Shown here: positions 1 to 64,000 of the stretch, piece by piece
Layout: every line of letters begins with the position of its first letter
Numbering within the stretch: the first letter of the stretch is position 1
Sequence record: PV467749.1
Source of the DNA: a phage
Length of the DNA: 64,000 nt
Reading direction: 5' to 3' (one strand)
Notes under the pieces: model-generated
What the model saw: only the letters and a program-made list of their open reading frames with translations
Databases searched by the model: none
Told to the model about the DNA's origin: nothing
Program-made: the position numbers and the translations under genes

Positions 1-176
1 ATGTAATTATACACATTGGCTTCTTGATAGTTAGTTCCCAGTGTAGCTTGAACATAGATTTCATTTAACTTAATAATTTTATCAGTATCTGGTAGTTTTG
101 ATGTGTTAATGGCAAATAACTTCAAAAACAGTCCATTTAAGATTGTTAGGTATTCTTCGTCGGTAATGATTCGCAT
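1..176 (-). CDS. Family A small protein (LGTNYQ motif), 3' end truncated by window edge
   Basis: Manual minus-strand translation: MRIITDEEYLTILNGLFLK...ATLGTNYQEANVYNY; ATG at 174-176; same family as following genes. Confidence 0.45.
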   Translation of the reverse strand, partial: MRIITDEEYLTILNGLFLKLFAINTSKLPDTDKIIKLNEIYVQATLGTNYQEANVYNY

Positions 177-388
177 TTGCATTGGATAAACCTTTTTAGT
201 TCTTTGATGTAATCATTAATATTGCATTCTTGATAGTTAGTCCCTAGGGTAGCTTGAACATAGATTTCACTCATTAGAATATTTTTTTCTTCATCAGGTA
301 AATCTGTGGTCTTTGCTATATACAATTTTAGAATTAAACTACTTAATAGTTCGTGGTATTCACTTGGTGAAAGGATTTTCATTTGCAT
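146..388 (-). CDS. Family A small protein (LGTNYQ motif)
   Basis: Track ORF 80 aa; LGTNYQE motif; tandem overlapping array. Confidence 0.5.
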   Translation of the reverse strand: MQMKILSPSEYHELLSSLILKLYIAKTTDLPDEEKNILMSEIYVQATLGTNYQECNINDYIKELKRFIQCKCESLPTKNT

Positions 389-594
389 GTTCTCAGTACA
401 GATTCTTTAAGTTCATCGATGTAGTCCTCAACGAATTGCTCTTGGAAGTTAGTTCCAACATATAAAAGAACTCTTAAATCTGCTCTAAGTAACTCTTTTT
501 CATCATCATCTATATCAGACAATGTTATGTTTAAGAATTTACTTGTATTAAAGATTAACAATTCTGTTTGTTCACTGTGGCTTAAAATTTTCAT
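379..594 (-). CDS. Family A small protein
   Basis: Track ORF 71 aa; VGTNFQE motif. Confidence 0.5.
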   Translation of the reverse strand: MKILSHSEQTELLIFNTSKFLNITLSDIDDDEKELLRADLRVLLYVGTNFQEQFVEDYIDELKESVLRTCK

Positions 595-802
595 AATCTC
601 TTTTTGCTTTCCTCGCCAAAAGGTACATATACGATTCTTCGTATTGTGCTTGGTAGTTTGTGTTTAAGAGTCGAAACAACTTCTGTTCTGCTAGAACGAG
701 TTGCTTATCTTCATAACAACGATAGCGTATCAACTTTTTGTATTCGATGTTGATTACATCCATTACTATAAGCCCATGTTCATCATCTGTCAAGTGTTTC
801 AT
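572..802 (-). CDS. Family A small protein
   Basis: Track ORF 76 aa; LNTNYQA motif. Confidence 0.5.
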   Translation of the reverse strand: MKHLTDDEHGLIVMDVINIEYKKLIRYRCYEDKQLVLAEQKLFRLLNTNYQAQYEESYMYLLARKAKRDYENFKPQ

Positions 803-1041
803 GCATTTTTTCTTTTTCTTATATGTTTAGTTAAAAGGTATATTAGTTTTCTGATGTATTCTTCTTGGTAGTTTGTTCCTAGGAGTGCAAGAAGCTTTGC
901 TTCAACTAGAGCTAATTGACGTTCTTCAAATGTGTGTTCCAGTATGTACTTTGGGTTTGATTTTTTAGAAATTGCACTATTAGTTTTCATTACAATCTTA
1001 TGATATTCATTAACTGTTAGGATTTTTAAATTCTTGAGCAT
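799..1041 (-). CDS. Family A small protein
   Basis: Track ORF 80 aa; LGTNYQEE motif. Confidence 0.5.
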   Translation of the reverse strand: MLKNLKILTVNEYHKIVMKTNSAISKKSNPKYILEHTFEERQLALVEAKLLALLGTNYQEEYIRKLIYLLTKHIRKRKNA

Positions 1042-1267
1042 GTACCTTTTCCTTTATAGAGAATTTAAGATATCGAAGCATACTTTCAATGTAATACTCT
1101 TGTCTGTCAGTTCCAAGAAAGTACATGAGTTGAATGTATAAAACTTCTGCACTCCTTTCGGCAGGTGACTTGTTTGTGTCGTTTGGAAGTTGATTTGTAA
1201 GTTTTCTGGATTTAATTAATCGTTCTTTTAACTCATCGTCTGTTAAGTATTTCATTTCATTTTGCAT
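1010..1267 (-). CDS. Family A small protein (LGTDRQ variant)
   Basis: Track ORF 85 aa; near-identical to the 1477 copy. Confidence 0.5.
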   Translation of the reverse strand: MQNEMKYLTDDELKERLIKSRKLTNQLPNDTNKSPAERSAEVLYIQLMYFLGTDRQEYYIESMLRYLKFSIKEKVHAQEFKNPNS

Positions 1268-1487
1268 TTACTTTTTCCATAATACTCATTACAAGATGTT
1301 CAATCATATTTTGAACCATAAATTCTTGTTTATCAGTTCCAAGAACGTATTGTAGCTTCTGAAACAATACATTCGCAGACATTTCATATATTGATTGATT
1401 TGGAACGAACTTAAGAGTAATGTTATTGGCTTTTAACATCTTCTCTTGAAATTCTTCATTCGTTAAGTATATCATTTCACTTTGCAT
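1257..1487 (-). CDS. Family A small protein (LGTDKQ variant)
   Basis: Track ORF 76 aa. Confidence 0.5.
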   Translation of the reverse strand: MQSEMIYLTNEEFQEKMLKANNITLKFVPNQSIYEMSANVLFQKLQYVLGTDKQEFMVQNMIEHLVMSIMEKVNAK

Positions 1488-1713
1488 TTATTTTTTCCAT
1501 AATAGTGATTTTAAGATATTTAATTATACGTTCAACGTGATACTCTTGCCTATCAGTTCCAAGAAGGTATGGTAATGACTGGAATAAAACTTCTGCACTC
1601 CTTTCCGCTGGGGTTTGGTTTGGGTTGTGTGGAAGATATTTTGTAAGTTTTTTGGATTTATCTAGTCTTTCTGTTAACTCATCATGTGTTAAGTATATCA
1701 TTTCATTTTGCAT
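1477..1713 (-). CDS. Family A small protein (LGTDRQ variant)
   Basis: Track ORF 78 aa; MQNEMIYLT N-terminus shared with neighbours. Confidence 0.5.
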   Translation of the reverse strand: MQNEMIYLTHDELTERLDKSKKLTKYLPHNPNQTPAERSAEVLFQSLPYLLGTDRQEYHVERIIKYLKITIMEKINAK

Positions 1714-1940
1714 TTAATGTTCCTTACGTAAATTGTCTGGATTAAAAGTGAAATCCATTTTTCTACATATTGGTTTTGATACTGTGTACCTAAGAGGAAC
1801 TGCATTTTAAACTCTGCTTCAAGTTCATATCTCTTTTCTATAGAAAAGCTTAAATGACCATATTCCTTATCGTATCGTCTCATAGCTTCCCCAATTCTAT
1901 CAAATCTTTCTGCTAATCTGATGTTATTCACAATATTCAT
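1698..1940 (-). CDS. Family A small protein (LGTQYQ variant)
   Basis: Track ORF 80 aa. Confidence 0.45.
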   Translation of the reverse strand: MNIVNNIRLAERFDRIGEAMRRYDKEYGHLSFSIEKRYELEAEFKMQFLLGTQYQNQYVEKWISLLIQTIYVRNIKCKMK

Positions 1941-2194
1941 CGATCAGTACACCTCAGTGGTTGGGTCATTTGATAAAAGTACAGCTTACCTTTGATTTCC
2001 AATAGTAACTCCGCGATTAAGCGATTTACTTCTGGCTCTTGATAGTTTGTTCCTAAGAATACACCCATCTTTAACTCACGCATCATAATCATTTTCTTAC
2101 TGTGTTGAATTTCTGGGTTGTGATAGATTGTATTACGTTTGTGTGTAATTTTTGTCATACGCTCGGTATATTCATCTTTACTTAAATTGATCAT
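1937..2194 (-). CDS. Family A small protein
   Basis: Track ORF 85 aa; LGTNYQEP. Confidence 0.5.
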   Translation of the reverse strand: MINLSKDEYTERMTKITHKRNTIYHNPEIQHSKKMIMMRELKMGVFLGTNYQEPEVNRLIAELLLEIKGKLYFYQMTQPLRCTDR

Positions 2195-2427
2195 TTTTTA
2201 TTCTCCAAAGCATCGCATTTATTTTCGATACAATTCATTAGTTCTCTAAGATAGTTTTTTACCTTACCTGCCTGATAGTTCGTCCCCAGGAAGTTGCATA
2301 ACTCTGCTTCTATTATTTTGATTCTTCTGTTATCAGGTTTCAATTTTTTGTTATTGAAGATTTGAATCCTTATATCCCTTGATGCATTTAAACGTTTTTG
2401 ATAATCATGGTAAGATAAATGAATCAT
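2191..2427 (-). CDS. Family A small protein
   Basis: Track ORF 78 aa; LGTNYQAG. Confidence 0.5.
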   Translation of the reverse strand: MIHLSYHDYQKRLNASRDIRIQIFNNKKLKPDNRRIKIIEAELCNFLGTNYQAGKVKNYLRELMNCIENKCDALENKK

Positions 2428-2642
2428 TTACTTTGTATCTCTCTCTTGAGGGCATCAATTAACAACAGTACAGCATTCTCTTGATAGTTTGTTCCTAAGA
2501 CTGAAAGCATCTTAATCTCATTTACTACAATCAACTTCTTTGAGCGTTCAATAATGTTACTATTATAAACGGCGTTACGTGCTGGATAAGTTTTTGCAAG
2601 ACGATCATAATATTCATCTTTACTTAAATTAATCATTTGCAT
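2424..2642 (-). CDS. Family A small protein
   Basis: Track ORF 72 aa; LGTNYQEN. Confidence 0.5.
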   Translation of the reverse strand: MQMINLSKDEYYDRLAKTYPARNAVYNSNIIERSKKLIVVNEIKMLSVLGTNYQENAVLLLIDALKREIQSK

Positions 2643-2851
2643 TTACTTTTGACCTCTTTCAGTAGAGCATCAACCCATATGTCTACATACATTTGTTGAT
2701 AGTTTGTGTCTAATAGTGCACCTACATATAGTTCAGCTACCATTGCGTGCTTTAGGTCAACAGGGATGCTCTTATCAGATTGAATCTTTACCCTTCTGCT
2801 TCCACATGTTTTCAGAAGCTTAACATATTCGTAACCTATTAATTTTCTCAT
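2633..2851 (-). CDS. Family A small protein
   Basis: Track ORF 72 aa; LDTNYQQM. Confidence 0.5.
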   Translation of the reverse strand: MRKLIGYEYVKLLKTCGSRRVKIQSDKSIPVDLKHAMVAELYVGALLDTNYQQMYVDIWVDALLKEVKSKCK

Positions 2852-3063
2852 TCTCTGGATAACACCTTGTTGCGTAAGGCACTTAACAATACGTCAGTGT
2901 AGATGTTTTGATAGTTTGTTCCTACGAAAGCACCCAACTTCATTTCAGCTATTATAACACATTTGTCCTCTTGTGCAATAGACTTGTCTAAAGAAATACT
3001 AACAACTTTCCTTCTTATAGCTTGTAACCTCCAATGATACTGAAACTCATTTAGTGTTATCAT
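2848..3063 (-). CDS. Family A small protein
   Basis: Track ORF 71 aa; VGTNYQNI. Confidence 0.5.
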   Translation of the reverse strand: MITLNEFQYHWRLQAIRRKVVSISLDKSIAQEDKCVIIAEMKLGAFVGTNYQNIYTDVLLSALRNKVLSRE

Positions 3064-3298
3064 TATCTCGTCTCCATATCTCGGTTCTAATGTGTTGACA
3101 TTGTGCTTCGATGAACATATCTATTGATTTGGCAATTGCGTTTTTATCTGTGCCAGTCATCAGTACAAGCATCTCGGCCTCACAGTGAAGTAAACGCATG
3201 ATATCATAGGGTAATATTCCAGATACCGTGTCATAGTGTTTCTGTGCCAGTGTCTGTAATAGTTTACAATACATTTTGTGATTTAGTCTGTGTCGCAT
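3047..3298 (-). CDS. Family A-like small protein (divergent, TGTDKN)
   Basis: Track ORF 83 aa; position and size fit the array, motif degenerate. Confidence 0.4.
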   Translation of the reverse strand: MRHRLNHKMYCKLLQTLAQKHYDTVSGILPYDIMRLLHCEAEMLVLMTGTDKNAIAKSIDMFIEAQCQHIRTEIWRRDNDNTK

Positions 3299-3558
3299 TG
3301 TTTATTCCATTCTTTTTTTTTGGCCTTGATGGTTTTATATTGGATTTGGTTTCTTAATGCTGATAAGTATCGTTGAATGAACAGATCTTGATAGTTTGTT
3401 CCAATGAATTTCATAAGATAAAGTTCACCGTTGATAACATCCACTTCAGGTGCACCATATAAGGCATTGTTTTTTCTAAGGGCATGGATTAAAGAGAATA
3501 GGGCAGTTTGATACTCAACTCCTGATAAAATCTTCATGTTTTGTGAGCAAATAATCAT
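3283..3558 (-). CDS. Family A small protein
   Basis: Track ORF 91 aa; IGTNYQDL. Confidence 0.5.
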   Translation of the reverse strand: MIICSQNMKILSGVEYQTALFSLIHALRKNNALYGAPEVDVINGELYLMKFIGTNYQDLFIQRYLSALRNQIQYKTIKAKKKEWNKQCDTD

Positions 3559-3772
3559 CTAGTTTATCCTGTATAACATTCGTTAATTGTTCGATATATT
3601 CTGTGCAAAACTTATCTTGATATTGAGTCCCCATAAAGTACAGCAACCATAGCTCATTAACTTTAGCTCGCATTTGGTTCCATGTAAGGCTGGGGTCATC
3701 GTAGACTATCCTTGCTATAGGGGTTAGTTTACGGACTATAGTTTCATATTCATCTAGTGTTAAGTGTTTCAT
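3515..3772 (-). CDS. Family A small protein
   Basis: Track ORF 85 aa; MGTQYQDK. Confidence 0.5.
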   Translation of the reverse strand: MKHLTLDEYETIVRKLTPIARIVYDDPSLTWNQMRAKVNELWLLYFMGTQYQDKFCTEYIEQLTNVIQDKLDDYLLTKHEDFIRS

Positions 3773-3987
3773 TTACATTTGTCCCTTATTAGATCAGTGA
3801 GGGCAACTATGTGTGCAACAACATACTCTTCCTGAAAGTTCGTCCCCAGTACAGCCATCATGCGTATATCGGTGGTGTTTATCCTGTGTTCCCTTACACA
3901 TAAACCTTCTGTGTGAGGAAGTGTAAAATATTTGTTTATTGCAGCAACGATAATTTTATTCTTCTCGGAGTTACTTAAATGTTTCAT
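3769..3987 (-). CDS. Family A small protein
   Basis: Track ORF 72 aa; LGTNFQEE. Confidence 0.5.
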   Translation of the reverse strand: MKHLSNSEKNKIIVAAINKYFTLPHTEGLCVREHRINTTDIRMMAVLGTNFQEEYVVAHIVALTDLIRDKCK

Positions 3988-4196
3988 AGTTTACTCCTGA
4001 TATAATTCTGAAGTGCAATTAAGTATTCCCCTACATAATACACCTGAAAGTCTGTATCAAGGAATGCACCCATAAGTAAATCTTTTTCTAATACCCTTGA
4101 TAAGTTAAGGTCTGCATTTGAAAGGTATATAAGTAAGATTTCACCCTGTGCGGAATTGAAACGTTTCTTATATTCTTCTGGTGTTAAAAAAATCAT
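3984..4196 (-). CDS. Family A small protein
   Basis: Track ORF 70 aa; LDTDFQVY. Confidence 0.5.
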   Translation of the reverse strand: MIFLTPEEYKKRFNSAQGEILLIYLSNADLNLSRVLEKDLLMGAFLDTDFQVYYVGEYLIALQNYIRSKL

Positions 4197-4408
4197 AATT
4201 TGCTCCTGATATATTTCTCAAGAGATGACAAATACTTTTCCTCATAATACTTCTGATAGTCTGTTCCTAAGAATGCACCCAAAAGTATTTCATTTTCCAA
4301 TACCTCGGCTAAGTTTAAATCAGAAGTCTCTTCGTATATTATGAGGATTTCAAGTTGTCTGGCAGCGATGCGTTCAGTATATTGATATGAGTTTTCTATA
4401 ATAATCAT
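4193..4408 (-). CDS. Family A small protein
   Basis: Track ORF 71 aa; LGTDYQKY; close paralog of the 3984 copy. Confidence 0.5.
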   Translation of the reverse strand: MIIIENSYQYTERIAARQLEILIIYEETSDLNLAEVLENEILLGAFLGTDYQKYYEEKYLSSLEKYIRSKL

Positions 4409-4614
4409 AATTTACTCTTTATATCTTGAATTAAAAATCGAATCCATTCTTCAACATAATCTTCCTGATGGTTTGTGTTCAGTACAGCCAACATGCGGAT
4501 CTCTGCTCTTGCAACTTCAATTTCAGTTTTAGGAAGGTCTTTGCTGATATCCACCATTAAGTCCATGTATTTCAAGATAAGACCGTATGATTGGGTTCGT
4601 GTTATAGTTTTCAT
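4405..4614 (-). CDS. Family A small protein
   Basis: Track ORF 69 aa; LNTNHQED. Confidence 0.5.
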   Translation of the reverse strand: MKTITRTQSYGLILKYMDLMVDISKDLPKTEIEVARAEIRMLAVLNTNHQEDYVEEWIRFLIQDIKSKL

Positions 4615-4811
4615 TGTTTCCTCGTGGACAATATTTTATTTTTCAATGTATCCATATATTGAATCACCCATCTTTCCTGATAGTTAGTTCCCAAAGTAAT
4701 CAAAAGGTATAACTCCATTCGTTCTACGTGTGTGTCTGTATTATAAATCTTTGTGAAGTTTTTACGTAACAGTTCTTGATAATCTTCTTTATTTAAAATA
4801 CGCATTTTCAT
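4611..4811 (-). CDS. Family A small protein
   Basis: Track ORF 66 aa; LGTNYQER. Confidence 0.5.
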   Translation of the reverse strand: MKMRILNKEDYQELLRKNFTKIYNTDTHVERMELYLLITLGTNYQERWVIQYMDTLKNKILSTRKQ

Positions 4812-5005
4812 AGTCTACCTTTTATGTCCCTTCGTAATTCTTGTAAGTATAGTTCGATATACTTTTCTTGATAGTTAGTTCCTATGAAAAGTTTCATAAC
4901 CAATTCACGCTTATATGCAATACCACGGATATGTGACATATGTAGGATATATGCCATGTTGGATATGAGTGTGTGGTTGTGCTCTTCTTGAGTTAAAATA
5001 CGCAT
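4808..5005 (-). CDS. Family A small protein (first gene of array)
   Basis: Track ORF 65 aa; IGTNYQEK; preceded on minus strand by TTGACT-N16-TATATT and GGAG RBS (~5012-5075). Confidence 0.5.
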   Translation of the reverse strand: MRILTQEEHNHTLISNMAYILHMSHIRGIAYKRELVMKLFIGTNYQEKYIELYLQELRRDIKGRL

Positions 5006-5034
5006 AGGGACTCCATTAAAAATAATATCAATCC

Positions 5035-5075
5035 AATAATATACGATTCATATAAAAAGTCAATAACATTTTATA
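5035..5075 (-). promoter_or_regulatory. Candidate sigma70-like promoter driving the family A array
   Basis: Minus strand reads TTGACT-16nt-TATATT then GGAG and the ATG at 5005. Confidence 0.4.
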
Positions 5076-5254
5076 AGTAATACCCCTTTATCGAAGTCGC
5101 TAAGGTTACCCGCCCTTTAGCCCCCTACGCATTTTGCCATAGTCCAATCCCTTTTTATTCATAAAAGTCAAGGGATTACCTATGCATTTTTTTAACGCTG
5201 AAGTTTAAAAATGCCTTGACTTTTTTATGATTCAGTACTAAATCCTTTTACGCA

Positions 5255-5464
5255 TTAATCCTTCGTTACGCTTACGATTATCTGTGTATCCCCATAGTCC
5301 TGCCATACTTCCACGCCAGCCGTCGCCCTGGTTAGTCGTGCTGTCATCTGCTTAATGGTCTTAGGCTTTAGTGGAACCTGTTGCAGTACTGTACGCATAG
5401 CACTATCGACGTTATCATGTACGCCTGCAATAGTGCCTAGGACGCTGTATACTGTATAGAACAT
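5255..5464 (-). CDS. Hypothetical protein
   Basis: Track ORF 69 aa; GGAGGG RBS before ATG; GC-rich hairpin AGGCCGC/GCGGCCT upstream at ~5496-5516. Confidence 0.45.
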   Translation of the reverse strand: MFYTVYSVLGTIAGVHDNVDSAMRTVLQQVPLKPKTIKQMTARLTRATAGVEVWQDYGDTQIIVSVTKD

Positions 5465-5532
5465 ATGTATGCCCTCCTGATATAGTTAAGGCCGCTACAA
5501 GGCGGCCTATGATGTTTGGTGATGTGTAACGC

Positions 5533-5934
5533 TTACAGTCCTAAGATAGTGCGTGCTTCGTTACGTTCCGTACACAGCTGCATGATGTGAGCAAGTAAGT
5601 CCTTGCTAATGTATCCGGTGTTCATAGCTTCACGAATAGATACATCATAAGCACCGAACCCAGTGCGAACGATACGCACATCATTCAGGTTAGTATTATA
5701 GATACCGCCGAGATCAACGGCTTCGAATACTACATCAACAGAATATTCATTGTTGCCATCGTGGAAGTTTTCCAGTGCAATAGTATTGGAAACCGCCCAA
5801 CGTTTGCAGTTTCCAATGATGCGGCACTGTTCCGGTTGGATAGTGCCATTACTTACAGCGTACTCCAGTGCATCTTTACCAAAAGTCCGAGCCAGTACTA
5901 AAACGTCAGCGAAGGAAGTGATTGAGAAGGTCAT
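5533..5934 (-). CDS. Hypothetical protein
   Basis: Track ORF trimmed to MTFSITSF behind AAGGAG RBS; upstream track residues translate the promoter/hairpin. Confidence 0.55.
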   Translation of the reverse strand: MTFSITSFADVLVLARTFGKDALEYAVSNGTIQPEQCRIIGNCKRWAVSNTIALENFHDGNNEYSVDVVFEAVDLGGIYNTNLNDVRIVRTGFGAYDVSIREAMNTGYISKDLLAHIMQLCTERNEARTILGL

Positions 5935-6023
5935 GATAAAACTCCTTAATTTAGGAGGGAGAACCATTTCCCCCTCTCTATGTAAAACATTATACATGAA
6001 TCTAAGTACTATGCAAGTACTTT

Positions 6024-6356
6024 TTACATTTTGATACCTGGATTCAGGTAGCGGTGAGATCCATACTCTGGATCGGTTTCGGTCCAGTACTGTAAATCGA
6101 TAGTACCTTTCGCGTTAATCTTGTCTACCAGCTTATTCATCTTAGCGTATACTACATCAGCATCGATGCGTTTAAAGCCAGTGGCTTTAGTGAAGTAGTA
6201 GTGATTTGCTTCACTATCATTCAGGATGTACCGAGAACCGTTTGCCGTTTGTGCGATAATGATTGAGTATTCTACGTTACGGTCGAGGCCGTCGATGAAT
6301 ACAGAGGAAACATTAGTACGGATGAATGCTTTAACGATAGCGATTGAAGTAGTCAT
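6024..6356 (-). CDS. Hypothetical protein
   Basis: Track ORF 110 aa. Confidence 0.5.
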   Translation of the reverse strand: MTTSIAIVKAFIRTNVSSVFIDGLDRNVEYSIIIAQTANGSRYILNDSEANHYYFTKATGFKRIDADVVYAKMNKLVDKINAKGTIDLQYWTETDPEYGSHRYLNPGIKM

Positions 6357-6557
6357 TTTGAATCTCCTAACTTTGTGGGCCGTCGCACCATTGCCGCCCT
6401 ACGAGATACATTATCGCAGTACTGATATACTTTGTCAATACTTTTTTATTAATAGTTTTCACCCCACCAGCAGATAGTTACTCACCGTTATTAACTATAT
6501 ATTTTGGATACACCTATGCACCCTGTGGGCTAGTTTTTGTCTATGCGTATATAATAG

Positions 6558-6590
6558 CAAAGGGACTGACCGGAGTCAATCCCTTTTTTT
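6558..6590 (-). terminator. Rho-independent terminator (UCCG loop) with embedded -35
   Basis: AAAGGGACTGAC-CGGA-GTCAATCCC flanked by A-run and T-run; on minus the stem carries TTGACT followed by TATTAT. Confidence 0.55.
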
Positions 6591-6601
6591 ATTCTTTTTT
6601 G

Positions 6602-6802
6602 TTAGATGATTCTCCAATCATCAACGATCATGGTAAGATACCGAACCAGTGATTCGAGTGATTCGTGTTCTCGATAGTCTGCCGCTCCACCAGCGGTACA
6701 AGTACAGCCGATTAAGCCGTTTTGTAGTTCCTGGATCTTTACGTCGATCTGGTTGGCTTTAGCTTCTTTCAGTACTGCAACCAGGGCGATAGCGATAGAC
6801 AT
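6602..6802 (-). CDS. Hypothetical protein
   Basis: Track ORF 66 aa; upstream promoter/leader hairpin module. Confidence 0.45.
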   Translation of the reverse strand: MSIAIALVAVLKEAKANQIDVKIQELQNGLIGCTCTAGGAADYREHESLESLVRYLTMIVDDWRII

Positions 6803-6892
6803 AATGTTTTACTCCAAACTATTGGCGGGAGAACTATTCCCCCGCTCTATGTAAAACATTATACATTACTGGTTAGTACTGTCAAATAGTTT

Positions 6893-7150
6893 TTATGAAA
6901 TATCTTCGATGTAGTCGGCCCATTTCATTTTTTCAGTACTGTCAATGGCGACCGGATTATTTGGATCAAACCATTCACCATCACCGCAATACATACCCAC
7001 GGCTACGGTTTTATAGCCATCCTGGGCAGTACACCACGACATTGCACGATAGATATGGCCTTTAACTGGTTGCAGTACTGGTAACGTTTTATGGTCTTCT
7101 ACGTAGGCCATAGCTTGTGGATTTACCCGATATTGTGTGAACTGATCCAT
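6893..7150 (-). CDS. Hypothetical protein
   Basis: Track ORF 85 aa. Confidence 0.5.
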   Translation of the reverse strand: MDQFTQYRVNPQAMAYVEDHKTLPVLQPVKGHIYRAMSWCTAQDGYKTVAVGMYCGDGEWFDPNNPVAIDSTEKMKWADYIEDIS

Positions 7151-7226
7151 TATGTTTCCCCTTGTAGTTAGTAAAGTTATTACATCAGTACTATCAAGCT
7201 ATGTCAATAGTACTGAAATAAAACTT

Positions 7227-7451
7227 TTAGATTAGATTATTGAGGCCGTCAATGGTAGACTCACCTTCTTCTTTCTCCCATTGTCGGTAGTACTTCCATG
7301 CTTCATGATAGGTGGCGATTAGTTCATCTTTTTGATCCTGGTTACATGCCAGTACTGAATCACGGTGAGCGGTGTTATAGATAGAATCGAATGATTTCTT
7401 CTCTTCTGCCAGGTTAGCTACTTCCCGCATCAGTTCATCAAAGTTAGCCAT
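7227..7451 (-). CDS. Hypothetical protein
   Basis: Track ORF 74 aa; AAGGAG RBS; promoter TTGCAT-17-TATAAT plus leader hairpin at 7470-7526. Confidence 0.55.
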   Translation of the reverse strand: MANFDELMREVANLAEEKKSFDSIYNTAHRDSVLACNQDQKDELIATYHEAWKYYRQWEKEEGESTIDGLNNLI

Positions 7452-7469
7452 TTTATTACTCCTTTTAGT

Positions 7470-7526
7470 GGGGGAGGATATCTCCCCCTATGCAAAACAT
7501 TATACTTTGTTTTAGTTATTATGCAA
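7470..7526 (-). promoter_or_regulatory. Early-type promoter plus 5' leader hairpin (representative of ~30 copies)
   Basis: Minus strand: TTGCAT-17nt-TATAAT, gttttgcata, hairpin GGGGGAG/CTCCCCC, then AAGGAG RBS. Confidence 0.6.
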
Positions 7527-7782
7527 GTACTTTTTTCATATAAACATTAAATTCTACACCGCCGTAACCTTCCACGATGATATGTTTTGCGTTATCACGT
7601 TTGCACATAGTGAAACCGTTGTTGATGTGTTCTGAATTTTCCAGGGCGACATCACCGATAGCGGCACATACAGCACTAATAACAGTATTCCGCAAAGTAC
7701 TGGTATCATTGGCGGTCATAGTAGTTTGCAGTACTACGTTGTCGTATACGTGTGCATTGATAGTGATTTCGATAGTGTTCAT
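7519..7782 (-). CDS. Hypothetical protein
   Basis: Track ORF trimmed to MNTIEITINA; promoter/leader module at 7801-7862. Confidence 0.5.
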   Translation of the reverse strand: MNTIEITINAHVYDNVVLQTTMTANDTSTLRNTVISAVCAAIGDVALENSEHINNGFTMCKRDNAKHIIVEGYGGVEFNVYMKKVLA

Positions 7783-7800
7783 GTTGTATCTCCTGGACTT

Positions 7801-7862
7801 GAGGGGAAACCATTTCCCCCTCTCGATATAAAACATTATACGTTAATCTAACTACAATGCAA
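7801..7862 (-). promoter_or_regulatory. Early-type promoter plus 5' leader hairpin
   Basis: Minus strand: TTGCAT-16nt-TATAAT then hairpin GAGGGG/CCCCTC; plus-strand signature gatataaaacattatacg. Confidence 0.6.
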
Positions 7863-7869
7863 GTACTTT

Positions 7870-8061
7870 TTAAATTTTATTTCCGATATAGTCCGGCATG
7901 TTCTTTTCAGTCATACGCTTTGCTAATGTCTGCATATGGCTTATAGCGTTCAAGGTGTCTTCCTCCAGGGATGAATCGAGATAATCAGGATCATTCTTCA
8001 CCTTGCAATGATTATGATAGCGTAGTACTGCCAGTACTTTTTTAACTTCTTCAACTGTCAT
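7870..8061 (-). CDS. Hypothetical protein
   Basis: Track ORF 63 aa. Confidence 0.45.
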   Translation of the reverse strand: MTVEEVKKVLAVLRYHNHCKVKNDPDYLDSSLEEDTLNAISHMQTLAKRMTEKNMPDYIGNKI

Positions 8062-8330
8062 AATAAGTACTCCACTTCGTTAGCTTTCAGGTTAGTATCA
8101 ATCATCAATGGTTTTTTGTAGTTCACAAAACGATTAGTTTTTTCGATAGCAAATCCCATATAATCCAGCTTACTAACAGTACATTCATTCTTAAAAACTT
8201 CTTTCGCTGCATCGATGGCTGATTGCATGGATAACCGACCATCTAAATTAATGTTTCCAAATGATCCACCAGCAGAAGTAGGATTACCGTTCATATCTTT
8301 AATGATCATAGTAGCGGAGTAGCTGGACAT
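8058..8330 (-). CDS. Hypothetical protein
   Basis: Track ORF 90 aa; start overlaps stop of 7870..8061 gene. Confidence 0.5.
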   Translation of the reverse strand: MSSYSATMIIKDMNGNPTSAGGSFGNINLDGRLSMQSAIDAAKEVFKNECTVSKLDYMGFAIEKTNRFVNYKKPLMIDTNLKANEVEYLL

Positions 8331-8417
8331 AATTTTGTTTCCTTTTATTGGTGGGGAGAACTATTCTCCCCTTGATGTAAACTATTATACAGTACTGATA
8401 TACTTTGTCAAATACTT

Positions 8418-8825
8418 TTATTCGCCCATATAGATTAGATTATCATCGCCTACATAGGGATCGCAAACGTTGATTTCTTCGCAGTACTTAGTGAATATAT
8501 CATCATAGTGACCGATATCACGATCCCAAAAACCAGTGCCGTGACCTTCGCGAGTAAGAAAGAGATCATGACCTGCATGACTATAAGTATAATCAGGATT
8601 ATGGTGTTTTTGTACTGTTTCCATATCTTCACCATGTACAGCAAGGAAACGTGAACATGCAATCACTGCCGCTTGATGGGCTTGCTCTGATAATTCATAA
8701 TCTTCCAGGTATTCGCCGTTCTCATTGTGTACTGTACTGAATTGCATAGCTTCAATGTAACCAGCGACCATTGCAGCATGATTTTTATCGTTGGCGATGG
8801 ACCGAGCTTGATTAGTAGTAGTCAT
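8418..8825 (-). CDS. Hypothetical protein (His/Asp-rich)
   Basis: Track ORF 135 aa. Confidence 0.5.
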   Translation of the reverse strand: MTTTNQARSIANDKNHAAMVAGYIEAMQFSTVHNENGEYLEDYELSEQAHQAAVIACSRFLAVHGEDMETVQKHHNPDYTYSHAGHDLFLTREGHGTGFWDRDIGHYDDIFTKYCEEINVCDPYVGDDNLIYMGE

Positions 8826-8908
8826 GATTTTATTCCTTTTAGTATCGGGGAGAACTATTCTCCCCTTGATGTAAACTATTATACAGTACTGGTATACTTT
8901 GTCAATAC

Positions 8909-18963: not shown

Positions 18964-18994
18964 ACACAAAAAAGCCCACCGTTTAAGGTGGGCT
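18964..18994 (-). terminator. Rho-independent terminator, 3' of 19016..19498
   Basis: Minus: AGCCCACC-ttaaac-GGTGGGCT followed by TTTTTTGTGTTT. Confidence 0.7.
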
Positions 18995-19015
18995 AGTGAT
19001 TCAGTACTTTAATTG

Positions 19016-19498
19016 TTATGCTTCAACTTTGCGATGAGCTTCGATCCATTCCTCGCGAGTCATACCACTGGAGTTAATCGCGTCCAGTACTACCGCAATA
19101 CAGTTACCACGCACCGGAATCAGATATTCTTCCCCGTTGTCCAGTACTACCGCTACGCGTTCCTGAATCCATTTTTTGGCTTTTACTTCTGGCTTGTCTT
19201 CCCCATACTTAACCGCCAGGGCTTTTTGTGCCATCTCTGTAACTACTTCCAGATCCAATCCAACTACTGCCGCCTGAATACTTTCGATTGTTGCTTGTAG
19301 TTCTGCTTCACGGGCCGCCTTTGCCGCTTCAATTTCTGCCGCTTTATTTGCTTGTAGTTCTTTCGCAGTACTGTACGCGATGTTAAAATTATTGCGTACC
19401 GCTTTCATGGTATCGTTATCCAGTTCAGCCAGGATCTCAGCCGCTACGTTAGTTTCATTTGCTACCAGTGCTTTGATGAATGATTTTACATTAGCCAT
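19016..19498 (-). CDS. Hypothetical protein (Ala/Glu-rich helical N-half)
   Basis: Track ORF trimmed to MANVKSF; terminators flank both ends. Confidence 0.55.
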   Translation of the reverse strand: MANVKSFIKALVANETNVAAEILAELDNDTMKAVRNNFNIAYSTAKELQANKAAEIEAAKAAREAELQATIESIQAAVVGLDLEVVTEMAQKALAVKYGEDKPEVKAKKWIQERVAVVLDNGEEYLIPVRGNCIAVVLDAINSSGMTREEWIEAHRKVEA

Positions 19499-19699
19499 TT
19501 TATAAATCCTCAATTAAAGTTTAGTTTACGTTTATTAGTGTATCAAAGTTTTCTCGACGTGTCCAGTTTTTCGTTCGACTTACTGGCGGTCTACTTAGTG
19601 CTCCCCGTCTTGATGTAATACATTCTACGCTTTTCTGCGGTAATGTCAACTACTTTCTTAAAACTATTTTCAAAGTATCTCAGTACTACGATACTACAA

Positions 19700-19726
19700 A
19701 AACAAAAAAGCCCACCAGGTGGGCTA
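19700..19726 (-). terminator. Rho-independent terminator, 3' of 19732..19962
   Basis: Minus: GCCCAC-ctg-GTGGGC followed by TTTTTTGTTTTT. Confidence 0.65.
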
Positions 19727-19731
19727 TGTAC

Positions 19732-19962
19732 TTAATCAGTGAGTAAAATATTAAACACTTTACCATTTAACGTTATTGGTGCACTGCTACCAGGCTCAAG
19801 ATCCGTTAATATACCTGCAATCGCTTTATCATTGGCGACCTTTCCAGTGTCCAACAGTACTACAGTACTGATAAGATTAACGCTCGTTTCAATATCATAA
19901 TGCACGGCGTTAAGTAGTTGTGTAGTACTGCTTTCGTTAAGTAAAACAATTCGCTTAGTCAT
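19732..19962 (-). CDS. Hypothetical protein
   Basis: Track ORF 76 aa; terminator immediately 3' at 19700-19726. Confidence 0.5.
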   Translation of the reverse strand: MTKRIVLLNESSTTQLLNAVHYDIETSVNLISTVVLLDTGKVANDKAIAGILTDLEPGSSAPITLNGKVFNILLTD

Positions 19963-19983
19963 GATGTTACCCCGTAGTATCTA

Positions 19984-20283
19984 TCAACGGCAATTAATAA
20001 CGCCGGTATGCGTTACTTTCTCAGTATCCATTACAGTGACCGAACCGCGTTTAGTACTGGCATCATAATAAATTGTTGTGCTACCGTTTTCGTCTTCTTC
20101 ATGGAACGGGCCGTTTTTAAATGCTTCCGGCTGGATCTCTAAATCCTTTAATACAATCTCGCCAGTACTTTCATCGGTCATTGCAACAGTGCACTGAATG
20201 AATTTTTCACTACTTACATCTAATGACGCATTAACAGCGAAAGAGGAAACAGATAAAGCCAGGGCGATGATTGTAATTTTCAT
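19984..20283 (-). CDS. Secreted/periplasmic protein candidate
   Basis: Trimmed to MKITIIALALSVSSFAVNA, a signal-peptide-like N-terminus. Confidence 0.5.
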   Translation of the reverse strand: MKITIIALALSVSSFAVNASLDVSSEKFIQCTVAMTDESTGEIVLKDLEIQPEAFKNGPFHEEDENGSTTIYYDASTKRGSVTVMDTEKVTHTGVINCR

Positions 20284-20389
20284 TTGATTATCCTTAGTTA
20301 CCAGGGGAACCGCTCCCCTATGCAAAACATTATACGCGTTTAAAAACTAATTGCAAGTATTTTAATAAAAAGTATTTGAAAAATAATTG

Positions 20390-20418
20390 TTGACAACTGC
20401 ATCCAGTACTGGCATAAT
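20390..20418 (+). promoter_or_regulatory. Plus-strand early-type promoter opposing flanking genes
   Basis: TTGACA-17nt-CATAAT then tactacatcaagacg; downstream CCCACCGGGTGC and a hairpin with U-rich tail at ~20498-20532. Confidence 0.5.
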
Positions 20419-20524
20419 TACTACATCAAGACGAAACAGTCACTAACCCACCGGGTGCCGAGATCCGTCTATTAAATGATTCAGTACTGAAAAAGTAACG
20501 GGGAGTTATTATCTCCCCGCGTTG

Positions 20525-20746
20525 TTATTTTGTAAGGTATAAACAGAAGTCGCCTTTATTTGCTACGCCGCCAGTGTAACGCGATGAATAGTTAGAAACG
20601 TCCTGGACTTCTGCTATTACCAGGGTATCATCATTCAATTCGTCGCAGAAGCAAACGGCTGGATCTTGTACGCCGATTTTGTCGGCATGTTCCCGCATAG
20701 ATTTAACCAGTGCTTCCAGTTGGGAAAGAGTAGTGATATTAGCCAT
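20525..20746 (-). CDS. Hypothetical protein
   Basis: Track ORF trimmed to MANITTLSQ. Confidence 0.5.
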   Translation of the reverse strand: MANITTLSQLEALVKSMREHADKIGVQDPAVCFCDELNDDTLVIAEVQDVSNYSSRYTGGVANKGDFCLYLTK

Positions 20747-20832
20747 TTTATTTTCCTCATTACCAGGGAGAACCATTTCTCCCTTTGATGTAAACCATTA
20801 TACAGTACTGAAAACTAATTGCAAGTACTTTT

Positions 20833-21093
20833 TCAATATTGTTTGTCGTCGTCTTCCTCGATGAATTGACCGACGAAATGATCTACTTTCGCTTTGAGGC
20901 TTTTATAATCTTCTTCTACTTCCTTTAAACGTTCCTGGTAGTATTCCAATGCTTCAAGATACGCCGCCTCAGCAGTTTTTGCACGCATGGCTAAATTCAT
21001 GCCACGCGTTTCATCAAATAGCCAATAACCATCGGTGCACTGGCTAATAGATAATGTCTTGCTTAGTGCTGTATAGCTAATTACTTTACTCAT
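20833..21093 (-). CDS. Hypothetical protein
   Basis: Track ORF 86 aa. Confidence 0.5.
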   Translation of the reverse strand: MSKVISYTALSKTLSISQCTDGYWLFDETRGMNLAMRAKTAEAAYLEALEYYQERLKEVEEDYKSLKAKVDHFVGQFIEEDDDKQY

Positions 21094-21150
21094 TAGATAA
21101 CCCTCAGTAAAGGCGGGAACTATTACCCGCCATTATCTCAGTACTGAATA

Positions 21151-21390
21151 TTACATTCCAACCATTGCAGCACGGATCGCAGTAGTGCTATATTTGAATC
21201 CGTCCGGCGTTGTAGTAGTACCGTTGGCTTTTAATCTGCGGTACATACATTCCGCAGCAATATCTTTAGTTCTACTTTGTGCGATGCAACTTTGTGCAAG
21301 CCGATACAATGACTCACCGTTATTAATCCAAAGGCTTACATTCCAATGAGTTTTGTTTTTGTGTCCGTTGTAAGTTTTAGTACTAGCCAT
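21151..21390 (-). CDS. Hypothetical protein (paralog of 23196..23435)
   Basis: Shares KNKTHWNVSLWINN...PDGFKYSTTAIRAAMVGM. Confidence 0.55.
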   Translation of the reverse strand: MASTKTYNGHKNKTHWNVSLWINNGESLYRLAQSCIAQSRTKDIAAECMYRRLKANGTTTTPDGFKYSTTAIRAAMVGM

Positions 21391-21480
21391 TTTTAAATCC
21401 TCGTTTGAGCGGGGAACCACTCCCCGCCTTGATGTAAAGTATTATACGCTTTTAAACTTAGTTTACAAGTACTTTTTAAA

Positions 21481-22092
21481 TTAATATTCGATTGATTCCA
21501 CTACGCCATCAATAACATTGAATTGATATTCGTTACCCTCAATCAGTGCAGTAATGTTTTCAGTAGTGAATTGATCCTCATATGCATTCTCTAAATCACG
21601 GTACAACTTACGAGATAATTCACGGATCGCATCAGTCAGTAAGTTTTCCAGGTCATCAGCAAGTGCCGCTTGTTTTACAGTTAAATCAGTGTAGCGAGTA
21701 TCAACGCAACCGCTTACCGTGTTTTCGTGTGCGTAGCGAGAGTGTGAACGTTCTACACTCATTGCCAAATCATCTTCATTCAACAAGTGACGGATTGAAC
21801 GATATTTCGTTAACGCCTTAACCTTGCGTAAAAACTTCTCAGCGTCAACGTGGTTAGTACTGATTGATGCACCGTCACCTTGCGACCAAAAACCACTGTA
21901 TTGCAATTCAGCTTCATCTATGCCGTATTCTGGTAGTACTGTTTCTTTATAGTACTCGATAACGCCCTCAGCAAAGAAATTATCCTCACATGAACGCTCA
22001 CGATCCCGAACCAGTTCGATAGCCGCCGTTTTTTGTTCTGCGTTCAGTTCAGAAAAAGCCATAACAAAAGTAGTAGTAGTGATAGTTTTCAT
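21481..22092 (-). CDS. Hypothetical acidic protein
   Basis: Track ORF 203 aa; contains GFWSQGDGASI; family not recognised. Confidence 0.55.
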   Translation of the reverse strand: MKTITTTTFVMAFSELNAEQKTAAIELVRDRERSCEDNFFAEGVIEYYKETVLPEYGIDEAELQYSGFWSQGDGASISTNHVDAEKFLRKVKALTKYRSIRHLLNEDDLAMSVERSHSRYAHENTVSGCVDTRYTDLTVKQAALADDLENLLTDAIRELSRKLYRDLENAYEDQFTTENITALIEGNEYQFNVIDGVVESIEY

Positions 22093-22316
22093 TTTGTAAC
22101 CCTCATTCAGTAGTTGATGTAAGTATTATACGCTTTTAAAAACATTTGTCAAACTATTTTATCAGGGGAGTTTTTCGTGTGCCTTACTCCTGGGCTACTT
22201 AACGGGAAGTTACTTATTTCGTTCCCCGTCCTGATGTAAAACATTATACGCTTATTGAGATAGTTTGCAAGTACTTTTTAAAAATAGTTTTCAGTACTGA
22301 ATAGTAAAAAAAAGTA

Positions 22317-22345
22317 TTGACAGCATTATCAAGTACTGGCATAAT
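22317..22345 (+). promoter_or_regulatory. Plus-strand early-type promoter
   Basis: TTGACA-17nt-CATAAT; transcript would contain CCCACCGGGTGC and downstream GCACCCTATGGG inverted partner. Confidence 0.5.
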
Positions 22346-22522
22346 ATACCCCATGACAACAGCTAACCCACCGGGTGCACAATTGTAACTATACTAAACT
22401 AATTTTTCTATAGATACACTCCCGCACCCTATGGGCTACGGCTTATCTGCCAATGAATACATTATGCCAGTACTGACAAAATAAGTCAATACCGGCAATT
22501 GTAAATTTTTCAAAAAATATGA

Positions 22523-22753
22523 TTATACTGCAATCGCGTCCAGGCTGTAATAATAATAAGTGCCGTATTGGTGTACTTTATTACCTTTTATTTCAGTACT
22601 GAATGAATCCGAACGATTTGCATATGATGTTAATTTAAAGTACTTTGATTTGCTGATACGTTGCCATACACCACAGATCCGCTGTAAGTAAGTAGTTTTA
22701 TTCGTGGTCGTATCTTTTACGGTTTTAACTTCAGTCATATACATATTAGTCAT
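22523..22753 (-). CDS. Hypothetical protein
   Basis: Track ORF 76 aa. Confidence 0.45.
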   Translation of the reverse strand: MTNMYMTEVKTVKDTTTNKTTYLQRICGVWQRISKSKYFKLTSYANRSDSFSTEIKGNKVHQYGTYYYYSLDAIAV

Positions 22754-22840
22754 TTTTATTACTCCAGGTTATAGGCGGGAAGAGTTCCCGCTCTCGATGT
22801 AAAACATTATACGCCTTTAAACATAGTTTGCAAGTACTTT

Positions 22841-23107
22841 TTATTCAAGTACTGCAATCTTTTTAGTACGGTACACGGTCACGCGGTTGCCCTTTCGGTC
22901 GAGCTTTATTTCTACCACTCGACGCGATACACTATCGGGACTTTTTAAGGCCGCTAACCAGTACTGTAATGATCTGGCGGTACTACGCTTTACAATGGCC
23001 CAACGTTTACCACGTTCCGATTGTACGCCCATATCTTTAAACGTTGCCCCGTCCTGGCGTGCGGCGATCCGAGCTTGTTCACGCGTCGCAAAATACTTAA
23101 TATTCAT
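22841..23107 (-). CDS. Hypothetical protein (paralog of 10859..11263)
   Basis: Trimmed to MNIKYFATREQARIAARQDGATFKDMG. Confidence 0.55.
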   Translation of the reverse strand: MNIKYFATREQARIAARQDGATFKDMGVQSERGKRWAIVKRSTARSLQYWLAALKSPDSVSRRVVEIKLDRKGNRVTVYRTKKIAVLE

Positions 23108-23195
23108 GCTGTTGCCCTTATCGTTGGTGTATGAATAAAACACTATTATAAAGTACTATCCCCGTGCAATAGTACTTTAAATAAATTCTATTCTA

Positions 23196-23435
23196 TTACA
23201 TTCCAACCATTGCCGCACGGATCGCAGTAGTGCTATATTTGAATCCGTCCGGTGTTTTATCTTGTCCAGTCTGTTCTAAAAATAACATCATATGACGGGC
23301 CGCATCATTGCGATTAGTGCTATCGTTAATAAAGTCCTGGGCCAACCGGTATAATGATTCATCGTTATTAATCCAAAGGCTTACATTCCAATGAGTTTTG
23401 TTTTTGTGACCTAAGAACATTTTTGATTTAGCCAT
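23196..23435 (-). CDS. Hypothetical protein (paralog of 21151..21390)
   Basis: Trimmed to MAKSKMFLGHKNKTHWN. Confidence 0.55.
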   Translation of the reverse strand: MAKSKMFLGHKNKTHWNVSLWINNDESLYRLAQDFINDSTNRNDAARHMMLFLEQTGQDKTPDGFKYSTTAIRAAMVGM

Positions 23436-23528
23436 TTTTTTAATCCTCTTATATAGTGGGGAACTATTCCCCACCTGATGTAAAACATTATACGCTTTTA
23501 AACTTAGTTTGCAAGTACTTTATTAAAC

Positions 23529-23891
23529 TTATTTGTAAATTTTGCCACTTTCTACCCATACCAGGAAACGAGGCATATTATCCCATGCATCTTGCTTTAA
23601 GTTTAAGCCGTGCAATTCCTCAGTTGTTGCCATGCCTGGGACTGGTTTACTATACACCGAGAATTTTTCGCCCATGTACTGATAAACCATCGTCAAATCA
23701 CTGGCGATCATCTTATGGATCATCGCATCAAGCATCACGGTCGCGGCGTATTGTTCACGCTTAAGCGGCAGCATTTTAATCAGTTCGCGGTATGCGTCAA
23801 TGTGAGTTTTAACCGTTGCCGCCGGAAGATCTTTCATCTCGTCGCGGAAGTTAACCAGGTTAGCAATAATTTTGGTGATTTGAGTCGCCAT
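23529..23891 (-). CDS. Hypothetical protein
   Basis: Track ORF trimmed to MATQITKIIA behind RBS. Confidence 0.5.
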   Translation of the reverse strand: MATQITKIIANLVNFRDEMKDLPAATVKTHIDAYRELIKMLPLKREQYAATVMLDAMIHKMIASDLTMVYQYMGEKFSVYSKPVPGMATTEELHGLNLKQDAWDNMPRFLVWVESGKIYK

Positions 23892-24199
23892 CGTTTTAAT
23901 CTCTCTTAAAAGTGAGTTAGGAGCGTTTCCCCCGTCTCGATGTAAAACATTATACGCCTTTAAACATAGTTTACAAGTACTTTCTACAAATACTTTTAAA
24001 ATAGTTTTCTTTCTATATAGGGAAACTATCATTCAGTACTGAATCAACCAAATCACTACTACACCCCGTAAAACGGCCTCAATCGCATTCTAACGCATTA
24101 TTACACCTAAGCTATACATTTGCACCATTCTAATCATTCCAGTGCGTTACGGGCCGTTTAAACGCGTTAAATTATTTTCAATTATTTTGTTTTTAGGTA

Positions 24200-24227
24200 T
24201 TGACTCAGTACTAAAAAAGCGTATAAT
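24200..24227 (+). promoter_or_regulatory. Plus-strand early-type promoter in ORF-free region
   Basis: TTGACT-16nt-TATAAT then tactacatagacgcgagaaag. Confidence 0.5.
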
Positions 24228-24415
24228 TACTACATAGACGCGAGAAAGCGGATACCCCAGGGGGTGCGGAATTGTGCCCAAAATTCAAGATATAAAAAAA
24301 GGATACACTCCCGCACCCTAGCAGGTAAACGCACTTTCTCAGTACTGAAATATAGTACCATAGTCCGGCCCAGGATAGCAAGCAAATTAATTAAAACTTT
24401 TTTGCTTCCAGGGTA

Positions 24416-24443
24416 TTGCTTTATTTTTTCAGTACTGTATAAT
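24416..24443 (+). promoter_or_regulatory. Plus-strand promoter candidate
   Basis: TTGCTT-16nt-TATAAT then agttccatcaagtcgagaaag and CCCACCGGGTGC. Confidence 0.45.
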
Positions 24444-24540
24444 AGTTCCATCAAGTCGAGAAAGACTCAAGCCCACCGGGTGCATAGTTACGCCCAAAAT
24501 TCAGTACTGAAAAAATTTTTAAAAATATCCGTCCAGGTCG

Positions 24541-24569
24541 TTGACATTGCCCCCAGTTTATAAGATAAT
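24541..24569 (+). promoter_or_regulatory. Plus-strand promoter candidate
   Basis: TTGACA-17nt-GATAAT. Confidence 0.4.
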
Positions 24570-24666
24570 GATTCCAGATTCAGAAAAATCTAACACCAGA
24601 TACTGCGGGGAAACTATCCCCACGCGGTAGGGGAACTATTGGAAAAAACAAAATAAAATTTTGATT

Positions 24667-24794
24667 TAGCCGTCTATACTTCCAGACGTGTAACCATCTA
24701 GCCGTTTAGCCGTCCAAACGTCTAGCCATCCAGCCATCCAGAAATCTAGCCGTTTAGCCGTCTAGATGGATAGCCATCTTTACTTCCAGACTTC
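24667..24794. repeat. Tandem degenerate 8-bp repeat array (consensus TAGCCRTC, ~16 units)
   Basis: Strict 8-bp phase: tagccgtc tatacttc cagacgtg taaccatc tagccgtt tagccgtc caaacgtc tagccatc cagccatc cagaaatc tagccgtt tagccgtc tagatgga tagccatc ... Confidence 0.6.
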
Positions 24795-25875
24795 TGGAGG
24801 GCTAGACATATCTACGCCCAAAATCCATCCAGGGTAACTACACCCAAAATCCGTCAGTACTATACCATAGATCTATCTTTTGAAAGGGAGTATTCAGTAC
24901 TGCCATCATAGCCCTCACTATGTTACCCTAGGAGGATGAAGACTATCATGTAGTACTGAATACTGTTAGAGGGAATCCACCAGCTTGTGCTGGTGGCATA
25001 ATGCTTTAGATTAAAATCAGTACTGACACCATTCTGTTAATATCAGTACTGTTATTACGATTTTCATATGAGGTTCAAAAAGATGTACCACCACAGGAGG
25101 AACTATCTTTTCTGTACTGTCTCACGACAGGAGGTAGAGTAAATGAATTGTTCGCAGCAACTCATCTCTCTATGTAGAACATTATACAGTACTGAATCAT
25201 AATGTCAATAGCTTTCTTTCATTATTCAGTACTGATATTCTTGAGAACTACCCGACTACAAACATCATTATATCCCACAAATCATAAACGTCCCAACGTA
25301 AATTTCAACTTTCGAAGAACCAACTTTTATTTCATAGGTACTCCAAAATTTTTAGGATCGAGATTTAGGATGGAGTACTAACCAACTTTTTGCTGGAGCC
25401 TCAAGGGGTAATTGAATTTTACCCCGAAGGGTAAAAGGGTAATTGAAATTAAGGTGAAAGTAATAATTCAGTACTAATCATTGCGTGATTACTTTTGATT
25501 ACATTTGATGTAATTTGCAAAATGGAAAAGGAGCTTGGAAACTACAAAGTACGGCAGACTTCCTCTGCCTACTTAGTGACATATCGACACCTTCAGTACT
25601 GAATACTTTTAGGGCAGTACTGAATCCTTCCCTAGCATTCTTGAGTAATCTTGTCTATAATAATCAGTACTGAATCATATATAATCATTCTGTGATTCTA
25701 CGGTGCTCATATAAATGTTTATATATGATTACTTATGACTACATATGATTACGGGGTTTAGCCTGGGGAGAATCCTAGTGATCGCATTTGTCCAGGCTGA
25801 ATTTTAACAATTCTTCTAATTGTTAAAGCCTGTCCAATGCTTTCCCTGCGGAGCTTCCCCTGTCTATATGTTGAA

Positions 25876-26082
25876 TTACTTCCTATATATAAGCATTAAC
25901 ATATAGTAGTACTGATTATGCTGTACATTCTCTTTAATATTATAAGGGTCTATAGCAATCTCGGTACATCTGTTAAATGCATATCTATTAAATGCCAGTA
26001 CTATTATAGATCTAATCCATGCTTGGTCAGTCGGTGGTAGTTTACTTATATAGTACTCTTTATAGTTTTTTATGTTCTGCAT
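25876..26082 (-). CDS. Family B small protein
   Basis: Track ORF 68 aa; N-terminal EYY/EFY and hydrophobic C-terminus LMLIYRK. Confidence 0.45.
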   Translation of the reverse strand: MQNIKNYKEYYISKLPPTDQAWIRSIIVLAFNRYAFNRCTEIAIDPYNIKENVQHNQYYYMLMLIYRK

Positions 26083-26093
26083 AGTATACCTTA

Positions 26094-26285
26094 TTATTTC
26101 AAAGTACCATATAGTACTCTTAATAGGAAGTAGTACGTATTAGAGATATCATTAGTAGTTAAAACAATCTTAGTACACATATTAAATTCGTATTGAGTCA
26201 TTGCCAGGGGGATTAAATTGTTAACCCATGCTTGTTCGTTTTCTTTGAGTTTACTTATATAGAAATCTTTATGTTCTTTATTCAT
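26094..26285 (-). CDS. Family B small protein
   Basis: Track ORF 63 aa; MNKEHKDFYISKL. Confidence 0.45.
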   Translation of the reverse strand: MNKEHKDFYISKLKENEQAWVNNLIPLAMTQYEFNMCTKIVLTTNDISNTYYFLLRVLYGTLK

Positions 26286-26487
26286 ATAGGAATAGTATAC
26301 CTATGATGCCGGAGTACATATTAGTACTGTTATTATTGTCGTTTGCGTTTAAGGTCATTTGAATACAATTATTGTAGCATAATCTGCCGAAATATGTATC
26401 AGTACTTAAAGGTGCTGTAGTCCTTAGAAACATTTGTTCTGTGGGGCTGAGGTGTTTGGAGTAGAATTCTTTATGTTCTTTATTCAT
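26278..26487 (-). CDS. Family B small protein
   Basis: Track ORF 69 aa; close paralog of the 26861 copy. Confidence 0.5.
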   Translation of the reverse strand: MNKEHKEFYSKHLSPTEQMFLRTTAPLSTDTYFGRLCYNNCIQMTLNANDNNNSTNMYSGIIGILFLYE

Positions 26488-26492
26488 ATTAG

Positions 26493-26678
26493 TTAGTGTC
26501 TGTATATAAGTAATAGTAAGAATACGTACTGCACCTGTTCATCTTTAGTATTGAGTACTGTACGTATTGCGTCATGGAACAAGAATATAGTACTTGGGTC
26601 ATTAGAATTTAAGGGGTTTACGGGGACGGCGTGTTTGTAGTTCCCTTTAACAAATTGTATATAGTATTCTCTATGCAT
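26493..26678 (-). CDS. Family B small protein
   Basis: Track ORF 61 aa. Confidence 0.45.
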   Translation of the reverse strand: MHREYYIQFVKGNYKHAVPVNPLNSNDPSTIFLFHDAIRTVLNTKDEQVQYVFLLLLIYRH

Positions 26679-26679
26679 A

Positions 26680-26868
26680 TCAGTACCTATATATTAGGGC
26701 GAGAATGTAGTACAGTTTATATGTATTATAATCTGGGTTGATAGCACATAGTGTGTGGTAGTGGAATTGTTTGGTATTTTTCTTATCCTTGATATCTATT
26801 GGGATTTGTGGTATAAGCATTTGGGAGTTTAGATCGAGATGGCTTAAGTAGAATTCTTTGTTATTCAT
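26680..26868 (-). CDS. Family B small protein
   Basis: Track ORF 62 aa. Confidence 0.45.
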   Translation of the reverse strand: MNNKEFYLSHLDLNSQMLIPQIPIDIKDKKNTKQFHYHTLCAINPDYNTYKLYYILALIYRY

Positions 26869-27067
26869 AGAAGAATATTAGTCCCATTACGCCTGAGTAT
26901 TGAATATTTTTGTTATTGTTTTCTAAAGCTTCTAGAGTAATACGTATACAATTATTAAAGCAATCTCTGGCGTGTGGTGTATCTAAACGTAAAGGTGATA
27001 CACTCCTTAGAAACATTTGTTCTGATGCACTGAGGTGTTTGGTGTAAAATTCTTTCTGTTCGTTCAT
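26861..27067 (-). CDS. Family B small protein
   Basis: Track ORF 68 aa; MNEQKEFYTKHLSASEQMFLR. Confidence 0.5.
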   Translation of the reverse strand: MNEQKEFYTKHLSASEQMFLRSVSPLRLDTPHARDCFNNCIRITLEALENNNKNIQYSGVMGLIFFYE

Positions 27068-27077
27068 ATTGGCCTCT

Positions 27078-27266
27078 TTAGTACACGAAAGCTAGGTACA
27101 GTACATGATACAGTACTCGATGATAGCTATCAAAATCTAGTATACATGCTTTAGTGCACATAGTAAAGTACACTTTATCGTTTTGAGCATTGATACCGCG
27201 AGGTTTATCTAATAGATTAGTACTGAGGTACATTGGGAAATATTTTGTGTAGTATTCTTTATGCAT
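27078..27266 (-). CDS. Family B small protein
   Basis: Track ORF trimmed to MHKEYYTKYF. Confidence 0.45.
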   Translation of the reverse strand: MHKEYYTKYFPMYLSTNLLDKPRGINAQNDKVYFTMCTKACILDFDSYHRVLYHVLYLAFVY

Positions 27267-27267
27267 A

Positions 27268-27450
27268 TTAGTACCTGAATATAAGTAGGATAGTGTTATA
27301 TAATTGGTCATAGCTACTACTATTTTCTATACTGCGTTCTATGCAATTATTGAATCCCAGTACTGCCAAATCGTTATCCAGGGGGACTTTATATCTGGCG
27401 TAGTGTTCAAATATACTGGGGAGAAATTGTGTGTAGTATTCTTTGTGCAT
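27268..27450 (-). CDS. Family B small protein
   Basis: Track ORF 60 aa; MHKEYYTQFL. Confidence 0.45.
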   Translation of the reverse strand: MHKEYYTQFLPSIFEHYARYKVPLDNDLAVLGFNNCIERSIENSSSYDQLYNTILLIFRY

Positions 27451-27451
27451 A

Positions 27452-27643
27452 TTAGTACTTATATATTAGTAAAAGGATGTGATACAGTACTCTATTATAG
27501 TCCTCAATATATATCGAGGATTTAGTGCACTGAATGAAGTAGTCTTTTTCGTAGTCTTTTTCTATACTCAATTGTTTTGTTGGTACAAGGTGTTGGAGAT
27601 ACATTGGGAGTTTCTCTATGTAGTATTCTTTGTGGTTATTCAT
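27452..27643 (-). CDS. Family B small protein
   Basis: Track ORF 63 aa. Confidence 0.45.
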   Translation of the reverse strand: MNNHKEYYIEKLPMYLQHLVPTKQLSIEKDYEKDYFIQCTKSSIYIEDYNRVLYHILLLIYKY

Positions 27644-27651
27644 ATTATGTG

Positions 27652-27825
27652 TTATTTCGTGAAAACAAGGGTTAGTACTGCATAGTACAAGTCATACGTA
27701 TCTTTAGGGTTAATAGCACCTTTAATACATTCTTTCATTACTTCATTATAGATAATTTTAGTACTGAATGTATTGGATGTTACTATATCGGAATTAAGGT
27801 ACGAGAGGTAGAATTCTTTATACAT
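27652..27825 (-). CDS. Family B small protein
   Basis: Track ORF trimmed to MYKEFYLSYL. Confidence 0.4.
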   Translation of the reverse strand: MYKEFYLSYLNSDIVTSNTFSTKIIYNEVMKECIKGAINPKDTYDLYYAVLTLVFTK

Positions 27826-28477
27826 AGTTTGAAATATACGTAATGAGGTGATGAAATTTCTTATCAGTACTGATAAGTTCCTGTACATGTTTTGTTAGTT
27901 TGTACGCGTTTTTATAGAGTCCTGGATTATCGATTACAGTACTGTACATGAATTCTTCTTCCTCGGATAATTCTTTGTGTTCTAGTTCTTTGAGGAATTG
28001 CAGTACTGTATCAGTTTCGTTAGTACGTTGCTTTTGGAAGAAGTGCATGTTATCGTGTATTTTTTCTGAACCCATGCAGTACATATCGCCGATTTGGAAT
28101 TGTGCAGTACTGATATCATGGGTGCTATTACAATTCCCGAAGAAGTATACATTCCCGAAAGATAGAATTATAGTGCACGGGATATTATCCATGTGTATAT
28201 AGATAGATGCATTCTTTAGTGCTTTTGTGCTGGTATTAGTACTCAATACTTTTAAATCAGTATTATAGATATTAATAAAAGCAAGAGCTATATTATTTTT
28301 CTTCAAGTACGATTTGAGGTTCTTAGATACGAGAACATTTCTGGATTTTTTCTTTTTATTTCGTTTCTTTAGTACACACGGGTCGTAAGTATATGCTGGT
28401 GTAAAAGATTCTGCTTGAATACTGTTGAGGTATTTAAAGTGCTTAAGGTATTGTTTGCTGTGTGCATTAAGTTTCAT
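27818..28477 (-). CDS. Hypothetical protein (219 aa) embedded in the family B array
   Basis: Track ORF; Lys-rich N-half; CNST motif and size loosely recall the 48973..49623 gene. Confidence 0.5.
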   Translation of the reverse strand: MKLNAHSKQYLKHFKYLNSIQAESFTPAYTYDPCVLKKRNKKKKSRNVLVSKNLKSYLKKNNIALAFINIYNTDLKVLSTNTSTKALKNASIYIHMDNIPCTIILSFGNVYFFGNCNSTHDISTAQFQIGDMYCMGSEKIHDNMHFFQKQRTNETDTVLQFLKELEHKELSEEEEFMYSTVIDNPGLYKNAYKLTKHVQELISTDKKFHHLITYISNYV

Positions 28478-28487
28478 TTGGTTTCCT

Positions 28488-28667
28488 TTATACAGATGCG
28501 AGAGCGAGGATTTCCCTGAAGGGATTATCTTTTGTTAGTGCGTGATGAATGCAGCTATTGAGATTAATATTTTTAGTACTATTAGTTGCCAGGTTGTAGT
28601 ACTTCACGAAGGTGTCGTACATGAAACGGTCTTTAATGCTTATGTGTTCTATATAGTATTCTTGCAT
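28488..28667 (-). CDS. Family B small protein (59 aa, not in track)
   Basis: Manual translation MQEYYIEHISIKDRFMYDTFVKYYNLATNSTKNINLNSCIHHALTKDNPFREILALASV. Confidence 0.4.
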   Translation of the reverse strand: MQEYYIEHISIKDRFMYDTFVKYYNLATNSTKNINLNSCIHHALTKDNPFREILALASV

Positions 28668-28675
28668 ATTATTCC

Positions 28676-28864
28676 TTACATAGAGATGAGTTTCAGTACA
28701 TCAATATACATATAACGTTCAGATGACAGTACACGGGTAGTGATAATCTCAATCGATATATTTTTAATTCCATGTGCAGATGATTGATGGTGCTGAATAA
28801 ATGAGTTGTGCATACTTTGTTCTATGTGGTTTAGTTTATTGAAGTAGTACTCAAAAGTGTTCAT
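28676..28864 (-). CDS. Family B small protein
   Basis: Track ORF 62 aa; C-terminal VLKLISM. Confidence 0.45.
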   Translation of the reverse strand: MNTFEYYFNKLNHIEQSMHNSFIQHHQSSAHGIKNISIEIITTRVLSSERYMYIDVLKLISM

Positions 28865-28871
28865 GTCTACC

Positions 28872-29051
28872 TTAGATTAAGATTAGTTTAAGTACTTCTC
28901 TGTACGTGTACTTTTCGTTTTGTGCTTCTACTGTACACGAGAGTAGATAACGTTTTTTATCTCTTTTGTTCCCGACTGTGTAGTACCTTTGGAATTTATT
29001 ATAGTTGTATCTATCTTTGTGCTGGAGGTTATAGATATAGAATTCTTGCAT
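28872..29051 (-). CDS. Family B small protein (59 aa, not in track)
   Basis: Manual translation MQEFYIYNLQHKDRYNYNKFQRYYTVGNKRDKKRYLLSCTVEAQNEKYTYREVLKLILI. Confidence 0.4.
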   Translation of the reverse strand: MQEFYIYNLQHKDRYNYNKFQRYYTVGNKRDKKRYLLSCTVEAQNEKYTYREVLKLILI

Positions 29052-29059
29052 AGAGTACC

Positions 29060-29245
29060 TTAGATTGCTATCAGTTTGAGTACTTCAATATATGTGCGGT
29101 ACTCTGCTTTAATTAAATTTGTACACACTGTAAGGGAATTTCTTTGTATAAGTTTATTGCCGCTTTTATACGCATTTCTCCACACATAGAGATGAGATCT
29201 TTCAGGCATAGATAGTTTATTTGTATAGTACTCAAATGTGTTCAT
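29060..29245 (-). CDS. Family B small protein
   Basis: Track ORF 61 aa; C-terminal EVLKLIAI. Confidence 0.45.
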   Translation of the reverse strand: MNTFEYYTNKLSMPERSHLYVWRNAYKSGNKLIQRNSLTVCTNLIKAEYRTYIEVLKLIAI

Positions 29246-29253
29246 ATATTACC

Positions 29254-29436
29254 TCAAATAGAGATTAGTTTAAGTACTTCTCTGTATGTGTACTTTTCGT
29301 TTTGTGCATCTCTTGTGCTTGTATATAGGTATCCTCGACGATATTTGTTGCTCCCGTTCTTGTAGTTGAATTCGAACTTATTGTAGATGAATCTATCGCC
29401 AGGCTGTAATTTACTTAAGTACAATTCAATGTTCAT
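29254..29436 (-). CDS. Family B small protein
   Basis: Track ORF trimmed to MNIELYLSKL. Confidence 0.45.
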   Translation of the reverse strand: MNIELYLSKLQPGDRFIYNKFEFNYKNGSNKYRRGYLYTSTRDAQNEKYTYREVLKLISI

Positions 29437-29446
29437 AGTATTCTCT

Positions 29447-29632
29447 TTACATATCAATAAGTTTCAGTACTGCTCTGTACGTGTACTTAGTTGTTAGTGC
29501 TTCTTTTATAGCAATACAGAAGTAATGTTGTTTGTCTCTTATACTACCGCGTTTGTAGTACCATACATTGGAGTTGTGGGTGTACTTGTCCCTGTCGGAT
29601 AGATTTTGGTAATAGTATAATATATGATTCAT
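29447..29632 (-). CDS. Family B small protein
   Basis: Track ORF 61 aa; C-terminal AVLKLIDM. Confidence 0.45.
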   Translation of the reverse strand: MNHILYYYQNLSDRDKYTHNSNVWYYKRGSIRDKQHYFCIAIKEALTTKYTYRAVLKLIDM

Positions 29633-29832
29633 GGTAATGTAATTAGCCTTATTATGTTAAAGTACTCGGTCCCTGGTACACCTTGTAGAATATTATCAAC
29701 TACATTTTCTTGGTGCAGGATTAATACATTCGGTGCGGTTCTTTTAAGGTTTTTTAAAGTACTGTATTCTTGTTTAAGGATGAACTGTACATCTTTAGGG
29801 AGAATATCTAAGTAGTACTGGTGTATGTTCAT
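29629..29832 (-). CDS. Family B small protein
   Basis: Track ORF trimmed to MNIHQYYLDILP. Confidence 0.45.
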   Translation of the reverse strand: MNIHQYYLDILPKDVQFILKQEYSTLKNLKRTAPNVLILHQENVVDNILQGVPGTEYFNIIRLITLP

Positions 29833-29852
29833 AGTTTTCATATAGTACTCTT

Positions 29853-30038
29853 TTAGAACTTAAAGATGAGGTTCATGATAGATAAGTACTTAGTTTCAGG
29901 AAATTGATGTTCTATTGCATAACGTGTCTCCAGTCTGAAGTCAAATTTATAAAAGGGACTATTCATATCCATAGGTTCATTGGGAAATGAATCTCTGTAT
30001 TGTTTGTGCAGCTTACTACAGTAGAATTCTTTATACAT
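29853..30038 (-). CDS. Family B small protein
   Basis: Track ORF 61 aa. Confidence 0.45.
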   Translation of the reverse strand: MYKEFYCSKLHKQYRDSFPNEPMDMNSPFYKFDFRLETRYAIEHQFPETKYLSIMNLIFKF

Positions 30039-30039
30039 A

Positions 30040-30252
30040 TTAGTGCTCGATTAAAAGGGTTAGGATGTAATAGTATTGCATACTTTCTACCCCTTGTACA
30101 GCATTTCTTATTTTATTATTCCTGTACGAGTTCAAGAGTTTAGGACAATGTTTGAAGTTTATATAATTATTTTGTGTATACAGTAGGCTTTCTCGTAGAC
30201 CTTTTGTTGGTAGTGCATCAATGTAGTACTGTTCAATGTTCATAGTGTTCAT
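30040..30252 (-). CDS. Family B small protein
   Basis: Track ORF 70 aa; MNTMNIEQYYIDALP. Confidence 0.45.
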   Translation of the reverse strand: MNTMNIEQYYIDALPTKGLRESLLYTQNNYINFKHCPKLLNSYRNNKIRNAVQGVESMQYYYILTLLIEH

Positions 30253-30476
30253 AGAGCTACCAGTACTAAGATTTTTGATAATTGTTTATTGCTATCCCCG
30301 CAGATGTTGCTGTGTAAAATACTCACTACAAGGGTATCAAGTGCATTGTTCAGCATAAGGTTACATCCAGTACTGTTATGTGTTTTTAGCTCAATTAGCC
30401 ACGAACTATCCGCGAGAAACTTCGCGTACTCTAGTTCATTTAGAGTATTAATGTAGTACTTAAGTGTAGTTGTCAT
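30249..30476 (-). CDS. Family B-like small protein (first gene of array)
   Basis: Track ORF 75 aa; YYINTL and hydrophobic C-terminus. Confidence 0.4.
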   Translation of the reverse strand: MTTTLKYYINTLNELEYAKFLADSSWLIELKTHNSTGCNLMLNNALDTLVVSILHSNICGDSNKQLSKILVLVAL

Positions 30477-30587
30477 GTACAGTTCTCCTTATATTCCTTA
30501 TATTCCTTCTATAGTACATCAGTACTGAAAGGTTGTCAAGGGTTTTCTTTTTGGGGTAAATATGATATAATGAATAAAGGAGGAAAT

Positions 30588-31724
30588 ATGTTACCTTTTG
30601 CAAGAATGGTTAAGTACGGGAACGTAGCACCAGATAAACTAAAAATACGTGATATTGTTGCAGGTGCTAATTCATTATTACTAATAACCGAGGATAATGA
30701 ATTATGGGTGCGTGGTAATAATGCGTATGGCAAATTAGGTATAGGAACTGATACTATAGTGAATGTAACCGAGTGGACTAAAGTTAGAGATGATGTTAAG
30801 TTTGCTTGTGCTAGTAATTTAGTATGCGTTGTATTAACTGTAGATAATAAAATTTTCTACTGTGGTGATCAATGGTTTGAATCTGGTGGTTCGACAAGTT
30901 CTAAAGTTGTTACATGGAAAGATGTTACGACACAATTTAGTGCAGTGAATCTAAGCACAGTTCGTGAAATGAAAATAACTTATTATTGTGTAGGATTACT
31001 TACAAATGATAATAGATTATATGCTAAAGGATATGATAATAACCAATCATTTGGTGGTTCAACAAGCAAAGTTAATGCTGTATTAGTTGCGTCAAATGTT
31101 TCAAAATTCTACACTTCTCTATCTGGTACTATATATTCTAGTACTACTGGTGGTTACTACCGCTGTGGTATAAGCAATACTGGAGCATTGGGTACTAGCA
31201 CAAATTTAACTTCTTATAATTTGTACTCTGCTCCCGAATTTGCATCCGAATGTGCAGTTGGTATGTCAACATTAAACTCTGGTATATTATATTATGATAC
31301 TAATGGTATCACTAGATATGTTATAGCAGGTCAAAATAGAAATTATCAACTAGGTAATTCTTCTTCAAATACCACAAACGTATATTCGTATACAGAATTA
31401 ACCGGATATAGAGGCAGGTTTAGGGATTTGTGGAGTGATATGAATAACTCTGTTCTTTCTTTTGCTATAAGCACAGATGGCAATACTTTATATTATGCTG
31501 GTACTAACAATACACTATCTTCTGGTGATCCTGGTGTTGAATATTCATCTGCATTTAAAGAAGTACCACACGGGTTTAATGATATAACAAAGGTGGTATC
31601 GTTAGCCTATCTATCTATAGTGCAAGATTCAACTGGATGGTATTATTCTGGAAATGCAACTACGTTATATGGTTTGCCATCGAGTGATGAATTTATACCA
31701 TTACCATTACCAACAATAATTTAA
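30588..31724 (+). CDS. RCC1-repeat-like beta-propeller protein, family C member 1
   Basis: Starts MLPFARMVKYGN behind AAGGAGG RBS; repeated Gly-rich motifs such as GNNAYGKLGIG and GYDNNQSFGG. Confidence 0.65.
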   Translation: MLPFARMVKYGNVAPDKLKIRDIVAGANSLLLITEDNELWVRGNNAYGKLGIGTDTIVNVTEWTKVRDDVKFACASNLVCVVLTVDNKIFYCGDQWFESGGSTSSKVVTWKDVTTQFSAVNLSTVREMKITYYCVGLLTNDNRLYAKGYDNNQSFGGSTSKVNAVLVASNVSKFYTSLSGTIYSSTTGGYYRCGISNTGALGTSTNLTSYNLYSAPEFASECAVGMSTLNSGILYYDTNGITRYVIAGQNRNYQLGNSSSNTTNVYSYTELTGYRGRFRDLWSDMNNSVLSFAISTDGNTLYYAGTNNTLSSGDPGVEYSSAFKEVPHGFNDITKVVSLAYLSIVQDSTGWYYSGNATTLYGLPSSDEFIPLPLPTII

Positions 31725-31730
31725 ATACAG

Positions 31731-31787
31731 GCCAGTACTTGATACTGGCTTTTTTTGATTAAATATAGTATAATGAATAAGGGAGGG
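31731..31787 (+). promoter_or_regulatory. Family C intergenic cassette: hairpin, T-run, TATAAT box, RBS (representative)
   Basis: GCCAGTACttgaTACTGGC, T7, TTGATTAAATATAGTATAATGAATAAAGGAGGGAAT then ATG; near-identical copies before most family C genes (e.g. 32948, 34129, 35326, 36518, 41306, 42547, 43800, 45049, 47724). Confidence 0.6.
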
Positions 31788-31790
31788 AAT

Positions 31791-32939
31791 ATGTTACCTT
31801 TTGTAAGAATGTTTGATTATGGAAATGAAGCTCCTACCAACTCTGGTCGTTATAAAATATATTCCAGTGATTCTATGTATCTTCATGATACTTATACTGA
31901 CAAGTTGTATGCATCTTCTGCGACGAATTGGGGTACTGGTACAGGTGTAGCATCGAGTAAATTTATTCTTTGTGCGGAGAATGTTAAACGAGTTCTATTG
32001 GAAGATAACAGTAGTGATTGTCAATTGTATGAAGAGAAAGGTACTGGAAAAGTTTTTATCACTGGTAACACGAAGGCATTCACTGGTGTAACTGATAGAA
32101 AAACTTTGTGGACGGACTGTACTACGTGGATAACATCAAGTGGTATTAATGTTTCTGATATAAAATACATGAGTAGTTTTTATGATATGAAGGTGAATTT
32201 GATAACAAACGATGGTACATTGTATTGTTGTGGAGCTAACAATATATCGAACATATCATCATTTGGTGATGGCACAAACATTAATTCTTTTAACACATTC
32301 AAAAGAGTAGATACTATAACTTCGGTTAAAAAGGCTGTTGGTAACATTTATTTGCGAGAAGATAATACTTTATGGGGTTGTGGTTTTAACTATTACTACC
32401 AGTTGGGCACGGGTAATCAAACTTCTATTACTGGGGTGACGATGATTTCTTCGGATGTTATAGATTTTAATGTAAGTTATCAGAGTACATTTTTTATCAA
32501 ATCGGATAATAATTTGTACGCTTGTGGTAAACAGTTCGGTGCACAATATGGGAACGAATTTGGTACAGGTGGTACTTCCTCTTCTACTGATATACAATAT
32601 AAAACTCCGACATTATTGAGTTCAGGAGTTTATACTCTATATACTTGTGTTGGTAACATGGCATCACATATTGTCAAAGCAGATGAAGTTCTATATGCTT
32701 CTGGATCGAATAGGTTTGGGCAATTAGGTGTTGGTAATAATAATAATCAGTACTCCTATACTCCTTCATATACTTCGTTTAATACTTCGTGTAATTTGGT
32801 ACGCACTCCATCTGGTTCACTTATACTTACTGACACTTCGAAGTTATATTATTCGGGTGCTTCATTTGTAGTAATGGGTGGTGGTGCTGGACAGAACGTT
32901 CTTAATTATACCGAAGTCGATATGTCATTTGTGCAGTAA
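31791..32939 (+). CDS. RCC1-repeat-like protein, family C member 2
   Basis: MLPFVRMFDYGN; GSNRFGQLGVGNN; conserved upstream cassette. Confidence 0.65.
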   Translation: MLPFVRMFDYGNEAPTNSGRYKIYSSDSMYLHDTYTDKLYASSATNWGTGTGVASSKFILCAENVKRVLLEDNSSDCQLYEEKGTGKVFITGNTKAFTGVTDRKTLWTDCTTWITSSGINVSDIKYMSSFYDMKVNLITNDGTLYCCGANNISNISSFGDGTNINSFNTFKRVDTITSVKKAVGNIYLREDNTLWGCGFNYYYQLGTGNQTSITGVTMISSDVIDFNVSYQSTFFIKSDNNLYACGKQFGAQYGNEFGTGGTSSSTDIQYKTPTLLSSGVYTLYTCVGNMASHIVKADEVLYASGSNRFGQLGVGNNNNQYSYTPSYTSFNTSCNLVRTPSGSLILTDTSKLYYSGASFVVMGGGAGQNVLNYTEVDMSFVQ

Positions 32940-33012
32940 ATTAATATGCCAGTACTTGAGTACTGGCTTTTCTTTTTGTATTAAATATAGTATAATGAAT
33001 AAGGGAGGAAAT

Positions 33013-34122
33013 ATGTTACCTTTTGTAAGAATGGTTAAGTACGGGAATATTGCACCAGTACCGAAAAAAATAAAGAAAGTTATAGCAGGATATGATAATT
33101 TATATGTACTATATGGTGATGGTTCGCTATATGGTTGTGGAATCAATAACTATCAACAGTTAAATATTGATGGAACTGCTACACAAAATAATTGGGTACT
33201 AATTACCAATGGTGTTAGTAATGCATGGGCTGGTGGATACAATATTTTATATTTGAAAGAAGATAAATTTATAATGCACGGAACTAATGTCTCATTAGGT
33301 TTAGGAAATACTACAATTCCATTAGGTGGAGTAGATGTAACTTCTTCATTCCCAGATATCTCTAATATTAAAATGATATCCATTGGTTTTGATTCAATGC
33401 ACTATGTTAGTGCTGATGGTACAACTGTATATGGAAGAGGTATGAACACAAATGGTTCTGTTGGTTCAGGTAGTACTTACTCACAGAGTACTTTCACTTC
33501 AGTACTGAATAATGGAACTAATCAGGTTATTGATATATTTGGTAACGTTAATAATACAGTGCTTCTAACATCGAATGGTGAGCTTCGAGCATGTGGGACA
33601 AGTGCTTATGGTTCTATAGGAAATGAAACTGGTAAGTGGACATCGTTTGGTTTAAAATTATCTGGCACTAAAATAATGGGTGGTAATGGGTATAGTACGC
33701 TTGCATATACAAATTCGGGAATGTACCACTCAGGGTGGCAGTTAAATGGGGAACTAGGAAATGGTTTAAATACTAACGTACAGGTATATCCATTTCAATT
33801 TAACTCTAAAACGATAGATAGCAAGATAGATAAAATTGCCAAATCATCATCTGGGTCATATGTTAACATGTACTCAACAACAGAAGGAAAGATATATACG
33901 ACAGGTTCGTTTGGTAAAAACGGGTCAACTACTGCATTGAATTTGTTCACCAATACATTAACACTTATAAATTACAATCCAGATACCGCCTCGTTGTATA
34001 CGTGCACAAACTTCAGTGTTGTGTATGATGGTAATGAAACTATTGCTGTAAGTGGTAGTCCTACATATGTACCAGGGGGCGTTGCCGCTAATAGATGGAC
34101 TACAATTCCATTACCCAAGTAA
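33013..34122 (+). CDS. RCC1-repeat-like protein, family C member 3
   Basis: MLPFVRMVKYGN; GINNYQQLNIDG; upstream cassette. Confidence 0.65.
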   Translation: MLPFVRMVKYGNIAPVPKKIKKVIAGYDNLYVLYGDGSLYGCGINNYQQLNIDGTATQNNWVLITNGVSNAWAGGYNILYLKEDKFIMHGTNVSLGLGNTTIPLGGVDVTSSFPDISNIKMISIGFDSMHYVSADGTTVYGRGMNTNGSVGSGSTYSQSTFTSVLNNGTNQVIDIFGNVNNTVLLTSNGELRACGTSAYGSIGNETGKWTSFGLKLSGTKIMGGNGYSTLAYTNSGMYHSGWQLNGELGNGLNTNVQVYPFQFNSKTIDSKIDKIAKSSSGSYVNMYSTTEGKIYTTGSFGKNGSTTALNLFTNTLTLINYNPDTASLYTCTNFSVVYDGNETIAVSGSPTYVPGGVAANRWTTIPLPK

Positions 34123-34190
34123 TACTATGCCAGTACTTGATACTGGCTTTTTTTTGATTAAATATAGTATAATGAATAAAGGAGGGAATT

Positions 34191-35318
34191 ATGTTACCTT
34201 TTGTTAGAATGTTTGATTATGGGAATATAATCGAAGTTAATAATATAAAGAAAAGTGTTGTTAGTTACACTCTTGAAATGTTTCTAATGCAAGATGGCAC
34301 TGTATATGCACACGGTGAAGATTCAAACTATAATGCGGGTTTAAGTACACAGTTTGTATCGTTAGGAGCAGTTCAACAAATCACAACTGAAGTTGATGAC
34401 TTATGGTTAGGATCGTTTTCCGTTGTTATTAAAGGTGATAAAATATATGGTTCAGGTTCAACATATGCATTCACGAATTCTAATACTTTCCAACAAGGAT
34501 ATACTGACTGGGCTGTGTATTTCACTGGTATAGATGTTACCCAAATTAAAAAAATGTTATGTGGTTATACAGCATTTATATTAATGAAAGACGGAACACT
34601 TTATGGAAGAGGATGGAATCGAAGTGGTGCATTAGGTTTAGGACATAAAAATTATGTTTCAGCGTGGACTGTACTTGACACTAATGTGGATAATATATTT
34701 GGCGGTTACCTTGGCGATACATTGTTTAAGATTAAAAACGATGGAACTGTATATGGTTCAGGTTCAAATAACAGCTTTCAAGTTAAAGCAACATCGGGTG
34801 ATGCAACCACATTTGTTCCATTGTTTGATGATATATCTTATGATATAAAATGCAGTTTTGTTTCTGGTGTTGGTTTTGTAATGATAACATCTGATAATAA
34901 AATATATACAACTGGAACTACTTTTGCTGGTAGTGGTGCACATAGTAAAGTTTTTGATGTTGGTTTTACTATAGGTGATATGAGTAATATATATCATCCT
35001 GATTCGTTGGACTATTCGACTAGTGTTGTATTTTTAATTAATGCAGATACAAACAAACTAATAGCAACTGGGCATACCCCATTTACGGGAAGTAGTTCAA
35101 GTTCCCTTCCATATTTTACAGCATTTCAAGAATTCAATTTTACATCGTTCAATTCGAATACACGATATAGTGGGTCTTTATACTGGAATACATTTTACGA
35201 AGGTAATAATGTATGGATGAATGGATATAATCCTGAAAATACGGGTGGAAAGAATTTCTCATTGTGTTCAATACCGTTAGATACTATTATTACTAAGCAA
35301 ATTGATTTACCTTTTTGA
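34191..35318 (+). CDS. RCC1-repeat-like protein, family C member 4
   Basis: MLPFVRMFDYGN; GWNRSGALGLGHKN. Confidence 0.65.
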   Translation: MLPFVRMFDYGNIIEVNNIKKSVVSYTLEMFLMQDGTVYAHGEDSNYNAGLSTQFVSLGAVQQITTEVDDLWLGSFSVVIKGDKIYGSGSTYAFTNSNTFQQGYTDWAVYFTGIDVTQIKKMLCGYTAFILMKDGTLYGRGWNRSGALGLGHKNYVSAWTVLDTNVDNIFGGYLGDTLFKIKNDGTVYGSGSNNSFQVKATSGDATTFVPLFDDISYDIKCSFVSGVGFVMITSDNKIYTTGTTFAGSGAHSKVFDVGFTIGDMSNIYHPDSLDYSTSVVFLINADTNKLIATGHTPFTGSSSSSLPYFTAFQEFNFTSFNSNTRYSGSLYWNTFYEGNNVWMNGYNPENTGGKNFSLCSIPLDTIITKQIDLPF

Positions 35319-35388
35319 ATACTATGCCAGTACTTGATACTGGCTTTTTTTTTGATTAAATATAGTATAATGAATAAAGGAGGGAATT

Positions 35389-36510
35389 ATGTTACCTTTT
35401 GTTAGAATGTTTGATTATGGAAATGAAGTACCTGATCCTAGTTCGGGATTTCGAATAATAAGTACAGGAGACGCATTACTATTAATTACTAAGAGTGGTG
35501 ATTTGTGGGTGCGTGGTTATAACCGTTATGGTAAGTTAGGTATAGGTAATAACACCACTACCTATGTACTTGATTGGACGAAGGTTAGAAGTGATGTAAA
35601 GTTTGCGTGTGGTAGTGGATTGGTAACAGTTATCTTTACTAAGGATAATCGCATATTGTACTGTGGTGACAAATGGTTTGAAACGGGTGGTGTTGGTAGT
35701 GCACAGATTTTCACATGGACAGATGTTACGCATCAATTTGGGGTAGTAGATTTGAGTACTGTAAGGGATATGAAAATATCTTATTACGCGATTGGGTTAG
35801 TTACTACTAATAATCAATTATACGCTAAGGGATTTGATAATAACCTATCATTTGGTGGGGTTACTAATAAGGCGACTGCTGTGTTTATTGCGAATAATGT
35901 ACAAGAGTTGTATACGAGTTTAGTTAGTACTATCTACGTTGATACAAGTGGTATATTACATCGTTGTGGCATGAGTGATAACGGTTCGTTGGGTAATAAT
36001 GGTAGTTTAACTTCGTATCTAAGTTATTCACAGACTGGTATGACGATTAAGGACATTGGAATGATGACTACGAACACTGGGTTATTATATACTGATTCTA
36101 GTGCACGCACGAGATATTTTATTGCTGGACAGAACTTGAATAAACAGATGGGTAATGCGGCGGGTGCGAGTGCCATTACGAGTACTTACACAGAGCTTTC
36201 TGGTAGTGTTGATAAGTTTTCTTCTTTATGGGAGAATGATGGGATATTGATGACATTTGCTGTGGGTAAGAACACTAATCAGTTATTTTATGCTGGGATG
36301 AATACTTTTCATGCGAGTGGTGGTGAATCTTCATATGCGGATACATATGAGTTAGTCCCGATGGTGTTTAATGACATACAGGAAGTGTTATGTGCACAGC
36401 GTTTATCGGTGGTACATGATTCTACGAAGTGGTATTACTGTGGTGATGCTAATTCAATGTATGGTTTACCGGACGTAAGTACTTTTACTGAGTTACCGTT
36501 GCCCTTTTAA
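35389..36510 (+). CDS. RCC1-repeat-like protein, family C member 5
   Basis: MLPFVRMFDYGN; colinear with and highly similar to member 1 over the N-terminal ~200 aa. Confidence 0.65.
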   Translation: MLPFVRMFDYGNEVPDPSSGFRIISTGDALLLITKSGDLWVRGYNRYGKLGIGNNTTTYVLDWTKVRSDVKFACGSGLVTVIFTKDNRILYCGDKWFETGGVGSAQIFTWTDVTHQFGVVDLSTVRDMKISYYAIGLVTTNNQLYAKGFDNNLSFGGVTNKATAVFIANNVQELYTSLVSTIYVDTSGILHRCGMSDNGSLGNNGSLTSYLSYSQTGMTIKDIGMMTTNTGLLYTDSSARTRYFIAGQNLNKQMGNAAGASAITSTYTELSGSVDKFSSLWENDGILMTFAVGKNTNQLFYAGMNTFHASGGESSYADTYELVPMVFNDIQEVLCAQRLSVVHDSTKWYYCGDANSMYGLPDVSTFTELPLPF

Positions 36511-36581
36511 TAATAGGTCAGTACTCAAGTACTGGCTTTTCTTTTTGATTAAATATAGTATAATGAATAAAGGAGGGAATT

Positions 36582-37763
36582 ATGTTACCTTTTGTTAGAA
36601 TGTTTGATTATGGGAACGTCGTTGAGCCACCTGTGGGTACACGTTATACCTGTAGTGACTATAGTGCGACTTATAGTTTAATAAAGGATGGTGTGTTATA
36701 TGTATCTGGGATGAATAACTATTATCAGTTAGGTAATAACACTAACGTAACACGTTACAACGAGTGGTTAAAAGTTCCAGAGACTGATAGTGTTAAGTTT
36801 TGTAGTACTGGTTATAGTCAGACAATGTATCTGACTAACAATGGTAGGATAATGATAGCAGGTGAAGATCCTACTTCCAGTGCGACTTCGGTAAGTGTAA
36901 AGGTTTGGACGGATATAACTTCTAGATTTCGTGCAGTTGATACTAAAAAGATTGTTTATATTTCAATAGAACGCTTTGGTGTAATGATGATCATGGAAGA
37001 TGGTTCAGTATGGGCGTGTGGTGTTGATAATACTGGTTGGAGTGGACAAGGGAGTAAGACTGTTGGTTTCTTTACTTTCAGACAAATATACACCGGAAGT
37101 GCAGGAAGTGCAGTTGCTTGTACTGCTGGTACTGGTACTGCGAGAATTCTGTTAGCTAATGGAACAATCTTGTCCTCTGGTACTAATACATATCATCAAT
37201 GTAATGCTAGTACTAATCCGGCTGTTCTAACATTCACTGAATCATTCCCTGGGGTTGATCCTTCATTGATATATCAAATCAAGATGTGTAATAACAACTG
37301 TATTATATTTTTGAGTGATAAGAGATATTACGGTACTGGCTGGGGAAGTTTTGGTGCATTGGGTGATGGTGATATTACGGGTTCGAATAATAAATTCTAT
37401 GCAGGTACATTGTCAGTTGCTCCTAAAAACATGCGTGCTTATATGTCGTATCTATGTAGTTCTTCTGGGGATTCTAGTATGTACATAGGCGATGATAATT
37501 TCATATACACCTGCGGTTATCGTGGGAGGAACTTAATAAATGCCACTACAGATATTGGTACGTTCACGAAATGCATTCAAAGTGCACAAGGATACAAGAA
37601 TGGACTTATATATAGTGGGAATTATTGTGCTGTAGTTTTTGATCCAGATTTGGGTTCAGGAATGTCATATGCGGTTTCATCACCAAAATTGAATTCTCCA
37701 GCACCACAGGCTAGTGTTCCAGCATTGGGTATGAGTTCGTTACAATCTATCATTTTACCATAA
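36582..37763 (+). CDS. RCC1-repeat-like protein, family C member 6
   Basis: MLPFVRMFDYGN; GWGSFGALGDGD. Confidence 0.65.
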   Translation: MLPFVRMFDYGNVVEPPVGTRYTCSDYSATYSLIKDGVLYVSGMNNYYQLGNNTNVTRYNEWLKVPETDSVKFCSTGYSQTMYLTNNGRIMIAGEDPTSSATSVSVKVWTDITSRFRAVDTKKIVYISIERFGVMMIMEDGSVWACGVDNTGWSGQGSKTVGFFTFRQIYTGSAGSAVACTAGTGTARILLANGTILSSGTNTYHQCNASTNPAVLTFTESFPGVDPSLIYQIKMCNNNCIIFLSDKRYYGTGWGSFGALGDGDITGSNNKFYAGTLSVAPKNMRAYMSYLCSSSGDSSMYIGDDNFIYTCGYRGRNLINATTDIGTFTKCIQSAQGYKNGLIYSGNYCAVVFDPDLGSGMSYAVSSPKLNSPAPQASVPALGMSSLQSIILP

Positions 37764-37837
37764 ATGATACCAGTACTGAAATACGTACTGGTATTTTTTT
37801 GTAAATACATTATAATTATTATATGGAGATTTTAGTT

Positions 37838-48972: not shown

Positions 48973-49623
48973 TTACATATTATATAATGTGAATGCAGTC
49001 ACTTTACCAGTTGTTGTTAGTTCATTATAAAGATACTCCAAGATTCTCGCACACTCTAAGTATATCTCGATATCATCATGAATAAGTGAGTACTGAAATA
49101 GCTGTTCTTCAGGTAATTTGTATTGACTTCCTTTTAATGAATTGAGAATATCTTTCACATCATCAAGTACTGGGTAAAGTACGAAATCTTCATCATATTT
49201 TGAAGCAATAAATTCAAATCCACCACCATCAGTACTAGATATACCAATCAGTACTTTATCAATCAAGTTAATGTTTATATAACGGTTGTGATTTGGGTGA
49301 ATTGAAATCTCAAACATACGAGTACTGTTACAATCAACATCAATATACAAATATACATCATTGAATTTATAAGTTAAACAACCGTACTCAAGAAAATCAG
49401 AACAAATAATTGATGAGTTTTTTCTTGTCTCTGCGTAATGCATCTTGATATTCTTTTCACGCATAAGTAATTCGAACTTTGCACTAAACTTGCCACCAGC
49501 AAGATAGTTAGTATTAGGACGTTTGTAACTTGCAACTGGTCGGTGGGATGATGTAAAGTATTTTTTTGTGAATCGTTTCTGTTTAGTGAAATATTCTTGA
49601 TAGAACTTACTTCTTTTATTCAT
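48973..49623 (-). CDS. Hypothetical protein inserted between family C members
   Basis: Track ORF 216 aa on the opposite strand; shares the bidirectional hairpin at 48946-48965. Confidence 0.55.
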   Translation of the reverse strand: MNKRSKFYQEYFTKQKRFTKKYFTSSHRPVASYKRPNTNYLAGGKFSAKFELLMREKNIKMHYAETRKNSSIICSDFLEYGCLTYKFNDVYLYIDVDCNSTRMFEISIHPNHNRYININLIDKVLIGISSTDGGGFEFIASKYDEDFVLYPVLDDVKDILNSLKGSQYKLPEEQLFQYSLIHDDIEIYLECARILEYLYNELTTTGKVTAFTLYNM

Positions 49624-49700
49624 GAGTACCTCAATTAAATCGCTGTAAAATTGTACATTATAAAATGATTAAATAAAGTATAACACAAGGAGATTTTATC

Positions 49701-50825
49701 ATGTTACCTTTCGTATTGTTATTTGATTATGGGAACGAAAAACAAGAAAGTTCTTATGATGTTAGTGTATATGGAAACAATAACTACATTTTAAATAAAC
49801 AAACTGGAAACCTTTTTGCATCCGGTGCTGCGGCATTCATGGGTGATAACACAGTTAAGTATTATATTACCCAAATAGAATCAAATGTTCATAGCTGTGA
49901 GATAGGTTTCCTATCATCATGGATAATTAAGAAGGACAAAACTGTTTTCATTTTAGGAAACAAAAGCAGTATAGGATTAACTGGTTCGACAACATCATGG
50001 TTCGAAATTACAAATTTATTTTCTGCTGTTCCTGAAATATGGGACAACCTATTTGAATGTAAAGTTCAATTGGGATATAACTGTATACGTGTTATGACAC
50101 CACTAGGATCAATCTATGCGATTGGTACAAACACTTATGGTGCATTGGGTACTGGTACTACATCCTCATCAACTTCGTTCGTTAAAAGTGGTGCTGTGGA
50201 TGCTGTACGCATGGAATCAACAGAACGTTCAGTGTTCTATCAAAACAGTTCTGGACAATGGTTTGGATGTGGTGATAACACATATGGTATACTAGGTCTA
50301 GGAACTACCGCGAGTCGTGTAAACTCATACACCGCACCAGTATGGACTAATGCAGAAGCTGTTAGCTTCTCTAACCGTGGGATCATATACAGCCTCAATG
50401 GTACTCTATACTCATGTGGTGACAAAGTTAATGGTCAGCTAGGGGATGGATATACACAAAGCATAGACGCTGCCAGGAGCACACCATACACCATAGGAAC
50501 CGCATTCCAAATTGGTAAGGCAATAACATCAGCTACACAAGCATCAGCCAACGTATTCATTGGTAAAGATAATAAGTTCTATGGTACTGGTAGTATTGCT
50601 GCTGGTATAAATGGTAGTACTAGTGCTGCATTAAGTAAAGTTACTGCGTTATCAGCAGCACTACCACCTGACATTACATACAATGATATTATAACATTTA
50701 ATACAGGGACCGTAACTTTTATTCAAGCAAAAGGACAACTATATTATGTTGGTAGAAGAACTTACATAGATAATAGTTCAGACGTTACCACACAGTTCAG
50801 TGTAATTGGTGGCTTAGATAATTAA
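49701..50825 (+). CDS. RCC1-repeat-like protein, family C member 16
   Basis: MLPFVLLFDYGN; GDKVNGQLGDGY, GDNTYGILGLGT; different upstream region. Confidence 0.65.
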   Translation: MLPFVLLFDYGNEKQESSYDVSVYGNNNYILNKQTGNLFASGAAAFMGDNTVKYYITQIESNVHSCEIGFLSSWIIKKDKTVFILGNKSSIGLTGSTTSWFEITNLFSAVPEIWDNLFECKVQLGYNCIRVMTPLGSIYAIGTNTYGALGTGTTSSSTSFVKSGAVDAVRMESTERSVFYQNSSGQWFGCGDNTYGILGLGTTASRVNSYTAPVWTNAEAVSFSNRGIIYSLNGTLYSCGDKVNGQLGDGYTQSIDAARSTPYTIGTAFQIGKAITSATQASANVFIGKDNKFYGTGSIAAGINGSTSAALSKVTALSAALPPDITYNDIITFNTGTVTFIQAKGQLYYVGRRTYIDNSSDVTTQFSVIGGLDN

Positions 50826-50830
50826 AATTA

Positions 50831-50860
50831 ATCCAGTACTATTATAGTACTGGATTTTTT
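50831..50860. terminator. Bidirectional terminator at end of family C array
   Basis: ATCCAGTACTattatAGTACTGGAT then T6; lies between convergent genes. Confidence 0.55.
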
Positions 50861-50861
50861 A

Positions 50862-51233
50862 TTATAACATACGTTTTTTACGAATAGTATTGTGGATATT
50901 TTTTAAGTAGTTCACACCTTTACACAACCCATAAAATACACCAGCACATACACCAAATGCAGGTATCATACATGCAAACATCGTTATCAATTCCCACATC
51001 TCCATGCCATCTTGATTCGGTCCAAGGTCAAAGATAACAACCGAAACCAAACCTGTGATACTTAGCATATAATATGCCATGAAGATAATAAAAGAAACAA
51101 TACCAACATCAGAGCGAACTGAATTTAGCATATTATATACTGGGGTTACACAGAAGTAATACAATAACCAAATCAAAGAACCTAAACTAAACACAATAAT
51201 AGTAATGATCGAAAATATTTCACGATAACTCAT
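50862..51233 (-). CDS. Family D small polytopic membrane protein
   Basis: Track ORF 123 aa; 3-4 hydrophobic segments; basic C-terminal tail. Confidence 0.55.
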   Translation of the reverse strand: MSYREIFSIITIIVFSLGSLIWLLYYFCVTPVYNMLNSVRSDVGIVSFIIFMAYYMLSITGLVSVVIFDLGPNQDGMEMWELITMFACMIPAFGVCAGVFYGLCKGVNYLKNIHNTIRKKRML

Positions 51234-51234
51234 T

Positions 51235-51597
51235 TTAGTTCCTCTTACCTAAACGCTCATGGATTTCGGAAATCTTATTATACATCCATGCCAGCAACTC
51301 AACGGATGCACAGAGAATAACCACACACAGTGTTAGTGAACATACCATAATACCAAATGTTATAAAATTCGAACTCGATGTTAATAATGCAACCAGCATT
51401 AGAATAAAACCAAAATTGAATGCTGTACTCAACACAGTATATGCTGGACTATATCTCCTTTGTATTACATCATATATATTTGATAATGGTCGCTTATGGA
51501 AGTACTTCCCAATGCACACGAATGCATTCAGTGAGAAGATAAATGTATACGCCATTACCATTAATTGACCAATAAAAGATAATTCAATATTATTCAT
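51235..51597 (-). CDS. Family D small membrane protein
   Basis: Track ORF 120 aa; hydrophobic segments. Confidence 0.55.
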   Translation of the reverse strand: MNNIELSFIGQLMVMAYTFIFSLNAFVCIGKYFHKRPLSNIYDVIQRRYSPAYTVLSTAFNFGFILMLVALLTSSSNFITFGIMVCSLTLCVVILCASVELLAWMYNKISEIHERLGKRN

Positions 51598-51598
51598 G

Positions 51599-51970
51599 TT
51601 ATCCTCGTTTGCGGTATTTGATGCTTTGGTGCATTCTCTGAAAATGTGGAACTAATACATATTGTACGGTTTGCCAAATTACCATCAGATTATGGACAGC
51701 ACCACCGAGTAGACCAAACACTACACAGATAATTGCCAGTACTGGATCACCATCTACCATACCCCATTTGAATATATGTAAAATCCATACAGTGATAAGT
51801 AGTAATAAACTAATCCAATACGTAGTAAAAAATCCTGCATGTAATTCATAGTCATCAGCAATTTCATCGTATACGGTTTCCAAGAAGGATACACAGAAGA
51901 ACTTGCCAATAATAATAATTGTACTAATAAACAACATAGCAGTTAATATAATAAGTGCAATTTCCATCAC
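51599..51970 (-). CDS. Family D small membrane protein
   Basis: Track ORF 123 aa. Confidence 0.55.
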   Translation of the reverse strand: MMEIALIILTAMLFISTIIIIGKFFCVSFLETVYDEIADDYELHAGFFTTYWISLLLLITVWILHIFKWGMVDGDPVLAIICVVFGLLGGAVHNLMVIWQTVQYVLVPHFQRMHQSIKYRKRG

Positions 51971-52281
51971 ATCCCTCGTTTACGCTTTTGATTGCGTCTA
52001 AATTCGGTTAGCCCACGACTAATCGGTGGCATCAGACTACATAAAAAAATAACAGTTGTTGGTAATAACATGAAGTCAATCATTGCTGTATTAACAGGTG
52101 GATCACATACCAAATAATACAAACAAGTAATACTAATTATGGTTGACCCAATAAAAGGAATACAAAATTCTTTTATCTGTTTTTCAACATAATCAAACAT
52201 CTTCAATACAAATAAAAATCCAACCCAACACATAATAAAATAGAATGAATAAAGCGTGTAAATCAATGTTACGATATCCAT
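51967..52281 (-). CDS. Family D small membrane protein
   Basis: Track ORF 104 aa. Confidence 0.55.
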   Translation of the reverse strand: MDIVTLIYTLYSFYFIMCWVGFLFVLKMFDYVEKQIKEFCIPFIGSTIISITCLYYLVCDPPVNTAMIDFMLLPTTVIFLCSLMPPISRGLTEFRRNQKRKRGM

Positions 52282-52619
52282 TAGTACCTCGCATCAGGAA
52301 CTTTAGCACGTAATTTATGAACGACTGGGAACAACAACAAACTTACATATGCAATAGTTGAACCCCAATAGAATACTAATATAATTGGTTCACCATTGGA
52401 ACGGAACCCTCTACTAATCATTGAGTAGTGAATAATAGGCATGAACATCGCCATACCAAACCATGCGTGTAATTTTAATTGCAGCATGTTATCAGAGATG
52501 AATACTGAAATTGGTCGTTTGAAGAACCACATCAGAAAGTAGAATCCAGCACTAAGGATATAGTACATAGTACTAACTTTCATATACCACGGCAGTAAGT
52601 GTAAAAAATATTCCATCAT
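52281..52619 (-). CDS. Family D small membrane protein
   Basis: Track ORF 112 aa; C-terminal KLRAKVPDARY. Confidence 0.55.
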   Translation of the reverse strand: MMEYFLHLLPWYMKVSTMYYILSAGFYFLMWFFKRPISVFISDNMLQLKLHAWFGMAMFMPIIHYSMISRGFRSNGEPIILVFYWGSTIAYVSLLLFPVVHKLRAKVPDARY

Positions 52620-52963
52620 TCCTCCGGTATCTTGTTTCGAAGTTCAATCATAACACAACAAAGTTTAATGGTCAAGTAAAAAACTACACATATCATACCC
52701 AATGTACCGTAAACTGCGGAGAATGCTGGCAGTACCTTTCCTGTGAGTGTTGCTACAATACATGCTATCAATGTTGATGCAAACAACGATTGATTAATGA
52801 AAGAATTCATAAAATCTTCACCATTACGCTTATAGAATTGTCGTTTAAAATACCATCCTAGAAACATAACTACCCAAAATGTTACATAACCTGTTAGAAT
52901 AATCCCTGCAATTGAATGTGCAACAGAACTACTCTTTAAAAACTCAAGATAAGATTCAAACAT
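52616..52963 (-). CDS. Family D small membrane protein
   Basis: Track ORF 115 aa; C-terminal ELRNKIPEE. Confidence 0.55.
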   Translation of the reverse strand: MFESYLEFLKSSSVAHSIAGIILTGYVTFWVVMFLGWYFKRQFYKRNGEDFMNSFINQSLFASTLIACIVATLTGKVLPAFSAVYGTLGMICVVFYLTIKLCCVMIELRNKIPEE

Positions 52964-53301
52964 TAGAAGTCCCCACGAATTTTTGCTCTACCATTAATGA
53001 TGAGATTAAACAAGTATATCAGCACCCAAATTAGTAATCCAAGGAATACAATATATTGTGATATTGAGTTCAACTGTGGATTAGCACAATAAATTAAGTG
53101 TGCGATAAGACCAACAATTGCAAACATACCTTGGATAATAGTGAAAAGAAGTAGTGAAATGTTTCCATCTGGATACAGTTTGAAAACGATTTTCTTTTTA
53201 AAATACCATAGTACTACAACTAGTGCATGATAAAAGAAAAAACCAAACAGATAAATCAAAGTAATACTAAGCATTGTATCTGAATTAAAAAACTCAAGCA
53301 T
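52963..53301 (-). CDS. Family D small membrane protein
   Basis: Track ORF 112 aa. Confidence 0.55.
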   Translation of the reverse strand: MLEFFNSDTMLSITLIYLFGFFFYHALVVVLWYFKKKIVFKLYPDGNISLLLFTIIQGMFAIVGLIAHLIYCANPQLNSISQYIVFLGLLIWVLIYLFNLIINGRAKIRGDF

Positions 53302-53368
53302 ATCGTATCTCCGGTGGTGAATATTAAGTTATAGTACTACACTATGGTAGTACTGTCAATACATGTAA

Positions 53369-54142
53369 TTAAATTTTCTCAAGGAACATGTTTTCTGCCA
53401 TTGACTCCCAATCATATGGAAATTTATTATACAGACCAGCGATCAGTACTGGCATACGCAGAGAAGGTGAACGCAGCTTTTCTTCGTTGTTCAGCATCCA
53501 GTTTAAGATAGCTTTACAACCATTTTTATTAACCCCATTGTTCTCAAGAATATTAGTCTTGTTCATGATGTTCTCAATGTGAATCATAACTTCTTCGTTA
53601 GTGAACAGTTGAAGATCAACAAAGATACTACGAGTAATCAGTGCATCAATGTGTGGTGCTAAACTGCTTTTACCTTTAGCAATCTGTGACAGGTTTTTGT
53701 TCGTCAGGAAGATTACCTTCCCACGGAATTCAAACTGCTTAGGAATACCCTGCTGTTCCAGGTACTTCCCAGAAGTTGCATAAGATACAACCCGCTTCTC
53801 TGAAGTATCCAGTACTGCTTTGAGCAAGTCAATGTTGGTTTCATCGCTGAAGATATCAACGTCATCAAGTAACAGTACTGAAGCGGCATGACGTGAACGA
53901 TACAGTGCTTCGTACAAACCCATAGTGGTTACTTTACCGCTGATCTTTTTGTAGTCGATTTCAAAGTTATCATCAGCTTTCTGTAAACGCTGGTCAACGT
54001 TGTAAGTTTTACCAACACCACCTTTACCAGATACAATCAGGGAATTGATTGAATTAGCTTGGGTATCAAGTAAACATTCCAAAGCTGCCATCATGCTGTT
54101 GAAGTTCTTTTCGATTTGGATTGCTTTCTCTGTACGGGTCAT
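53369..54142 (-). CDS. P-loop NTPase
   Basis: Walker A SGKGGVGKT (KGGxxGK[ST] form) and Walker B-like VLLLDDVD; promoter with -35 inside upstream terminator hairpin. Confidence 0.55.
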   Translation of the reverse strand: MTRTEKAIQIEKNFNSMMAALECLLDTQANSINSLIVSGKGGVGKTYNVDQRLQKADDNFEIDYKKISGKVTTMGLYEALYRSRHAASVLLLDDVDIFSDETNIDLLKAVLDTSEKRVVSYATSGKYLEQQGIPKQFEFRGKVIFLTNKNLSQIAKGKSSLAPHIDALITRSIFVDLQLFTNEEVMIHIENIMNKTNILENNGVNKNGCKAILNWMLNNEEKLRSPSLRMPVLIAGLYNKFPYDWESMAENMFLEKI

Positions 54143-54180
54143 GTATTCATCCTCTCGTCTTGATGAAATAATTATAGCAA

Positions 54181-54210
54181 AAAGGGCTGACCGAAGTCAA
54201 CCCTTTTTTC
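54181..54210 (-). terminator. Terminator-promoter module between HNH and NTPase genes
   Basis: Minus: GGGTTGACT-TCGG-TCAGCCC, T-run, then TATAAT 18 nt after the TTGACT inside the stem. Confidence 0.6.
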
Positions 54211-54610
54211 TTTCAATCAAACATAGTCTACCAGAATGTACCATGCGATGGTGATTAGAACAAAGAATCATACACTTTCGAATTTCATCTTTGATAGCAT
54301 CTCGACTTTTACTGAACATAGAACTTGGTGTATGTTCTTTGGTATTAGGGTCAAGATGGTGAAAGTCTAAACATTCTGGATACTTCATCATACAAACACT
54401 ACAACCATAAAATGATTTAACTCTGGTCATGAAATCTTTATTTTTTCTTTTGATTTCTTCAAGTTTTTTGACATCAGTTTTTTTATTTCTGGTTTTCTTA
54501 CTGGTAATATTACTACAACCTTTGCATGTATTTCTATGTTTCCCAGTATCACTTCTTATACCAAATTCACTAATGTCTTTTTCAATATTACACGTGATAC
54601 ACTTCTTCAT
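54197..54610 (-). CDS. HNH endonuclease
   Basis: N-terminal Cys pairs (CITC, CKGC); C-terminal CLDFHHLDP...ILCSNHHRMVH; stop codon lies inside the terminator stem. Confidence 0.7.
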   Translation of the reverse strand: MKKCITCNIEKDISEFGIRSDTGKHRNTCKGCSNITSKKTRNKKTDVKKLEEIKRKNKDFMTRVKSFYGCSVCMMKYPECLDFHHLDPNTKEHTPSSMFSKSRDAIKDEIRKCMILCSNHHRMVHSGRLCLIERKKG

Positions 54611-54912
54611 TGTTTAATCCATTTATTCAACAATGCACCCAACTTCACAATCTCATACCCATCCAGATAGCCATAGGAACACTCAGGTGTTTCATAAGTT
54701 GAACCATCATGGATACCTTGGCATTGGCTTTTGGAACGTTCAAGCAATCGTTGCAGTACTGATACGTCATCAAGAACGTAATACAAGTTAGCATATGGGT
54801 CCGTCACAATACAGTACTTAAACATACCAAATGTATCAATCGATTTTTCAACCTTAGCAAATTGTTTCTTTTCTTTATTATACAGTGCGTACATATTAAT
54901 CTCCACAATCAA
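54607..54912 (-). CDS. Hypothetical protein
   Basis: Track ORF 101 aa; overlaps 3' end of upstream kinase-like gene by 17 nt. Confidence 0.45.
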   Translation of the reverse strand: MIVEINMYALYNKEKKQFAKVEKSIDTFGMFKYCIVTDPYANLYYVLDDVSVLQRLLERSKSQCQGIHDGSTYETPECSYGYLDGYEIVKLGALLNKWIKQ

Positions 54913-55267
54913 GTTTAACTAACTTACCACCCAGATACCCAAAGTTTTCTGGCTTCGCATCTGAATAGAAGAAGTCAGTACTCAACTCTGAATCCAATGC
55001 TAAAGCACACAACTCCACCCAAAATAAACCCCTATGTTGTACTGGCTTACAACGTTTCTGTACAGTTACTAGTCCAGTACATGATGACCACAACGTAGGG
55101 CAGATACCACTATCACTACGCTTGGAGTACTGCATCCAAGAACGTTCATTGAGGTTAGCTATCATCCCTGTTAAGAATAGCTTCCAACTTTTAAAGGTTG
55201 GAATCTTGATAGCATATTCCCCAATGAGTATGACAGTTCGGGTTGCACCTTTCAAATCTATATTCAT
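54896..55267 (-). CDS. Small protein-kinase-like protein (motif-level)
   Basis: AIK lysine motif, SDAKPENFG catalytic-loop-like segment, terminal KLDCGD (DFG-like); ends right after the DFG-like motif. Confidence 0.4.
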   Translation of the reverse strand: MNIDLKGATRTVILIGEYAIKIPTFKSWKLFLTGMIANLNERSWMQYSKRSDSGICPTLWSSCTGLVTVQKRCKPVQHRGLFWVELCALALDSELSTDFFYSDAKPENFGYLGGKLVKLDCGD

Positions 55268-55276
55268 ATTTTTTAA

Positions 55277-55528
55277 TTAGAAGAACACAAACCAAGTCCA
55301 GAATAAATTCCACACTACAAATAAAGACATAGTGGTTTTATGTACAATATCAGCAGTACTGGTCCATCCTCCACCGTGTCCTATTCCATTTATGAATAGA
55401 ACTAAGAACAAGATACCATTTACTACAATAGTACATAGTAAGTACACAAACACATTCCATGCAAGTTCAGGGGATACTAACGTAAATGGTAAAACAATTA
55501 GTAGTATTAGAACTAATAAAATTTTCAT
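55277..55528 (-). CDS. Small membrane protein
   Basis: Track ORF 83 aa; strongly hydrophobic, Trp-rich C-terminus. Confidence 0.5.
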   Translation of the reverse strand: MKILLVLILLIVLPFTLVSPELAWNVFVYLLCTIVVNGILFLVLFINGIGHGGGWTSTADIVHKTTMSLFVVWNLFWTWFVFF

Positions 55529-55556
55529 TTATCGCCTCACTTAATTAACGTGACAA

Positions 55557-55733
55557 TTAGTACGAATCAGATTCCCAGTACTCGATTGCTTCTTTCAGCA
55601 ATTCTTTAGCACGTTGTTTTGCAATGCGAGCGGGTAACAGATATGTGTACATTAACTGACGCTTCACTTCATTCAGTGAAAGCTGTTCATGGTACAGTGC
55701 ATCCATCAGTCGATTACGAGTACGTAGTTTCAT
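55557..55733 (-). CDS. Hypothetical small protein (58 aa, not in track)
   Basis: Manual translation MKLRTRNRLMDALYHEQLSLNEVKRQLMYTYLLPARIAKQRAKELLKEAIEYWESDSY. Confidence 0.35.
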   Translation of the reverse strand: MKLRTRNRLMDALYHEQLSLNEVKRQLMYTYLLPARIAKQRAKELLKEAIEYWESDSY

Positions 55734-55744
55734 ATAAGTTATCC

Positions 55745-56299
55745 TTATTTCAAAGAATCATAGTAAGCAGTGTCAAAGATTGGAGTCATAATAACATAGT
55801 CAATACGGTCAATGTAAGTTGAACTCCACATTTCTGGTTTGTCATAAAATTGACGCTCGCGTTCATTCATACGAGTCAGTACTTCTTCCAATTTACTACG
55901 TGAAGCCATCAATGTATTACGCGATCCATAAGTGAAGTACTCAGTCCATTGATATTCATATTCAGTACTGATAGATTGAATAGTACCATCTTTGAAATGA
56001 GCTAAGGCATATCCTTTCTCTACAAAGTTATCAGGTGGAAGAACACTATCTGGATTAGTTTTCAATGCTTTGGTTAACTTTTCTTTAATTTCAGTTAACG
56101 TGCATACTGAACGAATGTTCTTCAGGTTTGATACTTGAAAATCACTGTACTTTCCAAAGAAAAATACACGCCAATCTTTAGGTTCATTATCAGATACGGT
56201 AATATTCGGATGATGGGCGAGTAAACGAAGAAGGCCAGCTTTGTGACCGTTAATGTAGATCTCATGGATGTGGTTAGCAGTTTTCTTAAAAGTAATCAT
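55745..56299 (-). CDS. Hypothetical protein
   Basis: Track ORF trimmed to MITFKKTANH behind GAGGAA RBS and leader hairpin GGGGATGA/TCATCCCC. Confidence 0.55.
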   Translation of the reverse strand: MITFKKTANHIHEIYINGHKAGLLRLLAHHPNITVSDNEPKDWRVFFFGKYSDFQVSNLKNIRSVCTLTEIKEKLTKALKTNPDSVLPPDNFVEKGYALAHFKDGTIQSISTEYEYQWTEYFTYGSRNTLMASRSKLEEVLTRMNERERQFYDKPEMWSSTYIDRIDYVIMTPIFDTAYYDSLK

Positions 56300-56374
56300 G
56301 ACAATTCCTCGATTGTGGGATGAGAAGTTCATCCCCTTGATAAACATTATACAGTACTGAATGAGTTTGTCAAC

Positions 56375-56755
56375 TCAAAATAAATTCATTTCATGTGCGT
56401 ATTGTGGTTCAAGATGCGATAAGTTTTTGAAGCTTTCTTTCAACTCAGCATCATCTACATACACCGTGCCTGGTACATTCCCCATAGTGAAACCTACCCA
56501 CACAGTCATGTCACCAGTCCCTAAGCGTGGCATTGATAGCGAACCATCAGGTGAAACATCAAACGCTACACTGAAGTCATCAGTAACAACGTCAGAACCA
56601 TTTTCGAGAATAATACATCCACTATCTTTAAGCTTCTGAATGTGGATAGCAGCCTCTACAGCACGTTTGAAGTTATAGTAAGACTCTTTATCCTCAAACA
56701 TTGATTGTTTAATCAGACGCTTGTTTAGCTCGGTTACTTTGTGCATTTGACGCAT
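56375..56755 (-). CDS. Hypothetical protein
   Basis: Track ORF 126 aa. Confidence 0.5.
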   Translation of the reverse strand: MRQMHKVTELNKRLIKQSMFEDKESYYNFKRAVEAAIHIQKLKDSGCIILENGSDVVTDDFSVAFDVSPDGSLSMPRLGTGDMTVWVGFTMGNVPGTVYVDDAELKESFKNLSHLEPQYAHEMNLF

Positions 56756-57012
56756 TACTTATCCATCTCCCACAGTTGTAGAATTTCATAAGAGCCTGGT
56801 GGTGCTGGATTCCTGATCTCAGGGAATTGAGTACTTTTAGGATTTCCACCAGCATTAAATTCGTCAAGTAATGATTCCAGTTCGCGACGATCCTGAACAA
56901 CATAAACACAATCACCTGAACCTTCTTCGAGAATCATTTCACTTCCTGCACAATCCCATACTGTTGAGATACATAGAATCTCTTTTGTATTTTTATTACG
57001 CAATGCAAACAT
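56755..57012 (-). CDS. Hypothetical protein
   Basis: Track ORF 85 aa. Confidence 0.5.
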   Translation of the reverse strand: MFALRNKNTKEILCISTVWDCAGSEMILEEGSGDCVYVVQDRRELESLLDEFNAGGNPKSTQFPEIRNPAPPGSYEILQLWEMDK

Positions 57013-57020
57013 AGCACCCC

Positions 57021-57389
57021 CTATCGATTTGGCATTTTATCTCGTAATCTAATGAGATAATCAACCACAGACCATGTTGAAATGAAAGTGATATAAGTAC
57101 CGAAGAATCCTACCAGAATAAAGGCAACAAGTGTACTCCCATTTGGATCTTCAGCTTTAATACCGATGATACCATCAAATACAGTGAAAAATGTAGACAT
57201 ACACGTTAAACAGATGTACATCACCAATAAGAATTCATGTTTCAATGATGGATATAAACGGTCAAAGAGTTTATAAAATTTAAAGTACAGTAGGAGTATA
57301 CCAACAAAGACATAGAAAGTAAACAGTGTTGTTATGATATATGATATTAAATTTAAATTATACATCTCAACGCTCCGGTAGATTATCAC
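57021..57389 (-). CDS. Family D-related small membrane protein
   Basis: Track ORF 122 aa; FKFYKLFDRLYP motif; C-terminal RLRDKMPNR. Confidence 0.55.
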   Translation of the reverse strand: MIIYRSVEMYNLNLISYIITTLFTFYVFVGILLLYFKFYKLFDRLYPSLKHEFLLVMYICLTCMSTFFTVFDGIIGIKAEDPNGSTLVAFILVGFFGTYITFISTWSVVDYLIRLRDKMPNR

Positions 57390-57714
57390 GTAATGTTTTG
57401 ATTCGATTATACAATTTCATTGCTACATTTCCAAATAAACCAAAACCCATTACTAAAATGTATGCGATGATCATAGTAATAATTACAATAGTACCTAGAC
57501 TGTAATGTACTGCACTGATACCCATTATTGTTTCTACAATGATGTGAGCAACAGAAATAATCAAAAGTACTACTACAATTGGATGATTTGGATACATTCG
57601 GTTAAACAATGTTTTGTACTTAAAGAAGTACAGTACTCCACCAAATAAGAAGTACACAATGTAGATTGATGCAACTGCATAAGCAAACGCATTAGTGTAA
57701 AAAATCATTATCAA
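57367..57714 (-). CDS. Family D-related small membrane protein
   Basis: Track ORF 115 aa; FKYKTLFNRMYP; C-terminal LRDNLPER. Confidence 0.55.
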   Translation of the reverse strand: MIMIFYTNAFAYAVASIYIVYFLFGGVLYFFKYKTLFNRMYPNHPIVVVLLIISVAHIIVETIMGISAVHYSLGTIVIITMIIAYILVMGFGLFGNVAMKLYNRIKTLRDNLPER

Positions 57715-57717
57715 TCC

Positions 57718-58056
57718 TTACTTTTCAGGGATTTTATTACGCCACTCATCGATGCGATGAAGCAGTTTAAAGAGCAAAAATATCGGAACAGTAGCTATCA
57801 TAGTAGCAATTGTTAGTAATGTCAACACCGATACGAGATTTAATTCGTCAGTACTATATCCACATACCAGTGCTTCAATTATCCCCCACGTACATACACT
57901 GAACATCAAAAATGAAATTGGTGCATCGTAGTATATGCGTTGATACAAGGTCGTGTATCGGAAGAATGCAATAATGTAACAAAACATGTAATACACCCAA
58001 ATTAACGATACTACATAAAATGATACCTTATTAATTAATTCAAAATGATGTTCCAT
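57718..58056 (-). CDS. Family D-related small membrane protein
   Basis: Track ORF 112 aa; FRYTTLYQRIYY; C-terminal WRNKIPEK. Confidence 0.55.
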   Translation of the reverse strand: MEHHFELINKVSFYVVSLIWVYYMFCYIIAFFRYTTLYQRIYYDAPISFLMFSVCTWGIIEALVCGYSTDELNLVSVLTLLTIATMIATVPIFLLFKLLHRIDEWRNKIPEK

Positions 58057-58065
58057 TTTTACCCC

Positions 58066-58368
58066 CTACATATATTCTAAGAATAATGTATTAGCTTCGT
58101 CTATGTTCTTAAGATAATACATGTAATACAGATTTGGTTGTCCGTCTTTTGAACTCAAATCAAAGTACTTTAAACTATGCACCTTCATGACAAAAACAAA
58201 TAATGACTTAAAACCAATCTCACCGTACTTAATAAACAGTTCATCTAAATGAATGTAACTCTTAGTTTCAGATAATTCCTTCACATCATCTTCAATTTCT
58301 TGTAAGCGAAGTTTACCGATTAAGTTTTCAAATGAACGCATGATGTTGTTCCTTATGCTGGTACACAA
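58066..58368 (-). CDS. Hypothetical protein
   Basis: Track ORF 100 aa. Confidence 0.5.
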   Translation of the reverse strand: MCTSIRNNIMRSFENLIGKLRLQEIEDDVKELSETKSYIHLDELFIKYGEIGFKSLFVFVMKVHSLKYFDLSSKDGQPNLYYMYYLKNIDEANTLFLEYM

Positions 58369-58766
58369 TTTTTTATAATGAATACACGTTTCATGAATGA
58401 ACTTTCATATACGTACTTCAGTTTACCATTTTCACGCATACGATGAAACACATCTTTACCGCTAGTACTCCATGTTGAACCAGTCTCTGCATCAACATTG
58501 TTCATTACACCAGATGTTACATTCACCCCGTACTTGAAGCTAAAGGTACTACCTTCTTCTACTAGAGGGATTGGTGTACTACGTTCATGTTCCAGTACAA
58601 GTTTACTGCCGATGATGTTGTACGAAGTTAGCTTGCATTTTAAAACACCCATCTCTTGTGCAGTTGGGTAATTCTTCTCAAATAAATCAGATACTTCATT
58701 TGCATAACAAACTGAACTAATCATAAGAAGTAATGAACTGATAGAACGGAAAATAACTTTTAACAT
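58353..58766 (-). CDS. Secreted protein candidate
   Basis: Signal-peptide-like MLKVIFRSISSLLLMISSVCYA; GGAGG RBS; promoter TTGACT-18-TATAAT overlapping upstream terminator. Confidence 0.55.
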   Translation of the reverse strand: MLKVIFRSISSLLLMISSVCYANEVSDLFEKNYPTAQEMGVLKCKLTSYNIIGSKLVLEHERSTPIPLVEEGSTFSFKYGVNVTSGVMNNVDAETGSTWSTSGKDVFHRMRENGKLKYVYESSFMKRVFIIKNCVPA

Positions 58767-58802
58767 GTTTGCCTCCAGTAGTTGATGAAATGATTATAGC
58801 AA

Positions 58803-58832
58803 AAAGGGCCGACCGAAGTCAACCCTTTTCTT
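58803..58832 (-). terminator. Terminator-promoter module
   Basis: Minus: GGGTTGACT-TCGG-TCGGCCC, T-run, TATAAT at correct spacing, GGAGG RBS. Confidence 0.6.
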
Positions 58833-59207
58833 TTATATTTTACATGTCATGTCTGGTTTTGGCTTTTCATTCTTTGGCTTTTCAAATGGATTTGGCTTAG
58901 GGGACTTTTTATCTTTGTCATCTTTAGCTTTCTTTTTGTTTTCTTTTTTATCCGATTTGTCAGCTTTGTCTTTCTTATCTTTTGAATCTTTGTCAGCTTT
59001 AGATTGTGGTTCCTCACATACAGCAGTTTTTGGCTCCGGCATATCACATGAGTTATCCACTGGTTTAATGAACTCTTTACAGTTGTAGAAGTATAAACTT
59101 TCATTGGTAGTAAGATTGTGGAATCTAAAGGTATTTTCACCATTAGTATATACTTTCTTAGTACTCTCAATATCATTACACATTGCAACTGTGTCACCGG
59201 AATTCAT
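58833..59207 (-). CDS. Hypothetical protein with Lys/Asp-rich low-complexity C-terminus
   Basis: Track ORF 124 aa; preferred over overlapping same-strand ORF 58847..59197 by context. Confidence 0.4.
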   Translation of the reverse strand: MNSGDTVAMCNDIESTKKVYTNGENTFRFHNLTTNESLYFYNCKEFIKPVDNSCDMPEPKTAVCEEPQSKADKDSKDKKDKADKSDKKENKKKAKDDKDKKSPKPNPFEKPKNEKPKPDMTCKI

Positions 59208-59445
59208 GCTCGATACCTATTACATCCGACTTACGTTCAGATAGTATTCCAGACGTATATCGATCTTTGTTATCAAATGCATTGAACCCTATAGTTTTAT
59301 TATTGTCATGTACCAATCCTCTAGTGTAAGACTTGGTATAGAACTCACCGTTTCTAAACTCCTGTCTAGCAATGGAGCACTGGTATTCAGTACTATAAAC
59401 TATATCAGTAAACAATACAAGTGAAAATAAAACATATTTAAACAT
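59194..59445 (-). CDS. Secreted protein candidate
   Basis: Signal-peptide-like MFKYVLFSLVLFTDIVYS. Confidence 0.5.
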   Translation of the reverse strand: MFKYVLFSLVLFTDIVYSTEYQCSIARQEFRNGEFYTKSYTRGLVHDNNKTIGFNAFDNKDRYTSGILSERKSDVIGIEHEFR

Positions 59446-59486
59446 TGCATTACCTCTTATAAAACCCTCTACAATATTTACAAAAA

Positions 59487-59512
59487 AAGGTTGACCGAAG
59501 TCAACCTTTTAA
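59487..59512 (-). terminator. Rho-independent terminator (UUCG tetraloop), 3' of 59517..61028
   Basis: Perfect GGTTGAC-CGAA-GTCAACC; minus transcript has stem then a U7 run. Confidence 0.7.
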
Positions 59513-59516
59513 ATGT

Positions 59517-61028
59517 TTATTTTTTATCCTTTCCAACACCACGGTCGTACTCTTTGAATGAGTTATCAAGTGTAGTTAGTGCATACTCATATGCTTCTGG
59601 TGATTCAATGTCAACATCATCTGCACCATTTACTAAATCAGCCCAAGCCTTTTGAAGTTTACGAGCATTGTTACCAACATTATCTTTAATCCAACTAATA
59701 TTTTTGTTGATACTTTTACTATCAGCACCTGCTTTTTTACCAATCTCGGATATCCACATCATTAACTTTTGAAGTTCATGAATTGATTTATCAGTCATTT
59801 CAAGATGTTCTTCTTCCATACCGTCAGAATCAGATGAACCAACGTCAATTCCATGTTTAGCTAATAGTTTACCAAGTTCAAAGAATGCAGCTTCAGCAGG
59901 GAAGTCATAACCTTTGTCTTTGTAGTTATTCCATGCACTATCAAACTCGTCAACAAAACGGTTAGCATAATCTGGATTTTTAACTAATGCTTTATATACT
60001 GCCATTGCATGTTCAAAACCTTCTTTATCTGACCCAAACTCTTCCATCTCAGGACGATGAATATATCCATCCATATCAACGGTATCAGGTAGATCTTCTT
60101 GTTCAGGTTCTACATCTTTCTGTTCAACTGCACCTTCTTCATCTGCACGCTTTAGATAACCATCTGGTGTTACCTTCTCACCATGTTCTGCTTCATACTT
60201 TTTCATAGTGTTGAATGCAGCATCCATAGCTGTTACGAAGCGACTTTTCTCACCTTGTACATAAGATTTAAGTGCACTGTTAACTGCATCTGATACGAGC
60301 TTAACCTTATCGTCTTTACCTTCTAAACGGTTTTCAAGTTTAGCCAGTACATTCTTGATTTGCTGGGCATTAGCACGGTCTGCTTTACCAATACTATCAA
60401 AAGTTTTAAGAATACCATCAAGACTTGCTTCACCCTGTTCAGGTTCTTTCGAATCTTCTTTGTGTGTACCTTCAAGTGCACGCATGATAGTACTGAATAC
60501 TTCAGTGGGTTCAGTACTCTTATTACCTTTCATTGCATCAAGTACAGCTTGTGCTTTACCTTTGAGTTCTTCTTTAGGAACTGCCTGTAGTGCTTTGACA
60601 ATACCCTGAATCAACTGTGGTTTGTTAGCAAAGATCTTACCTAAGTTATCAGATAACTCTTTAACAGGGTTAGCTGCTTTAGGAGCTTCTGGTTTTGGTT
60701 CTTCTTTAGGAACTGCTTGTTCTTTCTCAGCACGTTCCATATCAGCAAGGCGTTGTTTCTGTGTTGCGTTAAGAAGACCTAATGAGTTAACATAACGTAG
60801 CTTTTCTAGCTCAGTCATGTTCTCAGTACTCTTAACTTCACCTGCTTCTGCGTTTGCCTTACCAGCTAAACCTGTCCCTTGATTACGTGAACCACGTGAC
60901 CCCTGTCCTGCTTGGTAGCTATTTTGACGACGATTGCGTTCACTCCATTTATCAGAGTGACCTGCCATGTTCCCGCCATTTTTATCAGTAAATTGACCTG
61001 GCATTTGATTTCTCTCCATAGATTTCAT
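59517..61028 (-). CDS. Large hydrophilic Lys/Glu-rich protein (start uncertain)
   Basis: Track ORF 503 aa; probable start at third ATG (MPGQ) behind GGAGAG; strong terminator immediately 3'. Confidence 0.6.
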   Translation of the reverse strand: MKSMERNQMPGQFTDKNGGNMAGHSDKWSERNRRQNSYQAGQGSRGSRNQGTGLAGKANAEAGEVKSTENMTELEKLRYVNSLGLLNATQKQRLADMERAEKEQAVPKEEPKPEAPKAANPVKELSDNLGKIFANKPQLIQGIVKALQAVPKEELKGKAQAVLDAMKGNKSTEPTEVFSTIMRALEGTHKEDSKEPEQGEASLDGILKTFDSIGKADRANAQQIKNVLAKLENRLEGKDDKVKLVSDAVNSALKSYVQGEKSRFVTAMDAAFNTMKKYEAEHGEKVTPDGYLKRADEEGAVEQKDVEPEQEDLPDTVDMDGYIHRPEMEEFGSDKEGFEHAMAVYKALVKNPDYANRFVDEFDSAWNNYKDKGYDFPAEAAFFELGKLLAKHGIDVGSSDSDGMEEEHLEMTDKSIHELQKLMMWISEIGKKAGADSKSINKNISWIKDNVGNNARKLQKAWADLVNGADDVDIESPEAYEYALTTLDNSFKEYDRGVGKDKK

Positions 61029-61067
61029 ATTGTTTATTCTCTATGACTATATTTATAGTATAAAGAA

Positions 61068-61092
61068 AAGGTTGACCGAAGTCAACCCTATT
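61068..61092 (-). terminator. Rho-independent terminator (UUCG tetraloop)
   Basis: GGTTGACCGAAGTCAACC flanked by A/T runs. Confidence 0.6.
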
Positions 61093-61109
61093 TTCACTGT
61101 ACTATACCA

Positions 61110-61406
61110 TTAGTAGTTACAGTCAGCTTTCGCTGTGAATGTTTTACTTTCACCTCGTTGTGTGGTGATTCGTCCGAGTAAAGTAGTTTTGTCAATAGTC
61201 ATTGTAGTTAGTACTGGAACATTACCTTCAAAGTCAATAGCTTTGAAATTGTAGGTGGTTTCATTCTCCACTACACTTGGACCAAAGAGTTCATATGTGT
61301 TGATTTCAAGTGTGTCACCATCTGAACGCAACAGTGTGCAGTCCAGATTAGGAGTAGCCAGTACTGGGAAAGCCAAACACATCATCATTACAATAATTAA
61401 TTTCAT
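61110..61406 (-). CDS. Secreted protein candidate
   Basis: Trimmed to MKLIIVMMMCLAFPVLA, a signal-peptide-like N-terminus. Confidence 0.5.
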   Translation of the reverse strand: MKLIIVMMMCLAFPVLATPNLDCTLLRSDGDTLEINTYELFGPSVVENETTYNFKAIDFEGNVPVLTTMTIDKTTLLGRITTQRGESKTFTAKADCNY

Positions 61407-61407
61407 T

Positions 61408-61665
61408 TCACTTCTCCTGTTTTTTCTTAGGATCAACCAATGACCAAATGAAGAATCCGAGAATTACAAGTACCCACAGAATCATGATAAAGAAAGCAAA
61501 CAGTACAATAGTATTTGTCAAAAAGAAATACAATAGAATGTTCGACCCAATACTACATACAATCAATGCAGCTTCATGTTTAACAACACGAATGGCTGTA
61601 ATGAGTGCGGGAAGAAATCCGACAAATAACAGTACTAATGCATATAGTGATAATGTTTCAGCCAT
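61408..61665 (-). CDS. Small membrane protein
   Basis: Track ORF 85 aa; two long hydrophobic segments. Confidence 0.5.
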   Translation of the reverse strand: MAETLSLYALVLLFVGFLPALITAIRVVKHEAALIVCSIGSNILLYFFLTNTIVLFAFFIMILWVLVILGFFIWSLVDPKKKQEK

Positions 61666-61845
61666 GATATCCCTTATTTGGTTTGTTCAACACTAGGTGT
61701 ATTGATATAGGTGTCAATTGAATAACATACTGTACCCACTACAACAGCAGCGATTAGGGCAGTGATGATGAATTTAGTACCTTGCATAATTTAATACCTC
61801 ACGTTGTTTGTATTTTGTATCACTTGATGAAAATATTATACGACA

Positions 61846-61872
61846 AAGGGCTGACTGAAGTCAACCCCTTTT
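61846..61872 (-). terminator. Rho-independent terminator
   Basis: GGGCTGACTGAAGTCAACCCC then T-run; overlaps stop of 61861..62259. Confidence 0.5.
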
Positions 61873-62259
61873 AATTATTTTTTTAAACTTATGTTTTTCG
61901 CCTTCAATAGAGTTCACGATGTCATCATGAATCTTGCGAAGGTTATGAGTTTTCTTTAGTGCTTCATGTAGTGCACGGAATGCTGCGTGTACTGTTGCCT
62001 TGAAGTGCTCTTTAGGAGTCACTTTAAGTTTCTCAATGATATCACGTACATAAATTGGATGATCTTCAAATACACGATTCAATTCATGGCCTAGTGATTC
62101 TAGACTGAAAGCTTTTTCACGTGAAGGACGATCATGTGCAAGACTTTGGTCAGGCTTTAGTAGACCTAGTGAATCAAGATACTTATGCTTATGTGCATTA
62201 TCAATTCCAGAAATATCCACATCATGCGATGGATCTTTCTTATTCCATTTATCAACCAT
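61861..62259 (-). CDS. Hypothetical protein
   Basis: Track ORF 132 aa; stop codon overlaps terminator hairpin. Confidence 0.5.
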   Translation of the reverse strand: MVDKWNKKDPSHDVDISGIDNAHKHKYLDSLGLLKPDQSLAHDRPSREKAFSLESLGHELNRVFEDHPIYVRDIIEKLKVTPKEHFKATVHAAFRALHEALKKTHNLRKIHDDIVNSIEGEKHKFKKIIKRG

Positions 62260-62370
62260 TTCATACTCCTTAAAGAGATAAATTACTTTAATATTTATAC
62301 TTCATGTGCTGTTTATTTCAACAGACACTTAAGATTATATCACATATGAAATGGTTGTTCCAACGTCAAA

Positions 62371-62814
62371 TCAGTACTGTTTAAGTTCTGAACTGAAGAT
62401 AAAGGAATCCATATCTTCTAGTGTTAACTTCAAGTTCGGTGTGTACTTTAATATCACACATTCAGGTTTCTTAATGGCAGCTTGATAGGCAGCAATTGCC
62501 AACTGTTGAAGCTGCTCTGGTGTGTAGTTCATGCGTTCTGCATTGAATACGATGTTCTTAATATCACCACCTGGCAGCTTCTCAAACTCACGCATAACAG
62601 CAGCCATCACATCATCAGATGTATTCTTATAAGCCCAATGAGGTAGTTGCATAACGTCATAAATCTCGCCATTGTCGTTCATAAGAGAGATCCATTTTTT
62701 ACCGTCCGATGAACTAAACAGACGACCTTTAATAGCAATGTTCTCTACCAAATTAACAAAGGCAAATATGTCTTGCTCATTTAGCTCAATGCTATTAACG
62801 TTAATCCAACCCAT
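62371..62814 (-). CDS. Hypothetical protein
   Basis: Track ORF 147 aa. Confidence 0.5.
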   Translation of the reverse strand: MGWINVNSIELNEQDIFAFVNLVENIAIKGRLFSSSDGKKWISLMNDNGEIYDVMQLPHWAYKNTSDDVMAAVMREFEKLPGGDIKNIVFNAERMNYTPEQLQQLAIAAYQAAIKKPECVILKYTPNLKLTLEDMDSFIFSSELKQY

Positions 62815-62827
62815 ACTTCATCTCCAG

Positions 62828-63400
62828 TTATAAATCACGAACGACATTCATTAAACACAATTTGGGCTTTATCGCATTCAAAACCCATATGCATTCTTTG
62901 TAAGTTGCTATTATAGCATCTAAATGCTCAGTTACAATGCTTTCTTGAAAATATTCTTCTTCATTGAGCTTTGCTAAATTAGTTACATCACATGTAGGTA
63001 CTATAGGTCTGGATTGTACACCCATTCCATTATTGATATTGGTAAAATGTAAAAAATTGTACTTCACCACACCTTTATCTACATTTATGATACATGACAA
63101 ATGTTCCAACTCAGTTAGTTCTGTATTACAAGTGACATTAATGAATCCAGCATTATAGGCTCTATAATCATCTACTGATATCTCAAAATCATTACGTTCA
63201 AATATAAGTGAAATGAGTTTGTCTTGTGGTTTAACCTTCTGAAATTTTACCGAATTTACGTATGATACGTTAATCTTAGATGAAATTATCTTTTTACTAA
63301 GTGCAGTTAATTCTTCTTTAGCCTTAAAAGTTAAAGTTATAGGTCTAAATCTAGAACTTTTGTTCTTCTTTGATACTTTGAACTTACCTTTTCTATTCAT
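62828..63400 (-). CDS. Hypothetical protein
   Basis: Track ORF 190 aa. Confidence 0.5.
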   Translation of the reverse strand: MNRKGKFKVSKKNKSSRFRPITLTFKAKEELTALSKKIISSKINVSYVNSVKFQKVKPQDKLISLIFERNDFEISVDDYRAYNAGFINVTCNTELTELEHLSCIINVDKGVVKYNFLHFTNINNGMGVQSRPIVPTCDVTNLAKLNEEEYFQESIVTEHLDAIIATYKECIWVLNAIKPKLCLMNVVRDL

Positions 63401-63454
63401 TAATTAAACCCCACATAAAGTAAAAGGGATGGCATATTACCAACCCTATATCTT

Positions 63455-63691
63455 TTATTTTTTAATAGATTCATAAAGCAGAAACAACCAAATAAACATT
63501 GATGAACAAACTACTACTGGGATTAATGTAAATTCAGTAAAGAATAAAAGTATTCCATAAGTTAGTATGCAACATAAGTTTACGTACATAATTGCTTCTG
63601 CATTTTTATTTTTCATTTTATATGCAATGAATGTTGGTGACCACATTACCAAAAATGCAAACAACGCACATATGATGATTATAGTTTCCAT
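63455..63691 (-). CDS. Small membrane protein
   Basis: Track ORF 78 aa; hydrophobic. Confidence 0.45.
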   Translation of the reverse strand: METIIIICALFAFLVMWSPTFIAYKMKNKNAEAIMYVNLCCILTYGILLFFTEFTLIPVVVCSSMFIWLFLLYESIKK

Positions 63692-63761
63692 ATTACACCT
63701 CCGTAAAATAATGTTCTGTACTGCTATTATTTACAGAGAATATCTGAAAAATTGATCTAGA

Positions 63762-63986
63762 TCAATTTTTAGTCACTTTACAATTTGAATCTTTTTTGTA
63801 CTGAACAATCACATTGTTCTTAAGGAAGATGATGGTCCCATAGGAACCTTGGGCTGCAACTTCAACAATATGGTTCTTATATGTTTCAGTATACCCTTCC
63901 ATCTCGTTGATACACACTACATGATACTTTGGTTTAGCACATACAACAGTACTCAAGAATAGCAGTACTAGTACTAGATATTTCAT
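63762..63986 (-). CDS. Secreted protein candidate
   Basis: Signal-peptide-like MKYLVLVLLFLSTVVCA. Confidence 0.5.
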   Translation of the reverse strand: MKYLVLVLLFLSTVVCAKPKYHVVCINEMEGYTETYKNHIVEVAAQGSYGTIIFLKNNVIVQYKKDSNCKVTKN

Positions 63987-64000
63987 TTTATTACCTTATA

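Follow-up and report, generated by a model that had tools for sequence, protein, structure and literature searches.

A tandem family of at least 23 diverged small paralogs beside the terminal repeat of an Asteriusvirus jumbo phage

Positions 1–5005 of the window, the 64,000-nucleotide stretch of phage record PV467749.1 that was analysed, contain a real tandem family of small paralogous genes, at least 23 in number. The source is an Asteriusvirus jumbo coliphage of the 121Q/PBECO4/fEgEco12 group. The ORF listing comprises 22 complete minus-strand ORFs of 65–91 aa between 146 and 5005, and a 23rd that begins at 182 and is truncated by the end of the window. A family HMM searched against all 431 ORFs of the window matches exactly these 23 (E 3e-15 to 3e-28). 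The gene count, sizes and strand of an initial annotation of this DNA are upheld. Leave-one-out HMMs recover 21 of the 22 complete copies, with E-values of about 1e-11 to 1e-22. The minus strand of positions 1–5005 has 13 occurrences of the DNA motif encoding G-T-(N/D)-(Y/F)-Q, compared to 0.09 expected per window. The LGTNYQ-type motif had been placed at the C-terminus but is in fact central, at residues ~47–53 of ~72, in the loop that joins helix 3 to helix 4. The copies at 1010–1267 and 1477–1713, first described as nearly identical in places, are the most similar pair with only 63% identity; the median for paralog pairs is 24%.

Numbered 5′ to 3′ on the minus strand, the operon begins with copy 1 (4808–5005, 65 aa, IGTNYQE, leave-one-out E 8e-13; the E-values of copies 2 to 22 below are likewise leave-one-out values). 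Its Shine-Dalgarno sequence, GGAG, is located at 5011–5014, 5 nt ahead of the ATG. Copy 2 (4611–4811, 66 aa, LGTNYQE, 4e-14) follows with an ATGA overlap. Next are copies 3 (4405–4614, 69 aa, LNTNHQE, 7.5e-16), 4 (4193–4408, 71 aa, LGTDYQK, 1.7e-15) and 5 (3984–4196, 70 aa, LDTDFQV, 4e-16), the latter two sharing 49% identity, and copies 6 (3769–3987, 72 aa, LGTNFQE, 4e-18) and 7 (3515–3772, 85 aa, MGTQYQD, 8e-20). Copy 8 (3283–3558, IGTNYQD, 1e-13) is 91 aa long as called; an internal ATG at codon 8 (MKILSG) may provide the start that fits the family. Beyond the ORF at 3047–3298 lie copies 10 (2848–3063, 71 aa, VGTNYQN, 8e-17), 11 (2633–2851, 72 aa, LDTNYQQ, 4e-19), 12 (2424–2642, 72 aa, LGTNYQE, 2e-20), 13 (2191–2427, 78 aa, LGTNYQA, 3e-18), 14 (1937–2194, 85 aa, LGTNYQE, 3e-22) and 15 (1698–1940, 80 aa, LGTQYQN, 5e-11); copies 12 and 14 are 50% identical. 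Copies 16 (1477–1713, 78 aa, LGTDRQE, 5e-17), 17 (1257–1487, 76 aa, LGTDKQE, 1e-14) and 18 (1010–1267, 85 aa, LGTDRQE, 2e-20) form a local subfamily, in which copy 16 is 63% identical to copy 18 and 54% to copy 17. They are followed by copies 19 (799–1041, 80 aa, LGTNYQE, 4e-17), 20 (572–802, 76 aa, LNTNYQA, 2e-11), 21 (379–594, 71 aa, VGTNFQE, 3e-18) and 22 (146–388, 80 aa, LGTNYQE, 3e-20). Copy 23 (1–182, MQMRIITDEEY...LGTNYQEANVYNY, family HMM E 3e-15) lacks its 3′ end, which lies beyond the window, and its full-length orthologue (P0023; L001 11940–12182) has 80 aa.

The 83-aa ORF at 3047–3298 is the exception to a core motif that all copies were said to share. It carries MTGTDKN at the motif position, with no Q, and was matched neither to any PHROG, 4148 included, nor by the leave-one-out HMM. 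Alignment of its orthologues with the other 21 copies by hhalign gives P 1.3e-4 and a probability of 53% over 71 collinear columns. The single-sequence AlphaFold model is helical, with low confidence (pLDDT 64). The ORF is probably a borderline, highly diverged family member, the link being one of profile–profile comparison only.

The genes are tightly packed with overlapping start and stop codons, as first noted: 12 of the 21 junctions are 4-nt ATGA overlaps and the others overlap by 10–44 nt. A core Shine-Dalgarno sequence precedes 11 of the 22 starts, against a background of 6.7%. These sites lie inside the preceding copy and often originate from I-R-S-K-L codons. At the head of the array there is a single strong sigma70-like site, at 5036–5063 on the minus strand, with a −35 TTGACT (5063–5058), a 16-nt spacer, a −10 TATTAT (5041–5036) and an upstream AT-rich stretch. 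It is kept in seven of nine Asteriusvirus loci, including JNE01, whose array otherwise differs. Inside the array, a consensus promoter scan revealed no perfect-consensus promoter and a signal scan no minus-strand terminator-like site. For the single promoter initially proposed at ~5040–5075 there is thus a conserved candidate site, which plausibly drives the array; co-transcription and timing of the operon are read from consensus signals only. A literature search found no RNA-seq or infected-cell proteomics for any Asteriusvirus.

The array is located next to the long terminal repeat of the genome. fEgEco12 has a direct terminal repeat of 20,993 bp, confirmed by restriction digests, and its first array copy starts at 21,091, in unique DNA 98 bp past the left repeat. 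The annotation of vB_Ec-M-J places the repeat boundary at the same position. Transferred from fEgEco12, the boundary corresponds to ~5103 in the window, with the promoter ~40 nt beyond it. The neighbouring repeat consists of many single-gene units and contains, on the same strand, 12 perfect TTGACA/TATAAT and four TTGACT/TATTAT sites, compared to 0.2 expected. The window holds the promoter-proximal three quarters of the operon, which reaches about 30 copies in close relatives. Copy number varies among related phages, with 21–31 copies in the whole arrays of eight relatives.

The array is already present in the literature. Hua et al. (2017, mBio; PMC5646251) and the phAPEC6 paper (PMC7247149) mention such an array and read it as genome growth by tandem duplication, and a 2026 jumbo-phage review (PMC13282480) echoes the mention. 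Each gives it one sentence, with no gene names and no proposed function. Judging from sequence, the array published for the 121Q genus is very probably the one in the window: genes 319–341, 345 and 346 of 121Q, a phage of the same genus, are orthologous or paralogous to window copies, and 121Q yields 25 HMM matches. The published wording “very similar” is an overstatement, because the median identity is 24%. The window also contains a second small-gene array, at 25876–30476, and the published mention may refer to it or count it as well.

AlphaFold predicts a four-helix structure for copy 14 (pLDDT 95, pTM 0.78). In the model, the N-terminal M-x-x-L-S/T is held tightly against the L-G-T-N-Y-Q turn, a near-invariant element that connects helices 3 and 4. 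T49 and Q52 are near-invariant over 58 sequence types, while variation among orthologues follows i/i+3/i+4 stripes on helices 1 and 4. Foldseek against viral models returned Asteriusvirus paralogs only, which together with the confident model argues for a shared fold. Searches of Pfam, NCBIfam, PADLOC and PDB gave no informative match, in agreement with the early remark that the motif could not be assigned to a known family. The sole match is PHROG 4148, a bare catalogue entry of unknown function. Nine of ten tested copies match it end to end at E about 1e-14 to 1e-26 (copy 1, 9e-15; copy 3, 1e-14; copy 6, 7e-14; copy 7, 4e-21; copy 11, 2e-19; copy 13, 6e-22; copy 18, 2e-23; copy 22, 3e-18), and the ORF at 3047–3298 falls outside it. 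PHROG 28039, matched by copy 3 (E 4e-40), is a subfamily of PHROG 4148. Family matches are confined to Asteriusvirus-like sequences. One weak match of a single member to a bacteriocin immunity family (E 0.2) was regarded as noise.

The 58 sequence types are distributed across nine genomes, with their order largely conserved. Pooled dN/dS between orthologues is 0.31–0.39 in five genome comparisons, which indicates purifying selection; no gene-wide positive selection was seen in these comparisons. The low median identity and the lack of any DNA-level tandem repeat in the array indicate that the paralogs are old. The initial description of the locus as hypervariable does not agree with this constraint, with the genus-wide order of most paralog types, or with a divergence that is not above that of other accessory regions of the same genomes. 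What stands out for its conservation is the terminal repeat next to the array. Blocks of copies have been exchanged between lineages. JNE01 has only two types in common with the window, yet its terminal-repeat genes are 98.5% identical. The copies at 3984–4811 show 97–100% identity to PBECO4 and 73–89% to fEgEco12, while the remaining copies show the reverse. Within the PBECO4-like block, copies 3 and 5 are each 100% identical to PBECO4, and copy 2 is 97% identical to PBECO4 and 86% to fEgEco12. Copy 1 fully matches its orthologue in fEgEco12 and Ecwhy_1 (100% identity) and is 58% identical to that of PBECO4, and copy 14 is 100% identical to an fEgEco12 protein. The copy 17 type is found in Ecwhy_1 and G17 and is absent from fEgEco12, vB_Ec-M-J and PBECO4.

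As the best explanation, we tentatively propose that the array encodes an early-expressed set of small binder proteins directed against host or defence factors. Transcription of the operon by host sigma70 RNA polymerase would start from the single promoter at 5063–5036 and belong to the early phase of infection, either simultaneous with the many single-gene early units in the terminal repeat or directly following them. Translation would be coupled through the overlapping stop and start codons, so that all paralogs would be produced at once and in similar amounts. The proteins would remain intracellular and would not be packaged. The phAPEC6 virion list of 62 proteins contains no 7–11 kDa array protein, although virion mass spectrometry easily overlooks proteins of this size. 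The conserved residues would form a scaffold, with paralog-specific binding through those faces of helices 1, 2, 3 and 4 that are exposed and variable, which would make the array a set of binders or inhibitors of host proteins. Variable anti-phage defence or host takeover would be the most plausible targets, function being the weakest step of the proposal. Block swapping between phages would then alter the hosts that can be exploited. A dN/dS below 1 and stable synteny are no demonstration of an arms race, and the variable positions may do no more than mark surface that is free of constraint.

A rival reading would make the copies near-neutral filler, individually functionless, accumulated by tandem duplication that enlarged the genome for a bigger capsid, the latter as proposed by Hua et al. 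Both papers that interpret the array favour duplication, and the range of 21 to 31 copies, a dN/dS about twice that of neighbouring genes and the slightly higher similarity of adjacent copies (28.5% vs 24% for random pairs, permutation p 0.007) fit with it. However, none of the 22 complete ORFs is disrupted, they have Shine-Dalgarno sites of their own and are under purifying selection, and old paralog types keep their order genus-wide. The invariant T and Q and the confident common fold persist despite 24% identity, and we consider filler very unlikely. Small nucleic-acid-binding or regulatory proteins, such as factors of a helix-turn-helix type or modifiers of RNA polymerase, could help to establish transcription of the phage or could cover its own or the host's DNA. 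The copies are small and helical, and their early-type promoter lies beside a repeat encoding a DksA-like zinc-finger protein and a kinase-like protein. More than half of them are basic (pI 8.5–9.95, within an array range of 4.5 to 9.95), and the L-G-T turn followed by a helix is, by our own reading, loosely like a helix-turn-helix. Such a role seems rather unlikely to us.

Coupled translation would also provide roughly equal amounts of subunits for a mixed assembly, in which paralogs combine, for example by way of their long C-terminal helix, to build a scaffold or compartment that serves in replicating the very large genome inside the cell. Helix 4 bears a heptad-like hydrophobic stripe (V56, Y59/I60, L63, I67), and in a metagenome contig two adjacent copies are naturally fused in frame (P0074). 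The stripe is, however, accounted for by the monomer core of the model. The copies vary widely in charge and surface, and copy sets that differ between phages are hard to fit with a fixed assembly, making this arrangement improbable. Little credence is likewise given to phage–phage competition, where the proteins would mediate superinfection exclusion or neutralise factors of rival phages or satellites instead of host defences. It draws on the same evidence as the binder set; repertoires are most different between Asteriusvirus lineages that co-circulate, and blocks have been exchanged. The copies nevertheless do not resemble any known exclusion protein and lack membrane segments (GRAVY −0.94 to 0.09).

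The array can be compared to several known systems. The pre-early genes of T5 and the host-takeover module of SPO1 are early blocks located terminally in phage genomes that have long terminal repeats. Like the array, they lie at or beside the repeat, have strong host-type promoters and encode many small proteins of unknown function. They are made of unrelated single genes with their own promoters, which matches the terminal repeat here, whereas the array is one paralog operon just outside the repeat, with putative early timing. Polymorphic-toxin loci contain arrays of orphan immunity genes, and colicin immunity proteins are four-helix proteins of ~85 aa. The array resembles them in being a tandem set of small helical proteins that have diverged around a conserved scaffold, with a proposed variable specificity surface, but has no sequence or fold match to them and no toxin partner, and is found in a phage instead of a bacterium. 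The MGF of African swine fever virus and the poxvirus host-range families are likewise tandem paralogs near a genome terminus with isolate-variable content, and in both groups of viruses they have been linked to host range and the evasion of immunity. The functional parallel with these families is an analogy and implies no homology. Poxvirus “genomic accordions” (cited in PMC13359090) are recent, near-identical amplifications, whereas the copies described here are ancient and stably ordered.

Twenty-two complete ORFs encoding proteins of 65-91 aa are packed end to end on the minus strand of window 146-5005, and a 23rd (start 182, same strand) is cut by the window edge. The ORF listing and a family HMM agree with the initial annotation, which had counted 22 complete genes and one truncated copy. 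Of the 431 ORFs in the 64 kb window, the HMM matches these 23 and no others (E 3e-15 to 3e-28). Plus-strand ORFs in the region are few, short and antisense, and lack support. A stray match coding for GTNYQ at 33195-33209 (+) sits within an RCC1-like ORF and does not belong to the family. The LGTNYQ motif had been described as C-terminal; it is in fact central, in the loop between helices 3 and 4 of the predicted protein.

Leave-one-out HMM tests recovered 21 of the 22 complete copies (E 1e-11 to 1e-22). The claim that all copies share the motif needs a correction for the exception, ORF 3047-3298, which carries TGTDKN in place of the motif and lacks the Q. Nine of ten copies tested match the function-unknown catalogue family PHROG 4148 (phrog_4148; E 1e-14 to 1e-26, profile positions 1-72 of 74), while ORF 3047-3298 matches neither this profile nor the leave-one-out HMM. 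An alignment of its orthologues gives a weak hhalign match to the other 21 copies (P 1.3e-4, probability 53%, 71 collinear columns), with TGTDK placed opposite LGTNYQ. Its single-sequence AlphaFold model breaks the helices at similar places, but at a pLDDT of 64. ORF 3047-3298 is probably a highly diverged member of the family.

Twelve of the 21 junctions between copies are ATGA overlaps, and the remaining ones overlap by 10-44 nt. GGAG, GAGG or AGGA is found 5-11 nt before the start in 11 of 22 copies, compared with a background of 6.7%. In many cases this Shine-Dalgarno signal falls within the I-R-S-K-L codons that end the preceding copy, so the ribosome-binding site may account for some of the conservation seen at the C-terminus. 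The conserved I-(R/K)-(S/G)-K-L terminus is encoded by ATC AGG AGC AAA TTA TGA (for example at the junctions 4193-4200 and 3984-3991), which contains the next copy's overlapping start as well as the Shine-Dalgarno sequence, so these codons have a dual role. Neither an Rfam family nor a tRNA was found in the array. At its promoter-distal end (window 1-2000) the G+C content falls to 31.5%, compared with 35-40% in the terminal repeat.

A sigma70-like site (TTGACT, 16 nt, TATTAT) lies at 5063-5036 on the minus strand, followed by GGAG and the first ATG, in line with the promoter earlier placed at ~5040-5075. It is kept in seven of nine genomes, including JNE01, whose array is otherwise different. 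Inside the array there are no perfect TTGACA/TATAAT or TTGACT/TATTAT sites and no minus-strand terminator-like sites. A promoter-like site at 793-765 arises from the H-L-T-D codons of the family N-terminus and was therefore treated as chance. On the same strand, the adjoining repeat holds 12 perfect TTGACA/TATAAT and four TTGACT/TATTAT sites, where 0.2 would be expected. The 12 perfect promoters have the form TTGACA-N16/17-TATAAT, and in most of them the spacer ends in CAGTACTG directly before the -10 element. Three further repeat promoters share an identical 29-nt sequence (6551-6579, 9308-9336 and 12573-12601), of which a near-identical fourth copy is found at 16259-16287; in two of these the -35 element lies within a perfect 12-bp hairpin (AAAGGGATTGACTCCGGTCAGTCCCTTT).

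The position of the array relative to the repeat can be read from relatives. vB_Ec-M-J has an annotated direct terminal repeat of 21.5 kb that stops about 100 bp short of the first copy. In fEgEco12, where restriction digests confirm a repeat of 20,993 bp, the first copy begins at 21,091, 98 bp past the repeat. On the window the repeat boundary maps to ~5103, where the GC skew switches sign, and the repeat extends to about 26.1 kb. This mapping makes the array the first transcription unit of unique DNA past the left repeat, pointing inward. Support for an arrangement of many single-gene units in the repeat followed by one long operon is as good as sequence by itself can provide. A literature search for expression or functional data, including transcriptomes or proteomes of infected cells, found none for any Asteriusvirus.

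A megablast search with window 1-6500 matched 44 phage records, all from Escherichia, Salmonella or Klebsiella phages, with WPEC3 on top (94.7%) and Ecwhy_1, vB_Ec-M-J, PBECO4, G17 and Sharanji among the others. The records inspected are all jumbo phages of ~310-386 kb, and all except fEgEco12 bear the genus label Asteriusvirus. One array copy has 100% protein identity with a fEgEco12 protein. The initial annotation had proposed comparing copy number among relatives, and by the family HMM the arrays hold 21-31 copies genus-wide: 31 in PBECO4 and G17, 30 in fEgEco12 and Ecwhy_1, 29 in vB_Ec-M-J, 26 in a Salmonella phage, 25 in 121Q and 21 in JNE01. The window carries about three quarters of its array.

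Clustering the 246 copies of nine genomes at 65% identity gave 58 types. Eight of the nine genomes have most types in common and in a conserved order, apart from occasional replacements, insertions or deletions; JNE01 has only two of its 21 types in common with the window. Array copies of the window, fEgEco12 and Ecwhy_1 show a median identity of 96% between orthologues, and the latter two phages have an ANI of 97%; the three differ in the presence or absence of types 07, 13 and 36. Identity between paralogs has a median of 24% and a maximum of 63%, neighbouring copies exceed random pairs in similarity only slightly (permutation p 0.007), and Tandem Repeats Finder detected no DNA-level tandem repeat in window 1-6500. 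The paralogs are old.

Pooled dN/dS of orthologues is 0.31-0.39, about twice that of the terminal-repeat genes (0.13-0.25), and the array orthologues are under purifying selection. Values of dS across the copies of one genome pair spread widely, from 0.02 to 0.70. The four copies at 3984-4811 (-) share 97-100% identity with PBECO4 and only 73-89% with fEgEco12 and Ecwhy_1, which are otherwise the closest relatives, and the remaining copies show the reverse. By this pattern the window array is a recombination mosaic, with 3984-4811 as one block. The earlier likeness to hypervariable loci is not supported. The array is not uniquely variable: the genes downstream of it and window 44-64 kb are equally or more diverged. 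The unusually conserved part is the terminal repeat; even in JNE01 the proteins of its genes at 5255-17181 (-) are 98.5% identical. Elsewhere JNE01 is much more distant (for window 44-64 kb, 88.6% nucleotide identity across 26% of the length), and the repeat looks either recently exchanged or unusually constrained.

Structure prediction, also suggested at the outset, gave a confident four-helix model. For copy 14 (window 1937-2194), AlphaFold with an alignment of the 22 paralogs only reached a pLDDT of 95 and a pTM of 0.78. Helices are predicted at residues 6-15, 17-24, 31-45 and 52-77, with a one-residue bridge from residue 2 to the invariant T49. The conserved positions are M1, L4, S/T5, E8, Y9, L13, E40, L43, L47, G48, T49, N50, Y51, Q52, E53, V56, Y59/I60, L63, I67 and K70, and T49 and Q52 are near-invariant in all 58 types. 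We infer from the model that the motif would act as a structural clasp and helix cap, and not as an active site. The variable positions, also those that differ among orthologues, lie in helix 2, in the 25-31 loop and on exposed stripes of helices 1 and 4, and the isoelectric points of the copies span 4.5 to 9.95.

Searching 1.84 billion representative proteins with a profile returned 73 matches, 72 of which are small family-like proteins (52-121 aa) with an LGT-x-x-Q-type motif; the exception, P0069 (2178 aa), is the weakest (E 2.5e-4). A word-indexed search found only phage records, metagenome contigs and contigs of ~345-360 kb labelled E. coli. Many family members (P0076-P0124) lie on such NCBI contigs, which are whole Asteriusvirus genomes within bacterial assemblies; RefSeq complete E. 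coli genomes contain none of these members. Scanning the viral contigs of IMG/VR with a degenerate motif gave no matches, and in the sister-genus phage CBB the region past the terminal repeat holds neither the family nor a comparable array. The initial annotation could not assign the motif to a known family, and Pfam-A and NCBIfam gave no match at curated cut-off; the weak ones (E 0.009 or worse) each come from a single member and from a different family every time. PADLOC defence models gave only weak single-member matches (best E 5e-4, from one copy), and for the genes flanking the array no annotation was obtained either. One metagenome protein, P0074 (ENA), is a 154-aa natural in-frame fusion of the adjacent types of window 799-1041 and 572-802.

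The existence of the array was already known from earlier publications. Hua et al. (2017, PMC5646251) mention what is very probably the same array, echoed in the phAPEC6 paper (PMC7247149) and a 2026 review (PMC13282480), and none of the three names a gene or proposes a function. The feature is real and striking, already noted and catalogued; described here are its anatomy, position, fold and evolution. It differs from a genomic accordion, a product of recent adaptive amplification, in having no near-identical tandem copies at the DNA level, and resembles one in that copy number differs between very close relatives. Like the early blocks of T5 and SPO1 terminal repeats, it adjoins a long terminal repeat behind a host-type promoter.

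A descriptive model is well supported: the array is an Asteriusvirus-specific, translationally coupled operon next to the terminal repeat, its ancient paralogs of a small predicted four-helix protein have each been retained, and its products are not detected in virions. The published phAPEC6 virion list (62 proteins) contains no 7-11 kDa array protein, although small proteins can be missed. Purifying selection and the intact ORFs contradict the reading as neutral genome filler. If the proteins were nucleic-acid-binding regulators, the acidic members would need explaining, and the array proteins show neither a helix-turn-helix profile match nor a structural superposition on such DNA-binding proteins. 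Colicin- or pyocin-type immunity proteins match them in neither sequence nor fold. Solved anti-defence proteins (anti-CRISPR, Ocr-like and others in the PDB) show no sequence similarity, the best PDB profile match being an unrelated protein (E 0.22), and fold searches against solved structures were uninformative on such a likeness. Mixed assembly of the paralogs and phage-phage competition are further alternatives; like the regulator reading, each keeps a low probability.

From genomic context and the pattern of variation only, we infer a functional model that we regard as possible rather than probable: the proteins may be made early, as a set that binds host or defence factors and whose repertoire is exchanged by recombination. 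Its more specific form is unlikely. Here, ~30 versions of one miniature four-helix scaffold would each be tuned to neutralise its own variant of a polymorphic target in host immunity or takeover, and phages would alter their host range by reshuffling blocks through recombination. If true, bacterial immunity-gene arrays would have a viral counterpart in this array, with a new anti-defence protein fold.

With ~30 genes, the array makes up roughly 5% of the gene count in every Asteriusvirus and is among the clearest cases of long-term tandem-paralog retention in a phage. Its promoter is of a kind to be expected for early genes. Most genes of jumbo phages, which are under development for therapy, are unexplained. 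Should the copies be specific host-factor binders, the array would help to set host range and would constitute a ready-made library of small, stable protein inhibitors; if its deletion has no effect, it would be a reference case for giant phage genome growth. The question is now testable, with members, promoter, predicted fold, conserved scaffold residues, variable faces and natural variants defined.

Other tandem paralogs occur nearby. Downstream of the array and past the window edge, relatives carry further groups (positions 14926-23205 of the fEgEco12 locus L003): one with two members of ~112 aa, one with several of 103-124 aa and one with several of 165-212 aa, none with a Pfam match. A second tandem array of about 18-20 small ORFs (60-78 aa; window 25876-30476, -) occupies the opposite edge of the terminal repeat, whose boundary (~26.1 kb) it seems to span. 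It is marked by K-E-(F/Y)-Y-x-x-x-L at the N-terminus and Y-x-x-x-L-x-L-I at the C-terminus; considered as a relative of the LGTNYQ family, it scored an hhalign probability of 0.3% and is thus unrelated. A further set of tandem paralogs (~375-414 aa; window 30570-36510 and beyond, +) has the N-terminus MLPFVRMFDYGN and glycine-rich repeats in common. In relatives these carry the annotation 'regulator of chromosome condensation' or 'DNA condensation protein', and phAPEC6 virions contain proteins of this kind.

Follow-up and report, generated by a model that had tools for sequence, protein, structure and literature searches.

Short DNA words that recur throughout a genome were described in several systems. 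HIP1 (GCGATCGC), the highly iterated palindrome found in cyanobacteria (PMC5861425), is an 8-mer of cellular chromosomes that is 15-300 times enriched; it recurs with a 10-90-kb periodicity and is not linked to promoters. Words such as Chi, DNA-uptake sequences and KOPS occur densely, are sharply specific and set self-DNA apart; they are asymmetric and orientation-dependent, have known readers (RecBCD, ComP and FtsK) and keep their density while their positions turn over. Neisseria uptake sequences also form terminators, as inverted pairs. The Dam site GATC is a genome-wide short palindrome of Enterobacterales, P1 and Mu that is also located in -10/-35 regions, adjoining promoter hexamers in the methylation-sensitive promoters of IS10, Mu mom and P1, and its placement at particular promoters couples transcription to replication. 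Protein p6 of phi29, which is histone-like, coats the genome, with nucleation strongest near the ends; it also represses one early promoter and contributes to the change from early to late expression, and it recognises bendability with a 24-bp periodicity and no defined word. In T4-type phages, small variable early genes are separated by PeSL cassettes, each with a near-consensus sigma70 early promoter and a stem-loop; the hairpin precedes the promoter, and these repeated cassettes are confined to plastic regions (PMC2839356, PMC4122927).

Here we analysed a 64-kb stretch of DNA (the window) from an Asteriusvirus-type jumbo coliphage (E. coli host), in which the palindrome AGTACT is hyper-abundant. 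By analogy, HIP1 comes closest: in both cases a short palindrome is over-represented genome-wide, whatever the reading frame and outside coding DNA as well, and is conserved above control words, with selection that appears to act on the distribution and not on single sites. In contrast to HIP1, AGTACT is a viral 6-mer (weakly an 8-mer), 9-12 times enriched, with an even spacing below 2 kb and a fixed placement at early promoters. HIP1 itself is ruled out, since the word differs from GCGATCGC and the genome is viral, not cyanobacterial. With Chi, uptake sequences and KOPS, AGTACT shares over-representation, sharpness and turnover at a kept density, but it is palindromic with symmetric flanks, and asymmetry and strand bias were not found; terminators made of inverted pairs are common to AGTACT and Neisseria uptake sequences. 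Genuine Chi sites are in excess in the phage as well, separately from AGTACT. The likeness to GATC lies in the genome-wide short palindrome and its presence in -10/-35 regions; unlike AGTACT here, GATC is not over-represented in its hosts, and it is depleted in the phage (0.56 of expectation). No AGTACT-specific methyltransferase was identified among the clade's methyltransferases examined. Phi29 p6 may serve as a functional model for an AGTACT reader, although AGTACT is a defined word. The phage shares with PeSL cassettes a repeated early promoter and stem-loop between small variable genes; however, the hairpin here follows the promoter, in the 5' UTR, and neither 'GTAC' nor 'palindrom' was found in the text of PMC4122927. 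This likeness explains the cassettes, not the genome-wide motif.

Abundance and distribution of AGTACT

AGTACT was counted 274 times in the window, against 22.4 +/- 4.9 expected from 100 dinucleotide-preserving shuffles (largest 34), so that the strong enrichment claimed in an earlier note on this DNA is stronger than first stated; the k-mer count against a Markov background that the same note had called for gave 21.5-21.9 expected copies (order-0 and order-1 models). The word ranks first of the 4096 hexamers for over-representation in the window, where 23 other palindromic hexamers have zero copies, and its extended form CAGTACTG occurs 61 times (~1 expected). In the unique genome of fEgEco12, a complete relative, there are 977 copies versus 111 expected, found throughout genes and in every reading frame, structural and replication genes included. 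Enrichment is 9-12-fold genome-wide and 16-19-fold in the terminal repeats. The papers searched make no mention of AGTACT hyper-abundance. The motif-bearing and motif-free regions of the window are the following:

1-5233, minus strand: desert without the motif, at least 17 divergent paralogues in tandem (LGTNYQ motif), 0 AGTACT
5085-25573, minus strand: direct terminal repeat (one collapsed copy) with early genes, 137 AGTACT copies
5234-63975, unstranded: AGTACT field, 274 copies (61 as CAGTACTG) in all three phases and in intergenic DNA
24856-25913, unstranded: densest cluster, 13 AGTACT, mostly in the extended form TTCAGTACTGA, in a non-coding leader straddling the physical genome end
25574-30600, minus strand: unique DNA adjoining the right terminal repeat, with arrays of 60-75-aa genes, ~7.6 AGTACT/kb coding

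The terminal repeat spans ~21 kb (5.1-25.6 kb), position 25573 corresponding to base 1 (the physical left end) of fEgEco12, and two copies lie ~20 and ~40 bp beyond its boundary. The density is ~7/kb at 5.2-30.6 kb and ~2.9/kb at 30.6-64 kb. By eye, one copy every 100-300 bp had been proposed for 5-26 kb and about 12 copies for 24.85-25.95 kb; we counted 142 in 5,201-26,000 (one per 146 bp) and 13, respectively. That 5-26-kb extent is indeed enriched, but positions 1-5,233 are empty, and the enrichment continues to 64 kb, through the genome and across the clade. GTAC is at background level in the desert. Two site-free blocks of 5-6 kb were found, and divergent paralogue arrays with zero AGTACT adjoin arrays with 7.6/kb.

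The enrichment also persists once codon usage and dinucleotide composition are controlled, by synonymous-codon and dinucleotide shuffles, whereas a ratio near 1 under such controls had been named in advance as the outcome that would speak against it. Synonymous-codon shuffles of four gene blocks retained 12.0, 7.7, 14.1 and 8.1 copies versus 66, 30, 41 and 34 observed (3-5.5 times the shuffle level). Ser-Thr pairs are spelled AGT-ACT in 76 of 150 cases (22 expected), and the dipeptides Ser-Thr and Val-Leu are over-represented as such. Copies occur in each of the three phases (76/36/59), and the density is 4.6/kb in non-coding versus 2.6/kb in coding DNA. The enrichment reflects selection at the DNA level.

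The trait is common to four genera (Asteriusvirus, Alcyoneusvirus, Mimasvirus and Eneladusvirus): it is present in RaK2, GAP32, CBB, Serratia BF and XbC2, and AGTACT is the top hexamer in five relatives besides fEgEco12. The preferred form is CAGTACTG, or AAGTACT in Mimasvirus, and this genus-specific flank preference suggests a co-evolving reader. No enrichment was observed in the Pseudomonas phage PA5oct, in 78 IMG/VR environmental relatives (199 copies versus 245 expected) or in T4 and rV5, which infect the same host. E. coli K-12 has 3 copies in one 50-kb sample (0.06/kb), the phage density being ~45 times this single-sample host figure. The trait is thus restricted to this phage lineage. 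Orthologues of fEgEco12 and RaK2 (29 kb) carry 58 and 66 sites, 17 of the 58 being positionally shared (29% versus 17% for controls, P=0.016, a modest difference from one genome pair): individual sites turn over while the density is kept.

Site architecture, early promoters and terminators

Outside the hexamer, information is found only at +/-1, where the flank preference is mirror-symmetric (C at -1 and G at +1 preferred, G at -1 and C at +1 avoided) in coding as well as in non-coding sites. Exact AGTACT is enriched 8.8 times, one-mismatch words 1.1-2.3 times and half-broken forms (AGTAC or GTACT without the sixth base) only ~2 times; AGTATT/AATACT stand at 1.3 times expectation, and depletion was seen for no single neighbouring word. 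The sites are spaced more evenly than random (gap CV 0.895, P=0.001), the largest gap is 1,976 bp (P=0.003) and all genes of at least 1.2 kb carry at least one copy. The spacing between adjacent sites peaks at 19-24 bp, and close pairs (<=24 bp) number 64 genome-wide versus ~62 expected.

In 5-30.6 kb we identified 29 near-consensus promoters and 16 GGGGAG..CTCCCC hairpins. The palindrome is present in 24 of the 29 promoters, abutting -35 or -10 at conserved offsets, as would be expected of the operator of a dimeric repressor: -27 (14), -17/-16 (4) and -7 (9), despite variable spacers. Matching offsets were observed in CBB (14/21) and BF (14/21), and the placement at promoters is conserved across genera. 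The contexts that had been noticed by eye are all found, namely AGTACTTGCA next to -35 boxes (16 on the gene strand), AGTACT-N-TATAAT (12) and AGTACTGGCATAAT (4) inside promoter spacers, and terminator stems made from the motif, of which there are nine (CCAGTA..TACTGG followed by a T-run, plus strand, 31.7-50.9 kb). Examples are:

14838-14872, minus strand: early promoter AGTACT-A-TTGACA-N10-AGTACT-G-TATAAT, sites 14867-14872 and 14845-14850
20797-20829, minus strand: early promoter AGTACT-TGCAAT-N10-AGTACT-G-TATAAT, sites 20824-20829 (abuts -35) and 20804-20809 (abuts -10)
22243-22298, minus strand: three-element array, CAGTACTG ~23 bp upstream of AAAAAGTACTTGCAA-N16-TATAAT, sites 22293-22298 and 22270-22275
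31732-31756, plus strand: intrinsic terminator, stem CCAGTACTTGATACTGG and T-run, one of nine between RCC1-like paralogues
32949, 34130, 35327, 37770, 41307, 42548, 47725 and 50833, plus strand: starts of the other eight motif-stem terminators

Many of the promoter copies belong to homologous cassettes and hence do not count as separate events. Positions where the sequence is free, for instance terminator stems, are likewise occupied by the motif, and so the promoter placement could partly mirror unconstrained sequence.

A putative reader and its alternatives

The best explanation of AGTACT is a hyper-abundant palindromic signature, maintained by selection in one clade of ~350-kb jumbo myoviruses. 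We tentatively favour, at somewhat less than even confidence, that this signature is read on duplex DNA by a symmetric factor of the phage, serving both as early-promoter operator and as genome-wide self-tag; that the factor binds non-covalently is, as a part of this reading, possible but doubtful. From the sequence patterns we infer the reader, the operator role of the promoter copies and the role of the genome-wide copies. A two-fold symmetric, lineage-encoded factor would recognise AGTACT on double-stranded DNA with a sharpness like that of restriction or modification enzymes. In the terminal repeat, whose early promoters are of the sigma70 type, the copies abutting -35/-10, often paired about two helical turns apart, would act as operators, and site occupancy or modification would switch early transcription. 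The ~1,000 further copies, one per ~0.4 kb in every gene and ~45-fold denser than in host DNA, would thereby tag the whole chromosome for the same factor, and the tagging may serve coating, protection, compaction or self-recognition. A site of 6-8 bp is short for a classical helix-turn-helix operator, and the site-free blocks of 5-6 kb are unexplained by a pure coverage or protection function. The search for a reader was negative: neither DNA-binding nor nuclease domains were found in the neighbours of both methyltransferases, three annotated 'regulators' and ten early proteins conserved across genera.

Somewhat unlikely is that AGTACT is the target of site-specific covalent modification (methylation or another group) by a phage enzyme. 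Modified virion DNA and newly made un- or half-modified DNA would then differ at each early promoter, giving a replication-coupled early-to-late switch like that of Dam/GATC, and phage DNA would be recognisable as self by its dense marks. In both length and sharpness, with information only at +/-1 outside the hexamer, the site matches a restriction-modification site, AGTACT being the specificity of ScaI/Eco255I, and copies abut -10/-35, a position that GATC occupies in methylation-sensitive promoters. At least two DNA methyltransferases are present in the clade, one DNMT3-like (C5) and one of the Dam family, and RaK2 DNA was reported to resist many restriction enzymes (PMC3622015). However, the C5-methyltransferase aligns full-length with the DNMT3A/B catalytic domain and is therefore probably CpG-specific; RaK2 shows CpG methylation, and AGTACT contains no CpG. 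The Dam-family enzyme is not diagnostic for AGTACT, its family being widespread and its identity to the Mimasvirus counterpart only 40%. Moreover, ten enzymes (a set without ScaI and RsaI) cut fEgEco12 DNA normally, and modification alone leaves the nine-fold raised density unexplained.

It is improbable that AGTACT serves DNA transactions in cis and not regulation, whether as a preferred site for the phage primase, topoisomerase II or a nicking enzyme, whose nicks might allow the sliding clamp to be loaded for late transcription, or as a signal for recombination or packaging that must recur at short distances on both strands. The even spacing without gaps above 2 kb, the palindrome on both strands, the density peak around the physical genome end with two sites just beyond the repeat boundary, and a phage-encoded T4-type primase, topoisomerase II, sliding clamp and gp55-like sigma factor are consistent with it. 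Nevertheless, known primases recognise trinucleotides, not duplex palindromes; the full palindrome is 8.8 times enriched versus ~2 times for half-broken forms; fixed offsets to promoter hexamers are not predicted, and the 5-6-kb deserts would lack such sites.

Very unlikely is a neutral by-product without function of its own, arising by very-short-patch-like mismatch repair, biased gene conversion or cassette spread, even though promoter and terminator cassettes are repeated and the positions of most coding sites are not conserved. Methyltransferase-linked biased repair was long discussed as a possible cause of HIP1, but this origin was tested and argued against (PMC5861425). No nuclease or Vsr domains were found in the genes neighbouring the two methyltransferases, and the absence of any depleted neighbouring word (AGTATT/AATACT included), the spacing, the positions shared above controls, the zero-copy arrays beside 7.6/kb arrays and the cross-genus promoter offsets argue against a neutral origin.

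We give little credence to AGUACU as a processing or stability signal or hairpin building block in RNA: the palindrome yields AGUACU in transcripts of either strand, builds terminator stems and is enriched in all transcribed regions, but single-stranded RNA recognition does not require mirror-symmetric flanks, hairpin-capable close pairs show no general excess, and copies upstream of -35 and in spacers fall outside the transcript of their own promoter.

The earlier note had proposed binding by a dimeric protein, of phage or host, or a modification target; symmetric duplex recognition is supported by flanks, sharpness and promoter placement, but a host protein is unlikely as the reader, because T4 and rV5 are unenriched, the trait follows the phage lineage over at least five host genera and the site of SlmA is absent. 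The SlmA site GTGAGTACTCAC contains the core of AGTACT, and the tested carriers mostly infect Enterobacterales while PA5oct lacks the trait; in this reading the phage would exploit or titrate such a nucleoid-occlusion factor. Yet this is the least credible explanation, given the varying flank preference among phage genera and the trait in a Mimasvirus reported on Xanthomonas. Identity with the SlmA site was rejected, as the conserved GT..AG..CT..AC frame is lacking (GTGAGTACTCAC has 0 copies, GT.AGTACT.AC 2 of 977, and at -1 G is used least).

A broader possibility, which we consider on the unlikely side, is that AGTACT is a sequence-encoded self label in these jumbo phages. Its reader, either a phage protein or a modification enzyme, would distinguish the phage from the host chromosome by the ~45-fold higher density of the word, and would time early transcription through the copies abutting promoter hexamers. 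The DNA of these jumbo phages appears to be without wholesale base replacement. If true, the label would allow selective destruction of host DNA, shut-off of host transcription or protection of the genome, and would be a functional equivalent of T4 hydroxymethyl-cytosine achieved through sequence composition.

AGTACT abundance along the window and the genome

Megablast matches assign the window to the Asteriusvirus-type jumbo coliphages, whose genomes are ~350 kb (PBECO4/121Q/phAPEC6/fEgEco12). Direct terminal repeats of 20,993 bp were confirmed experimentally in fEgEco12 (PMC13070987), and local alignment to this genome identified the window as the reverse complement of a collapsed-repeat assembly, in which base 1 of fEgEco12 lies at position 25,573. 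Small genes make up the terminal repeat; every one has a 5'-UTR hairpin and a sigma70 promoter close to consensus.

Layout of the window
1-5.1 kb: DNA after the left repeat
~5,085-25,573: terminal repeat, genes on the minus strand (local alignment)
25.6-64 kb: unique right end of the genome

The palindrome AGTACT occurs 274 times in the 64-kb window, against 22.4 +/- 4.9 copies in dinucleotide-preserving shuffles (largest 34) and 21.5-21.9 expected under order-0/1 Markov models, and ranks first in over-representation among the 4096 hexamers; its preferred extended form, CAGTACTG, was found 61 times, with ~1 expected. These counts bear out the strong enrichment suggested in an earlier note on this DNA, as do the one site per 146 bp measured at 5.2-26 kb, where the note had described the palindrome as frequent across 5-26 kb, and the 13 sites counted at 24.85-25.95 kb, where it had seen a dense block. 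Density is 7 per kb up to 30.6 kb and 2.9 per kb from there to 64 kb.

AGTACT is enriched in every phase of the window's coding sequence (76 AGT-ACT, 36 nAG-TAC-Tnn and 59 nnA-GTA-CTn). Synonymous-codon shuffles of four gene blocks gave 12.0, 7.7, 14.1 and 8.1 copies vs 66, 30, 41 and 34 observed, no single shuffle approaching the observed counts, and this control is conservative, because AGTACT itself inflates the usage of AGT, ACT, GTA and TAC. The signal is a DNA-level one and does not follow from codon usage: the observed counts far exceed those under Markov models and in both kinds of shuffle, dinucleotide-preserving and synonymous, which rules out the dinucleotide or codon-usage artefact that the earlier note had considered. 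Of 150 Ser-Thr dipeptides, 76 are spelled AGT-ACT (22 expected), and both Ser-Thr (150 vs 95 expected) and Val-Leu (138 vs 89) are in excess; therefore, the AGTACT pressure extends to protein sequence. The tRNA cluster of fEgEco12 (sequence piece L006, 40892-45140) holds Ser(UGA), Ser(GCU), Met, Asn and two Thr(UGU) genes, and its tRNA-Ser(GCU) decodes AGY codons, which fits the high share of AGT (32% of Ser codons) imposed by AGTACT.

The unique 353.7 kb of fEgEco12 contain 977 copies vs 111 expected, at 2-3 per kb across structural, replication and accessory modules and 6-8 per kb within or beside the terminal repeats; enrichment spanning the whole 354-kb genome rules out a feature of the terminal repeat only. 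At 40-345 kb, gaps between sites are more even than under uniform placement (CV 0.895, P=0.001), the biggest gap is 1,976 bp (P=0.003) and 13 1-kb bins are empty vs 25 expected. All fEgEco12 genes of at least 1.2 kb carry at least one site, with sites distributed along the gene length. Across 27 orthologue pairs, aligned over 29 kb at 69% nucleotide identity, we counted 58 sites in fEgEco12 and 66 in Klebsiella phage RaK2; only 17 are at the same aligned position (29% of the 58, vs 17% for control hexamers; P=0.016). Since site counts are kept and few positions are shared, density and distribution seem to be the main targets of selection, which was likewise argued for HIP1, the highly iterated palindrome of cyanobacterial genomes (PMC5861425).

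Deserts with zero copies are present at 21-26 and 30-36 kb of fEgEco12 and at 1-5,233 of the window, the latter occupied by a tandem array (146-5005, minus strand) of at least 17 divergent 65-91-aa paralogues sharing an LGTNYQ motif. GTAC is at background level in this array, and comparable small-gene arrays at window 26-30.6 kb carry 7.6 AGTACT per kb. A recent acquisition of the array fits poorly with how far its paralogues have diverged, and such gaps are not predicted by a pure coverage function of AGTACT.

Recognised site and lineage distribution

Beyond the hexamer, information is present at +/-1 only and is mirror-symmetric: C at -1 and G at +1 occur in ~45% of sites, G at -1 and C at +1 in <10%, alike in coding and non-coding sites. 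Exact AGTACT is enriched 8.8 times and its one-mismatch variants 1.1-2.3 times, with no single neighbour word depleted. From this pattern, AGTACT appears to be the signature of a duplex site with a putative reader, two-fold symmetric and very sharply specific. Symmetric flanks and sharp specificity argue against single-stranded RNA recognition and against biased repair of the very-short-patch (VSP) type; for the latter, in addition to the lack of a depleted neighbour word, no Vsr domain was found beside the methyltransferases. A SlmA site is ruled out by flanks that do not fit, and a relationship to the LexA box by a pair spacing that differs from the required 18 bp. The flank preference is genus-specific, being CAGTACTG in Asteriusvirus and RaK2 and AAGTACT(T/G) in Mimasvirus.

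AGTACT copies in other phages (observed; expected)
RaK2 (Alcyoneusvirus; Klebsiella), region 1: 80; 10
RaK2, region 2: 107; 10
GAP32 (Mimasvirus; Cronobacter): 79; 8.7
CBB (Mimasvirus; Pectobacterium), internal region: 83; 10.2
CBB, terminal repeat region, 24 kb: 155 observed
Serratia phage BF (Eneladusvirus): 150; 7.9
XbC2 (Mimasvirus; reported on Xanthomonas): 114; 7.0
PA5oct (Pseudomonas): 1; 10.2
78 IMG/VR relatives (capsid 64-69% identical, 797 kb pooled): 199; 245
T4: 4; 7.7
rV5: 1; 10.1

AGTACT abundance is conserved over four genera (Asteriusvirus, Alcyoneusvirus, Mimasvirus and Eneladusvirus). No substitute hyper-abundant palindrome was found in the AGTACT-poor relatives, PA5oct and the 78 IMG/VR loci, CTGCAG reaching merely 15 copies vs 3.2 expected in PA5oct. 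One 50-kb sample of E. coli K-12 contains 3 AGTACT, and against this single host sample the phage density is ~45-fold higher genome-wide and ~115-fold higher in the terminal repeat. A host-imposed trait is ruled out by T4, rV5 and the distribution of AGTACT over phage lineages; this distribution, the host contrast and the genus-specific flanks point to a determinant encoded by the AGTACT-rich clade.

Promoters, terminators and the genome end

We defined strict promoters as TTG[AC][CA]N-16-TAnAAT on the gene strand of window 5-30.6 kb. AGTACT is present in 24 of the 29 and is limited to three position types, counted from the first base of the -10 hexamer; the rest of the spacer sequence differs from promoter to promoter.

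Position types of promoter AGTACT
-27: 14 promoters; AGTACTTGCA, one-base overlap with the -35 hexamer
-17/-16: 4 promoters; TTGACAGTACT or TTGCAnAGTACT, at or just past the end of the -35 hexamer
-7: 9 promoters; AGTACT-N-TATAAT

The identical design was observed in 14/21 promoters in CBB, mostly with both copies (AGTACT-TGCAA-N10-AGTACT-N-TATAAT), and in 14/21 in Serratia phage BF. Genome-wide, the spacing of neighbouring sites peaks at 19-24 bp, about two helical turns. On the plus strand of the window, at 30570-50825, 16 tandem RCC1-like paralogues of ~380 aa each have their own promoter (RCC1-repeat genes are annotated elsewhere as 'chromosome condensation regulator'), and between them we identified nine intrinsic terminators with an AGTACT stem (CCAGTAC-loop-GTACTGG and a T-run). 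The densest cluster, 13 sites, often as TTCAGTACTGA, falls in the leader, a non-coding stretch on both sides of the physical genome end. AGTACT in regulatory elements may be a mere filling of free positions (spacers, flanks and stems) under a general density pressure, or the promoter copies may be operators; the promoter offsets are quantised and kept across genera despite diverged surroundings, which favours a real promoter function in addition to such pressure.

Other elements were noticed in the same DNA. Directly 3' of early promoters (window 5000-30600, minus strand) there are 16 5'-UTR hairpins, GGGGAGAA-loop-TTCTCCCC, without a T-run, which, lying between small early genes, resemble PeSL-type promoter/stem-loop cassettes. 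In a repeated element of ~150 bp, the -35 box is enclosed in a hairpin (GGGATTGACTCCGGTCAGTCCC ... TATTAT) and a conserved CCCACAGGGTGC comes next; the element may be the sign of a small-RNA gene or a structured promoter, and an Rfam search of the repeat region, this element included, gave no matches. Chi sites of the E. coli type (GCTGGTGG) occur in clusters between genes of the terminal repeat, most of the sites in the same orientation; the two strands of fEgEco12 hold 24 and 12 copies vs ~1.3 expected per strand. Such sites would attenuate RecBCD that enters at the linear genome ends. An iteron-like array ~0.8 kb inside the physical end (25573) could be an origin or a packaging-recognition element.

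Further elements of the terminal repeat region
Window ~6583, 9340, 12605, 16289 and ~22435, minus: ~150-bp element
CBB sequence piece L096, ~15780, 18800 and 19660: ~150-bp element of like design
Window 6464, 6687, 8266, 10168, 13413, 14363, 14621, 18879 and 24977, minus: Chi
Window 18941 and 24989, plus: Chi
Window 24667-24765: ~12 copies of the 8-bp unit TAGCCGTC

Candidate readers and significance

Several proteins were considered as the reader. The C5-cytosine methyltransferase g455 of fEgEco12 (L006:29943-30803, 286 aa) matches the mammalian DNMT3A/3B catalytic domain over its full length (E ~1e-23) and is therefore probably CpG-specific, in agreement with the CpG methylation reported for RaK2 (PMC3622015); it was rejected, as AGTACT contains no CpG. 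The Dam-family methyltransferase g162 was also set aside, since the family is widespread and not diagnostic and the Mimasvirus homologue is only 40% identical. We found no DNA-binding, nuclease or Vsr domains in the neighbours of both methyltransferases, in three proteins annotated as regulators or in ten early proteins that the window phage shares with CBB, and early proteins conserved across genera were rejected for want of informative domains. A 203-aa early protein (window 21481-22092, minus), present in Eneladusvirus and Mimasvirus, was dropped because it is also found, at ~55% identity, in ~137-kb rV5-like coliphages, which have no AGTACT enrichment; its distribution shows early-gene exchange between unrelated phage groups, which may account for some odd megablast matches to other genera. 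Apart from these candidates, an early gene of the terminal repeat at window 10543-10797 (minus), conserved in CBB, has an 84-aa product in which a ParE-like toxin domain was recognised (Pfam PF24732, E 6e-11).

We tentatively propose, as a reading somewhat likelier to need revision than to stand as it is, that the phage clade encodes a two-fold symmetric reader, which would read AGTACT by binding or covalent modification; at early genes, the copies that abut promoters would be operators, and the ~1,000 copies at even density would label the phage chromosome as self. Functional parallels to such a reader and its site are phi29 p6, which coats the genome most strongly near its ends and acts in early-promoter repression, and Dam/GATC, a genome-wide palindrome also placed in promoters.

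Short palindromes are lost from phage genomes to evade restriction, and the purge in this genome is extreme: 23 palindromic hexamers, including GGTACC and CGTACG, have zero copies in the window (summed expectation ~110), and GCGC has no copy in the window, nor in the 354 kb of unique fEgEco12 sequence (0 vs 215 expected). That AGTACT is retained while other palindromes are purged, at ~1,000 copies, with a measurable protein-sequence cost and over four genera, implies a putative sequence-specific system important to these viruses. Full-text searches of the phage literature gave no mention of AGTACT or CAGTACTG, nor do the phAPEC6, fEgEco12, CBB and RaK2 papers mention the motif, and the string GTAC does not occur in the 2014 PeSL paper. 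Hyper-abundant signature words are already known as a phenomenon (HIP1, Chi, uptake sequences); a viral palindromic signature word that is linked to early promoters and kept in four genera appears undescribed in the literature searched.

AGTACT is a simple marker by which this phage clade can be recognised in metagenomes. Identification of the reader would explain early-gene control in poorly understood jumbo phages that are therapeutic candidates and, possibly, how a phage with unmodified DNA tells itself from its host. It would also offer an experimentally tractable system, small in genome and quick to manipulate genetically, in which to study hyper-abundant palindromes like HIP1.

What the first reader, a model, noticed from the sequence alone, without database searches (positions are those of the whole stretch)
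5940..23960. About 30 copies of an early promoter followed by a 5' leader hairpin with compensatory stem changes
Nearly every small minus-strand gene between 5 and 24 kb is preceded by TTGCA(T/A)-N16/17-TATAAT, a conserved gttttacatc(g/a)agag segment, a GC-rich hairpin and an RBS. Hairpin sequences differ between copies but stay complementary (GGGGAGAA/TTCTCCCC, GGGGGAAA/TTTCCCCC, GGCGGGA/TCCCGCC, GGGGATGA/TCATCCCC), which indicates selection on structure. The hairpin would sit within a few nt of the transcript 5' end, consistent with mRNA stabilisation or a processing/regulatory site. The modules resemble the promoter-early stem-loop cassettes reported for T4-type phages, though here the hairpin lies downstream of the -10.
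Basis: partly seen in the sequence, partly recalled or inferred. Interest (0 to 1): 0.65.

Follow-up and report, generated by a model that had tools for sequence, protein, structure and literature searches.

The report
Early promoter cassettes with leader hairpins
A jumbo E. coli phage drives about half of the small early genes in its 21-kb terminal repeat from one repeated cassette (strong host-type promoter, short GC hairpin at the start of the mRNA, ribosome site); this is a relative of the "promoter-early stem-loop" cassettes of T4-type phages rather than a new kind of element.

Summary
The window is an Asteriusvirus-type jumbo coliphage (95-97% identical to G17, fEgEco12, PBECO4). The flagged region is its roughly 21-kb direct terminal repeat.

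- **Copies:** I found 24 canonical modules plus 1 degenerate one at 5.9-24 kb, and one more at 56.3 kb.
- **Layout:** A-rich run + AGTAC, TTGCAA/TTGACA, N16, TATAAT, N5-CAT, a 7-9-bp G-run/C-run hairpin starting 11-15 nt (mostly 13) after the -10, an AU-rich stretch, SD, ATG.
- **Chance:** The promoter+CAT pattern gives 29 hits against 0.02 expected, all on the minus strand.
- **Structure:** The two arms covary (arm-swap z = -14.6). G·U outnumbers A·C 19:3 on the sense strand. Loops vary freely.
- **Not terminators:** No leader hairpin is followed by a U-tract.
- **Distribution:** The architecture recurs in distant jumbo phages and in an rV5-like phage.
- **Recombination:** Gene gains and losses between relatives have junctions inside the modules.

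The closest known kind is the PeSL cassette of RB49/phi1, where the hairpin sits inside the promoter spacer; here it is transcribed. The hairpin's function is not established. An RNA-level cis role is my best guess, but about 5 predicted unpaired 5' nt fits a classical 5' stabiliser poorly. "Nearly every gene" is overstated: about half of roughly 51 genes carry the module.

The parts
23892..23976 (-). Module with degenerate hairpin; first gene inward from the terminal noncoding region
   Evidence: TTGTAA-N16-TATAAT, CAT A at 23941, weak hairpin 23933-23919 GGGGG/CTCCT, ATG 23891
23436..23514 (-). Promoter + leader hairpin module
   Evidence: TTGCAA-N16-TATAAT; hairpin 23475-23455 GGTGGGGAA tag TTCCCCACT; ATG 23435
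22754..22833 (-). Promoter + leader hairpin module
   Evidence: hairpin 22791-22775 GCGGGAA ctc TTCCCGC; ATG 22753
21391..21468 (-). Promoter + leader hairpin module
   Evidence: hairpin 21428-21408 GGCGGGGAG tgg TTCCCCGCT (2 G.U); ATG 21390
20747..20824 (-). Promoter + leader hairpin module
   Evidence: hairpin 20784-20765 AGGGAGAA atgg TTCTCCCT; ATG 20746
20284..20356 (-). Promoter + leader hairpin module (short gCATA type)
   Evidence: hairpin 20320-20302 TAGGGGAG cgg TTCCCCTG; ATG 20283
18731..18813 (-). Promoter + leader hairpin module
   Evidence: hairpin 18773-18752 GAGGGGGAA acgg TTCTCCTTC (2 G.U); ATG 18730
18418..18494 (-). Promoter + leader hairpin module
   Evidence: hairpin 18454-18435 GGGGAGAA atgg TTCTCCCC; ATG 18417
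16903..16981 (-). Promoter + leader hairpin module
   Evidence: hairpin 16941-16922 GGGGAGAA atga TTCTCCCC; ATG 16902
16675..16752 (-). Promoter + leader hairpin module
   Evidence: hairpin 16712-16693 GGGGAGAA atga TTCTCCCC; ATG 16674
16086..16165 (-). Promoter + leader hairpin module; flanks a gene present only in this phage
   Evidence: hairpin 16123-16107 GGGGAAA cgg TTTCCCC; ATG 16085; indel junction with a 92-103 nt overlap
15536..15614 (-). Promoter + leader hairpin module; other flank of the same indel
   Evidence: hairpin 15573-15555 AGGGGAAA cgg TTTCCCCT; ATG 15535
15098..15179 (-). Promoter + leader hairpin module
   Evidence: TTGACA-N16-TATAAT; hairpin 15139-15120 GGGGAGAA aaac TTCTCCCC; ATG 15097
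13514..13588 (-). Promoter + leader hairpin module (N17, TATAGT)
   Evidence: hairpin 13549-13531 AGGGGAA acatc TTCCCCT; ATG 13513
13240..13316 (-). Promoter + leader hairpin module
   Evidence: TGGACA-N16-TATAAT; hairpin 13276-13257 GGGGAGAA atga TTCTCCCC; ATG 13239; indel junction
12940..13018 (-). Promoter + leader hairpin module
   Evidence: hairpin 12977-12961 AGGGGAA tag TTCCCCT; ATG 12939
11944..12026 (-). Promoter + leader hairpin module
   Evidence: hairpin 11986-11967 GAGGGGGA atgg TTCCCCTC; ATG 11943
11674..11757 (-). Promoter + leader hairpin module
   Evidence: hairpin 11715-11697 GAGGGGAA tgg TTCCCCTC; ATG 11673
9131..9213 (-). Promoter + leader hairpin module
   Evidence: hairpin 9172-9153 AGGGGGAA atgg TTCTCCCT; ATG 9130
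8826..8905 (-). Promoter + leader hairpin module; flanks a gene absent from PBECO4
   Evidence: hairpin 8865-8847 GGGGAGAA tag TTCTCCCC; ATG 8825; junction overlap 99 nt
8331..8411 (-). Promoter + leader hairpin module; other flank of that indel
   Evidence: hairpin 8371-8353 GGGGAGAA tag TTCTCCCC; ATG 8330
7783..7862 (-). Promoter + leader hairpin module
   Evidence: hairpin 7822-7801 GAGGGGGAA atgg TTTCCCCTC; ATG 7782
7452..7526 (-). Promoter + leader hairpin module (short gCATA type, 5-nt loop)
   Evidence: hairpin 7488-7470 GGGGGAG atatc CTCCCCC; ATG 7451
6803..6885 (-). Promoter + leader hairpin module
   Evidence: hairpin 6845-6825 GCGGGGGAA tag TTCTCCCGC; ATG 6802
5935..6016 (-). Promoter + leader hairpin module
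   Evidence: hairpin 5976-5955 GAGGGGGAA atgg TTCTCCCTC; ATG 5934; identical hairpin in Munch, fENko-Kae01 and Hallingskeid
56300..56373 (-). Outlying module outside the terminal repeat
   Evidence: TTGACA-N16-TATAAT; hairpin 56335-56317 GGGATGA acttc TCATCCC; ATG 56299

Best explanation
These are portable early-gene expression cassettes of the PeSL (promoter-early stem-loop) type, sitting in the roughly 21-kb direct terminal repeat of an Asteriusvirus-type jumbo coliphage.

**Layout.** Each cassette of about 80-100 bp holds an A-rich upstream run, a near-consensus host sigma-70 promoter, a conserved CAT start motif, a 7-9-bp G-run/C-run hairpin, an AU-rich stretch and a Shine-Dalgarno sequence ahead of a small ORFan.

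**What is shown.**
- The repeat and its fixed geometry.
- Covariation between the two hairpin arms.
- A strand-specific tolerance for G.U pairs.
- The absence of a U-tract after the hairpins.
- Conservation of the layout across genera.
- Recombination junctions inside the cassettes.

**What is inferred.**
- Transcription starts at the A of CAT, so the hairpin forms in the mRNA about 3-6 nt from its 5' end, and also inside read-through transcripts from upstream genes.
- It acts in cis as a sequence-independent structural element that sets the fate of the mRNA. It could partly hinder 5'-end-dependent decay. In polycistronic read-through RNA it could mark a stable boundary: a 3' exonuclease barrier for the upstream cistron, or a processing landmark next to the AU-rich stretch.
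- The repeated cassettes also provide the homology through which early genes are gained, lost and exchanged, including with rV5-like phages.
For: **Identity and context**
- 95-97% identity to G17, fEgEco12, WPEC3 and others.
- The fEgEco12 direct terminal repeat is 20,993 bp with experimentally verified ends (PMC13070987; locus).

**Repeat and geometry**
-.
- The excess of strong promoters is confined to the minus strand.

**RNA-level structure**
- Arm-swap permutation z = -14.6. Internal G.U pairs 19 against A.C 3. The sense strand folds more stably than the antisense in 22 hairpins, equally in 27, and less stably in 5 of 54.
- Identical stems occur with 3-5 different loops.
- On the covariance-model alignment of 148 copies, cells changed on both sides number 35 against 18.9 +/- 3.3 in shuffles.
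- In all 12 leaders folded, the MFE structure equals the centroid: a single 5'-proximal hairpin with SD and AUG unpaired.

**Not a terminator**
- None of the leader hairpins appears in the terminator scan or has a T-run. Separate canonical terminators exist in the same array.

**Conservation**
- The same layout occurs in EJP2, fENko-Kae01, Munch, Hallingskeid and the Vequintavirinae phage A73. In A73 it also occurs behind different -10 boxes and with different stems.

**Recombination**
- 20 of 31 unique indel breakpoints against three relatives fall in promoter modules, which cover 25% of the region.
- Several junctions show 43-103 nt of the same module aligned on both flanks.

**PeSL definition and comparison**
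-, with direct inspection of RB49.
Against: - No transcription start site, half-life or processing data exist for these phages, so the 5' position of the hairpin rests on the CAT motif and the standard -10-to-start spacing.
- With that start, a median of 5 nt stay unpaired. That is more than I recall classical 5' stabilisers tolerating (about 2-4 nt; recalled, not checked here). Published RNase E substrates with 4 unpaired nt before a stem are cut rapidly when the downstream single-stranded stretch is long. A plain stem-loop is a negligible obstacle to RNase E scanning.
- In silico, deleting the hairpin does not change SD accessibility (0.72 against 0.69).
- About 13 promoters of the same array lack the hairpin. 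Some orthologous copies have decayed (L002 9407 and 17282 against L005), so it is not essential.
- Compensatory differences between copies may partly reflect swapping of whole hairpins by recombination rather than paired point mutations.
- The G.U excess could be inflated by transcription-associated C-to-T bias on the non-template strand.
Confidence: 0.5

Rival explanations
1. The hairpin is a recognition handle for a trans-acting factor, a phage-encoded or host RNA-binding protein or nuclease. That factor would coordinately control the roughly 25 early mRNAs, for example by shutting them off or cleaving them at the early-to-middle switch, or by marking them as phage RNA while host RNA is degraded.
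For: - One structural tag sits on about half of the early genes and is rare outside the terminal repeat (one copy elsewhere in the window).
- The 5' flank CAUC(A/G)A and the G-C base with A-U top of the stem (GAA...TTC) are nearly invariant.
- The exact hairpin GAGGGGGAA-atgg-TTCTCCCTC, including its G.U pair, is identical in phages that share only about 29% ANI (ANI from PMC13070987).
- The array encodes a Ser/Thr kinase and a DksA-like protein, typical host-takeover functions.
Against: - Loops are unconstrained: at least 19 different loops occur, several on the same stem. Stem sequences also change. This rules out loop-specific recognition and leaves only shape recognition.
- No candidate binding protein was identified.
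- Promoters without the hairpin sit in the same array.
Confidence: 0.2
2. The hairpin works as PeSL stem-loops were proposed to work. It would be a transcription attenuator or terminator that limits read-through from upstream cassettes and so insulates each gene transcriptionally.
For: - In RB49/phi1 a PeSL stem-loop inserted between a strong promoter and lacZ reduced expression.
- The same stem type is used in a true terminator of this array (GGCGGGA...TCCCGCC followed by TTTTTT at 10836-10818).
Against: - None of 25 leader hairpins is followed by a U-tract. The tails are ACUAA, CCUAA, GAUAC and similar.
- Because the hairpin lies downstream of the start, it would equally stop transcripts from its own promoter.
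- The array has separate canonical terminators and terminator-embedded promoters where termination is evidently wanted.
- In RB49 the stem-loop sits in the promoter spacer, where it can act only on read-through RNA. That logic is lost here.
Confidence: 0.1
3. The inverted repeat acts at the DNA level. It could be a target for a recombination or repair protein that mobilises cassettes, or an operator or roadblock at +6 to +27 for a repressor of early transcription.
For: - Indel junctions fall in the modules.
- The position just downstream of the start would suit a roadblock.
Against: - The arms covary with each other rather than each holding to a consensus half-site. The spacing between arms varies from 3 to 5 nt. 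G.T is tolerated but A.C is not (19:3), which is a single-strand, sense-strand signature.
- Homologous recombination needs only the 80-100 bp of shared sequence, not a hairpin.
Confidence: 0.1
4. The hairpin has no present function. It would be a relic, for example of a terminator that lost its U-tract, copied along with a successful promoter cassette as that cassette spread by duplication and recombination.
For: - It is dispensable at about 13 promoters, and the hairpin-less leaders look like the same leader with the hairpin cleanly missing.
- Some copies are decaying (23976; L002 copies).
- Much of the similarity between copies can be explained by recent duplication.
Against: - Pairing is kept in 54 distinct sequence variants.
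- The layout is kept across genera and in an rV5-like phage behind different promoters with unrelated stems. This is hard to reconcile with neutral drift in AT-rich phage genomes.
Confidence: 0.1

Closest known systems
PeSL (promoter-early stem-loop) cassettes of T4-type phages RB49 and phi1 (Arbiol et al. 2010, PMC2839356)
   Same: - Repeated intergenic cassettes of about 100 bp with the same order of parts: AT-rich upstream region, sigma-70 consensus promoter, a 7-8-bp polyG/polyC stem-loop with G.T pairs allowed, a CAT-type start, SD and ATG.
- They sit in front of small ORFans in a hyperplastic region.
- Gene insertions and deletions between close relatives have junctions within the cassettes.
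- The window also holds PeSL-like composites with the hairpin over the -35 (GGGATTGACTccggTCAGTCCC-tttgc-TATTAT at 6586, 9343, 12608, 16294).
   Different: - In the RB49 copies inspected, the stem-loop fills the -35/-10 spacer and is not part of the cassette's own transcript. Here it always lies 9-15 nt after the -10 and is transcribed.
- Here it has no U-rich tail.
- There is no detectable sequence homology to T4-type phages (no such hit).
- The host lineage differs (Asteriusvirus and relatives, Vequintavirinae).
- The cassettes are concentrated in a direct terminal repeat.
5'-terminal stabilising stem-loops of E. coli and phage mRNAs (ompA, papA, T7 gene 10 leader; from my own knowledge, with references listed in PMC3997798)
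   Same: - A stable hairpin near the 5' end whose sequence does not matter, followed by an unstructured AU-rich ribosome-binding region.
- The T7 gene 10 leader (GGGAGA...UUUCCC) even resembles it in composition.
   Different: - As I recall (not checked here), classical stabilisers need the stem within about 0-4 nt of the 5' end. Here the predicted median is 5 unpaired nt.
- The start site is unmapped, and no stability data exist.
Intrinsic (Rho-independent) terminators
   Same: GC-rich stems of similar length and composition. One true terminator in the array uses the same stem family (10836-10818).
   Different: No U-tract follows any leader hairpin, and the hairpins are located downstream of a promoter, not after a gene.

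Membership tests
PeSL cassette (Arbiol et al. 2010) | [quoted passage not shown] | tested here: met
   29 matches against 0.02 expected, and 11 perfect 12/12 promoters on the minus strand. An A-rich run precedes the -35.
PeSL cassette (Arbiol et al. 2010) | Adjacent stable stem-loop, typically polyG followed by polyC, G.T pairs allowed | tested here: met
   Stems of 7-9 bp such as GGGGAGAA/TTCTCCCC, with MFE of -9 to -16 kcal/mol.
PeSL cassette (Arbiol et al. 2010) | Stem-loop position relative to the promoter: five subclasses, most commonly between -35 and -10 or over the -10; one subclass downstream of the -10 | tested here: met
   All 25 copies belong to the downstream subclass, at +9 to +16 after the -10. 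The RB49 copies inspected are the spacer type. The definition is met, but the distribution is different.
PeSL cassette (Arbiol et al. 2010) | Stem-loop acts as a terminator or attenuator of upstream transcription | tested here: not met
   Only the sequence signature could be tested. No U-tract follows any leader hairpin, and none is called by the terminator scan. Activity itself is not testable here.
PeSL cassette (Arbiol et al. 2010) | Concentrated in hyperplastic regions rich in ORFans | tested here: met
   The terminal repeat holds about 51-56 small genes, nearly all annotated as hypothetical, with variable gene content among relatives.
PeSL cassette (Arbiol et al. 2010) | Insertions, deletions and replacements between close relatives are bounded by the cassettes (recombination between them) | tested here: met
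   20 of 31 unique breakpoints fall in modules covering 25% of the region, with overlaps of 43-103 nt at junctions. Caveat: any viable breakpoint must be intergenic.
PeSL cassette (Arbiol et al. 2010) | Formation of cassette mini-circles during infection | not testable with these tools
   Needs inverse PCR on infected cells.
PeSL cassette (Arbiol et al. 2010) | Sequence homology to the RB49/phi1 elements, or occurrence in T4-type phages | tested here: not met
   A blastn search with a module found Asteriusvirus, related jumbo phages and Vequintavirinae, but no T4-type phage. The relationship is analogy or a shared design rather than demonstrable homology.
5'-terminal mRNA-stabilising stem-loop | Stem begins within about 0-4 nt of the transcript's 5' end | tested here: inconclusive
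   With the start at the A of CAT, 1-7 nt are unpaired (median 5; 3 in the gCATA type). The start site is not mapped.
5'-terminal mRNA-stabilising stem-loop | Effect depends on structure, not sequence | tested here: met
   Arms covary, and both loops and stems vary.
5'-terminal mRNA-stabilising stem-loop | Prolongs mRNA half-life | not testable with these tools
   Needs rifampicin-chase or reporter experiments.
Intrinsic terminator | GC-rich hairpin immediately followed by a U-tract | tested here: not met
   None of 25 qualifies.
Any curated RNA family (Rfam 15) | Match to a covariance model | tested here: not met
   Only two sub-threshold chance-level hits in 5000-26000, neither at a module.

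The most novel reading that the evidence does not exclude
The leader hairpin, together with its conserved CAUCRA 5' flank, is a shape-specific tag. A so far unidentified phage or host factor would read this tag to control a whole early regulon post-transcriptionally: coordinated shut-off, cleavage, or protection while host mRNA is destroyed. The system would be shared by Asteriusvirus-like jumbo phages and rV5-like phages and would spread with the cassettes.
Probability: 0.15. Interest if true: 0.7.

Novelty: new variant of a known kind. Interest (0 to 1): 0.45.

Why it matters
- **A compact rule for early genes.** These jumbo coliphages are being isolated in large numbers for therapy, yet their terminal repeats are annotated as about 50 hypothetical proteins with no regulatory features. 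The cassette gives a simple rule for finding their immediate-early transcription units and start codons.
- **Cassette shuffling beyond T4-type phages.** It shows that PeSL-like cassette shuffling is not confined to T4-type phages. It also points to gene traffic between jumbo phages and rV5-like phages.
- **An easy test system.** If the transcribed hairpin does alter mRNA fate, it is a natural, compact and highly replicated set of variants for asking how a stem a few nucleotides from the 5' end affects decay and processing in E. coli.
- **Practical use.** The cassettes are ready-made strong promoter plus leader parts.

Tried and rejected
- **Rfam scan of 5-26 kb:** nothing relevant. No tRNAs in the window.
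- **Alignment-based covariation:** On a covariance-model alignment of 148 copies the signal was only weak to moderate. G-runs and C-runs pair in several registers, so sliding by +2 still gives 93% paired. I replaced this with an alignment-free arm-swap test.
- **Latent anti-SD switch (3' arm released when the 5' arm is removed):** SD unpaired probability is 0.54 against 0.52 for shuffled 3' arms, so no specific effect.
- **Hairpin as RBS insulator in the monocistronic leader:** SD accessibility is 0.69 with the hairpin and 0.72 with it deleted.
- **Leader mini-ORF starting at an ATG in the loop:** only 9 of 25 loops contain ATG, and the spacing to the SD-like arm is too short.
- **Intrinsic terminator:** no U-tracts.
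- **Host or prophage origin:** no match in 5,426 complete E. coli genomes.
- **G-rich arm always 5' as a strand signal:** this is uninformative, because the reverse complement of a purine-arm-first palindrome reads the same. Only the G.U against A.C asymmetry carries strand information.
- **Literature:** papers on CBB, Sharanji, fEgEco12, rV5, PA5oct and N1M2 mention RpoD-like promoters at most. None describes the leader hairpin.

Full report
**What the window is.** The flagged region is 95-97% identical over 6.5 kb to Asteriusvirus-type jumbo coliphages such as WPEC3, fEgEco12, G17 and Sharanji.
- G17's record begins at about window position 5103.
- fEgEco12 has termini verified by PhageTerm and restriction mapping. 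It carries a 20,993-bp direct terminal repeat that starts with about 1.6 kb of noncoding DNA, followed by 56 small genes all pointing inward (PMC13070987).
- The finding therefore covers essentially the whole terminal repeat, about window 5100-26090, with genes on the minus strand.

**Checking the observation.**
- A strict promoter scan and an nhmmer profile built from 20 seed copies recover the same set of minus-strand sites.
- The composite pattern (TTG-type -35, N16, TATAAT, then RNWTTRYAT) has 29 matches against 0.02 expected from shuffles. All are on the minus strand between 5980 and 25208.
- The general promoter scan shows 11 perfect 12/12 promoters and about 30 more at 10-11/12, almost all on the minus strand.
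- Twenty-four promoters are followed by a canonical hairpin and one by a degenerate hairpin. A twenty-sixth module lies at 56373.
- The geometry is tight. The hairpin starts 9-15 nt after the -10 (mode 13), has 7-9 pairs and a 3-5 nt loop, and ends 17-23 nt before the ATG.
- The region holds about 51 ORFs (53-56 annotated in relatives). "Nearly every gene" is therefore too strong: about half have the full module.
- Another 13 or so have a near-consensus promoter without a hairpin. Three promoters drive a longer noncoding element.
One is at 56.3 kb and one is a true terminator at 10836-10818.

**Is the stem under selection, and at what level?**
- A covariance model built from the 25 window copies finds 148 copies in the window plus eight related loci. 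Every copy is on the gene-sense strand.
- Pair counts on that alignment exceed shuffles. Cells changed on both sides number 35 against 18.9 +/- 3.3, and the covariation score is 0.249 against 0.207 (0 of 500 shuffles in each case).
- The test is blunted because G-runs and C-runs pair in several registers.
- An alignment-free test is clearer. For 54 distinct hairpins, native 5' and 3' arm combinations fold at -12.62 kcal/mol on average. Permuted combinations fold at -9.21 +/- 0.23 (z = -14.6; 0 of 1000).
- Treating G.U and A.C symmetrically as internal transition mismatches gives 19 G.U and 3 A.C on the sense strand. The sense RNA is more stable than the antisense in 22 cases, equal in 27 and less stable in 5.
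- The same stem occurs with several loops. GGGGAGAA/TTCTCCCC, for example, occurs with atga, tag, aaac, cta and atgg.
- Together this points to a structure formed by the sense strand, most simply the RNA. The stem matters and the loop does not.
- Three caveats apply. Copies are related, whole hairpins can be swapped by recombination, and transcription-associated C-to-T bias could add to the G.U excess.

**What the hairpin is not.**
- None of the leader hairpins has a T-run, and none is called by the terminator scan.
- The array has its own canonical terminators (14643, 18994, 19725, 10836, 20520). It also has four terminator-embedded promoters.
- Of 30 strong minus-strand hairpins in the repeat, 17 are promoter-proximal leader hairpins at that stricter threshold and 6 are T-run terminators (one of them a promoter composite). 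Three more are terminator-promoter composites.
- Rfam has no matching family, and E. coli genomes contain no copy.

**Distribution.**
- A single module used as a blastn query hits 67 phage records. These include all Asteriusvirus genomes (10-30 places each), Salmonella phages Munch, 7t3 and SE_PL, Klebsiella phage fENko-Kae01, and Erwinia phage Hallingskeid. They also include several phages of about 140 kb, of which A73 is annotated as Vequintavirinae.
- Direct inspection confirms the promoter-CAT-hairpin-SD layout in these loci.
- Two flavours are seen. One is catcga-GAGGGGGAA-atgg-TTCTCCCTC. The other is gcata-GGGGGAA-aca(a/t)c-TTCCCCC.
- Further compensated variants include GGGGGTA/TATCCCC, GGGAAGAG/CTCTTCCC and GGGGCGGA/TTCGCCCC.
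- In A73 two modules and their downstream gene are near-identical to window copies. Other A73 promoters with TAAACT or TAAATT -10 boxes carry different GC hairpins at the same position.
- The layout is therefore conserved beyond simple shared ancestry of one sequence.

**Recombination.**
- I aligned the window repeat against fEgEco12, PBECO4 and G17. Of 31 unique indel breakpoints, 15 fall in hairpin modules (14% of the region) and 20 in any promoter module (25% of the region). Several others miss by only a few nucleotides.
- More telling are junctions where 43-103 nt of module sequence align on both sides.
  - Window gene 15618-16085 is absent from all three relatives, and the junction lies in modules 16165 and 15614.
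  - Gene 8418-8825 is absent from PBECO4 (modules 8905 and 8411).
  - The relatives carry extra genes at modules 20356, 23514, 14865, 13316 and 18813.
- This is the pattern described for PeSL-mediated modular shuffling.

**Comparison with PeSLs.**
- The PeSL paper defines cassettes by five features: a sigma-70-like promoter, an AT-rich upstream region, a polyG/polyC stem-loop (G.T pairs allowed), an SD and an ATG.
- The paper describes five positional subclasses, one of them downstream of the -10.
- It proposes the stem-loop as a terminator or attenuator and the cassettes as recombination substrates.
- I inspected RB49's ORF185-211 region directly. There the stem-loop fills the -35/-10 spacer (TTGACA-ggggatcaccgatcccc-TATACT), so it is present only in read-through RNA.
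- In the present phage the hairpin is uniformly in the cassette's own transcript and lacks a U-rich tail.
- No T4-type phage was hit by sequence.
- I therefore file this as a new variant of a known kind, not as a homologous member.

**How the hairpin may work.**
- The conserved CAT lies 6-8 nt after the -10. The standard preference for a purine start preceded by a pyrimidine, 7-8 nt after the -10, puts +1 at its A (inference from established promoter knowledge).
- The predicted leaders then fold as one 5'-proximal hairpin with SD and AUG open, leaving 1-7 unpaired 5' nt (median 5).
- That resembles known 5' stabilisers (ompA, papA, T7 gene 10; my own knowledge, with references listed). The fit is imperfect.
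  - Published RNase E substrates with four unpaired nucleotides ahead of a stem are cut rapidly when followed by a long single-stranded stretch.
  - A plain stem-loop is a negligible obstacle to RNase E scanning (PMC11194081).
- Two translation-centred ideas failed in silico.
  - Deleting the hairpin leaves SD accessibility unchanged.
  - The 3' arm is no better an anti-SD than shuffled controls.
- My best estimate is a sequence-independent cis-acting RNA element affecting mRNA fate. It may act partly at the 5' end. It may also act as a boundary in read-through transcripts, where each cistron would be bracketed by hairpins.
- Rivals are a shape-specific handle for a trans-acting factor, a PeSL-style attenuator, a DNA-level signal, and a neutral passenger. 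None can be excluded without experiments, and I give their weights in the report sections.

**Literature.** Papers on relatives (CBB, Sharanji, fEgEco12, rV5, PA5oct) mention RpoD-like promoters at most. None describes the leader hairpin. G17's annotated terminators are the T-run hairpins and terminator-promoter composites, not the leader hairpins.

**Verdict.** This is a real, highly non-random, conserved regulatory cassette. It is already anticipated in kind by PeSLs, apparently undescribed in this phage group, and has a transcribed hairpin of unproven function.

Noticed in passing
window 5234-64000 (none in 1-5233): The palindrome AGTACT occurs 274 times against 22.4 +/- 4.9 expected, in coding and noncoding DNA alike. 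One copy overlaps the -35 of the TTGCAA-class promoters (AGTACTTGCA). Another sits just before the -10 in the TTGACA class. It is completely absent from the paralogous gene array at 1-5100.
   Followed up: partly
window minus strand, after promoters with -35 at 22270, 12482 and 19649; also L003 5577 (A73) and L004 1919 (EJP2): A conserved noncoding element of about 80 nt follows the same promoter and CAT start, and is then followed by a second promoter. Its conserved blocks are ACAUCARGACGGGGA, AAGUAG, GUAAG and ACGAAAAC. No Rfam match. The consensus fold is weak, with only 2 compensated pairs in 5 sequences.
   Followed up: partly
window minus strand about 6478-6586, 9235-9343, 12500-12608, 16186-16294, 14493-14594, 22388-22489, 24295-24368; plus strand 24200-24295 and 24416-24511: Nine short promoter-driven noncoding units share an invariant GGGTGC core (CCCAYAGGGTGCRNRRRTGTATC). 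Four are launched from promoters embedded in a terminator hairpin (GGGATTGACTccggTCAGTCCC-tttgc-TATTAT), a PeSL-like composite. Similar units occur in Erwinia phage Hallingskeid (L006 7523, 12669). They are possibly small RNAs.
   Followed up: partly
window 1-5030, minus strand: A tandem array of about 23 back-to-back paralogous genes of 65-71 aa shares a G-T-N-Y-Q-E/D motif. The genes have overlapping stop and start codons and no individual promoters. The array lies just inside the terminal repeat boundary.
   Followed up: no
window about 24100-26090: The outermost roughly 1.6-2 kb of the terminal repeat is noncoding. It contains degenerate short repeats (GGCTAAACGGCTAGAT, TGGATGGCT) and several AGTACT-flanked blocks. 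It lies next to the physical genome end as defined in fEgEco12.
   Followed up: no
L003 5695-6100 (Escherichia phage A73, Vequintavirinae) against window 18400-18813: A 142-kb rV5-like phage shares two near-identical modules and the downstream small genes (MAIVITRV..., MKTCQCG...) with this jumbo phage. This implies recent exchange of early cassettes between unrelated phage groups.
   Followed up: partly
window 54200, 58822, 61864 (minus strand): Three more terminator-embedded promoters (aaaGGGTTGACTtcggtcaGCCCttttgc-TATAAT) lie outside the terminal repeat, each followed by catcaa and a gene.
   Followed up: no

What the first reader, a model, noticed from the sequence alone, without database searches (positions are those of the whole stretch)
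20390..24600. Plus-strand early-type promoters with no downstream ORF and a conserved CCCACCGGGTGC element
At 20390, 22317, 24200, 24416 and 24541 there are TTGAC(A/T)-N16/17-(T/C)ATAAT promoters on the plus strand, opposite to all flanking genes, each followed by the same acatcaagacgag-like initial transcribed sequence. No plausible ORF lies downstream. The transcripts would carry CCCACCGGGTGC, whose inverted partner GCACCC(T)ATGGG occurs nearby; the same element in the opposite orientation sits in long leaders of minus-strand genes (6525, 9265, 12540, 14530, 16225). The copy at 20390 ends at a hairpin with a U-rich tail about 110 nt downstream. These could be small noncoding or antisense RNAs.
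Basis: inference. Interest (0 to 1): 0.65.

Follow-up and report, generated by a model that had tools for sequence, protein, structure and literature searches.

The report
Promoter-coupled early RNA motif, jumbo phage
The plus-strand "orphan" promoters are real and belong to a family of about ten cassettes in the terminal repeat of a Rak2-like jumbo coliphage; each joins a strong host-type promoter to a conserved two-hairpin RNA that matches no known RNA family and whose function is unknown.

Summary
The window comes from an Asteriusvirus (121Q/PBECO4/G17-like) jumbo coliphage. By homology to phage fEgEco12, its ~20.5 kb direct terminal repeat (DTR) spans about 5103-25573.

The motif CCCAYNGGGTGC is real: 12 matches against 0.6 expected. 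It forms the core of a ~50-nt RNA module that starts 4-8 nt after the inferred start site of a sigma-70 promoter. The module has three parts:
- P1, a hairpin with a strongly covarying stem and a conserved A-rich loop.
- P2, RCCC-N3-4-GGGU.
- A conserved tail, UGC-nnAnn-U-GUAUCUAU.

A covariance model finds 10 copies in the window, all inside the DTR. It finds about 10 per DTR in Klebsiella, Pectobacterium, Cronobacter, Yersinia and Serratia relatives. It finds none elsewhere in a 352-kb relative, none in Rfam and no credible copy in bacterial genomes.

Copies occur in three contexts:
- Leaders at operon starts (5 copies).
- Convergent pairs (2).
- Lone outward units. One, at 20390-20532, ends at a terminator and predicts a ~108-nt RNA, an arrangement conserved in four genera.

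The 24541 promoter is not a member of the family.

The sRNA reading is partly supported. The antisense reading is not. My best guess, which is inferred, is an abundant immediate-early RNA that serves as a ligand for a conserved protein. A nut/put-like cis role is the main rival.

The parts
20390..20474 (+). Cassette, lone and outward-facing. Promoter TTGACA(20390-20395)-17-CATAAT(20413-20418). Inferred start A20425. P1 is GAC(20430-32), loop GAAACA, GUC(20439-41). P2 is A-CCC(20446-49), ACC, GGG-U(20453-56). Tail runs to 20474.
   Evidence: CM hit 20422-20474 at 55.5 bits and 53.6 bits.
20499..20532 (+). Bidirectional intrinsic terminator, CGGGGAG-uuauuau-CUCCCCG plus a U-rich tail. It ends the ~108-nt RNA from 20425 and, on the minus strand, gene 20525-20776.
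   Evidence: called on both strands; fold.
22317..22394 (+). Cassette, outward half of a convergent pair. Promoter 22317-22345. Short form without a clear P1. Motif 22367-22378.
   Evidence: CM 22345-22394.
22408..22489 (-). Cassette, inward half of the convergent pair. Promoter TTGACT(22489-22484)-17-CATAAT(22466-22461). P1 is UGGC-agauaa-GCCG. Motif 22435-22424. The two transcripts would overlap by about 100 nt.
   Evidence: CM 22408-22459. The long hairpin fold has z -3.9.
24200..24283 (+). Cassette, outward. Promoter 24200-24227. P1 is CGC-gagaaa-GCG. Motif CCCCAGGGGGTGC at 24255-24267.
   Evidence: CM 24231-24283.
24297..24381 (-). Degenerate convergent partner of the 24200 cassette. Motif CCTGCTAGGGTGC at 24325-24313, weak promoter. 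Its GGGUGC/GUAUCC helix plus U7 scores as terminator-like (24319-24300).
   Evidence: Not detected by either CM.
24416..24499 (+). Cassette, outward. Promoter TTGCTT-16-TATAAT at 24416-24443. P1 is AGUC-gagaaa-GACU. Motif 24472-24483. Followed in tandem by the 24541 promoter.
   Evidence: CM 24447-24499.
24541..24591 (+). NOT a family member. Outward promoter TTGACA-17-GATAAT with a P1-like hairpin AGAUU-cagaaa-AAUCU (24576-24591) but no P2 or tail. It reads into the TAGCCGTC repeat array towards the physical genome end.
   Evidence: No CM hit.
16205..16294 (-). Cassette, inward leader. Terminator hairpin 16294-16267 with the -35 (16287-16282) in its 5' arm. -10 TATTAT at 16264-16259. P1 is UGAG-agauag-CUCA. 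Motif 16232-16221. Followed by a class-A gene promoter at 16165-16138.
   Evidence: CM 64.8-66.1 bits.
14510..14643 (-). Cassette, inward leader. Upstream terminator 14643-14618. Promoter 14594-14566. P1 is GACG-agaa-CGUC. Motif 14537-14526. It is the leader of the DksA/TraR zinc-finger gene 14012-14269.
   Evidence: CM.
12524..12608 (-). Cassette, inward leader, short form. Terminator-embedded promoter 12608-12573. Motif 12551-12540.
   Evidence: CM.
9254..9343 (-). Cassette, inward leader. Terminator-embedded promoter 9343-9308. P1 is UGAG-agauaa-CUCA. Motif 9281-9270. Class-A promoter 9213-9186 lies downstream.
   Evidence: CM.
6502..6586 (-). Cassette, inward leader, short form. Terminator-embedded promoter 6586-6551. 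Motif 6529-6518. It is the last copy before the inner DTR boundary.
   Evidence: CM.
5103..25573 (.). Inferred direct terminal repeat that contains every copy. fEgEco12 position 1 maps to window 25573, and its DTR end (20,993) maps to about window 5103. The window minus strand is the direction from the left genome end inward.
   Evidence: 97% identity alignments. fEgEco12 termini were determined by PhageTerm and restriction digests (PMC13070987).

Best explanation
WHAT IT IS (well supported, about 0.85).
The feature is a clade-wide family of about 10 cassettes per terminal repeat, so about 20 per packaged genome. Each cassette is a strong host sigma-70 promoter fused to a ~50-nt structured RNA module at the very 5' end of the transcript. 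Most of these promoters have a 17-bp spacer and a TG-extended -10. The module has:
- P1: a 3-5 bp hairpin whose stem covaries freely, with a conserved A-rich loop (GAGAAA, GCGAAA, AGAACAA or AGAUAA).
- A 3-5 nt linker.
- P2: RCCC-N3-4-GGGU.
- An invariant UGC.
- The tail nnAnn-U-GUAUCUAU. The tail can instead pair with GGGUGC to form a G-U-rich helix (P3) that excludes P2.

HOW IT MOST LIKELY WORKS (inferred, about 0.4).
Host RNA polymerase fires these promoters as soon as the repeat enters the cell. The module is the selected product: an abundant immediate-early RNA that is a sequence-specific ligand for one conserved partner, probably a host protein shared by Enterobacterales, or host RNA polymerase itself.
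- Lone outward cassettes release it as a discrete ~100-108 nt terminated small RNA.
- Inward cassettes carry it as the 5' leader of operon transcripts.
- Convergent pairs make two mutually complementary RNAs.

Shown here: sequence, copy number, confinement to the repeat, RNA-type covariation, promoter and terminator anatomy, and conservation across genera.
Inferred: transcription, start sites, RNA ends, action in trans, and the existence and identity of a partner.
For: - The motif is far above chance. 10 of 10 window copies have a promoter ending 21-28 nt upstream.
- P1 on the hand-structured alignment of 44 copies: the inner three pairs are paired in 44 of 44 sequences, with 3-4 Watson-Crick pair types each.
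- On the CM alignments, 95-96% of cells are paired. The covariation score is 0.44-0.47, against 0.15-0.16 in shuffles (0 of 500 reach it) and at most 0.06 when partners are slid.
- Hairpin-finder control: 44 of 54 real sequences score at least 5, against a mean of 8.7 and a maximum of 17 in shuffles.
- The structure is strand-specific, as expected for RNA. The P1 outer pair is U-G in 9 sequences. The P2 closing pair is A-U in 26-30 and G-U in 26-28. Two copies in different genera carry a compensatory CCU..AGG in P2.
- P3 is 92% paired against 33-67% when slid.
- Conservation: BLAST finds the promoter plus module in Escherichia, Klebsiella, Salmonella, Erwinia, Yersinia, Pectobacterium, Cronobacter and Serratia jumbo phages. 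The CMs find 9-12 copies in each annotated DTR.
- Confinement: all 9 hits in the 352-kb EC22.5-2 genome fall within a 19-kb span. No window hit lies outside 6502-24499.
- For an RNA product rather than a gene-linked cis signal: about 40% of copies point away from the genes. Lone outward units have promoter, module and a same-strand terminator giving ~100-108 nt in the window, Muenster, CBB and fHe-Yen9-03. CBB, GAP32 and Yen9-03 even share the same terminator hairpin.
- No host counterpart: the 12 hits in 596 Gb of bacterial genomes are scattered and none is in Enterobacterales. Only three register with the CM, at 16-23 bits.
- In the distantly related phage PA5oct, RNA-seq found two very abundant non-coding RNAs inside the DTR (PMC7318152). 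They are not homologous to this module.
Against: - No transcript data exist for any phage of this clade. Start sites, RNA ends and abundance are all inferred.
- About half of the copies sit co-directionally at operon starts, directly after terminators. That position suits a cis-acting leader equally well.
- Inward copies have no terminator before the next promoter, so no discrete small RNA is predicted from them unless the leader is processed.
- In convergent pairs, each RNA would fold its module into a long hairpin with the partner's complement. That would mask a ligand site.
- P2 and the tail are almost invariant, so their structure rests on only two compensatory cases and on one-sided changes.
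- No partner was identified. Pfam scans of 40 repeat-encoded ORFs found no RNA-binding, Hfq-, ProQ- or CsrA-like protein.
Confidence: 0.42

Rival explanations
1. Cis-acting promoter-proximal leader that works like lambda nut, HK022 put or an ops site. The nascent module, possibly together with a polymerase pause about 10 nt after P2, loads a factor onto the transcribing host RNA polymerase or modifies it directly. The polymerase then resists terminators or Rho, so transcripts from these promoters run through the many terminators of the repeat and into the promoter-less gene array beyond it.
For: - The module is always at the 5' end of the transcript, 4-8 nt after the inferred start.
- Five of 10 window copies, and 5-6 per repeat in relatives, sit at operon starts immediately after intrinsic terminators, upstream of a second gene promoter.
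- P1 behaves like boxB: the stem covaries and the purine-rich loop is conserved.
- In the alignment, GG, eight bases, then U and G (columns 52-53 and 62-63) fits the published consensus elemental pause G-11 G-10 ... Y-1 G+1. That comparison is from my own knowledge.
- The near-invariance of P2 and the tail suits a conserved partner such as RNA polymerase.
- Genes 146-5005 are tightly packed with no intergenic space for promoters.
Against: - About 40% of copies face away from all genes.
- Lone outward copies keep a same-strand terminator at ~100 nt in four genera. That makes little sense if the module defeats terminators.
- Almost every gene in the repeat has its own promoter, so read-through is not needed there.
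- There is no boxA-like (CGCUCUUA) or ops (GGCGGTAGnnTG) sequence in the module.
- Model R2 does not hit lambda nutL or nutR even with filters off.
- No N-, Q- or NusG-like domain was found in 40 repeat ORFs.
Confidence: 0.28
2. Primer or R-loop element of transcription-dependent replication origins, as at T4 oriF/oriG or ColE1. A promoter, a G cluster (GGGUGCGGAG) that nucleates an RNA-DNA hybrid, and an AT-rich unwinding stretch would together prime DNA synthesis. Convergent pairs would act like RNA I/RNA II.
For: - The promoters have no ORFs and work in either orientation.
- An invariant G-rich block is followed by AT-rich sequence.
- Convergent overlapping transcripts of ~100 nt occur near the genome end in every genus.
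- The elements lie in the terminal repeat.
Against: - Ten origins in 20 kb is implausible.
- The conserved P1 loop and covarying stem have no role in this model.
- Lone copies end at terminators ~100 nt downstream.
- Most copies are directly followed by gene promoters.
- No origin-type features were examined or found next to the lone copies.
Confidence: 0.07
3. There is no RNA function. The module is the downstream part of a repeated promoter/terminator DNA cassette, comparable to the PeSL cassettes of T4-type phages. It would be kept similar by recombination among copies and by selection on promoter escape or strength, or it would be a DNA operator for a phage regulator.
For: - The repeat is built from repeated promoter and terminator cassettes flanking small ORFs.
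- CCC-N3-GGG is palindromic.
- The start region resembles the purine-rich initial transcribed sequences of strong T5 promoters (my own knowledge).
Against: - The P1 stem shows about 20 different Watson-Crick combinations with the loop held constant. That is selection on pairing, not on sequence.
- The G-U pairs exist only on the transcribed-sense strand.
- P2 spacing varies between 3 and 4 nt, and its distance from the -10 varies between 21 and 28 nt. Both are poor fits for a duplex operator.
- Conservation extends to +50, beyond the promoter footprint.
- The module is conserved between genera whose flanking DNA no longer aligns.
Confidence: 0.1

Closest known systems
Lambda nut sites (boxA-boxB-boxC) and HK022 put RNAs
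   Same: Both are promoter-proximal RNA elements in early phage transcripts made by host RNA polymerase. Both include a small hairpin with a covarying stem and a conserved purine-rich loop. In lambda nutR, boxB is followed by a small inverted repeat ACACC-UAU-GGUGU-AUG (sequence read), which resembles P2 and the tail in outline.
   Different: The module has no boxA. Its loops are 6-8 nt, not a GNRA-like pentaloop. The covariance model does not hit nutL or nutR. There are ten copies rather than two. About 40% face away from genes, and some are followed by their own terminator. No N-like protein was found. Similarity to put could not be tested because no put sequence was held.
Terminated bacterial and phage small-RNA genes, including multi-copy 'sibling' sRNAs
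   Same: The 20390-20532 unit has a sigma-70 promoter, no ORF, a conserved 5' domain, an AU-rich spacer and a terminator hairpin with a U-rich tail, giving about 108 nt. The same layout is found in four genera.
   Different: Only 1-2 of the ~10 copies per repeat have this complete anatomy. The conserved part is structured rather than an open seed. No target or chaperone is known. There are about 20 copies per packaged genome.
PeSL (promoter-early stem-loop) cassettes of T4-type phages (Arbiol et al. 2010, from my own knowledge)
   Same: Both are repeated sigma-70 promoter plus stem-loop cassettes that punctuate arrays of small early ORFs. Here the -35 is built into a terminator hairpin at 6586, 9343, 12608 and 16294.
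   Different: PeSLs are described as DNA-level promoter/terminator modules. This family carries an additional transcribed two-hairpin module with RNA-type covariation. Sequence relatedness was not tested.
DTR-encoded non-coding RNAs of Pseudomonas jumbo phage PA5oct (PMC7318152)
   Same: PA5oct is a distant relative of the Rak2-like clade. Early genes lie in a long terminal repeat, and two ORF-less transcripts within it take 1-5% of phage reads.
   Different: There is no sequence or structure similarity. Neither CM hits the PA5oct repeat, and the sequences are unrelated by eye. The PA5oct RNAs are 236 and 451 nt and single-copy.
RfaH ops element
   Same: Both are 12-nt elements in 5' leaders with GG at -11/-10 and U/G at -1/+1 of a consensus pause, and both can form a small hairpin.
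   Different: The sequence is GGTGCGGAGATG-like, not GGCGGTAGnnTG, so the residues RfaH recognises are absent. Orientation relative to genes is mixed.

Membership tests
Any Rfam 15 family | Score at or above the family gathering threshold, or a credible sub-threshold match | tested here: not met
   No hit in the 64-kb window at gathering thresholds. At E<=5 over 4500-26000, four weak unrelated hits appear and none overlaps a module.
tRNA / tmRNA | Cloverleaf or tmRNA detected by ARAGORN | tested here: not met
   0 genes in the window.
Terminated small-RNA gene | Sigma-70-type promoter with no ORF downstream | tested here: met
   Promoters score 10-11 of 12. No credible ORFs follow.
Terminated small-RNA gene | Intrinsic terminator on the same strand within a few hundred nt | tested here: inconclusive
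   Met for 20390-20532 and for lone outward copies in Muenster, CBB and fHe-Yen9-03. Not met for the five inward copies, the pairs or the 24416 copy.
Terminated small-RNA gene | A discrete transcript is detected | not testable with these tools
   No transcriptome for this clade was found in the literature.
Lambda-type nut site | boxA consensus CGCUCUU(U)A next to the hairpin | tested here: not met
   Absent from all aligned copies.
Lambda-type nut site | boxB: 5-bp stem with a GNRA-like pentaloop (GAAAA, GAAGA or GACAA) | tested here: not met
   P1 loops are 6-8 nt (GAGAAA, GCGAAA, AGAACAA, AGAUAA). R2 gives no hit at nutL or nutR with filters off.
Lambda-type nut site | An N-family antiterminator is encoded by the phage | tested here: inconclusive
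   Pfam on 40 repeat ORFs found none. N proteins are small and divergent, and most of the genome lies outside the window.
Lambda-type nut site / put RNA | Lies in, and is co-directional with, the operon it controls | tested here: not met
   4 of 10 window copies, and about 40% in relatives, face away from all genes.
HK022 put RNA | Nascent two-stem-loop RNA that makes polymerase terminator-resistant without protein factors | not testable with these tools
   Two hairpins are present. Activity needs in vitro transcription. No put sequence was compared.
RfaH ops | GGCGGTAGnnTG in the non-template strand of the leader | tested here: not met
   The consensus here is GGGTGC-nnAnn-TG.
Cis-antisense RNA / type I toxin-antitoxin | The transcript overlaps a protein-coding gene or a toxin ORF on the other strand | tested here: not met
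   The 20425 RNA meets its terminator at 20499-20519, ahead of the gene whose stop codon is at 20525. The convergent pairs overlap only each other, and there are no ORFs between them.
PeSL-like promoter/stem-loop cassette | Repeated early promoter plus stem-loop flanking small ORFs in a variable region | tested here: met
   Terminator hairpins containing the -35 occur at 6586, 9343, 12608 and 16294, alongside many repeated gene promoters. This describes the DNA setting, not the transcribed module.

The most novel reading that the evidence does not exclude
The module is a new kind of immediate-early phage RNA effector. It would be made from about 20 strong promoters per incoming genome, before any phage protein exists. 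It would either reprogram host RNA polymerase directly, in a protein-independent, put-like way that could drive long-range transcription of a 350-kb genome that encodes no polymerase of its own, or it would soak up a conserved enterobacterial protein such as an RNA chaperone, a ribonuclease or an immune sensor.
Probability: 0.2. Interest if true: 0.8.

Novelty: new variant of a known kind. Interest (0 to 1): 0.6.

Why it matters
Rak2-like jumbo phages (Asteriusvirus, Alcyoneusvirus, Mimasvirus, Eneladusvirus and others) are being isolated and proposed for therapy. Their early programme is unknown, and most genes in the terminal repeat have no assigned function.

This analysis defines a conserved, multi-copy structured RNA with exact coordinates, a covariance model and three recurring genomic contexts. 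It should be among the first and most abundant products of infection. That turns [quoted passage not shown] into specific experiments: end mapping, pull-down, and in vitro pause and read-through assays.

It also adds a candidate family to the short list of phage RNA motifs with real covariation support. For annotators, it shows that the ORF-less promoters in these repeats are not noise.

Tried and rejected
- Rfam at gathering and permissive thresholds: nothing.
- ARAGORN: nothing.
- A plain MAFFT alignment followed by RNAalifold saw only the invariant CCC/GGG pairs, because P1 length varies. I replaced it with an N-padded hand alignment and with covariance models.
- Extra helices: the tail does not pair consistently with the 5' end or with the P1 loop, and a scan of all column pairs found no further covarying helix.
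- Mini-ORF reading of the tail (AUG-UAU-CUA-UAG): rejected. The start codon is not conserved and the GGAG lies too close to it.
- CsrA-type GGA sites: present in only about half of the copies.
- CRISPR-repeat mimic: no resemblance to the E. coli I-E or I-F repeats as I recall them.
- Homology to the PA5oct DTR ncRNAs: none.
- Homology to lambda nut: none.
- Host origin: the bacterial-genome scan gave only chance-level hits. Metagenomic viral contigs carrying the exact pattern but no CM hit were also chance matches.
- Literature: no paper mentions the motif or any transcriptome for this clade. An Avs5 paper I checked concerns unrelated nucleus-forming phages.
- Pfam on 40 repeat ORFs found no RNA-binding or antitermination domain.
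- I could not search the E. coli transcriptome for complements of the conserved 12-mer.

Full report
SOURCE AND SETTING

The region 20300-24700 is 92-96% identical to Escherichia jumbo phages of the 121Q/PBECO4/G17 group (Asteriusvirus). These phages carry direct terminal repeats (DTRs) of about 21 kb. For fEgEco12 the ends were fixed by PhageTerm and restriction digests (PMC13070987). G17 and the Pectobacterium phage CBB show the same feature.

Aligning fEgEco12 to the window puts its first base at window 25573 and its repeat boundary at about 5103, at 97% identity. The inferred repeat is therefore window ~5103-25573. Within it, the minus strand runs from the left genome end inward.

Inside this span nearly every small minus-strand gene has its own promoter of the type TTG(C/T/A)AA-16-TATAAT. 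Strong intrinsic terminators divide the span into operons. A 1.8-kb non-coding stretch (24040-25870) contains the physical end.

THE OBSERVATION

All five plus-strand promoters exist at the stated coordinates. The 12-mer occurs 12 times with up to 2 mismatches, against 0.63 expected. Every true copy lies 21-28 nt downstream of a -10 hexamer. No credible plus-strand ORF follows any of them. The hairpin at 20499-20519 is called as a terminator on both strands.

Three corrections apply:
- The 24541 promoter has no motif.
- The "inverted partner" at 22424-22435 is a full second copy with its own promoter, converging on the 22317 copy. The 24200 copy has a decayed partner of the same kind.
- The shared initial transcribed sequence is mostly the 5' arm and loop of a hairpin.

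ANATOMY OF THE MODULE

I collected 54 copies from the window and from the repeats of Klebsiella phages Muenster and RaK2, Pectobacterium phage CBB, Cronobacter phage GAP32, Yersinia phage fHe-Yen9-03 and one uncultivated genome. They share one layout.

- Start. The base 7 nt after the -10 is the A of a conserved CAT, which I take as the inferred start.
- P1. After 3-8 nt comes a hairpin of 3-5 bp with about 20 different stem sequences (for example GAC/GUC, GGC/GCC, GAG/CUC, CCA/UGG, GGAG/CUCC, GGAA/UUCC, ACCG/CGGU). The loop stays A-rich: GAGAAA, GCGAAA, AGAACAA or AGAUAA. About eight copies are short forms with the A-rich stretch but no clear stem.
- Linker. A 3-5 nt linker follows (YURR).
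- P2. This is RCCC, 3-4 variable nt, then GGGU.
- Tail. An invariant GC is followed by nnAnn-U-GUAUCUAU.

STATISTICS

- Hand-structured alignment of 44 copies: the three inner P1 pairs are paired in 44 of 44 sequences, with 3-4 pair types each and 18-25 double-sided changes.
- Because I had fitted that alignment to hairpins, I ran a control. The same hairpin finder on shuffled upstream segments gives 8.7 of 54 at the threshold that 44 of 54 real sequences reach, with a maximum of 17 in 300 rounds.
- Covariance models built from 11 and then 56 copies gave alignments of 56 and 68 copies. These have 95-96% of cells paired and covariation scores of 0.47 and 0.44. Shuffles give 0.16 and 0.15, and slid registers give at most 0.06.
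- P2 is nearly invariant. Its closing pair alternates between A-U and G-U (26-30 versus 26-28). Two copies in different genera carry a compensatory CCU..AGG.
- The tail can pair with GGGUGC instead, forming helix P3. P3 is 92% paired against 33-67% when slid, but all changes are one-sided, so it remains a hypothesis.
- G-U pairs in P1, P2 and P3 would be mismatches on the other strand. The structure therefore belongs to the RNA, or the non-template strand, of the promoter's own direction.
- No further covarying helix was found.

DISTRIBUTION

BLAST with one cassette finds it, several times per genome, in Escherichia, Klebsiella, Salmonella, Erwinia, Yersinia, Pectobacterium, Cronobacter and Serratia jumbo phages. 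Where a terminal repeat is annotated, the best-scoring match lies inside it.

- The models find 10 copies in the window (6502-24499) and 9-12 in each of the Muenster, CBB and Yen9-03 repeats. They find none beyond the annotated repeat boundaries in those loci.
- A scan of the entire 352-kb EC22.5-2 genome gives 9 hits, all within 30.8-49.6 kb, the region homologous to the window's repeat.
- The Pseudomonas relative PA5oct has none.
- An exact-pattern scan of 596 Gb of bacterial genomes returned 12 scattered hits, none in Enterobacterales. That is about the chance expectation. Only three register with the model, at 16-23 bits, against 28-68 bits for real copies.
- Rfam has no matching family.
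- No paper mentions the motif.

THREE RECURRING CONTEXTS

(a) Inward leaders. Window copies: 6529, 9281, 12551, 14537, 16232.
- The promoter follows an intrinsic terminator. In four of the five, the -35 lies inside the terminator's 5' arm (AAAGGGAUUGACUCCGGUCAGUCCCUUU followed by GCUAUUAU).
- The module is followed after ~90 nt by an ordinary gene promoter.

(b) Lone outward units. Window copies: 20447, and also 24472, which is followed by the 24541 promoter rather than by a terminator.
- For 20447, the promoter, module, an AGUACUGAAAA spacer and a same-strand terminator predict a ~108-nt RNA.
- Muenster (~100 nt), CBB (~100-105 nt) and Yen9-03 (~105 nt) have the same arrangement.
- CBB, GAP32 and Yen9-03 share the same terminator hairpin.

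(c) Convergent pairs. Window pairs: 22367/22435 and 24255/24325.
- The motif starts are 68-70 nt apart.
- Such pairs occur near the left end in every genus.
- Each transcript would contain the complement of its partner and folds into a long hairpin.

Per repeat the tally is about 5-6 inward copies, 1-2 lone outward copies and 2-3 pairs.

MECHANISM

The following points are established:
- The module is under selection as a folded single strand.
- It is always attached to a promoter.
- It is independent of gene orientation.
- It is confined to the first DNA expressed.
- It is conserved far beyond its flanks.

The near-invariant loops and tail imply recognition by one conserved partner.

I favour, at about 0.4, the reading that the RNA itself is the product: an abundant immediate-early ligand or small RNA. 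The main reason is that complete promoter-module-terminator units facing away from genes are conserved in four genera.

The main rival, at about 0.28, is a cis-acting nut/put/ops-like leader. In its favour are the strict 5' position, the placement at operon starts, the boxB-like behaviour of P1, and a GG-N8-UG spacing after P2 that fits the consensus pause (from my own knowledge). Against it are the outward copies with terminators, the absence of boxA or ops sequence, the lack of a model hit on lambda nut, and the absence of an N-, Q- or NusG-like domain in 40 repeat ORFs.

Origin-primer and DNA-only cassette readings are less likely, for the reasons given under the rival explanations.

None of these can be settled without transcript and binding data, and none exist for this clade. 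In the distant relative PA5oct, RNA-seq did find two abundant ORF-less RNAs inside the repeat. That shows such products are plausible, but those RNAs are not homologous to this module.

VERDICT

The small-RNA interpretation is partly supported, and the antisense interpretation is not. The feature is a previously undescribed, well-supported RNA motif family of Rak2-like jumbo phages. Its function remains open.

Noticed in passing
whole window; densest 4000-32000: The palindrome AGTACT (often CAGTACTG) occurs 274 times against about 21 expected from base composition. There are none in 1-4000, 6-8 per kb in 4000-32000 and about 3 per kb beyond. It sits in the spacer of the module promoters (ccAGTACTggCATAAT), immediately upstream of the -35 of gene promoters (aAGTACTTGCAA), 10-25 nt after the module, and inside some terminator stems. 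It could be a binding site for a regulator or a selected or avoided enzyme site.
   Followed up: partly
window 6464, 6687, 8266, 10168, 13413, 14363, 14621, 18879, 24977 (minus strand); 18941, 24989 (plus strand): Chi (GCTGGTGG) occurs 11 times on the minus strand and 3 on the plus strand, against about 0.2-0.3 expected per strand. Nine of the minus-strand sites lie in the inferred repeat. That is the orientation that would be active against RecBCD entering from the right genome end. A palindromic double Chi (CCACCAGCttgtGCTGGTGG, 24977-24996) sits 0.6 kb from the left end.
   Followed up: partly
window 24040-25870: This 1.8-kb non-coding region contains the physical left end (about 25573). 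It holds about 12 tandem 8-mers TAGCCGTC/TAGCCATC at 24667-24765, and ATGATTACAT-type repeats at 25486-25509 and 25715-25752. The orphan 24541 promoter reads into it. It may relate to packaging or to DNA entry.
   Followed up: partly
window 6559-6586, 9316-9343, 12581-12608, 16267-16294 (minus strand): These intrinsic terminator hairpins have a 5' arm that contains the -35 hexamer of the next promoter, and a U tract that runs into the -10. This is a compact terminator-promoter overlap, and it is conserved in Klebsiella, Pectobacterium and Yersinia relatives.
   Followed up: partly
window 14012-14269, 10543-10797, 13592-13948, 21151-21420, 9355-9996 (minus strand): Early-region ORFs with Pfam matches: DksA/TraR C4 zinc finger (E 4e-9, directly downstream of the 14537 module), ParE-like toxin (6e-11), GNAT acetyltransferase (4e-9), DUF7249 (6e-13), and a weak protein-kinase match. 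The other ~35 ORFs scanned have no match above the curated thresholds.
   Followed up: partly
window 30570-50825 (plus strand): About 17 consecutive ORFs of 358-449 aa lie on the plus strand, apparently a paralogous family. They were not analysed.
   Followed up: no
window 146-5005 (minus strand): About 25 small ORFs (65-91 aa) are packed end to end with overlapping starts and stops and no intergenic promoters, just inside the repeat boundary. The first 4 kb contain no AGTACT at all.
   Followed up: no
window 18226-18254 (minus strand): A promoter of the same build as the module promoters (TTGACA-17-CATAAT with TG) and the same start sequence (AUCAAGACAAC) leads straight into a gene without the module. 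The promoter type and the module are therefore separable.
   Followed up: partly
window 16264-16406 (minus strand): Weak sub-threshold Rfam match to FuFi-1 (28 bits against a gathering score of 59.6, E 0.011), just upstream of the 16232 cassette. Probably chance.
   Followed up: no
L002 (Klebsiella phage Muenster) 18-29, minus strand: A promoter-less copy of the 12-mer (CCCACTGGGTGC) lies 17 nt from the PhageTerm-predicted left terminus. No equivalent was seen at the window's inferred end.
   Followed up: no

What the first reader, a model, noticed from the sequence alone, without database searches (positions are those of the whole stretch)
24667..24794. 8-bp periodic repeat array inside a 1.3-kb ORF-free region
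The segment 24.6-25.9 kb has no credible ORF on either strand. Within it, about 16 units keep a strict 8-bp phase with consensus TAGCC(G/A)TC. The period is not a multiple of three, so it is not coding, and 8-bp iterons are unusual. Candidate roles are a replication origin, a packaging or partition site, or an array of binding sites for a phage DNA-binding protein.
Basis: seen in the sequence. Interest (0 to 1): 0.65.

Follow-up and report, generated by a model that had tools for sequence, protein, structure and literature searches.

The report
Host MetJ-repressor box array in phage
The 8-bp repeats are a run of 14-18 back-to-back binding boxes for the host's methionine/SAM repressor MetJ, sitting at the edge of a jumbo coliphage's 20-kb terminal repeat, and unrelated phages of MetJ-bearing bacteria carry the same kind of array, which suggests phages exploit this host protein at their genome ends.

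Summary
Window 24667-24794 holds 16 units in strict 8-bp phase (z = 17.5 against shuffles), is unique in the window, and stays in phase to 24811.

The window is an Asteriusvirus jumbo coliphage (PBECO4/121Q/G17 type). The array lies in a 1.85-kb non-coding stretch that straddles the inner edge of the 20.5-kb direct terminal repeat (5103-25573). It is 0.8 kb from the physical genome end.

Shifted by one base, the unit is the MetJ 'metbox' (consensus AGACGTCT). With the published metbox matrix and site rules, the 64-kb window has exactly one site: 14 contiguous boxes, 103 bits. Two E. coli operators used as a positive control scored 25-31 bits with 4 boxes each.

Arrays of 8-44 boxes occur in other jumbo genera, in T5-like phages (at the slot of the T5 'injection stop signal'), in a T7-like phage and in others. 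All their hosts belong to MetJ-bearing orders, with one exception. No phage encodes MetJ. No plasmid or E. coli genome carries such an array.

Best reading: a host MetJ-SAM binding super-array acting in cis as a roadblock at the repeat boundary. A MetJ decoy is the main rival. Binding and function are inferred, not shown. An origin, partition or phage-protein site is not supported.

The parts
24668..24779 (.). Core array: 14 contiguous 8-bp MetJ-type boxes (AGCCGTCT ATACTTCC AGACGTGT AACCATCT AGCCGTTT AGCCGTCC AAACGTCT AGCCATCC AGCCATCC AGAAATCT AGCCGTTT AGCCGTCT AGATGGAT AGCCATCT)
   Evidence: Every box is at or above 3.15 bits and the total is 102.8 bits, using the Augustus & Spicer matrix and rules. 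This is the only qualifying site in the 64-kb window.
24780..24811 (.). In-phase tail of the array: TTACTTCC (0.3 bits), AGACTTCT (8.6), GGAGGGCT (0.1), AGACATAT (8.6)
   Evidence: The same tail is present in G17, fEgEco12 and SHEFM2K.
24541..24569 (+). Sigma-70 promoter TTGACA-N17-GATAAT reading into the array, which starts about 90 nt after the predicted transcription start
   Evidence: 11 of 12 consensus matches. Nearly invariant in six Asteriusvirus phages (one substitution in the spacer in A4; both hexamers invariant), including the divergent EJP2. A promoter sits at the same distance in Serratia BF, Xanthomonas XbC2 and Pectobacterium CBB.
24603..24627 (+). Conserved leader hairpin CTGCGGGG-aaactat-CCCCACGCGG
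   Evidence: The stem keeps pairing through compensatory changes between genera: GGGG/CCCC, CTAG/CTAG, CTGG/CCAG.
24629..24648 (+). Conserved motif AGGGGAACTATTGGAAAAAA (Shine-Dalgarno-like, followed by a start codon and a 3-15 codon mini-ORF of non-conserved sequence)
   Evidence: Seen in the alignment of three genera. Its role is unknown.
24200..24227 (+). Upstream sigma-70 promoter TTGACT-N16-TATAAT, followed by a small conserved hairpin element (24238-24290) ending in GCCCAAAATTC
   Evidence: 11 of 12 matches. The element is conserved in BF and XbC2.
24977..24996 (.). Inverted pair of Chi sites in a hairpin, CCACCAGC-ttgt-GCTGGTGG. The + strand Chi is oriented to be read by RecBCD entering from the right physical end, 580 bp away.
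   Evidence: Conserved in G17 with a different loop.
25181..25208 (-). Perfect sigma-70 consensus promoter (TTGACA-N16-TATAAT, 12/12) reading leftward through the Chi pair and the array towards the terminal-repeat genes. It converges with the promoter at 24541.
25553..25573 (.). Right edge of the direct terminal repeat, which is the physical genome end (...GGCAGACTTCCTCTGCCTACT | TAGTG), preceded by a short hairpin
   Evidence: The last base of G17 aligns to window 25573. Six records that start at the physical end place window 24900 at their position 674. The fEgEco12 termini were determined by PhageTerm and restriction digests (PMC13070987).
5103..25573 (.). Direct terminal repeat (20,471 bp in this phage) that contains the array. 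Its annotated genes are all on the - strand.
   Evidence: G17 position 1 aligns to window 5103. The G17 repeat offset is 350,149, giving a repeat of 20,668 bp. Records of 366-384 kb hold the region twice.
24033..25875 (.). Non-coding control region that straddles the repeat boundary

Best explanation
The array is a super-sized operator for the host methionine repressor MetJ, a ribbon-helix-helix dimer with S-adenosylmethionine (SAM) as corepressor.

MetJ binds one dimer per 8-bp 'metbox'. It needs adjacent boxes, and neighbouring dimers contact each other. In a SAM-replete E. coli cell, the 14 contiguous boxes (18 in phase) should therefore be coated by one continuous MetJ-SAM filament over about 115-145 bp. 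That is 3-4 times longer than the two E. coli operators measured here.

The array sits in the non-coding control region at the inner edge of the 20.5-kb terminal repeat, 0.8 kb from the physical DNA end. It lies about 90 nt downstream of a conserved sigma-70 promoter and between convergent promoters.

I infer that it acts in cis as a SAM-dependent protein roadblock or insulator for whatever moves along the DNA at the repeat boundary: RNA polymerase, and possibly DNA entry, RecBCD or the packaging motor. This is the same slot where T5-like phages of Providencia, Vibrio and Aeromonas carry 8-28 such boxes, namely the position of the T5 'injection stop signal'.

Shown: the repeat, its match to the metbox matrix, its position relative to the genome end, and its recurrence. 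Inferred: that MetJ binds it (my estimate about 0.7) and that the role is a cis-acting roadblock (about 0.35).
For: (1) Matrix test. I used the published information matrix and site rules: each box at least a quarter of the consensus score, the site at least 12.58 bits, boxes contiguous (PMC3228920). The window then has exactly one site, 24668-24779, with 14 boxes and 102.8 bits.

(2) Positive control. The same scan of 5 kb of E. coli MG1655 finds only two sites, one in the metJ-metB intergenic region and one just upstream of metF, where MetJ operators are expected. Each has 4 boxes (31.2 and 24.9 bits), a per-box score like the phage's 7.3 bits.

(3) Specificity. About 230 kb of other scanned DNA gave only two borderline 2-box sites.

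(4) Unit-level chance. The commonest unit, AGCCGTCT, scores 9.48 bits. A random 8-mer repeat unit in its best phase reaches that with P = 0.0018.

(5) Format. Contiguous 8-bp boxes with CTAG at the junctions, and inverted units (AGATGGAT is the reverse complement of ATCCATCT), fit a symmetric dimer reading DNA rather than an RNA motif.

(6) Recurrence. BLAST with an artificial array of metbox variants hit 106 of 50,697 phage records. They include Rak2-like jumbo phages of three genera, Demerecviridae of Vibrio, Aeromonas and Providencia, the T7-like PGT2, Pseudoalteromonas PH1 (about 44 units) and Vibrio D164. Different lineages use different box variants, but all stay within the metbox matrix. 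Lineage consensus sequences are AGCCGTCT, AGACGTCT, AGCCATCC and ATACATCT.

(7) Host range. All hosts lie in orders that have MetJ (Enterobacterales, Vibrionales, Aeromonadales, Alteromonadales), except Xanthomonas XbC2.

(8) No phage encodes MetJ.

(9) Evolution by whole boxes. Asteriusvirus phages carry 8, 12, 14, 15, 15 and 21 boxes, while the flanking promoter and leader stay nearly invariant.

(10) Position. The array is 0.65-0.93 kb from the record start in four of the jumbo genera (Asteriusvirus, Eneladusvirus, Mimasvirus and the Erwinia pEa_SNUABM phages), and that start is an experimentally supported physical end only for fEgEco12, vB_Ec-M-J, G17 and CBB. In Providencia PR1 it is about 770 bp inside the 10,461-bp terminal repeat, between DnaA boxes and a GCGC nick-like motif. 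That is where T5's first-step transfer stop maps.

(11) The promoter-to-array distance of 90-100 nt is conserved across genera.
Against: No binding experiment exists.

The dominant half-site, AGCC, has C at position 3. That base is found in only 10% of natural half-boxes. T at position 5, common in the Vibrio and Aeromonas phages, is found in 4%.

Xanthomonas phage XbC2 keeps an intact array although Xanthomonadales lack MetJ. Its genus mate CBB infects Pectobacterium, Erwinia and Cronobacter.

The host restriction is partly confounded by phage phylogeny, because only about 6 independent lineages are involved.

T5 itself has no array, so the element is not required for a T5-type terminal repeat.

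The window has no DnaA or LexA boxes and no A1/A2 homologues, so equivalence to the T5 stop signal is positional only.

The roadblock role has no direct support. Strong motors such as RecBCD or a terminase are known to displace bound proteins (my own knowledge).
Confidence: 0.5

Rival explanations
1. MetJ decoy (sponge). The array's purpose is to titrate host MetJ. With two arrays per genome and many replicated genomes, it would derepress the host methionine/SAM regulon (metA, B, C, E, F, K, NIQ) and raise methionine and SAM supply for phage protein synthesis and DNA methylation.
For: It rests on the same MetJ-box evidence as the best explanation. The array is many times larger than any operator. 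Lying in the terminal repeat doubles its dose and brings it in on early-entering DNA. Box number drifts freely between 8 and 24, as expected if only total capacity matters. The T7-like PGT2 carries an array 38-109 bp from its record start and an early SAM-dependent methyltransferase gene.
Against: A sponge could sit anywhere, yet the array keeps a fixed place next to the repeat edge and a fixed 90-100 nt distance from a conserved promoter in three genera. T5-type phages degrade host DNA within minutes in the pre-early phase, which would make derepression of host genes pointless for the T5-like carriers. One infecting genome offers only about 30 boxes.
Confidence: 0.2
2. Binding site for a phage-encoded protein (small terminase or packaging factor, end-binding protein, or a ribbon-helix-helix regulator such as ParG or omega) that happens to resemble metboxes.
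For: The array is 0.8 kb from the physical end, where recognition sites for cutting and duplicating the repeat are expected. Ribbon-helix-helix proteins are known to read contiguous 7-8 bp repeats (parH/ParG, PMC3130281). XbC2 keeps the array in a host without MetJ.
Against: The same box type occurs in at least four unrelated phage groups. In the small part of their genomes that I could compare, they share no detectable protein apart from one DUF7249 protein of unknown function, found only in PGT2 and the window. No ribbon-helix-helix, MetJ or Par domain was found in the 20 repeat-encoded proteins nearest the array. There is no phage MetJ. Similar arrays are absent from 72,556 plasmids.
Confidence: 0.12
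3. RNA-level element. The conserved promoter at 24541 makes a non-coding RNA in which (UAGCCGUC)n is a repeated motif for an RNA-binding protein, or forms a structure.
For: The promoter and a leader hairpin with compensatory changes are conserved across genera. The predicted 295-nt RNA folds better than shuffles (z = -3.2).
Against: Units occur in both orientations. The T5-like arrays have no comparable upstream promoter. Near-palindromic units give spurious hairpins. There is no Rfam match.
Confidence: 0.08
4. Replication origin with 8-bp iterons.
For: The region is non-coding and repeat-rich. The cumulative GC-skew minimum of the window lies at about 25.9 kb.
Against: The skew switch is 1 kb away from the array. 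It coincides with the start of a compositionally distinct paralogous gene family whose genes are still on the - strand. There are no DnaA boxes and no initiator gene nearby. The units are contiguous and not in helical phase. The region sits inside a terminal repeat.
Confidence: 0.05
5. Functionless microsatellite kept going by replication slippage.
For: Copy number varies by whole units. IMG/VR also contains perfect 8-bp microsatellites such as (AGCCTTCC)n at contig ends.
Against: The units are degenerate, yet all remain within the metbox matrix. The array is retained at the same place across genera whose flanks are barely alignable, and it recurs in unrelated phages.
Confidence: 0.03

Closest known systems
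E. coli / gammaproteobacterial MetJ operators (tandem 'metboxes', consensus AGACGTCT)
   Same: Contiguous 8-bp units without spacers and CTAG at the junctions. Each box and the whole site pass the published matrix and thresholds. Per-box information (7.3 bits) equals that of the sites found at the metJ-metB and metF control regions.
   Different: 14-18 boxes here, and up to 28-44 in other phages, against 4 boxes in each of the two E. coli operators scanned here. It lies on a virulent phage, in a terminal-repeat non-coding region, not at the promoter of a methionine or SAM gene. The AGCC half-site dominates. Binding is untested.
Bacteriophage T5 'injection stop signal' region (Repeat Region 3 of the left terminal repeat)
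   Same: A large non-coding, repeat- and palindrome-rich region at the inner end of a long direct terminal repeat that overlaps the repeat boundary. In T5-like phages PR1, Pontus, AhSzq-1 and PVo5 the metbox array lies inside this region, between the DnaA boxes and the nick or GTGCAAA repeats.
   Different: T5 itself has no metbox array. The window has no DnaA boxes, no LexA box and no A1/A2 genes. Two-step DNA transfer is not known for Asteriusvirus.
Ribbon-helix-helix centromeres and operators with short contiguous repeats (TP228 parH/ParG; pSM19035 omega heptads)
   Same: Arrays of degenerate short boxes with a 7-8 bp period, read by dimers that polymerise along DNA (parH: PMC3130281; omega from my own knowledge).
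   Different: No par genes nearby and no plasmid counterpart. The box sequence is that of MetJ, not ACTC or WATCACW.
T7 SRL/SRR short-repeat arrays next to the terminal repeat (Dunn & Studier 1983; from my own knowledge)
   Same: Regular arrays of short repeats of unknown function next to the terminal repeat of a virulent phage. The T7-like PGT2 carries metboxes at 38-109 bp from its record start.
   Different: Different unit (a heptamer with spacers). No host-factor assignment.
Repressor-operator arrays as roadblocks (lacO/tetO arrays) and titration loci (datA for DnaA); from my own knowledge
   Same: Many tandem sites for one DNA-binding protein, acting either as a barrier to polymerases and forks or as a sink for the protein.
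   Different: Those are artificial arrays or a chromosomal locus. A natural phage-borne array for a host metabolic repressor has not been described in the literature I could search.

Membership tests
MetJ operator (metbox array) | Units of exactly 8 bp, directly abutting, with at least two adjacent boxes | tested here: met
   14 contiguous boxes and 18 in phase.
MetJ operator (metbox array) | Each box scores at least a quarter of the consensus, and the whole site at least the consensus score, with the Augustus & Spicer matrix | tested here: met
   Boxes score 3.8-10.7 bits and the total is 102.8 bits against a threshold of 12.58. This is the only such site in 64 kb. The control scan finds only two sites in the MG1655 control region, in the metJ-metB intergenic region and upstream of metF.
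MetJ operator (metbox array) | The host organism encodes MetJ | tested here: met
   The host is E. coli; metJ is b3938 in MG1655. All other array-bearing phages infect MetJ-bearing orders, except XbC2.
MetJ operator (metbox array) | Overlaps or closely follows the promoter of a methionine or SAM metabolism gene | tested here: not met
   It lies in phage non-coding DNA, about 90 nt downstream of a phage promoter with no met gene.
MetJ operator (metbox array) | SAM-dependent cooperative binding by MetJ is demonstrated | not testable with these tools
   Needs a gel-shift assay, footprinting or ChIP.
Iteron-type replication origin | Iterons of about 17-22 bp spaced in helical phase, with an adjacent AT-rich unwinding element and DnaA boxes | tested here: not met
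   The units are 8 bp and contiguous. There is no TTWTNCACA, nor a relaxed DnaA box, in 23.9-26.0 kb.
Iteron-type replication origin | Adjacent initiator gene | tested here: not met
   No Rep or initiator domain in the 20 neighbouring proteins. The flanking genes are small proteins of unknown function.
Iteron-type replication origin | GC-skew switch at the site | tested here: inconclusive
   The cumulative minimum is at about 25.9 kb, 1 kb from the array, at a boundary between compositionally different gene sets.
T5-type injection stop signal region | Large untranslated, repeat-rich region at the inner end of a long terminal repeat | tested here: met
   1.85 kb of non-coding DNA straddles the repeat edge at 25573.
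T5-type injection stop signal region | Paired DnaA boxes in inverted repeats (IRD'/IRC'), as in all T5-like phages | tested here: not met
T5-type injection stop signal region | A1/A2 pre-early genes in the repeat | tested here: not met
   No tblastn match between window ORFs and the T5 or PR1 repeats, apart from one marginal hit to an acetyltransferase region.
T5-type injection stop signal region | Two-step DNA transfer that stops at this site | not testable with these tools
   Needs blender or shear experiments, or time-resolved marker entry.
Ribbon-helix-helix partition centromere (parH/ParG type) | An array of short boxes next to parA/parG-type genes on a replicon that needs segregation | tested here: not met
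   No Par domains. No match in plasmids. The phage is virulent.
Terminase recognition (pac/cos-type) site | Binding by the small terminase and a requirement for cutting at the repeat edge | not testable with these tools
   The only evidence is proximity to the end, 0.8 kb.

The most novel reading that the evidence does not exclude
Virulent phages with terminal repeats, from several unrelated families, use the host's SAM sensor MetJ as a structural part of their genome-end control region. A cooperative MetJ-SAM filament on 8-44 tandem boxes would be the physical 'brake' of stepwise genome entry, or of early transcription, at the terminal-repeat boundary. That would make it the long-sought injection stop element in non-T5 Demerecviridae and an equivalent in Rak2-like jumbo phages, and it would couple infection progress to the host's methyl-donor status.
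Probability: 0.15. Interest if true: 0.9.

Novelty: new variant of a known kind. Interest (0 to 1): 0.72.

Why it matters
If MetJ really binds these arrays, this would be a natural case of phages carrying an oversized operator for a host metabolic repressor. It would have been kept for a long time and acquired repeatedly, always in or next to terminal repeats.

It would give a named, testable host factor for the non-coding terminal-repeat regions of T5-like and Rak2-like phages. The function of these regions, including the T5 injection stop signal, has been open since the 1980s.

It would also link phage genome-end biology to SAM, the metabolite at the centre of restriction-modification, BREX and phage SAM-lyase counter-defence.

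The tests are cheap: a gel-shift assay with MetJ and SAM, infection of metJ deletion hosts, and array deletion.

In practice, the published matrix scan marks such arrays with almost no false positives, and it could be used to annotate these regions and to help orient jumbo-phage genomes.

Tried and rejected
- tRNA scan and Rfam at gathering and E-value thresholds found nothing relevant.
- RNA folding of the predicted transcript gave z = -3.2, but near-palindromic units explain that.
- Plasmid and E. coli genome searches with the array found no match, so it is not a plasmid centromere or a chromosomal or prophage element.
- tblastn of MetJ against phages returned only three bacterial contaminant records.
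- Search for a protein shared by array-bearing phages: only a DUF7249/phrog_871 protein shared with PGT2, of unknown function and not a recognisable DNA binder.
- Pfam on 20 terminal-repeat proteins gave no ribbon-helix-helix or Par domain. The remaining ~30 proteins encoded in the repeat were not scanned.
- The idea that T5's DRC palindromes are Fur boxes was rejected: 15/19 matches against a background of 14/19.
- DnaA, LexA and GTGCAAAT motifs in the window's non-coding region are absent or occur once.
- IMG/VR strict 4-box pattern gave 15 stretches. Several are perfect microsatellites at contig ends that may be assembly breaks, so I did not use them as evidence for end location.
- Literature searches for MetJ or metbox together with phage, terminal repeat or titration found no prior description. 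The Asteriusvirus, CBB and T5 papers do not mention the array.
Full report
Window 24667-24794 is 16 units in strict 8-bp phase. Identity at lags 8, 16, 24 and 32 is 0.60-0.63, against about 0.17-0.23 at other lags (about 0.3 at lags of 8n+4). The combined score is 0.617, against 0.255 +/- 0.021 in 5000 dinucleotide-preserving shuffles (z = 17.5), and nothing else in the 64 kb comes close; the next best stretch scores 0.41. Tandem Repeats Finder sees the period-8 array. The phase runs on for two more units, to 24811.

**2. Where the window comes from.** The region is 94-98% identical to Asteriusvirus jumbo coliphages (PBECO4, 121Q, G17, fEgEco12 and others). Records of 366-384 kb contain it twice, so it lies in the long direct terminal repeat.
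- In G17 the two repeat copies are offset by 350,149 bp, which gives a repeat of 20,668 bp.
- The last base of the G17 record aligns to window 25573, and its first base to window 5103.
- Six other records that begin at the physical end put window 24900 at their position 674, which is the same terminus.
- For fEgEco12 the termini were determined with PhageTerm and confirmed by restriction digests (PMC13070987). For G17 and CBB they came from read depth.

The terminal repeat is therefore window 5103-25573. The non-coding stretch straddles its right edge, and the array lies 779-906 bp inside the physical end. All annotated genes in the repeat are on the - strand.

**3. The array is much older than the genus.** A sensitive BLAST of 24560-24900 hit other jumbo genera over the array part only. 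In those records the array lies 0.65-0.85 kb from the record start. The hits are Serratia BF (Eneladusvirus), Xanthomonas XbC2 and Pectobacterium CBB (Mimasvirus, inside the annotated 22,456-bp 'redundant repeat'), the Erwinia pEa_SNUABM phages, Yersinia fHe-Yen9-03/04 and Cronobacter GAP32.

In BF, XbC2 and CBB the whole layout is conserved although the sequence is barely alignable:
- a sigma-70 promoter;
- a hairpin whose stem changes by compensatory substitutions (GGGG/CCCC, CTAG/CTAG, CTGG/CCAG);
- the motif AGGGGArCTAwTGG;
- the array, 90-100 nt after the promoter;
- ...CACCCAAAATTC.

Within Asteriusvirus the promoter and leader are nearly invariant even in the divergent EJP2, while the array changes by whole units: 8, 12, 14, 15, 15 and 21 qualifying boxes in SHEFM2K, G17, this window, fEgEco12, A4 and EJP2.

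**4. The same array type occurs in unrelated phages.** The BLAST also hit T5-like Demerecviridae:
- Vibrio phage Pontus, 15 boxes;
- Aeromonas AhSzq-1, 28 boxes;
- Providencia PR1, 9 boxes;
- Vibrio PVo5, 8 boxes.

In PR1 the annotated terminal repeat is 1-10461 and the array is at 9620-9691, about 770 bp inside the repeat edge.

In all four phages the array sits in the non-coding region. On one side are a LexA-type box and DnaA boxes. On the other side, in three of the four (PR1, Pontus, PVo5), are a GCGC nick-like motif and GTGCAAA-type repeats; AhSzq-1 has the GCGC-like motif but no such repeats. This is the architecture of T5 'Repeat Region 3', where the injection stop signal and the 7.9% nick map (Davison, bioRxiv 10.1101/866236; T5 annotation). 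T5 itself has other repeats at that spot and no array.

Further carriers are:
- the T7-like Escherichia phage PGT2, 9 boxes at 38-109 bp from the record start, and phiKT;
- Pseudoalteromonas PH1, about 44 units;
- Vibrio D164, two arrays;
- Klebsiella KMI5.

**5. What the unit is.** Read one base later, the units are AGCCGTCT, AGACGTGT, AAACGTCT, AGCCATCC and so on. These are variants of AGACGTCT, the 'metbox' of the methionine repressor MetJ. MetJ binds one homodimer per 8-bp box, needs two or more adjacent boxes, and uses S-adenosylmethionine as corepressor. On multiple adjacent boxes the dimers form a wheel-like assembly around the DNA (PMC3228920; PMC2775130).

I applied the published information matrix and site rules of Augustus & Spicer.
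- The whole 64-kb window has exactly one qualifying site, 24668-24779. It has 14 contiguous boxes scoring 3.8-10.7 bits each, 102.8 bits in total against a threshold of 12.58. Two further strong in-phase boxes lie at 24788 and 24804.
- As a positive control, the same script run on 5 kb of E. coli MG1655 (metJ-metB-metL-metF) returns only two sites, one in the metJ-metB intergenic region and one just upstream of metF, where MetJ operators are expected. Each has 4 boxes, scoring 31.2 and 24.9 bits.
- About 230 kb of other scanned DNA yielded only two borderline 2-box sites.
- Only 1.05% of all 8-mers pass the box threshold.
- A random 8-mer repeat unit in its best phase reaches the 9.48 bits of AGCCGTCT with probability 0.0018.
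- Lineages use different variants. The consensus is AGCCGTCT in the jumbo phages, AGACGTCT (the exact MetJ consensus) in Demerecviridae and PH1, AGCCATCC in PGT2 and ATACATCT in D164.
- All variants stay inside the substitutions tolerated by the natural matrix (r = 0.77-0.93). This figure is partly circular, because the boxes were selected with that matrix.
- Units also occur inverted: AGATGGAT is the reverse complement of ATCCATCT. That fits a symmetric dimer on DNA, not an RNA motif.

**6. Host range and the absence of a phage MetJ.** MetJ exists only in Enterobacterales, Pasteurellales, Vibrionales, Aeromonadales and Alteromonadales.
- A BLAST with an artificial array built from metbox variants, not from any phage, hit 106 of 50,697 phage records. 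The hosts were Vibrio, Escherichia, Erwinia, Aeromonas, Providencia, Salmonella, Yersinia, Pseudoalteromonas, Serratia, Pectobacterium, Cronobacter and Klebsiella. A search with the AhSzq-1 array gave a similar result.
- The one exception is Xanthomonas phage XbC2, whose genus mate CBB infects Pectobacterium, Erwinia and Cronobacter.
- No phage encodes a MetJ homologue; the three hits are bacterial contaminant records.
- No similar array exists in 72,556 plasmids or 5,426 E. coli genomes.
- The 20 repeat-encoded proteins nearest the array have no ribbon-helix-helix, MetJ or Par domain.
- The array-bearing phage groups share no protein that I could detect, apart from a DUF7249 protein common to this window and PGT2.

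The simplest common factor is the host's MetJ.

**7. How it probably works.**

Shown:
- the array and its match to the metbox matrix;
- its place in the terminal repeat, 0.8 kb from the end;
- the conserved promoter about 90 nt upstream on the + strand (24541-24569);
- a perfect consensus promoter on the - strand at 25208-25181 that reads back through the array towards the repeat's genes;
- an inverted pair of Chi sites between that promoter and the array.

Inferred: in a SAM-replete cell, 14-18 MetJ dimers polymerise on the array and form a stable block between the convergent promoters at the repeat boundary.

I favour a cis-acting role, as a SAM-dependent roadblock or insulator for RNA polymerase and perhaps for DNA entry or end processing. 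There are three reasons.
- The position relative to the end and to the promoter is conserved across genera.
- In T5-like phages the array occupies the very slot where first-step DNA transfer stops in T5.
- T5-type phages destroy host DNA within minutes, which makes a pure decoy for derepressing host genes unattractive in that lineage.

Nine of the eleven Chi sites in the repeat are oriented against RecBCD entering from the left end. This would fit a T5-like picture in which the left end enters first and the array lies at the far end of the first-entering segment. That is only a hint.

**8. Rivals.**
- A MetJ decoy that derepresses the methionine/SAM regulon is the main alternative (0.2). It explains the size and the free drift in box number, but not the fixed position.
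- A phage-protein site for packaging or end binding (0.12) cannot be excluded, given the nearby terminus and the XbC2 exception.
- An RNA-level function (0.08) is suggested by the conserved promoter and hairpin. It is weakened by inverted units and by promoter-less T5-like arrays.
- A replication origin (0.05) is not supported. There are no DnaA boxes, the units are not in helical phase, and the cumulative GC-skew minimum lies 1 kb away at about 25.9 kb, at the start of a compositionally distinct paralogous gene family.
- Neutral slippage (0.03) does not explain the retention and recurrence.

**9. Known or new?** MetJ operators are textbook. A phage-borne array of 8-44 boxes at terminal-repeat boundaries is not described in any paper I could find. 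It is also not mentioned in the Asteriusvirus, CBB or T5 papers that I read. I file it as a new variant of a known kind.
- Membership in 'MetJ operator' is met on format, matrix score and host. It is not met on genomic context, and it is untested for binding.
- Membership in the T5 stop-signal family is positional only.

**10. Caveats.**
- No binding data exist.
- The AGCC half-site is a minority variant in natural operators (10%).
- Host restriction is partly confounded by phage phylogeny, with about six independent lineages.
- XbC2 contradicts strict dependence on MetJ.
- The statements that RecBCD and packaging motors strip bound proteins and that lacO/tetO arrays block forks, and the description of T7 SRL/SRR, rest on my own knowledge.

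Noticed in passing
window 6464, 6687, 8266, 10168, 13413, 14363, 14621, 18879, 24977 (- strand); 18941, 24989, 33229 (+ strand); 49493, 56846 (- strand): Chi sites (GCTGGTGG) are about 30-fold enriched: 14 found against 0.47 expected from base composition. Nine of the eleven inside the terminal repeat are oriented to stop RecBCD entering from the left physical end (5103). An inverted pair forms a hairpin 580 bp from the right end. This looks like Chi-based protection of the genome ends.
   Followed up: partly
window 5234-30000, mainly: AGTACT occurs 274 times (16 expected), with none before 5234, which is just inside the left repeat edge. It is built into sigma-70-like early promoters on the - strand (AGTACTTGCAA-N17-TATAAT; TTGACA...AGTACTGTATAAT). 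It also appears as the palindrome TTCAGTACTGAA throughout the non-coding region. It could be an operator for an unknown regulator.
   Followed up: partly
window 24238-24330, 24452-24520, 24806-24860: Small paralogous elements follow strong + strand promoters: a hairpin GCGAGAAAGCG / GTCGAGAAAGAC, then a CCCC..GGGG hairpin, then GCCCAAAATyC. The first is conserved in Serratia BF and Xanthomonas XbC2. They could be small RNAs or bidirectional terminators.
   Followed up: no
window 25876-29841 (- strand): A tandem family of about 18 paralogous genes for proteins of about 60 aa with hydrophobic C-terminal tails (...LLLIYRY, ...VLKLISI). GC content drops to 0.33 and GC skew flips to +0.2 exactly at its start, although the genes stay on the - strand. 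This produces the cumulative GC-skew minimum at about 25.9 kb.
   Followed up: partly
L008 531-550 (T5 9330-9349); L006 782-801; L015 3844-3863; L010 10189-10208: T5 'palindrome D' in the injection-stop region is a 19/20 match to the LexA box consensus (TACTGTATAAATATACAGTA). Pontus and PVo5 match 18/20 and PR1 15/20. Together with the DnaA boxes and, in some genera, the MetJ array, the T5-like non-coding region looks like a cluster of sites for host DNA-binding proteins.
   Followed up: partly
window 23196-23435 and 21151-21390 (- strand); L011 743-955: Two paralogous DUF7249/phrog_871 proteins (79 aa) are encoded in the terminal repeat. One is 83% identical to gp03 of the T7-like phage PGT2, which also carries a metbox array. 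This indicates recent gene exchange between very different phages. The function is unknown.
   Followed up: partly
window 25553-25573; L004 3817-3836; L005 3800-3819: The last bases before the physical end share a GACTTC motif 12-17 nt from the terminus in Asteriusvirus (GACTTCCTCTGCCTACT|), Serratia BF (GACTTCAGGAGAAGATA|) and XbC2 (GACTTCAGGAACAGATA|). It is a candidate for part of the terminase cutting signal.
   Followed up: no
L013 3780-3940 (Pseudoalteromonas PH1); L015 4140-4620; L006 1-470; L008 873-1610: GTGCAAAT-type repeats (T5 'direct repeat D') accompany the metbox array in the T5-like phages Pontus and PVo5 (and occur in T5, which has no array), and also in the unclassified 42.7-kb phage PH1. 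This may be a second shared cis element with an unknown binder.
   Followed up: no
window 14015-14269 (- strand): An 85-aa protein with a DksA/TraR C4 zinc finger (Pfam E = 4e-9) is encoded among the terminal-repeat early genes. It is a possible modulator of host RNA polymerase.
   Followed up: no
L021 22-85 and L030 2791-2862 (same 54.4-kb IMG/VR contig); L029 18-81; L023 8201-8304; L032 7257-7544: Uncultivated viral contigs carry perfect 8-bp microsatellites (AGCCTTCC, GGATGGCT) at their very ends, and one has 36 tandem AGATGTCT/AGATGTCC boxes (356 bits). The end positions may be true termini or assembly breaks.
   Followed up: partly
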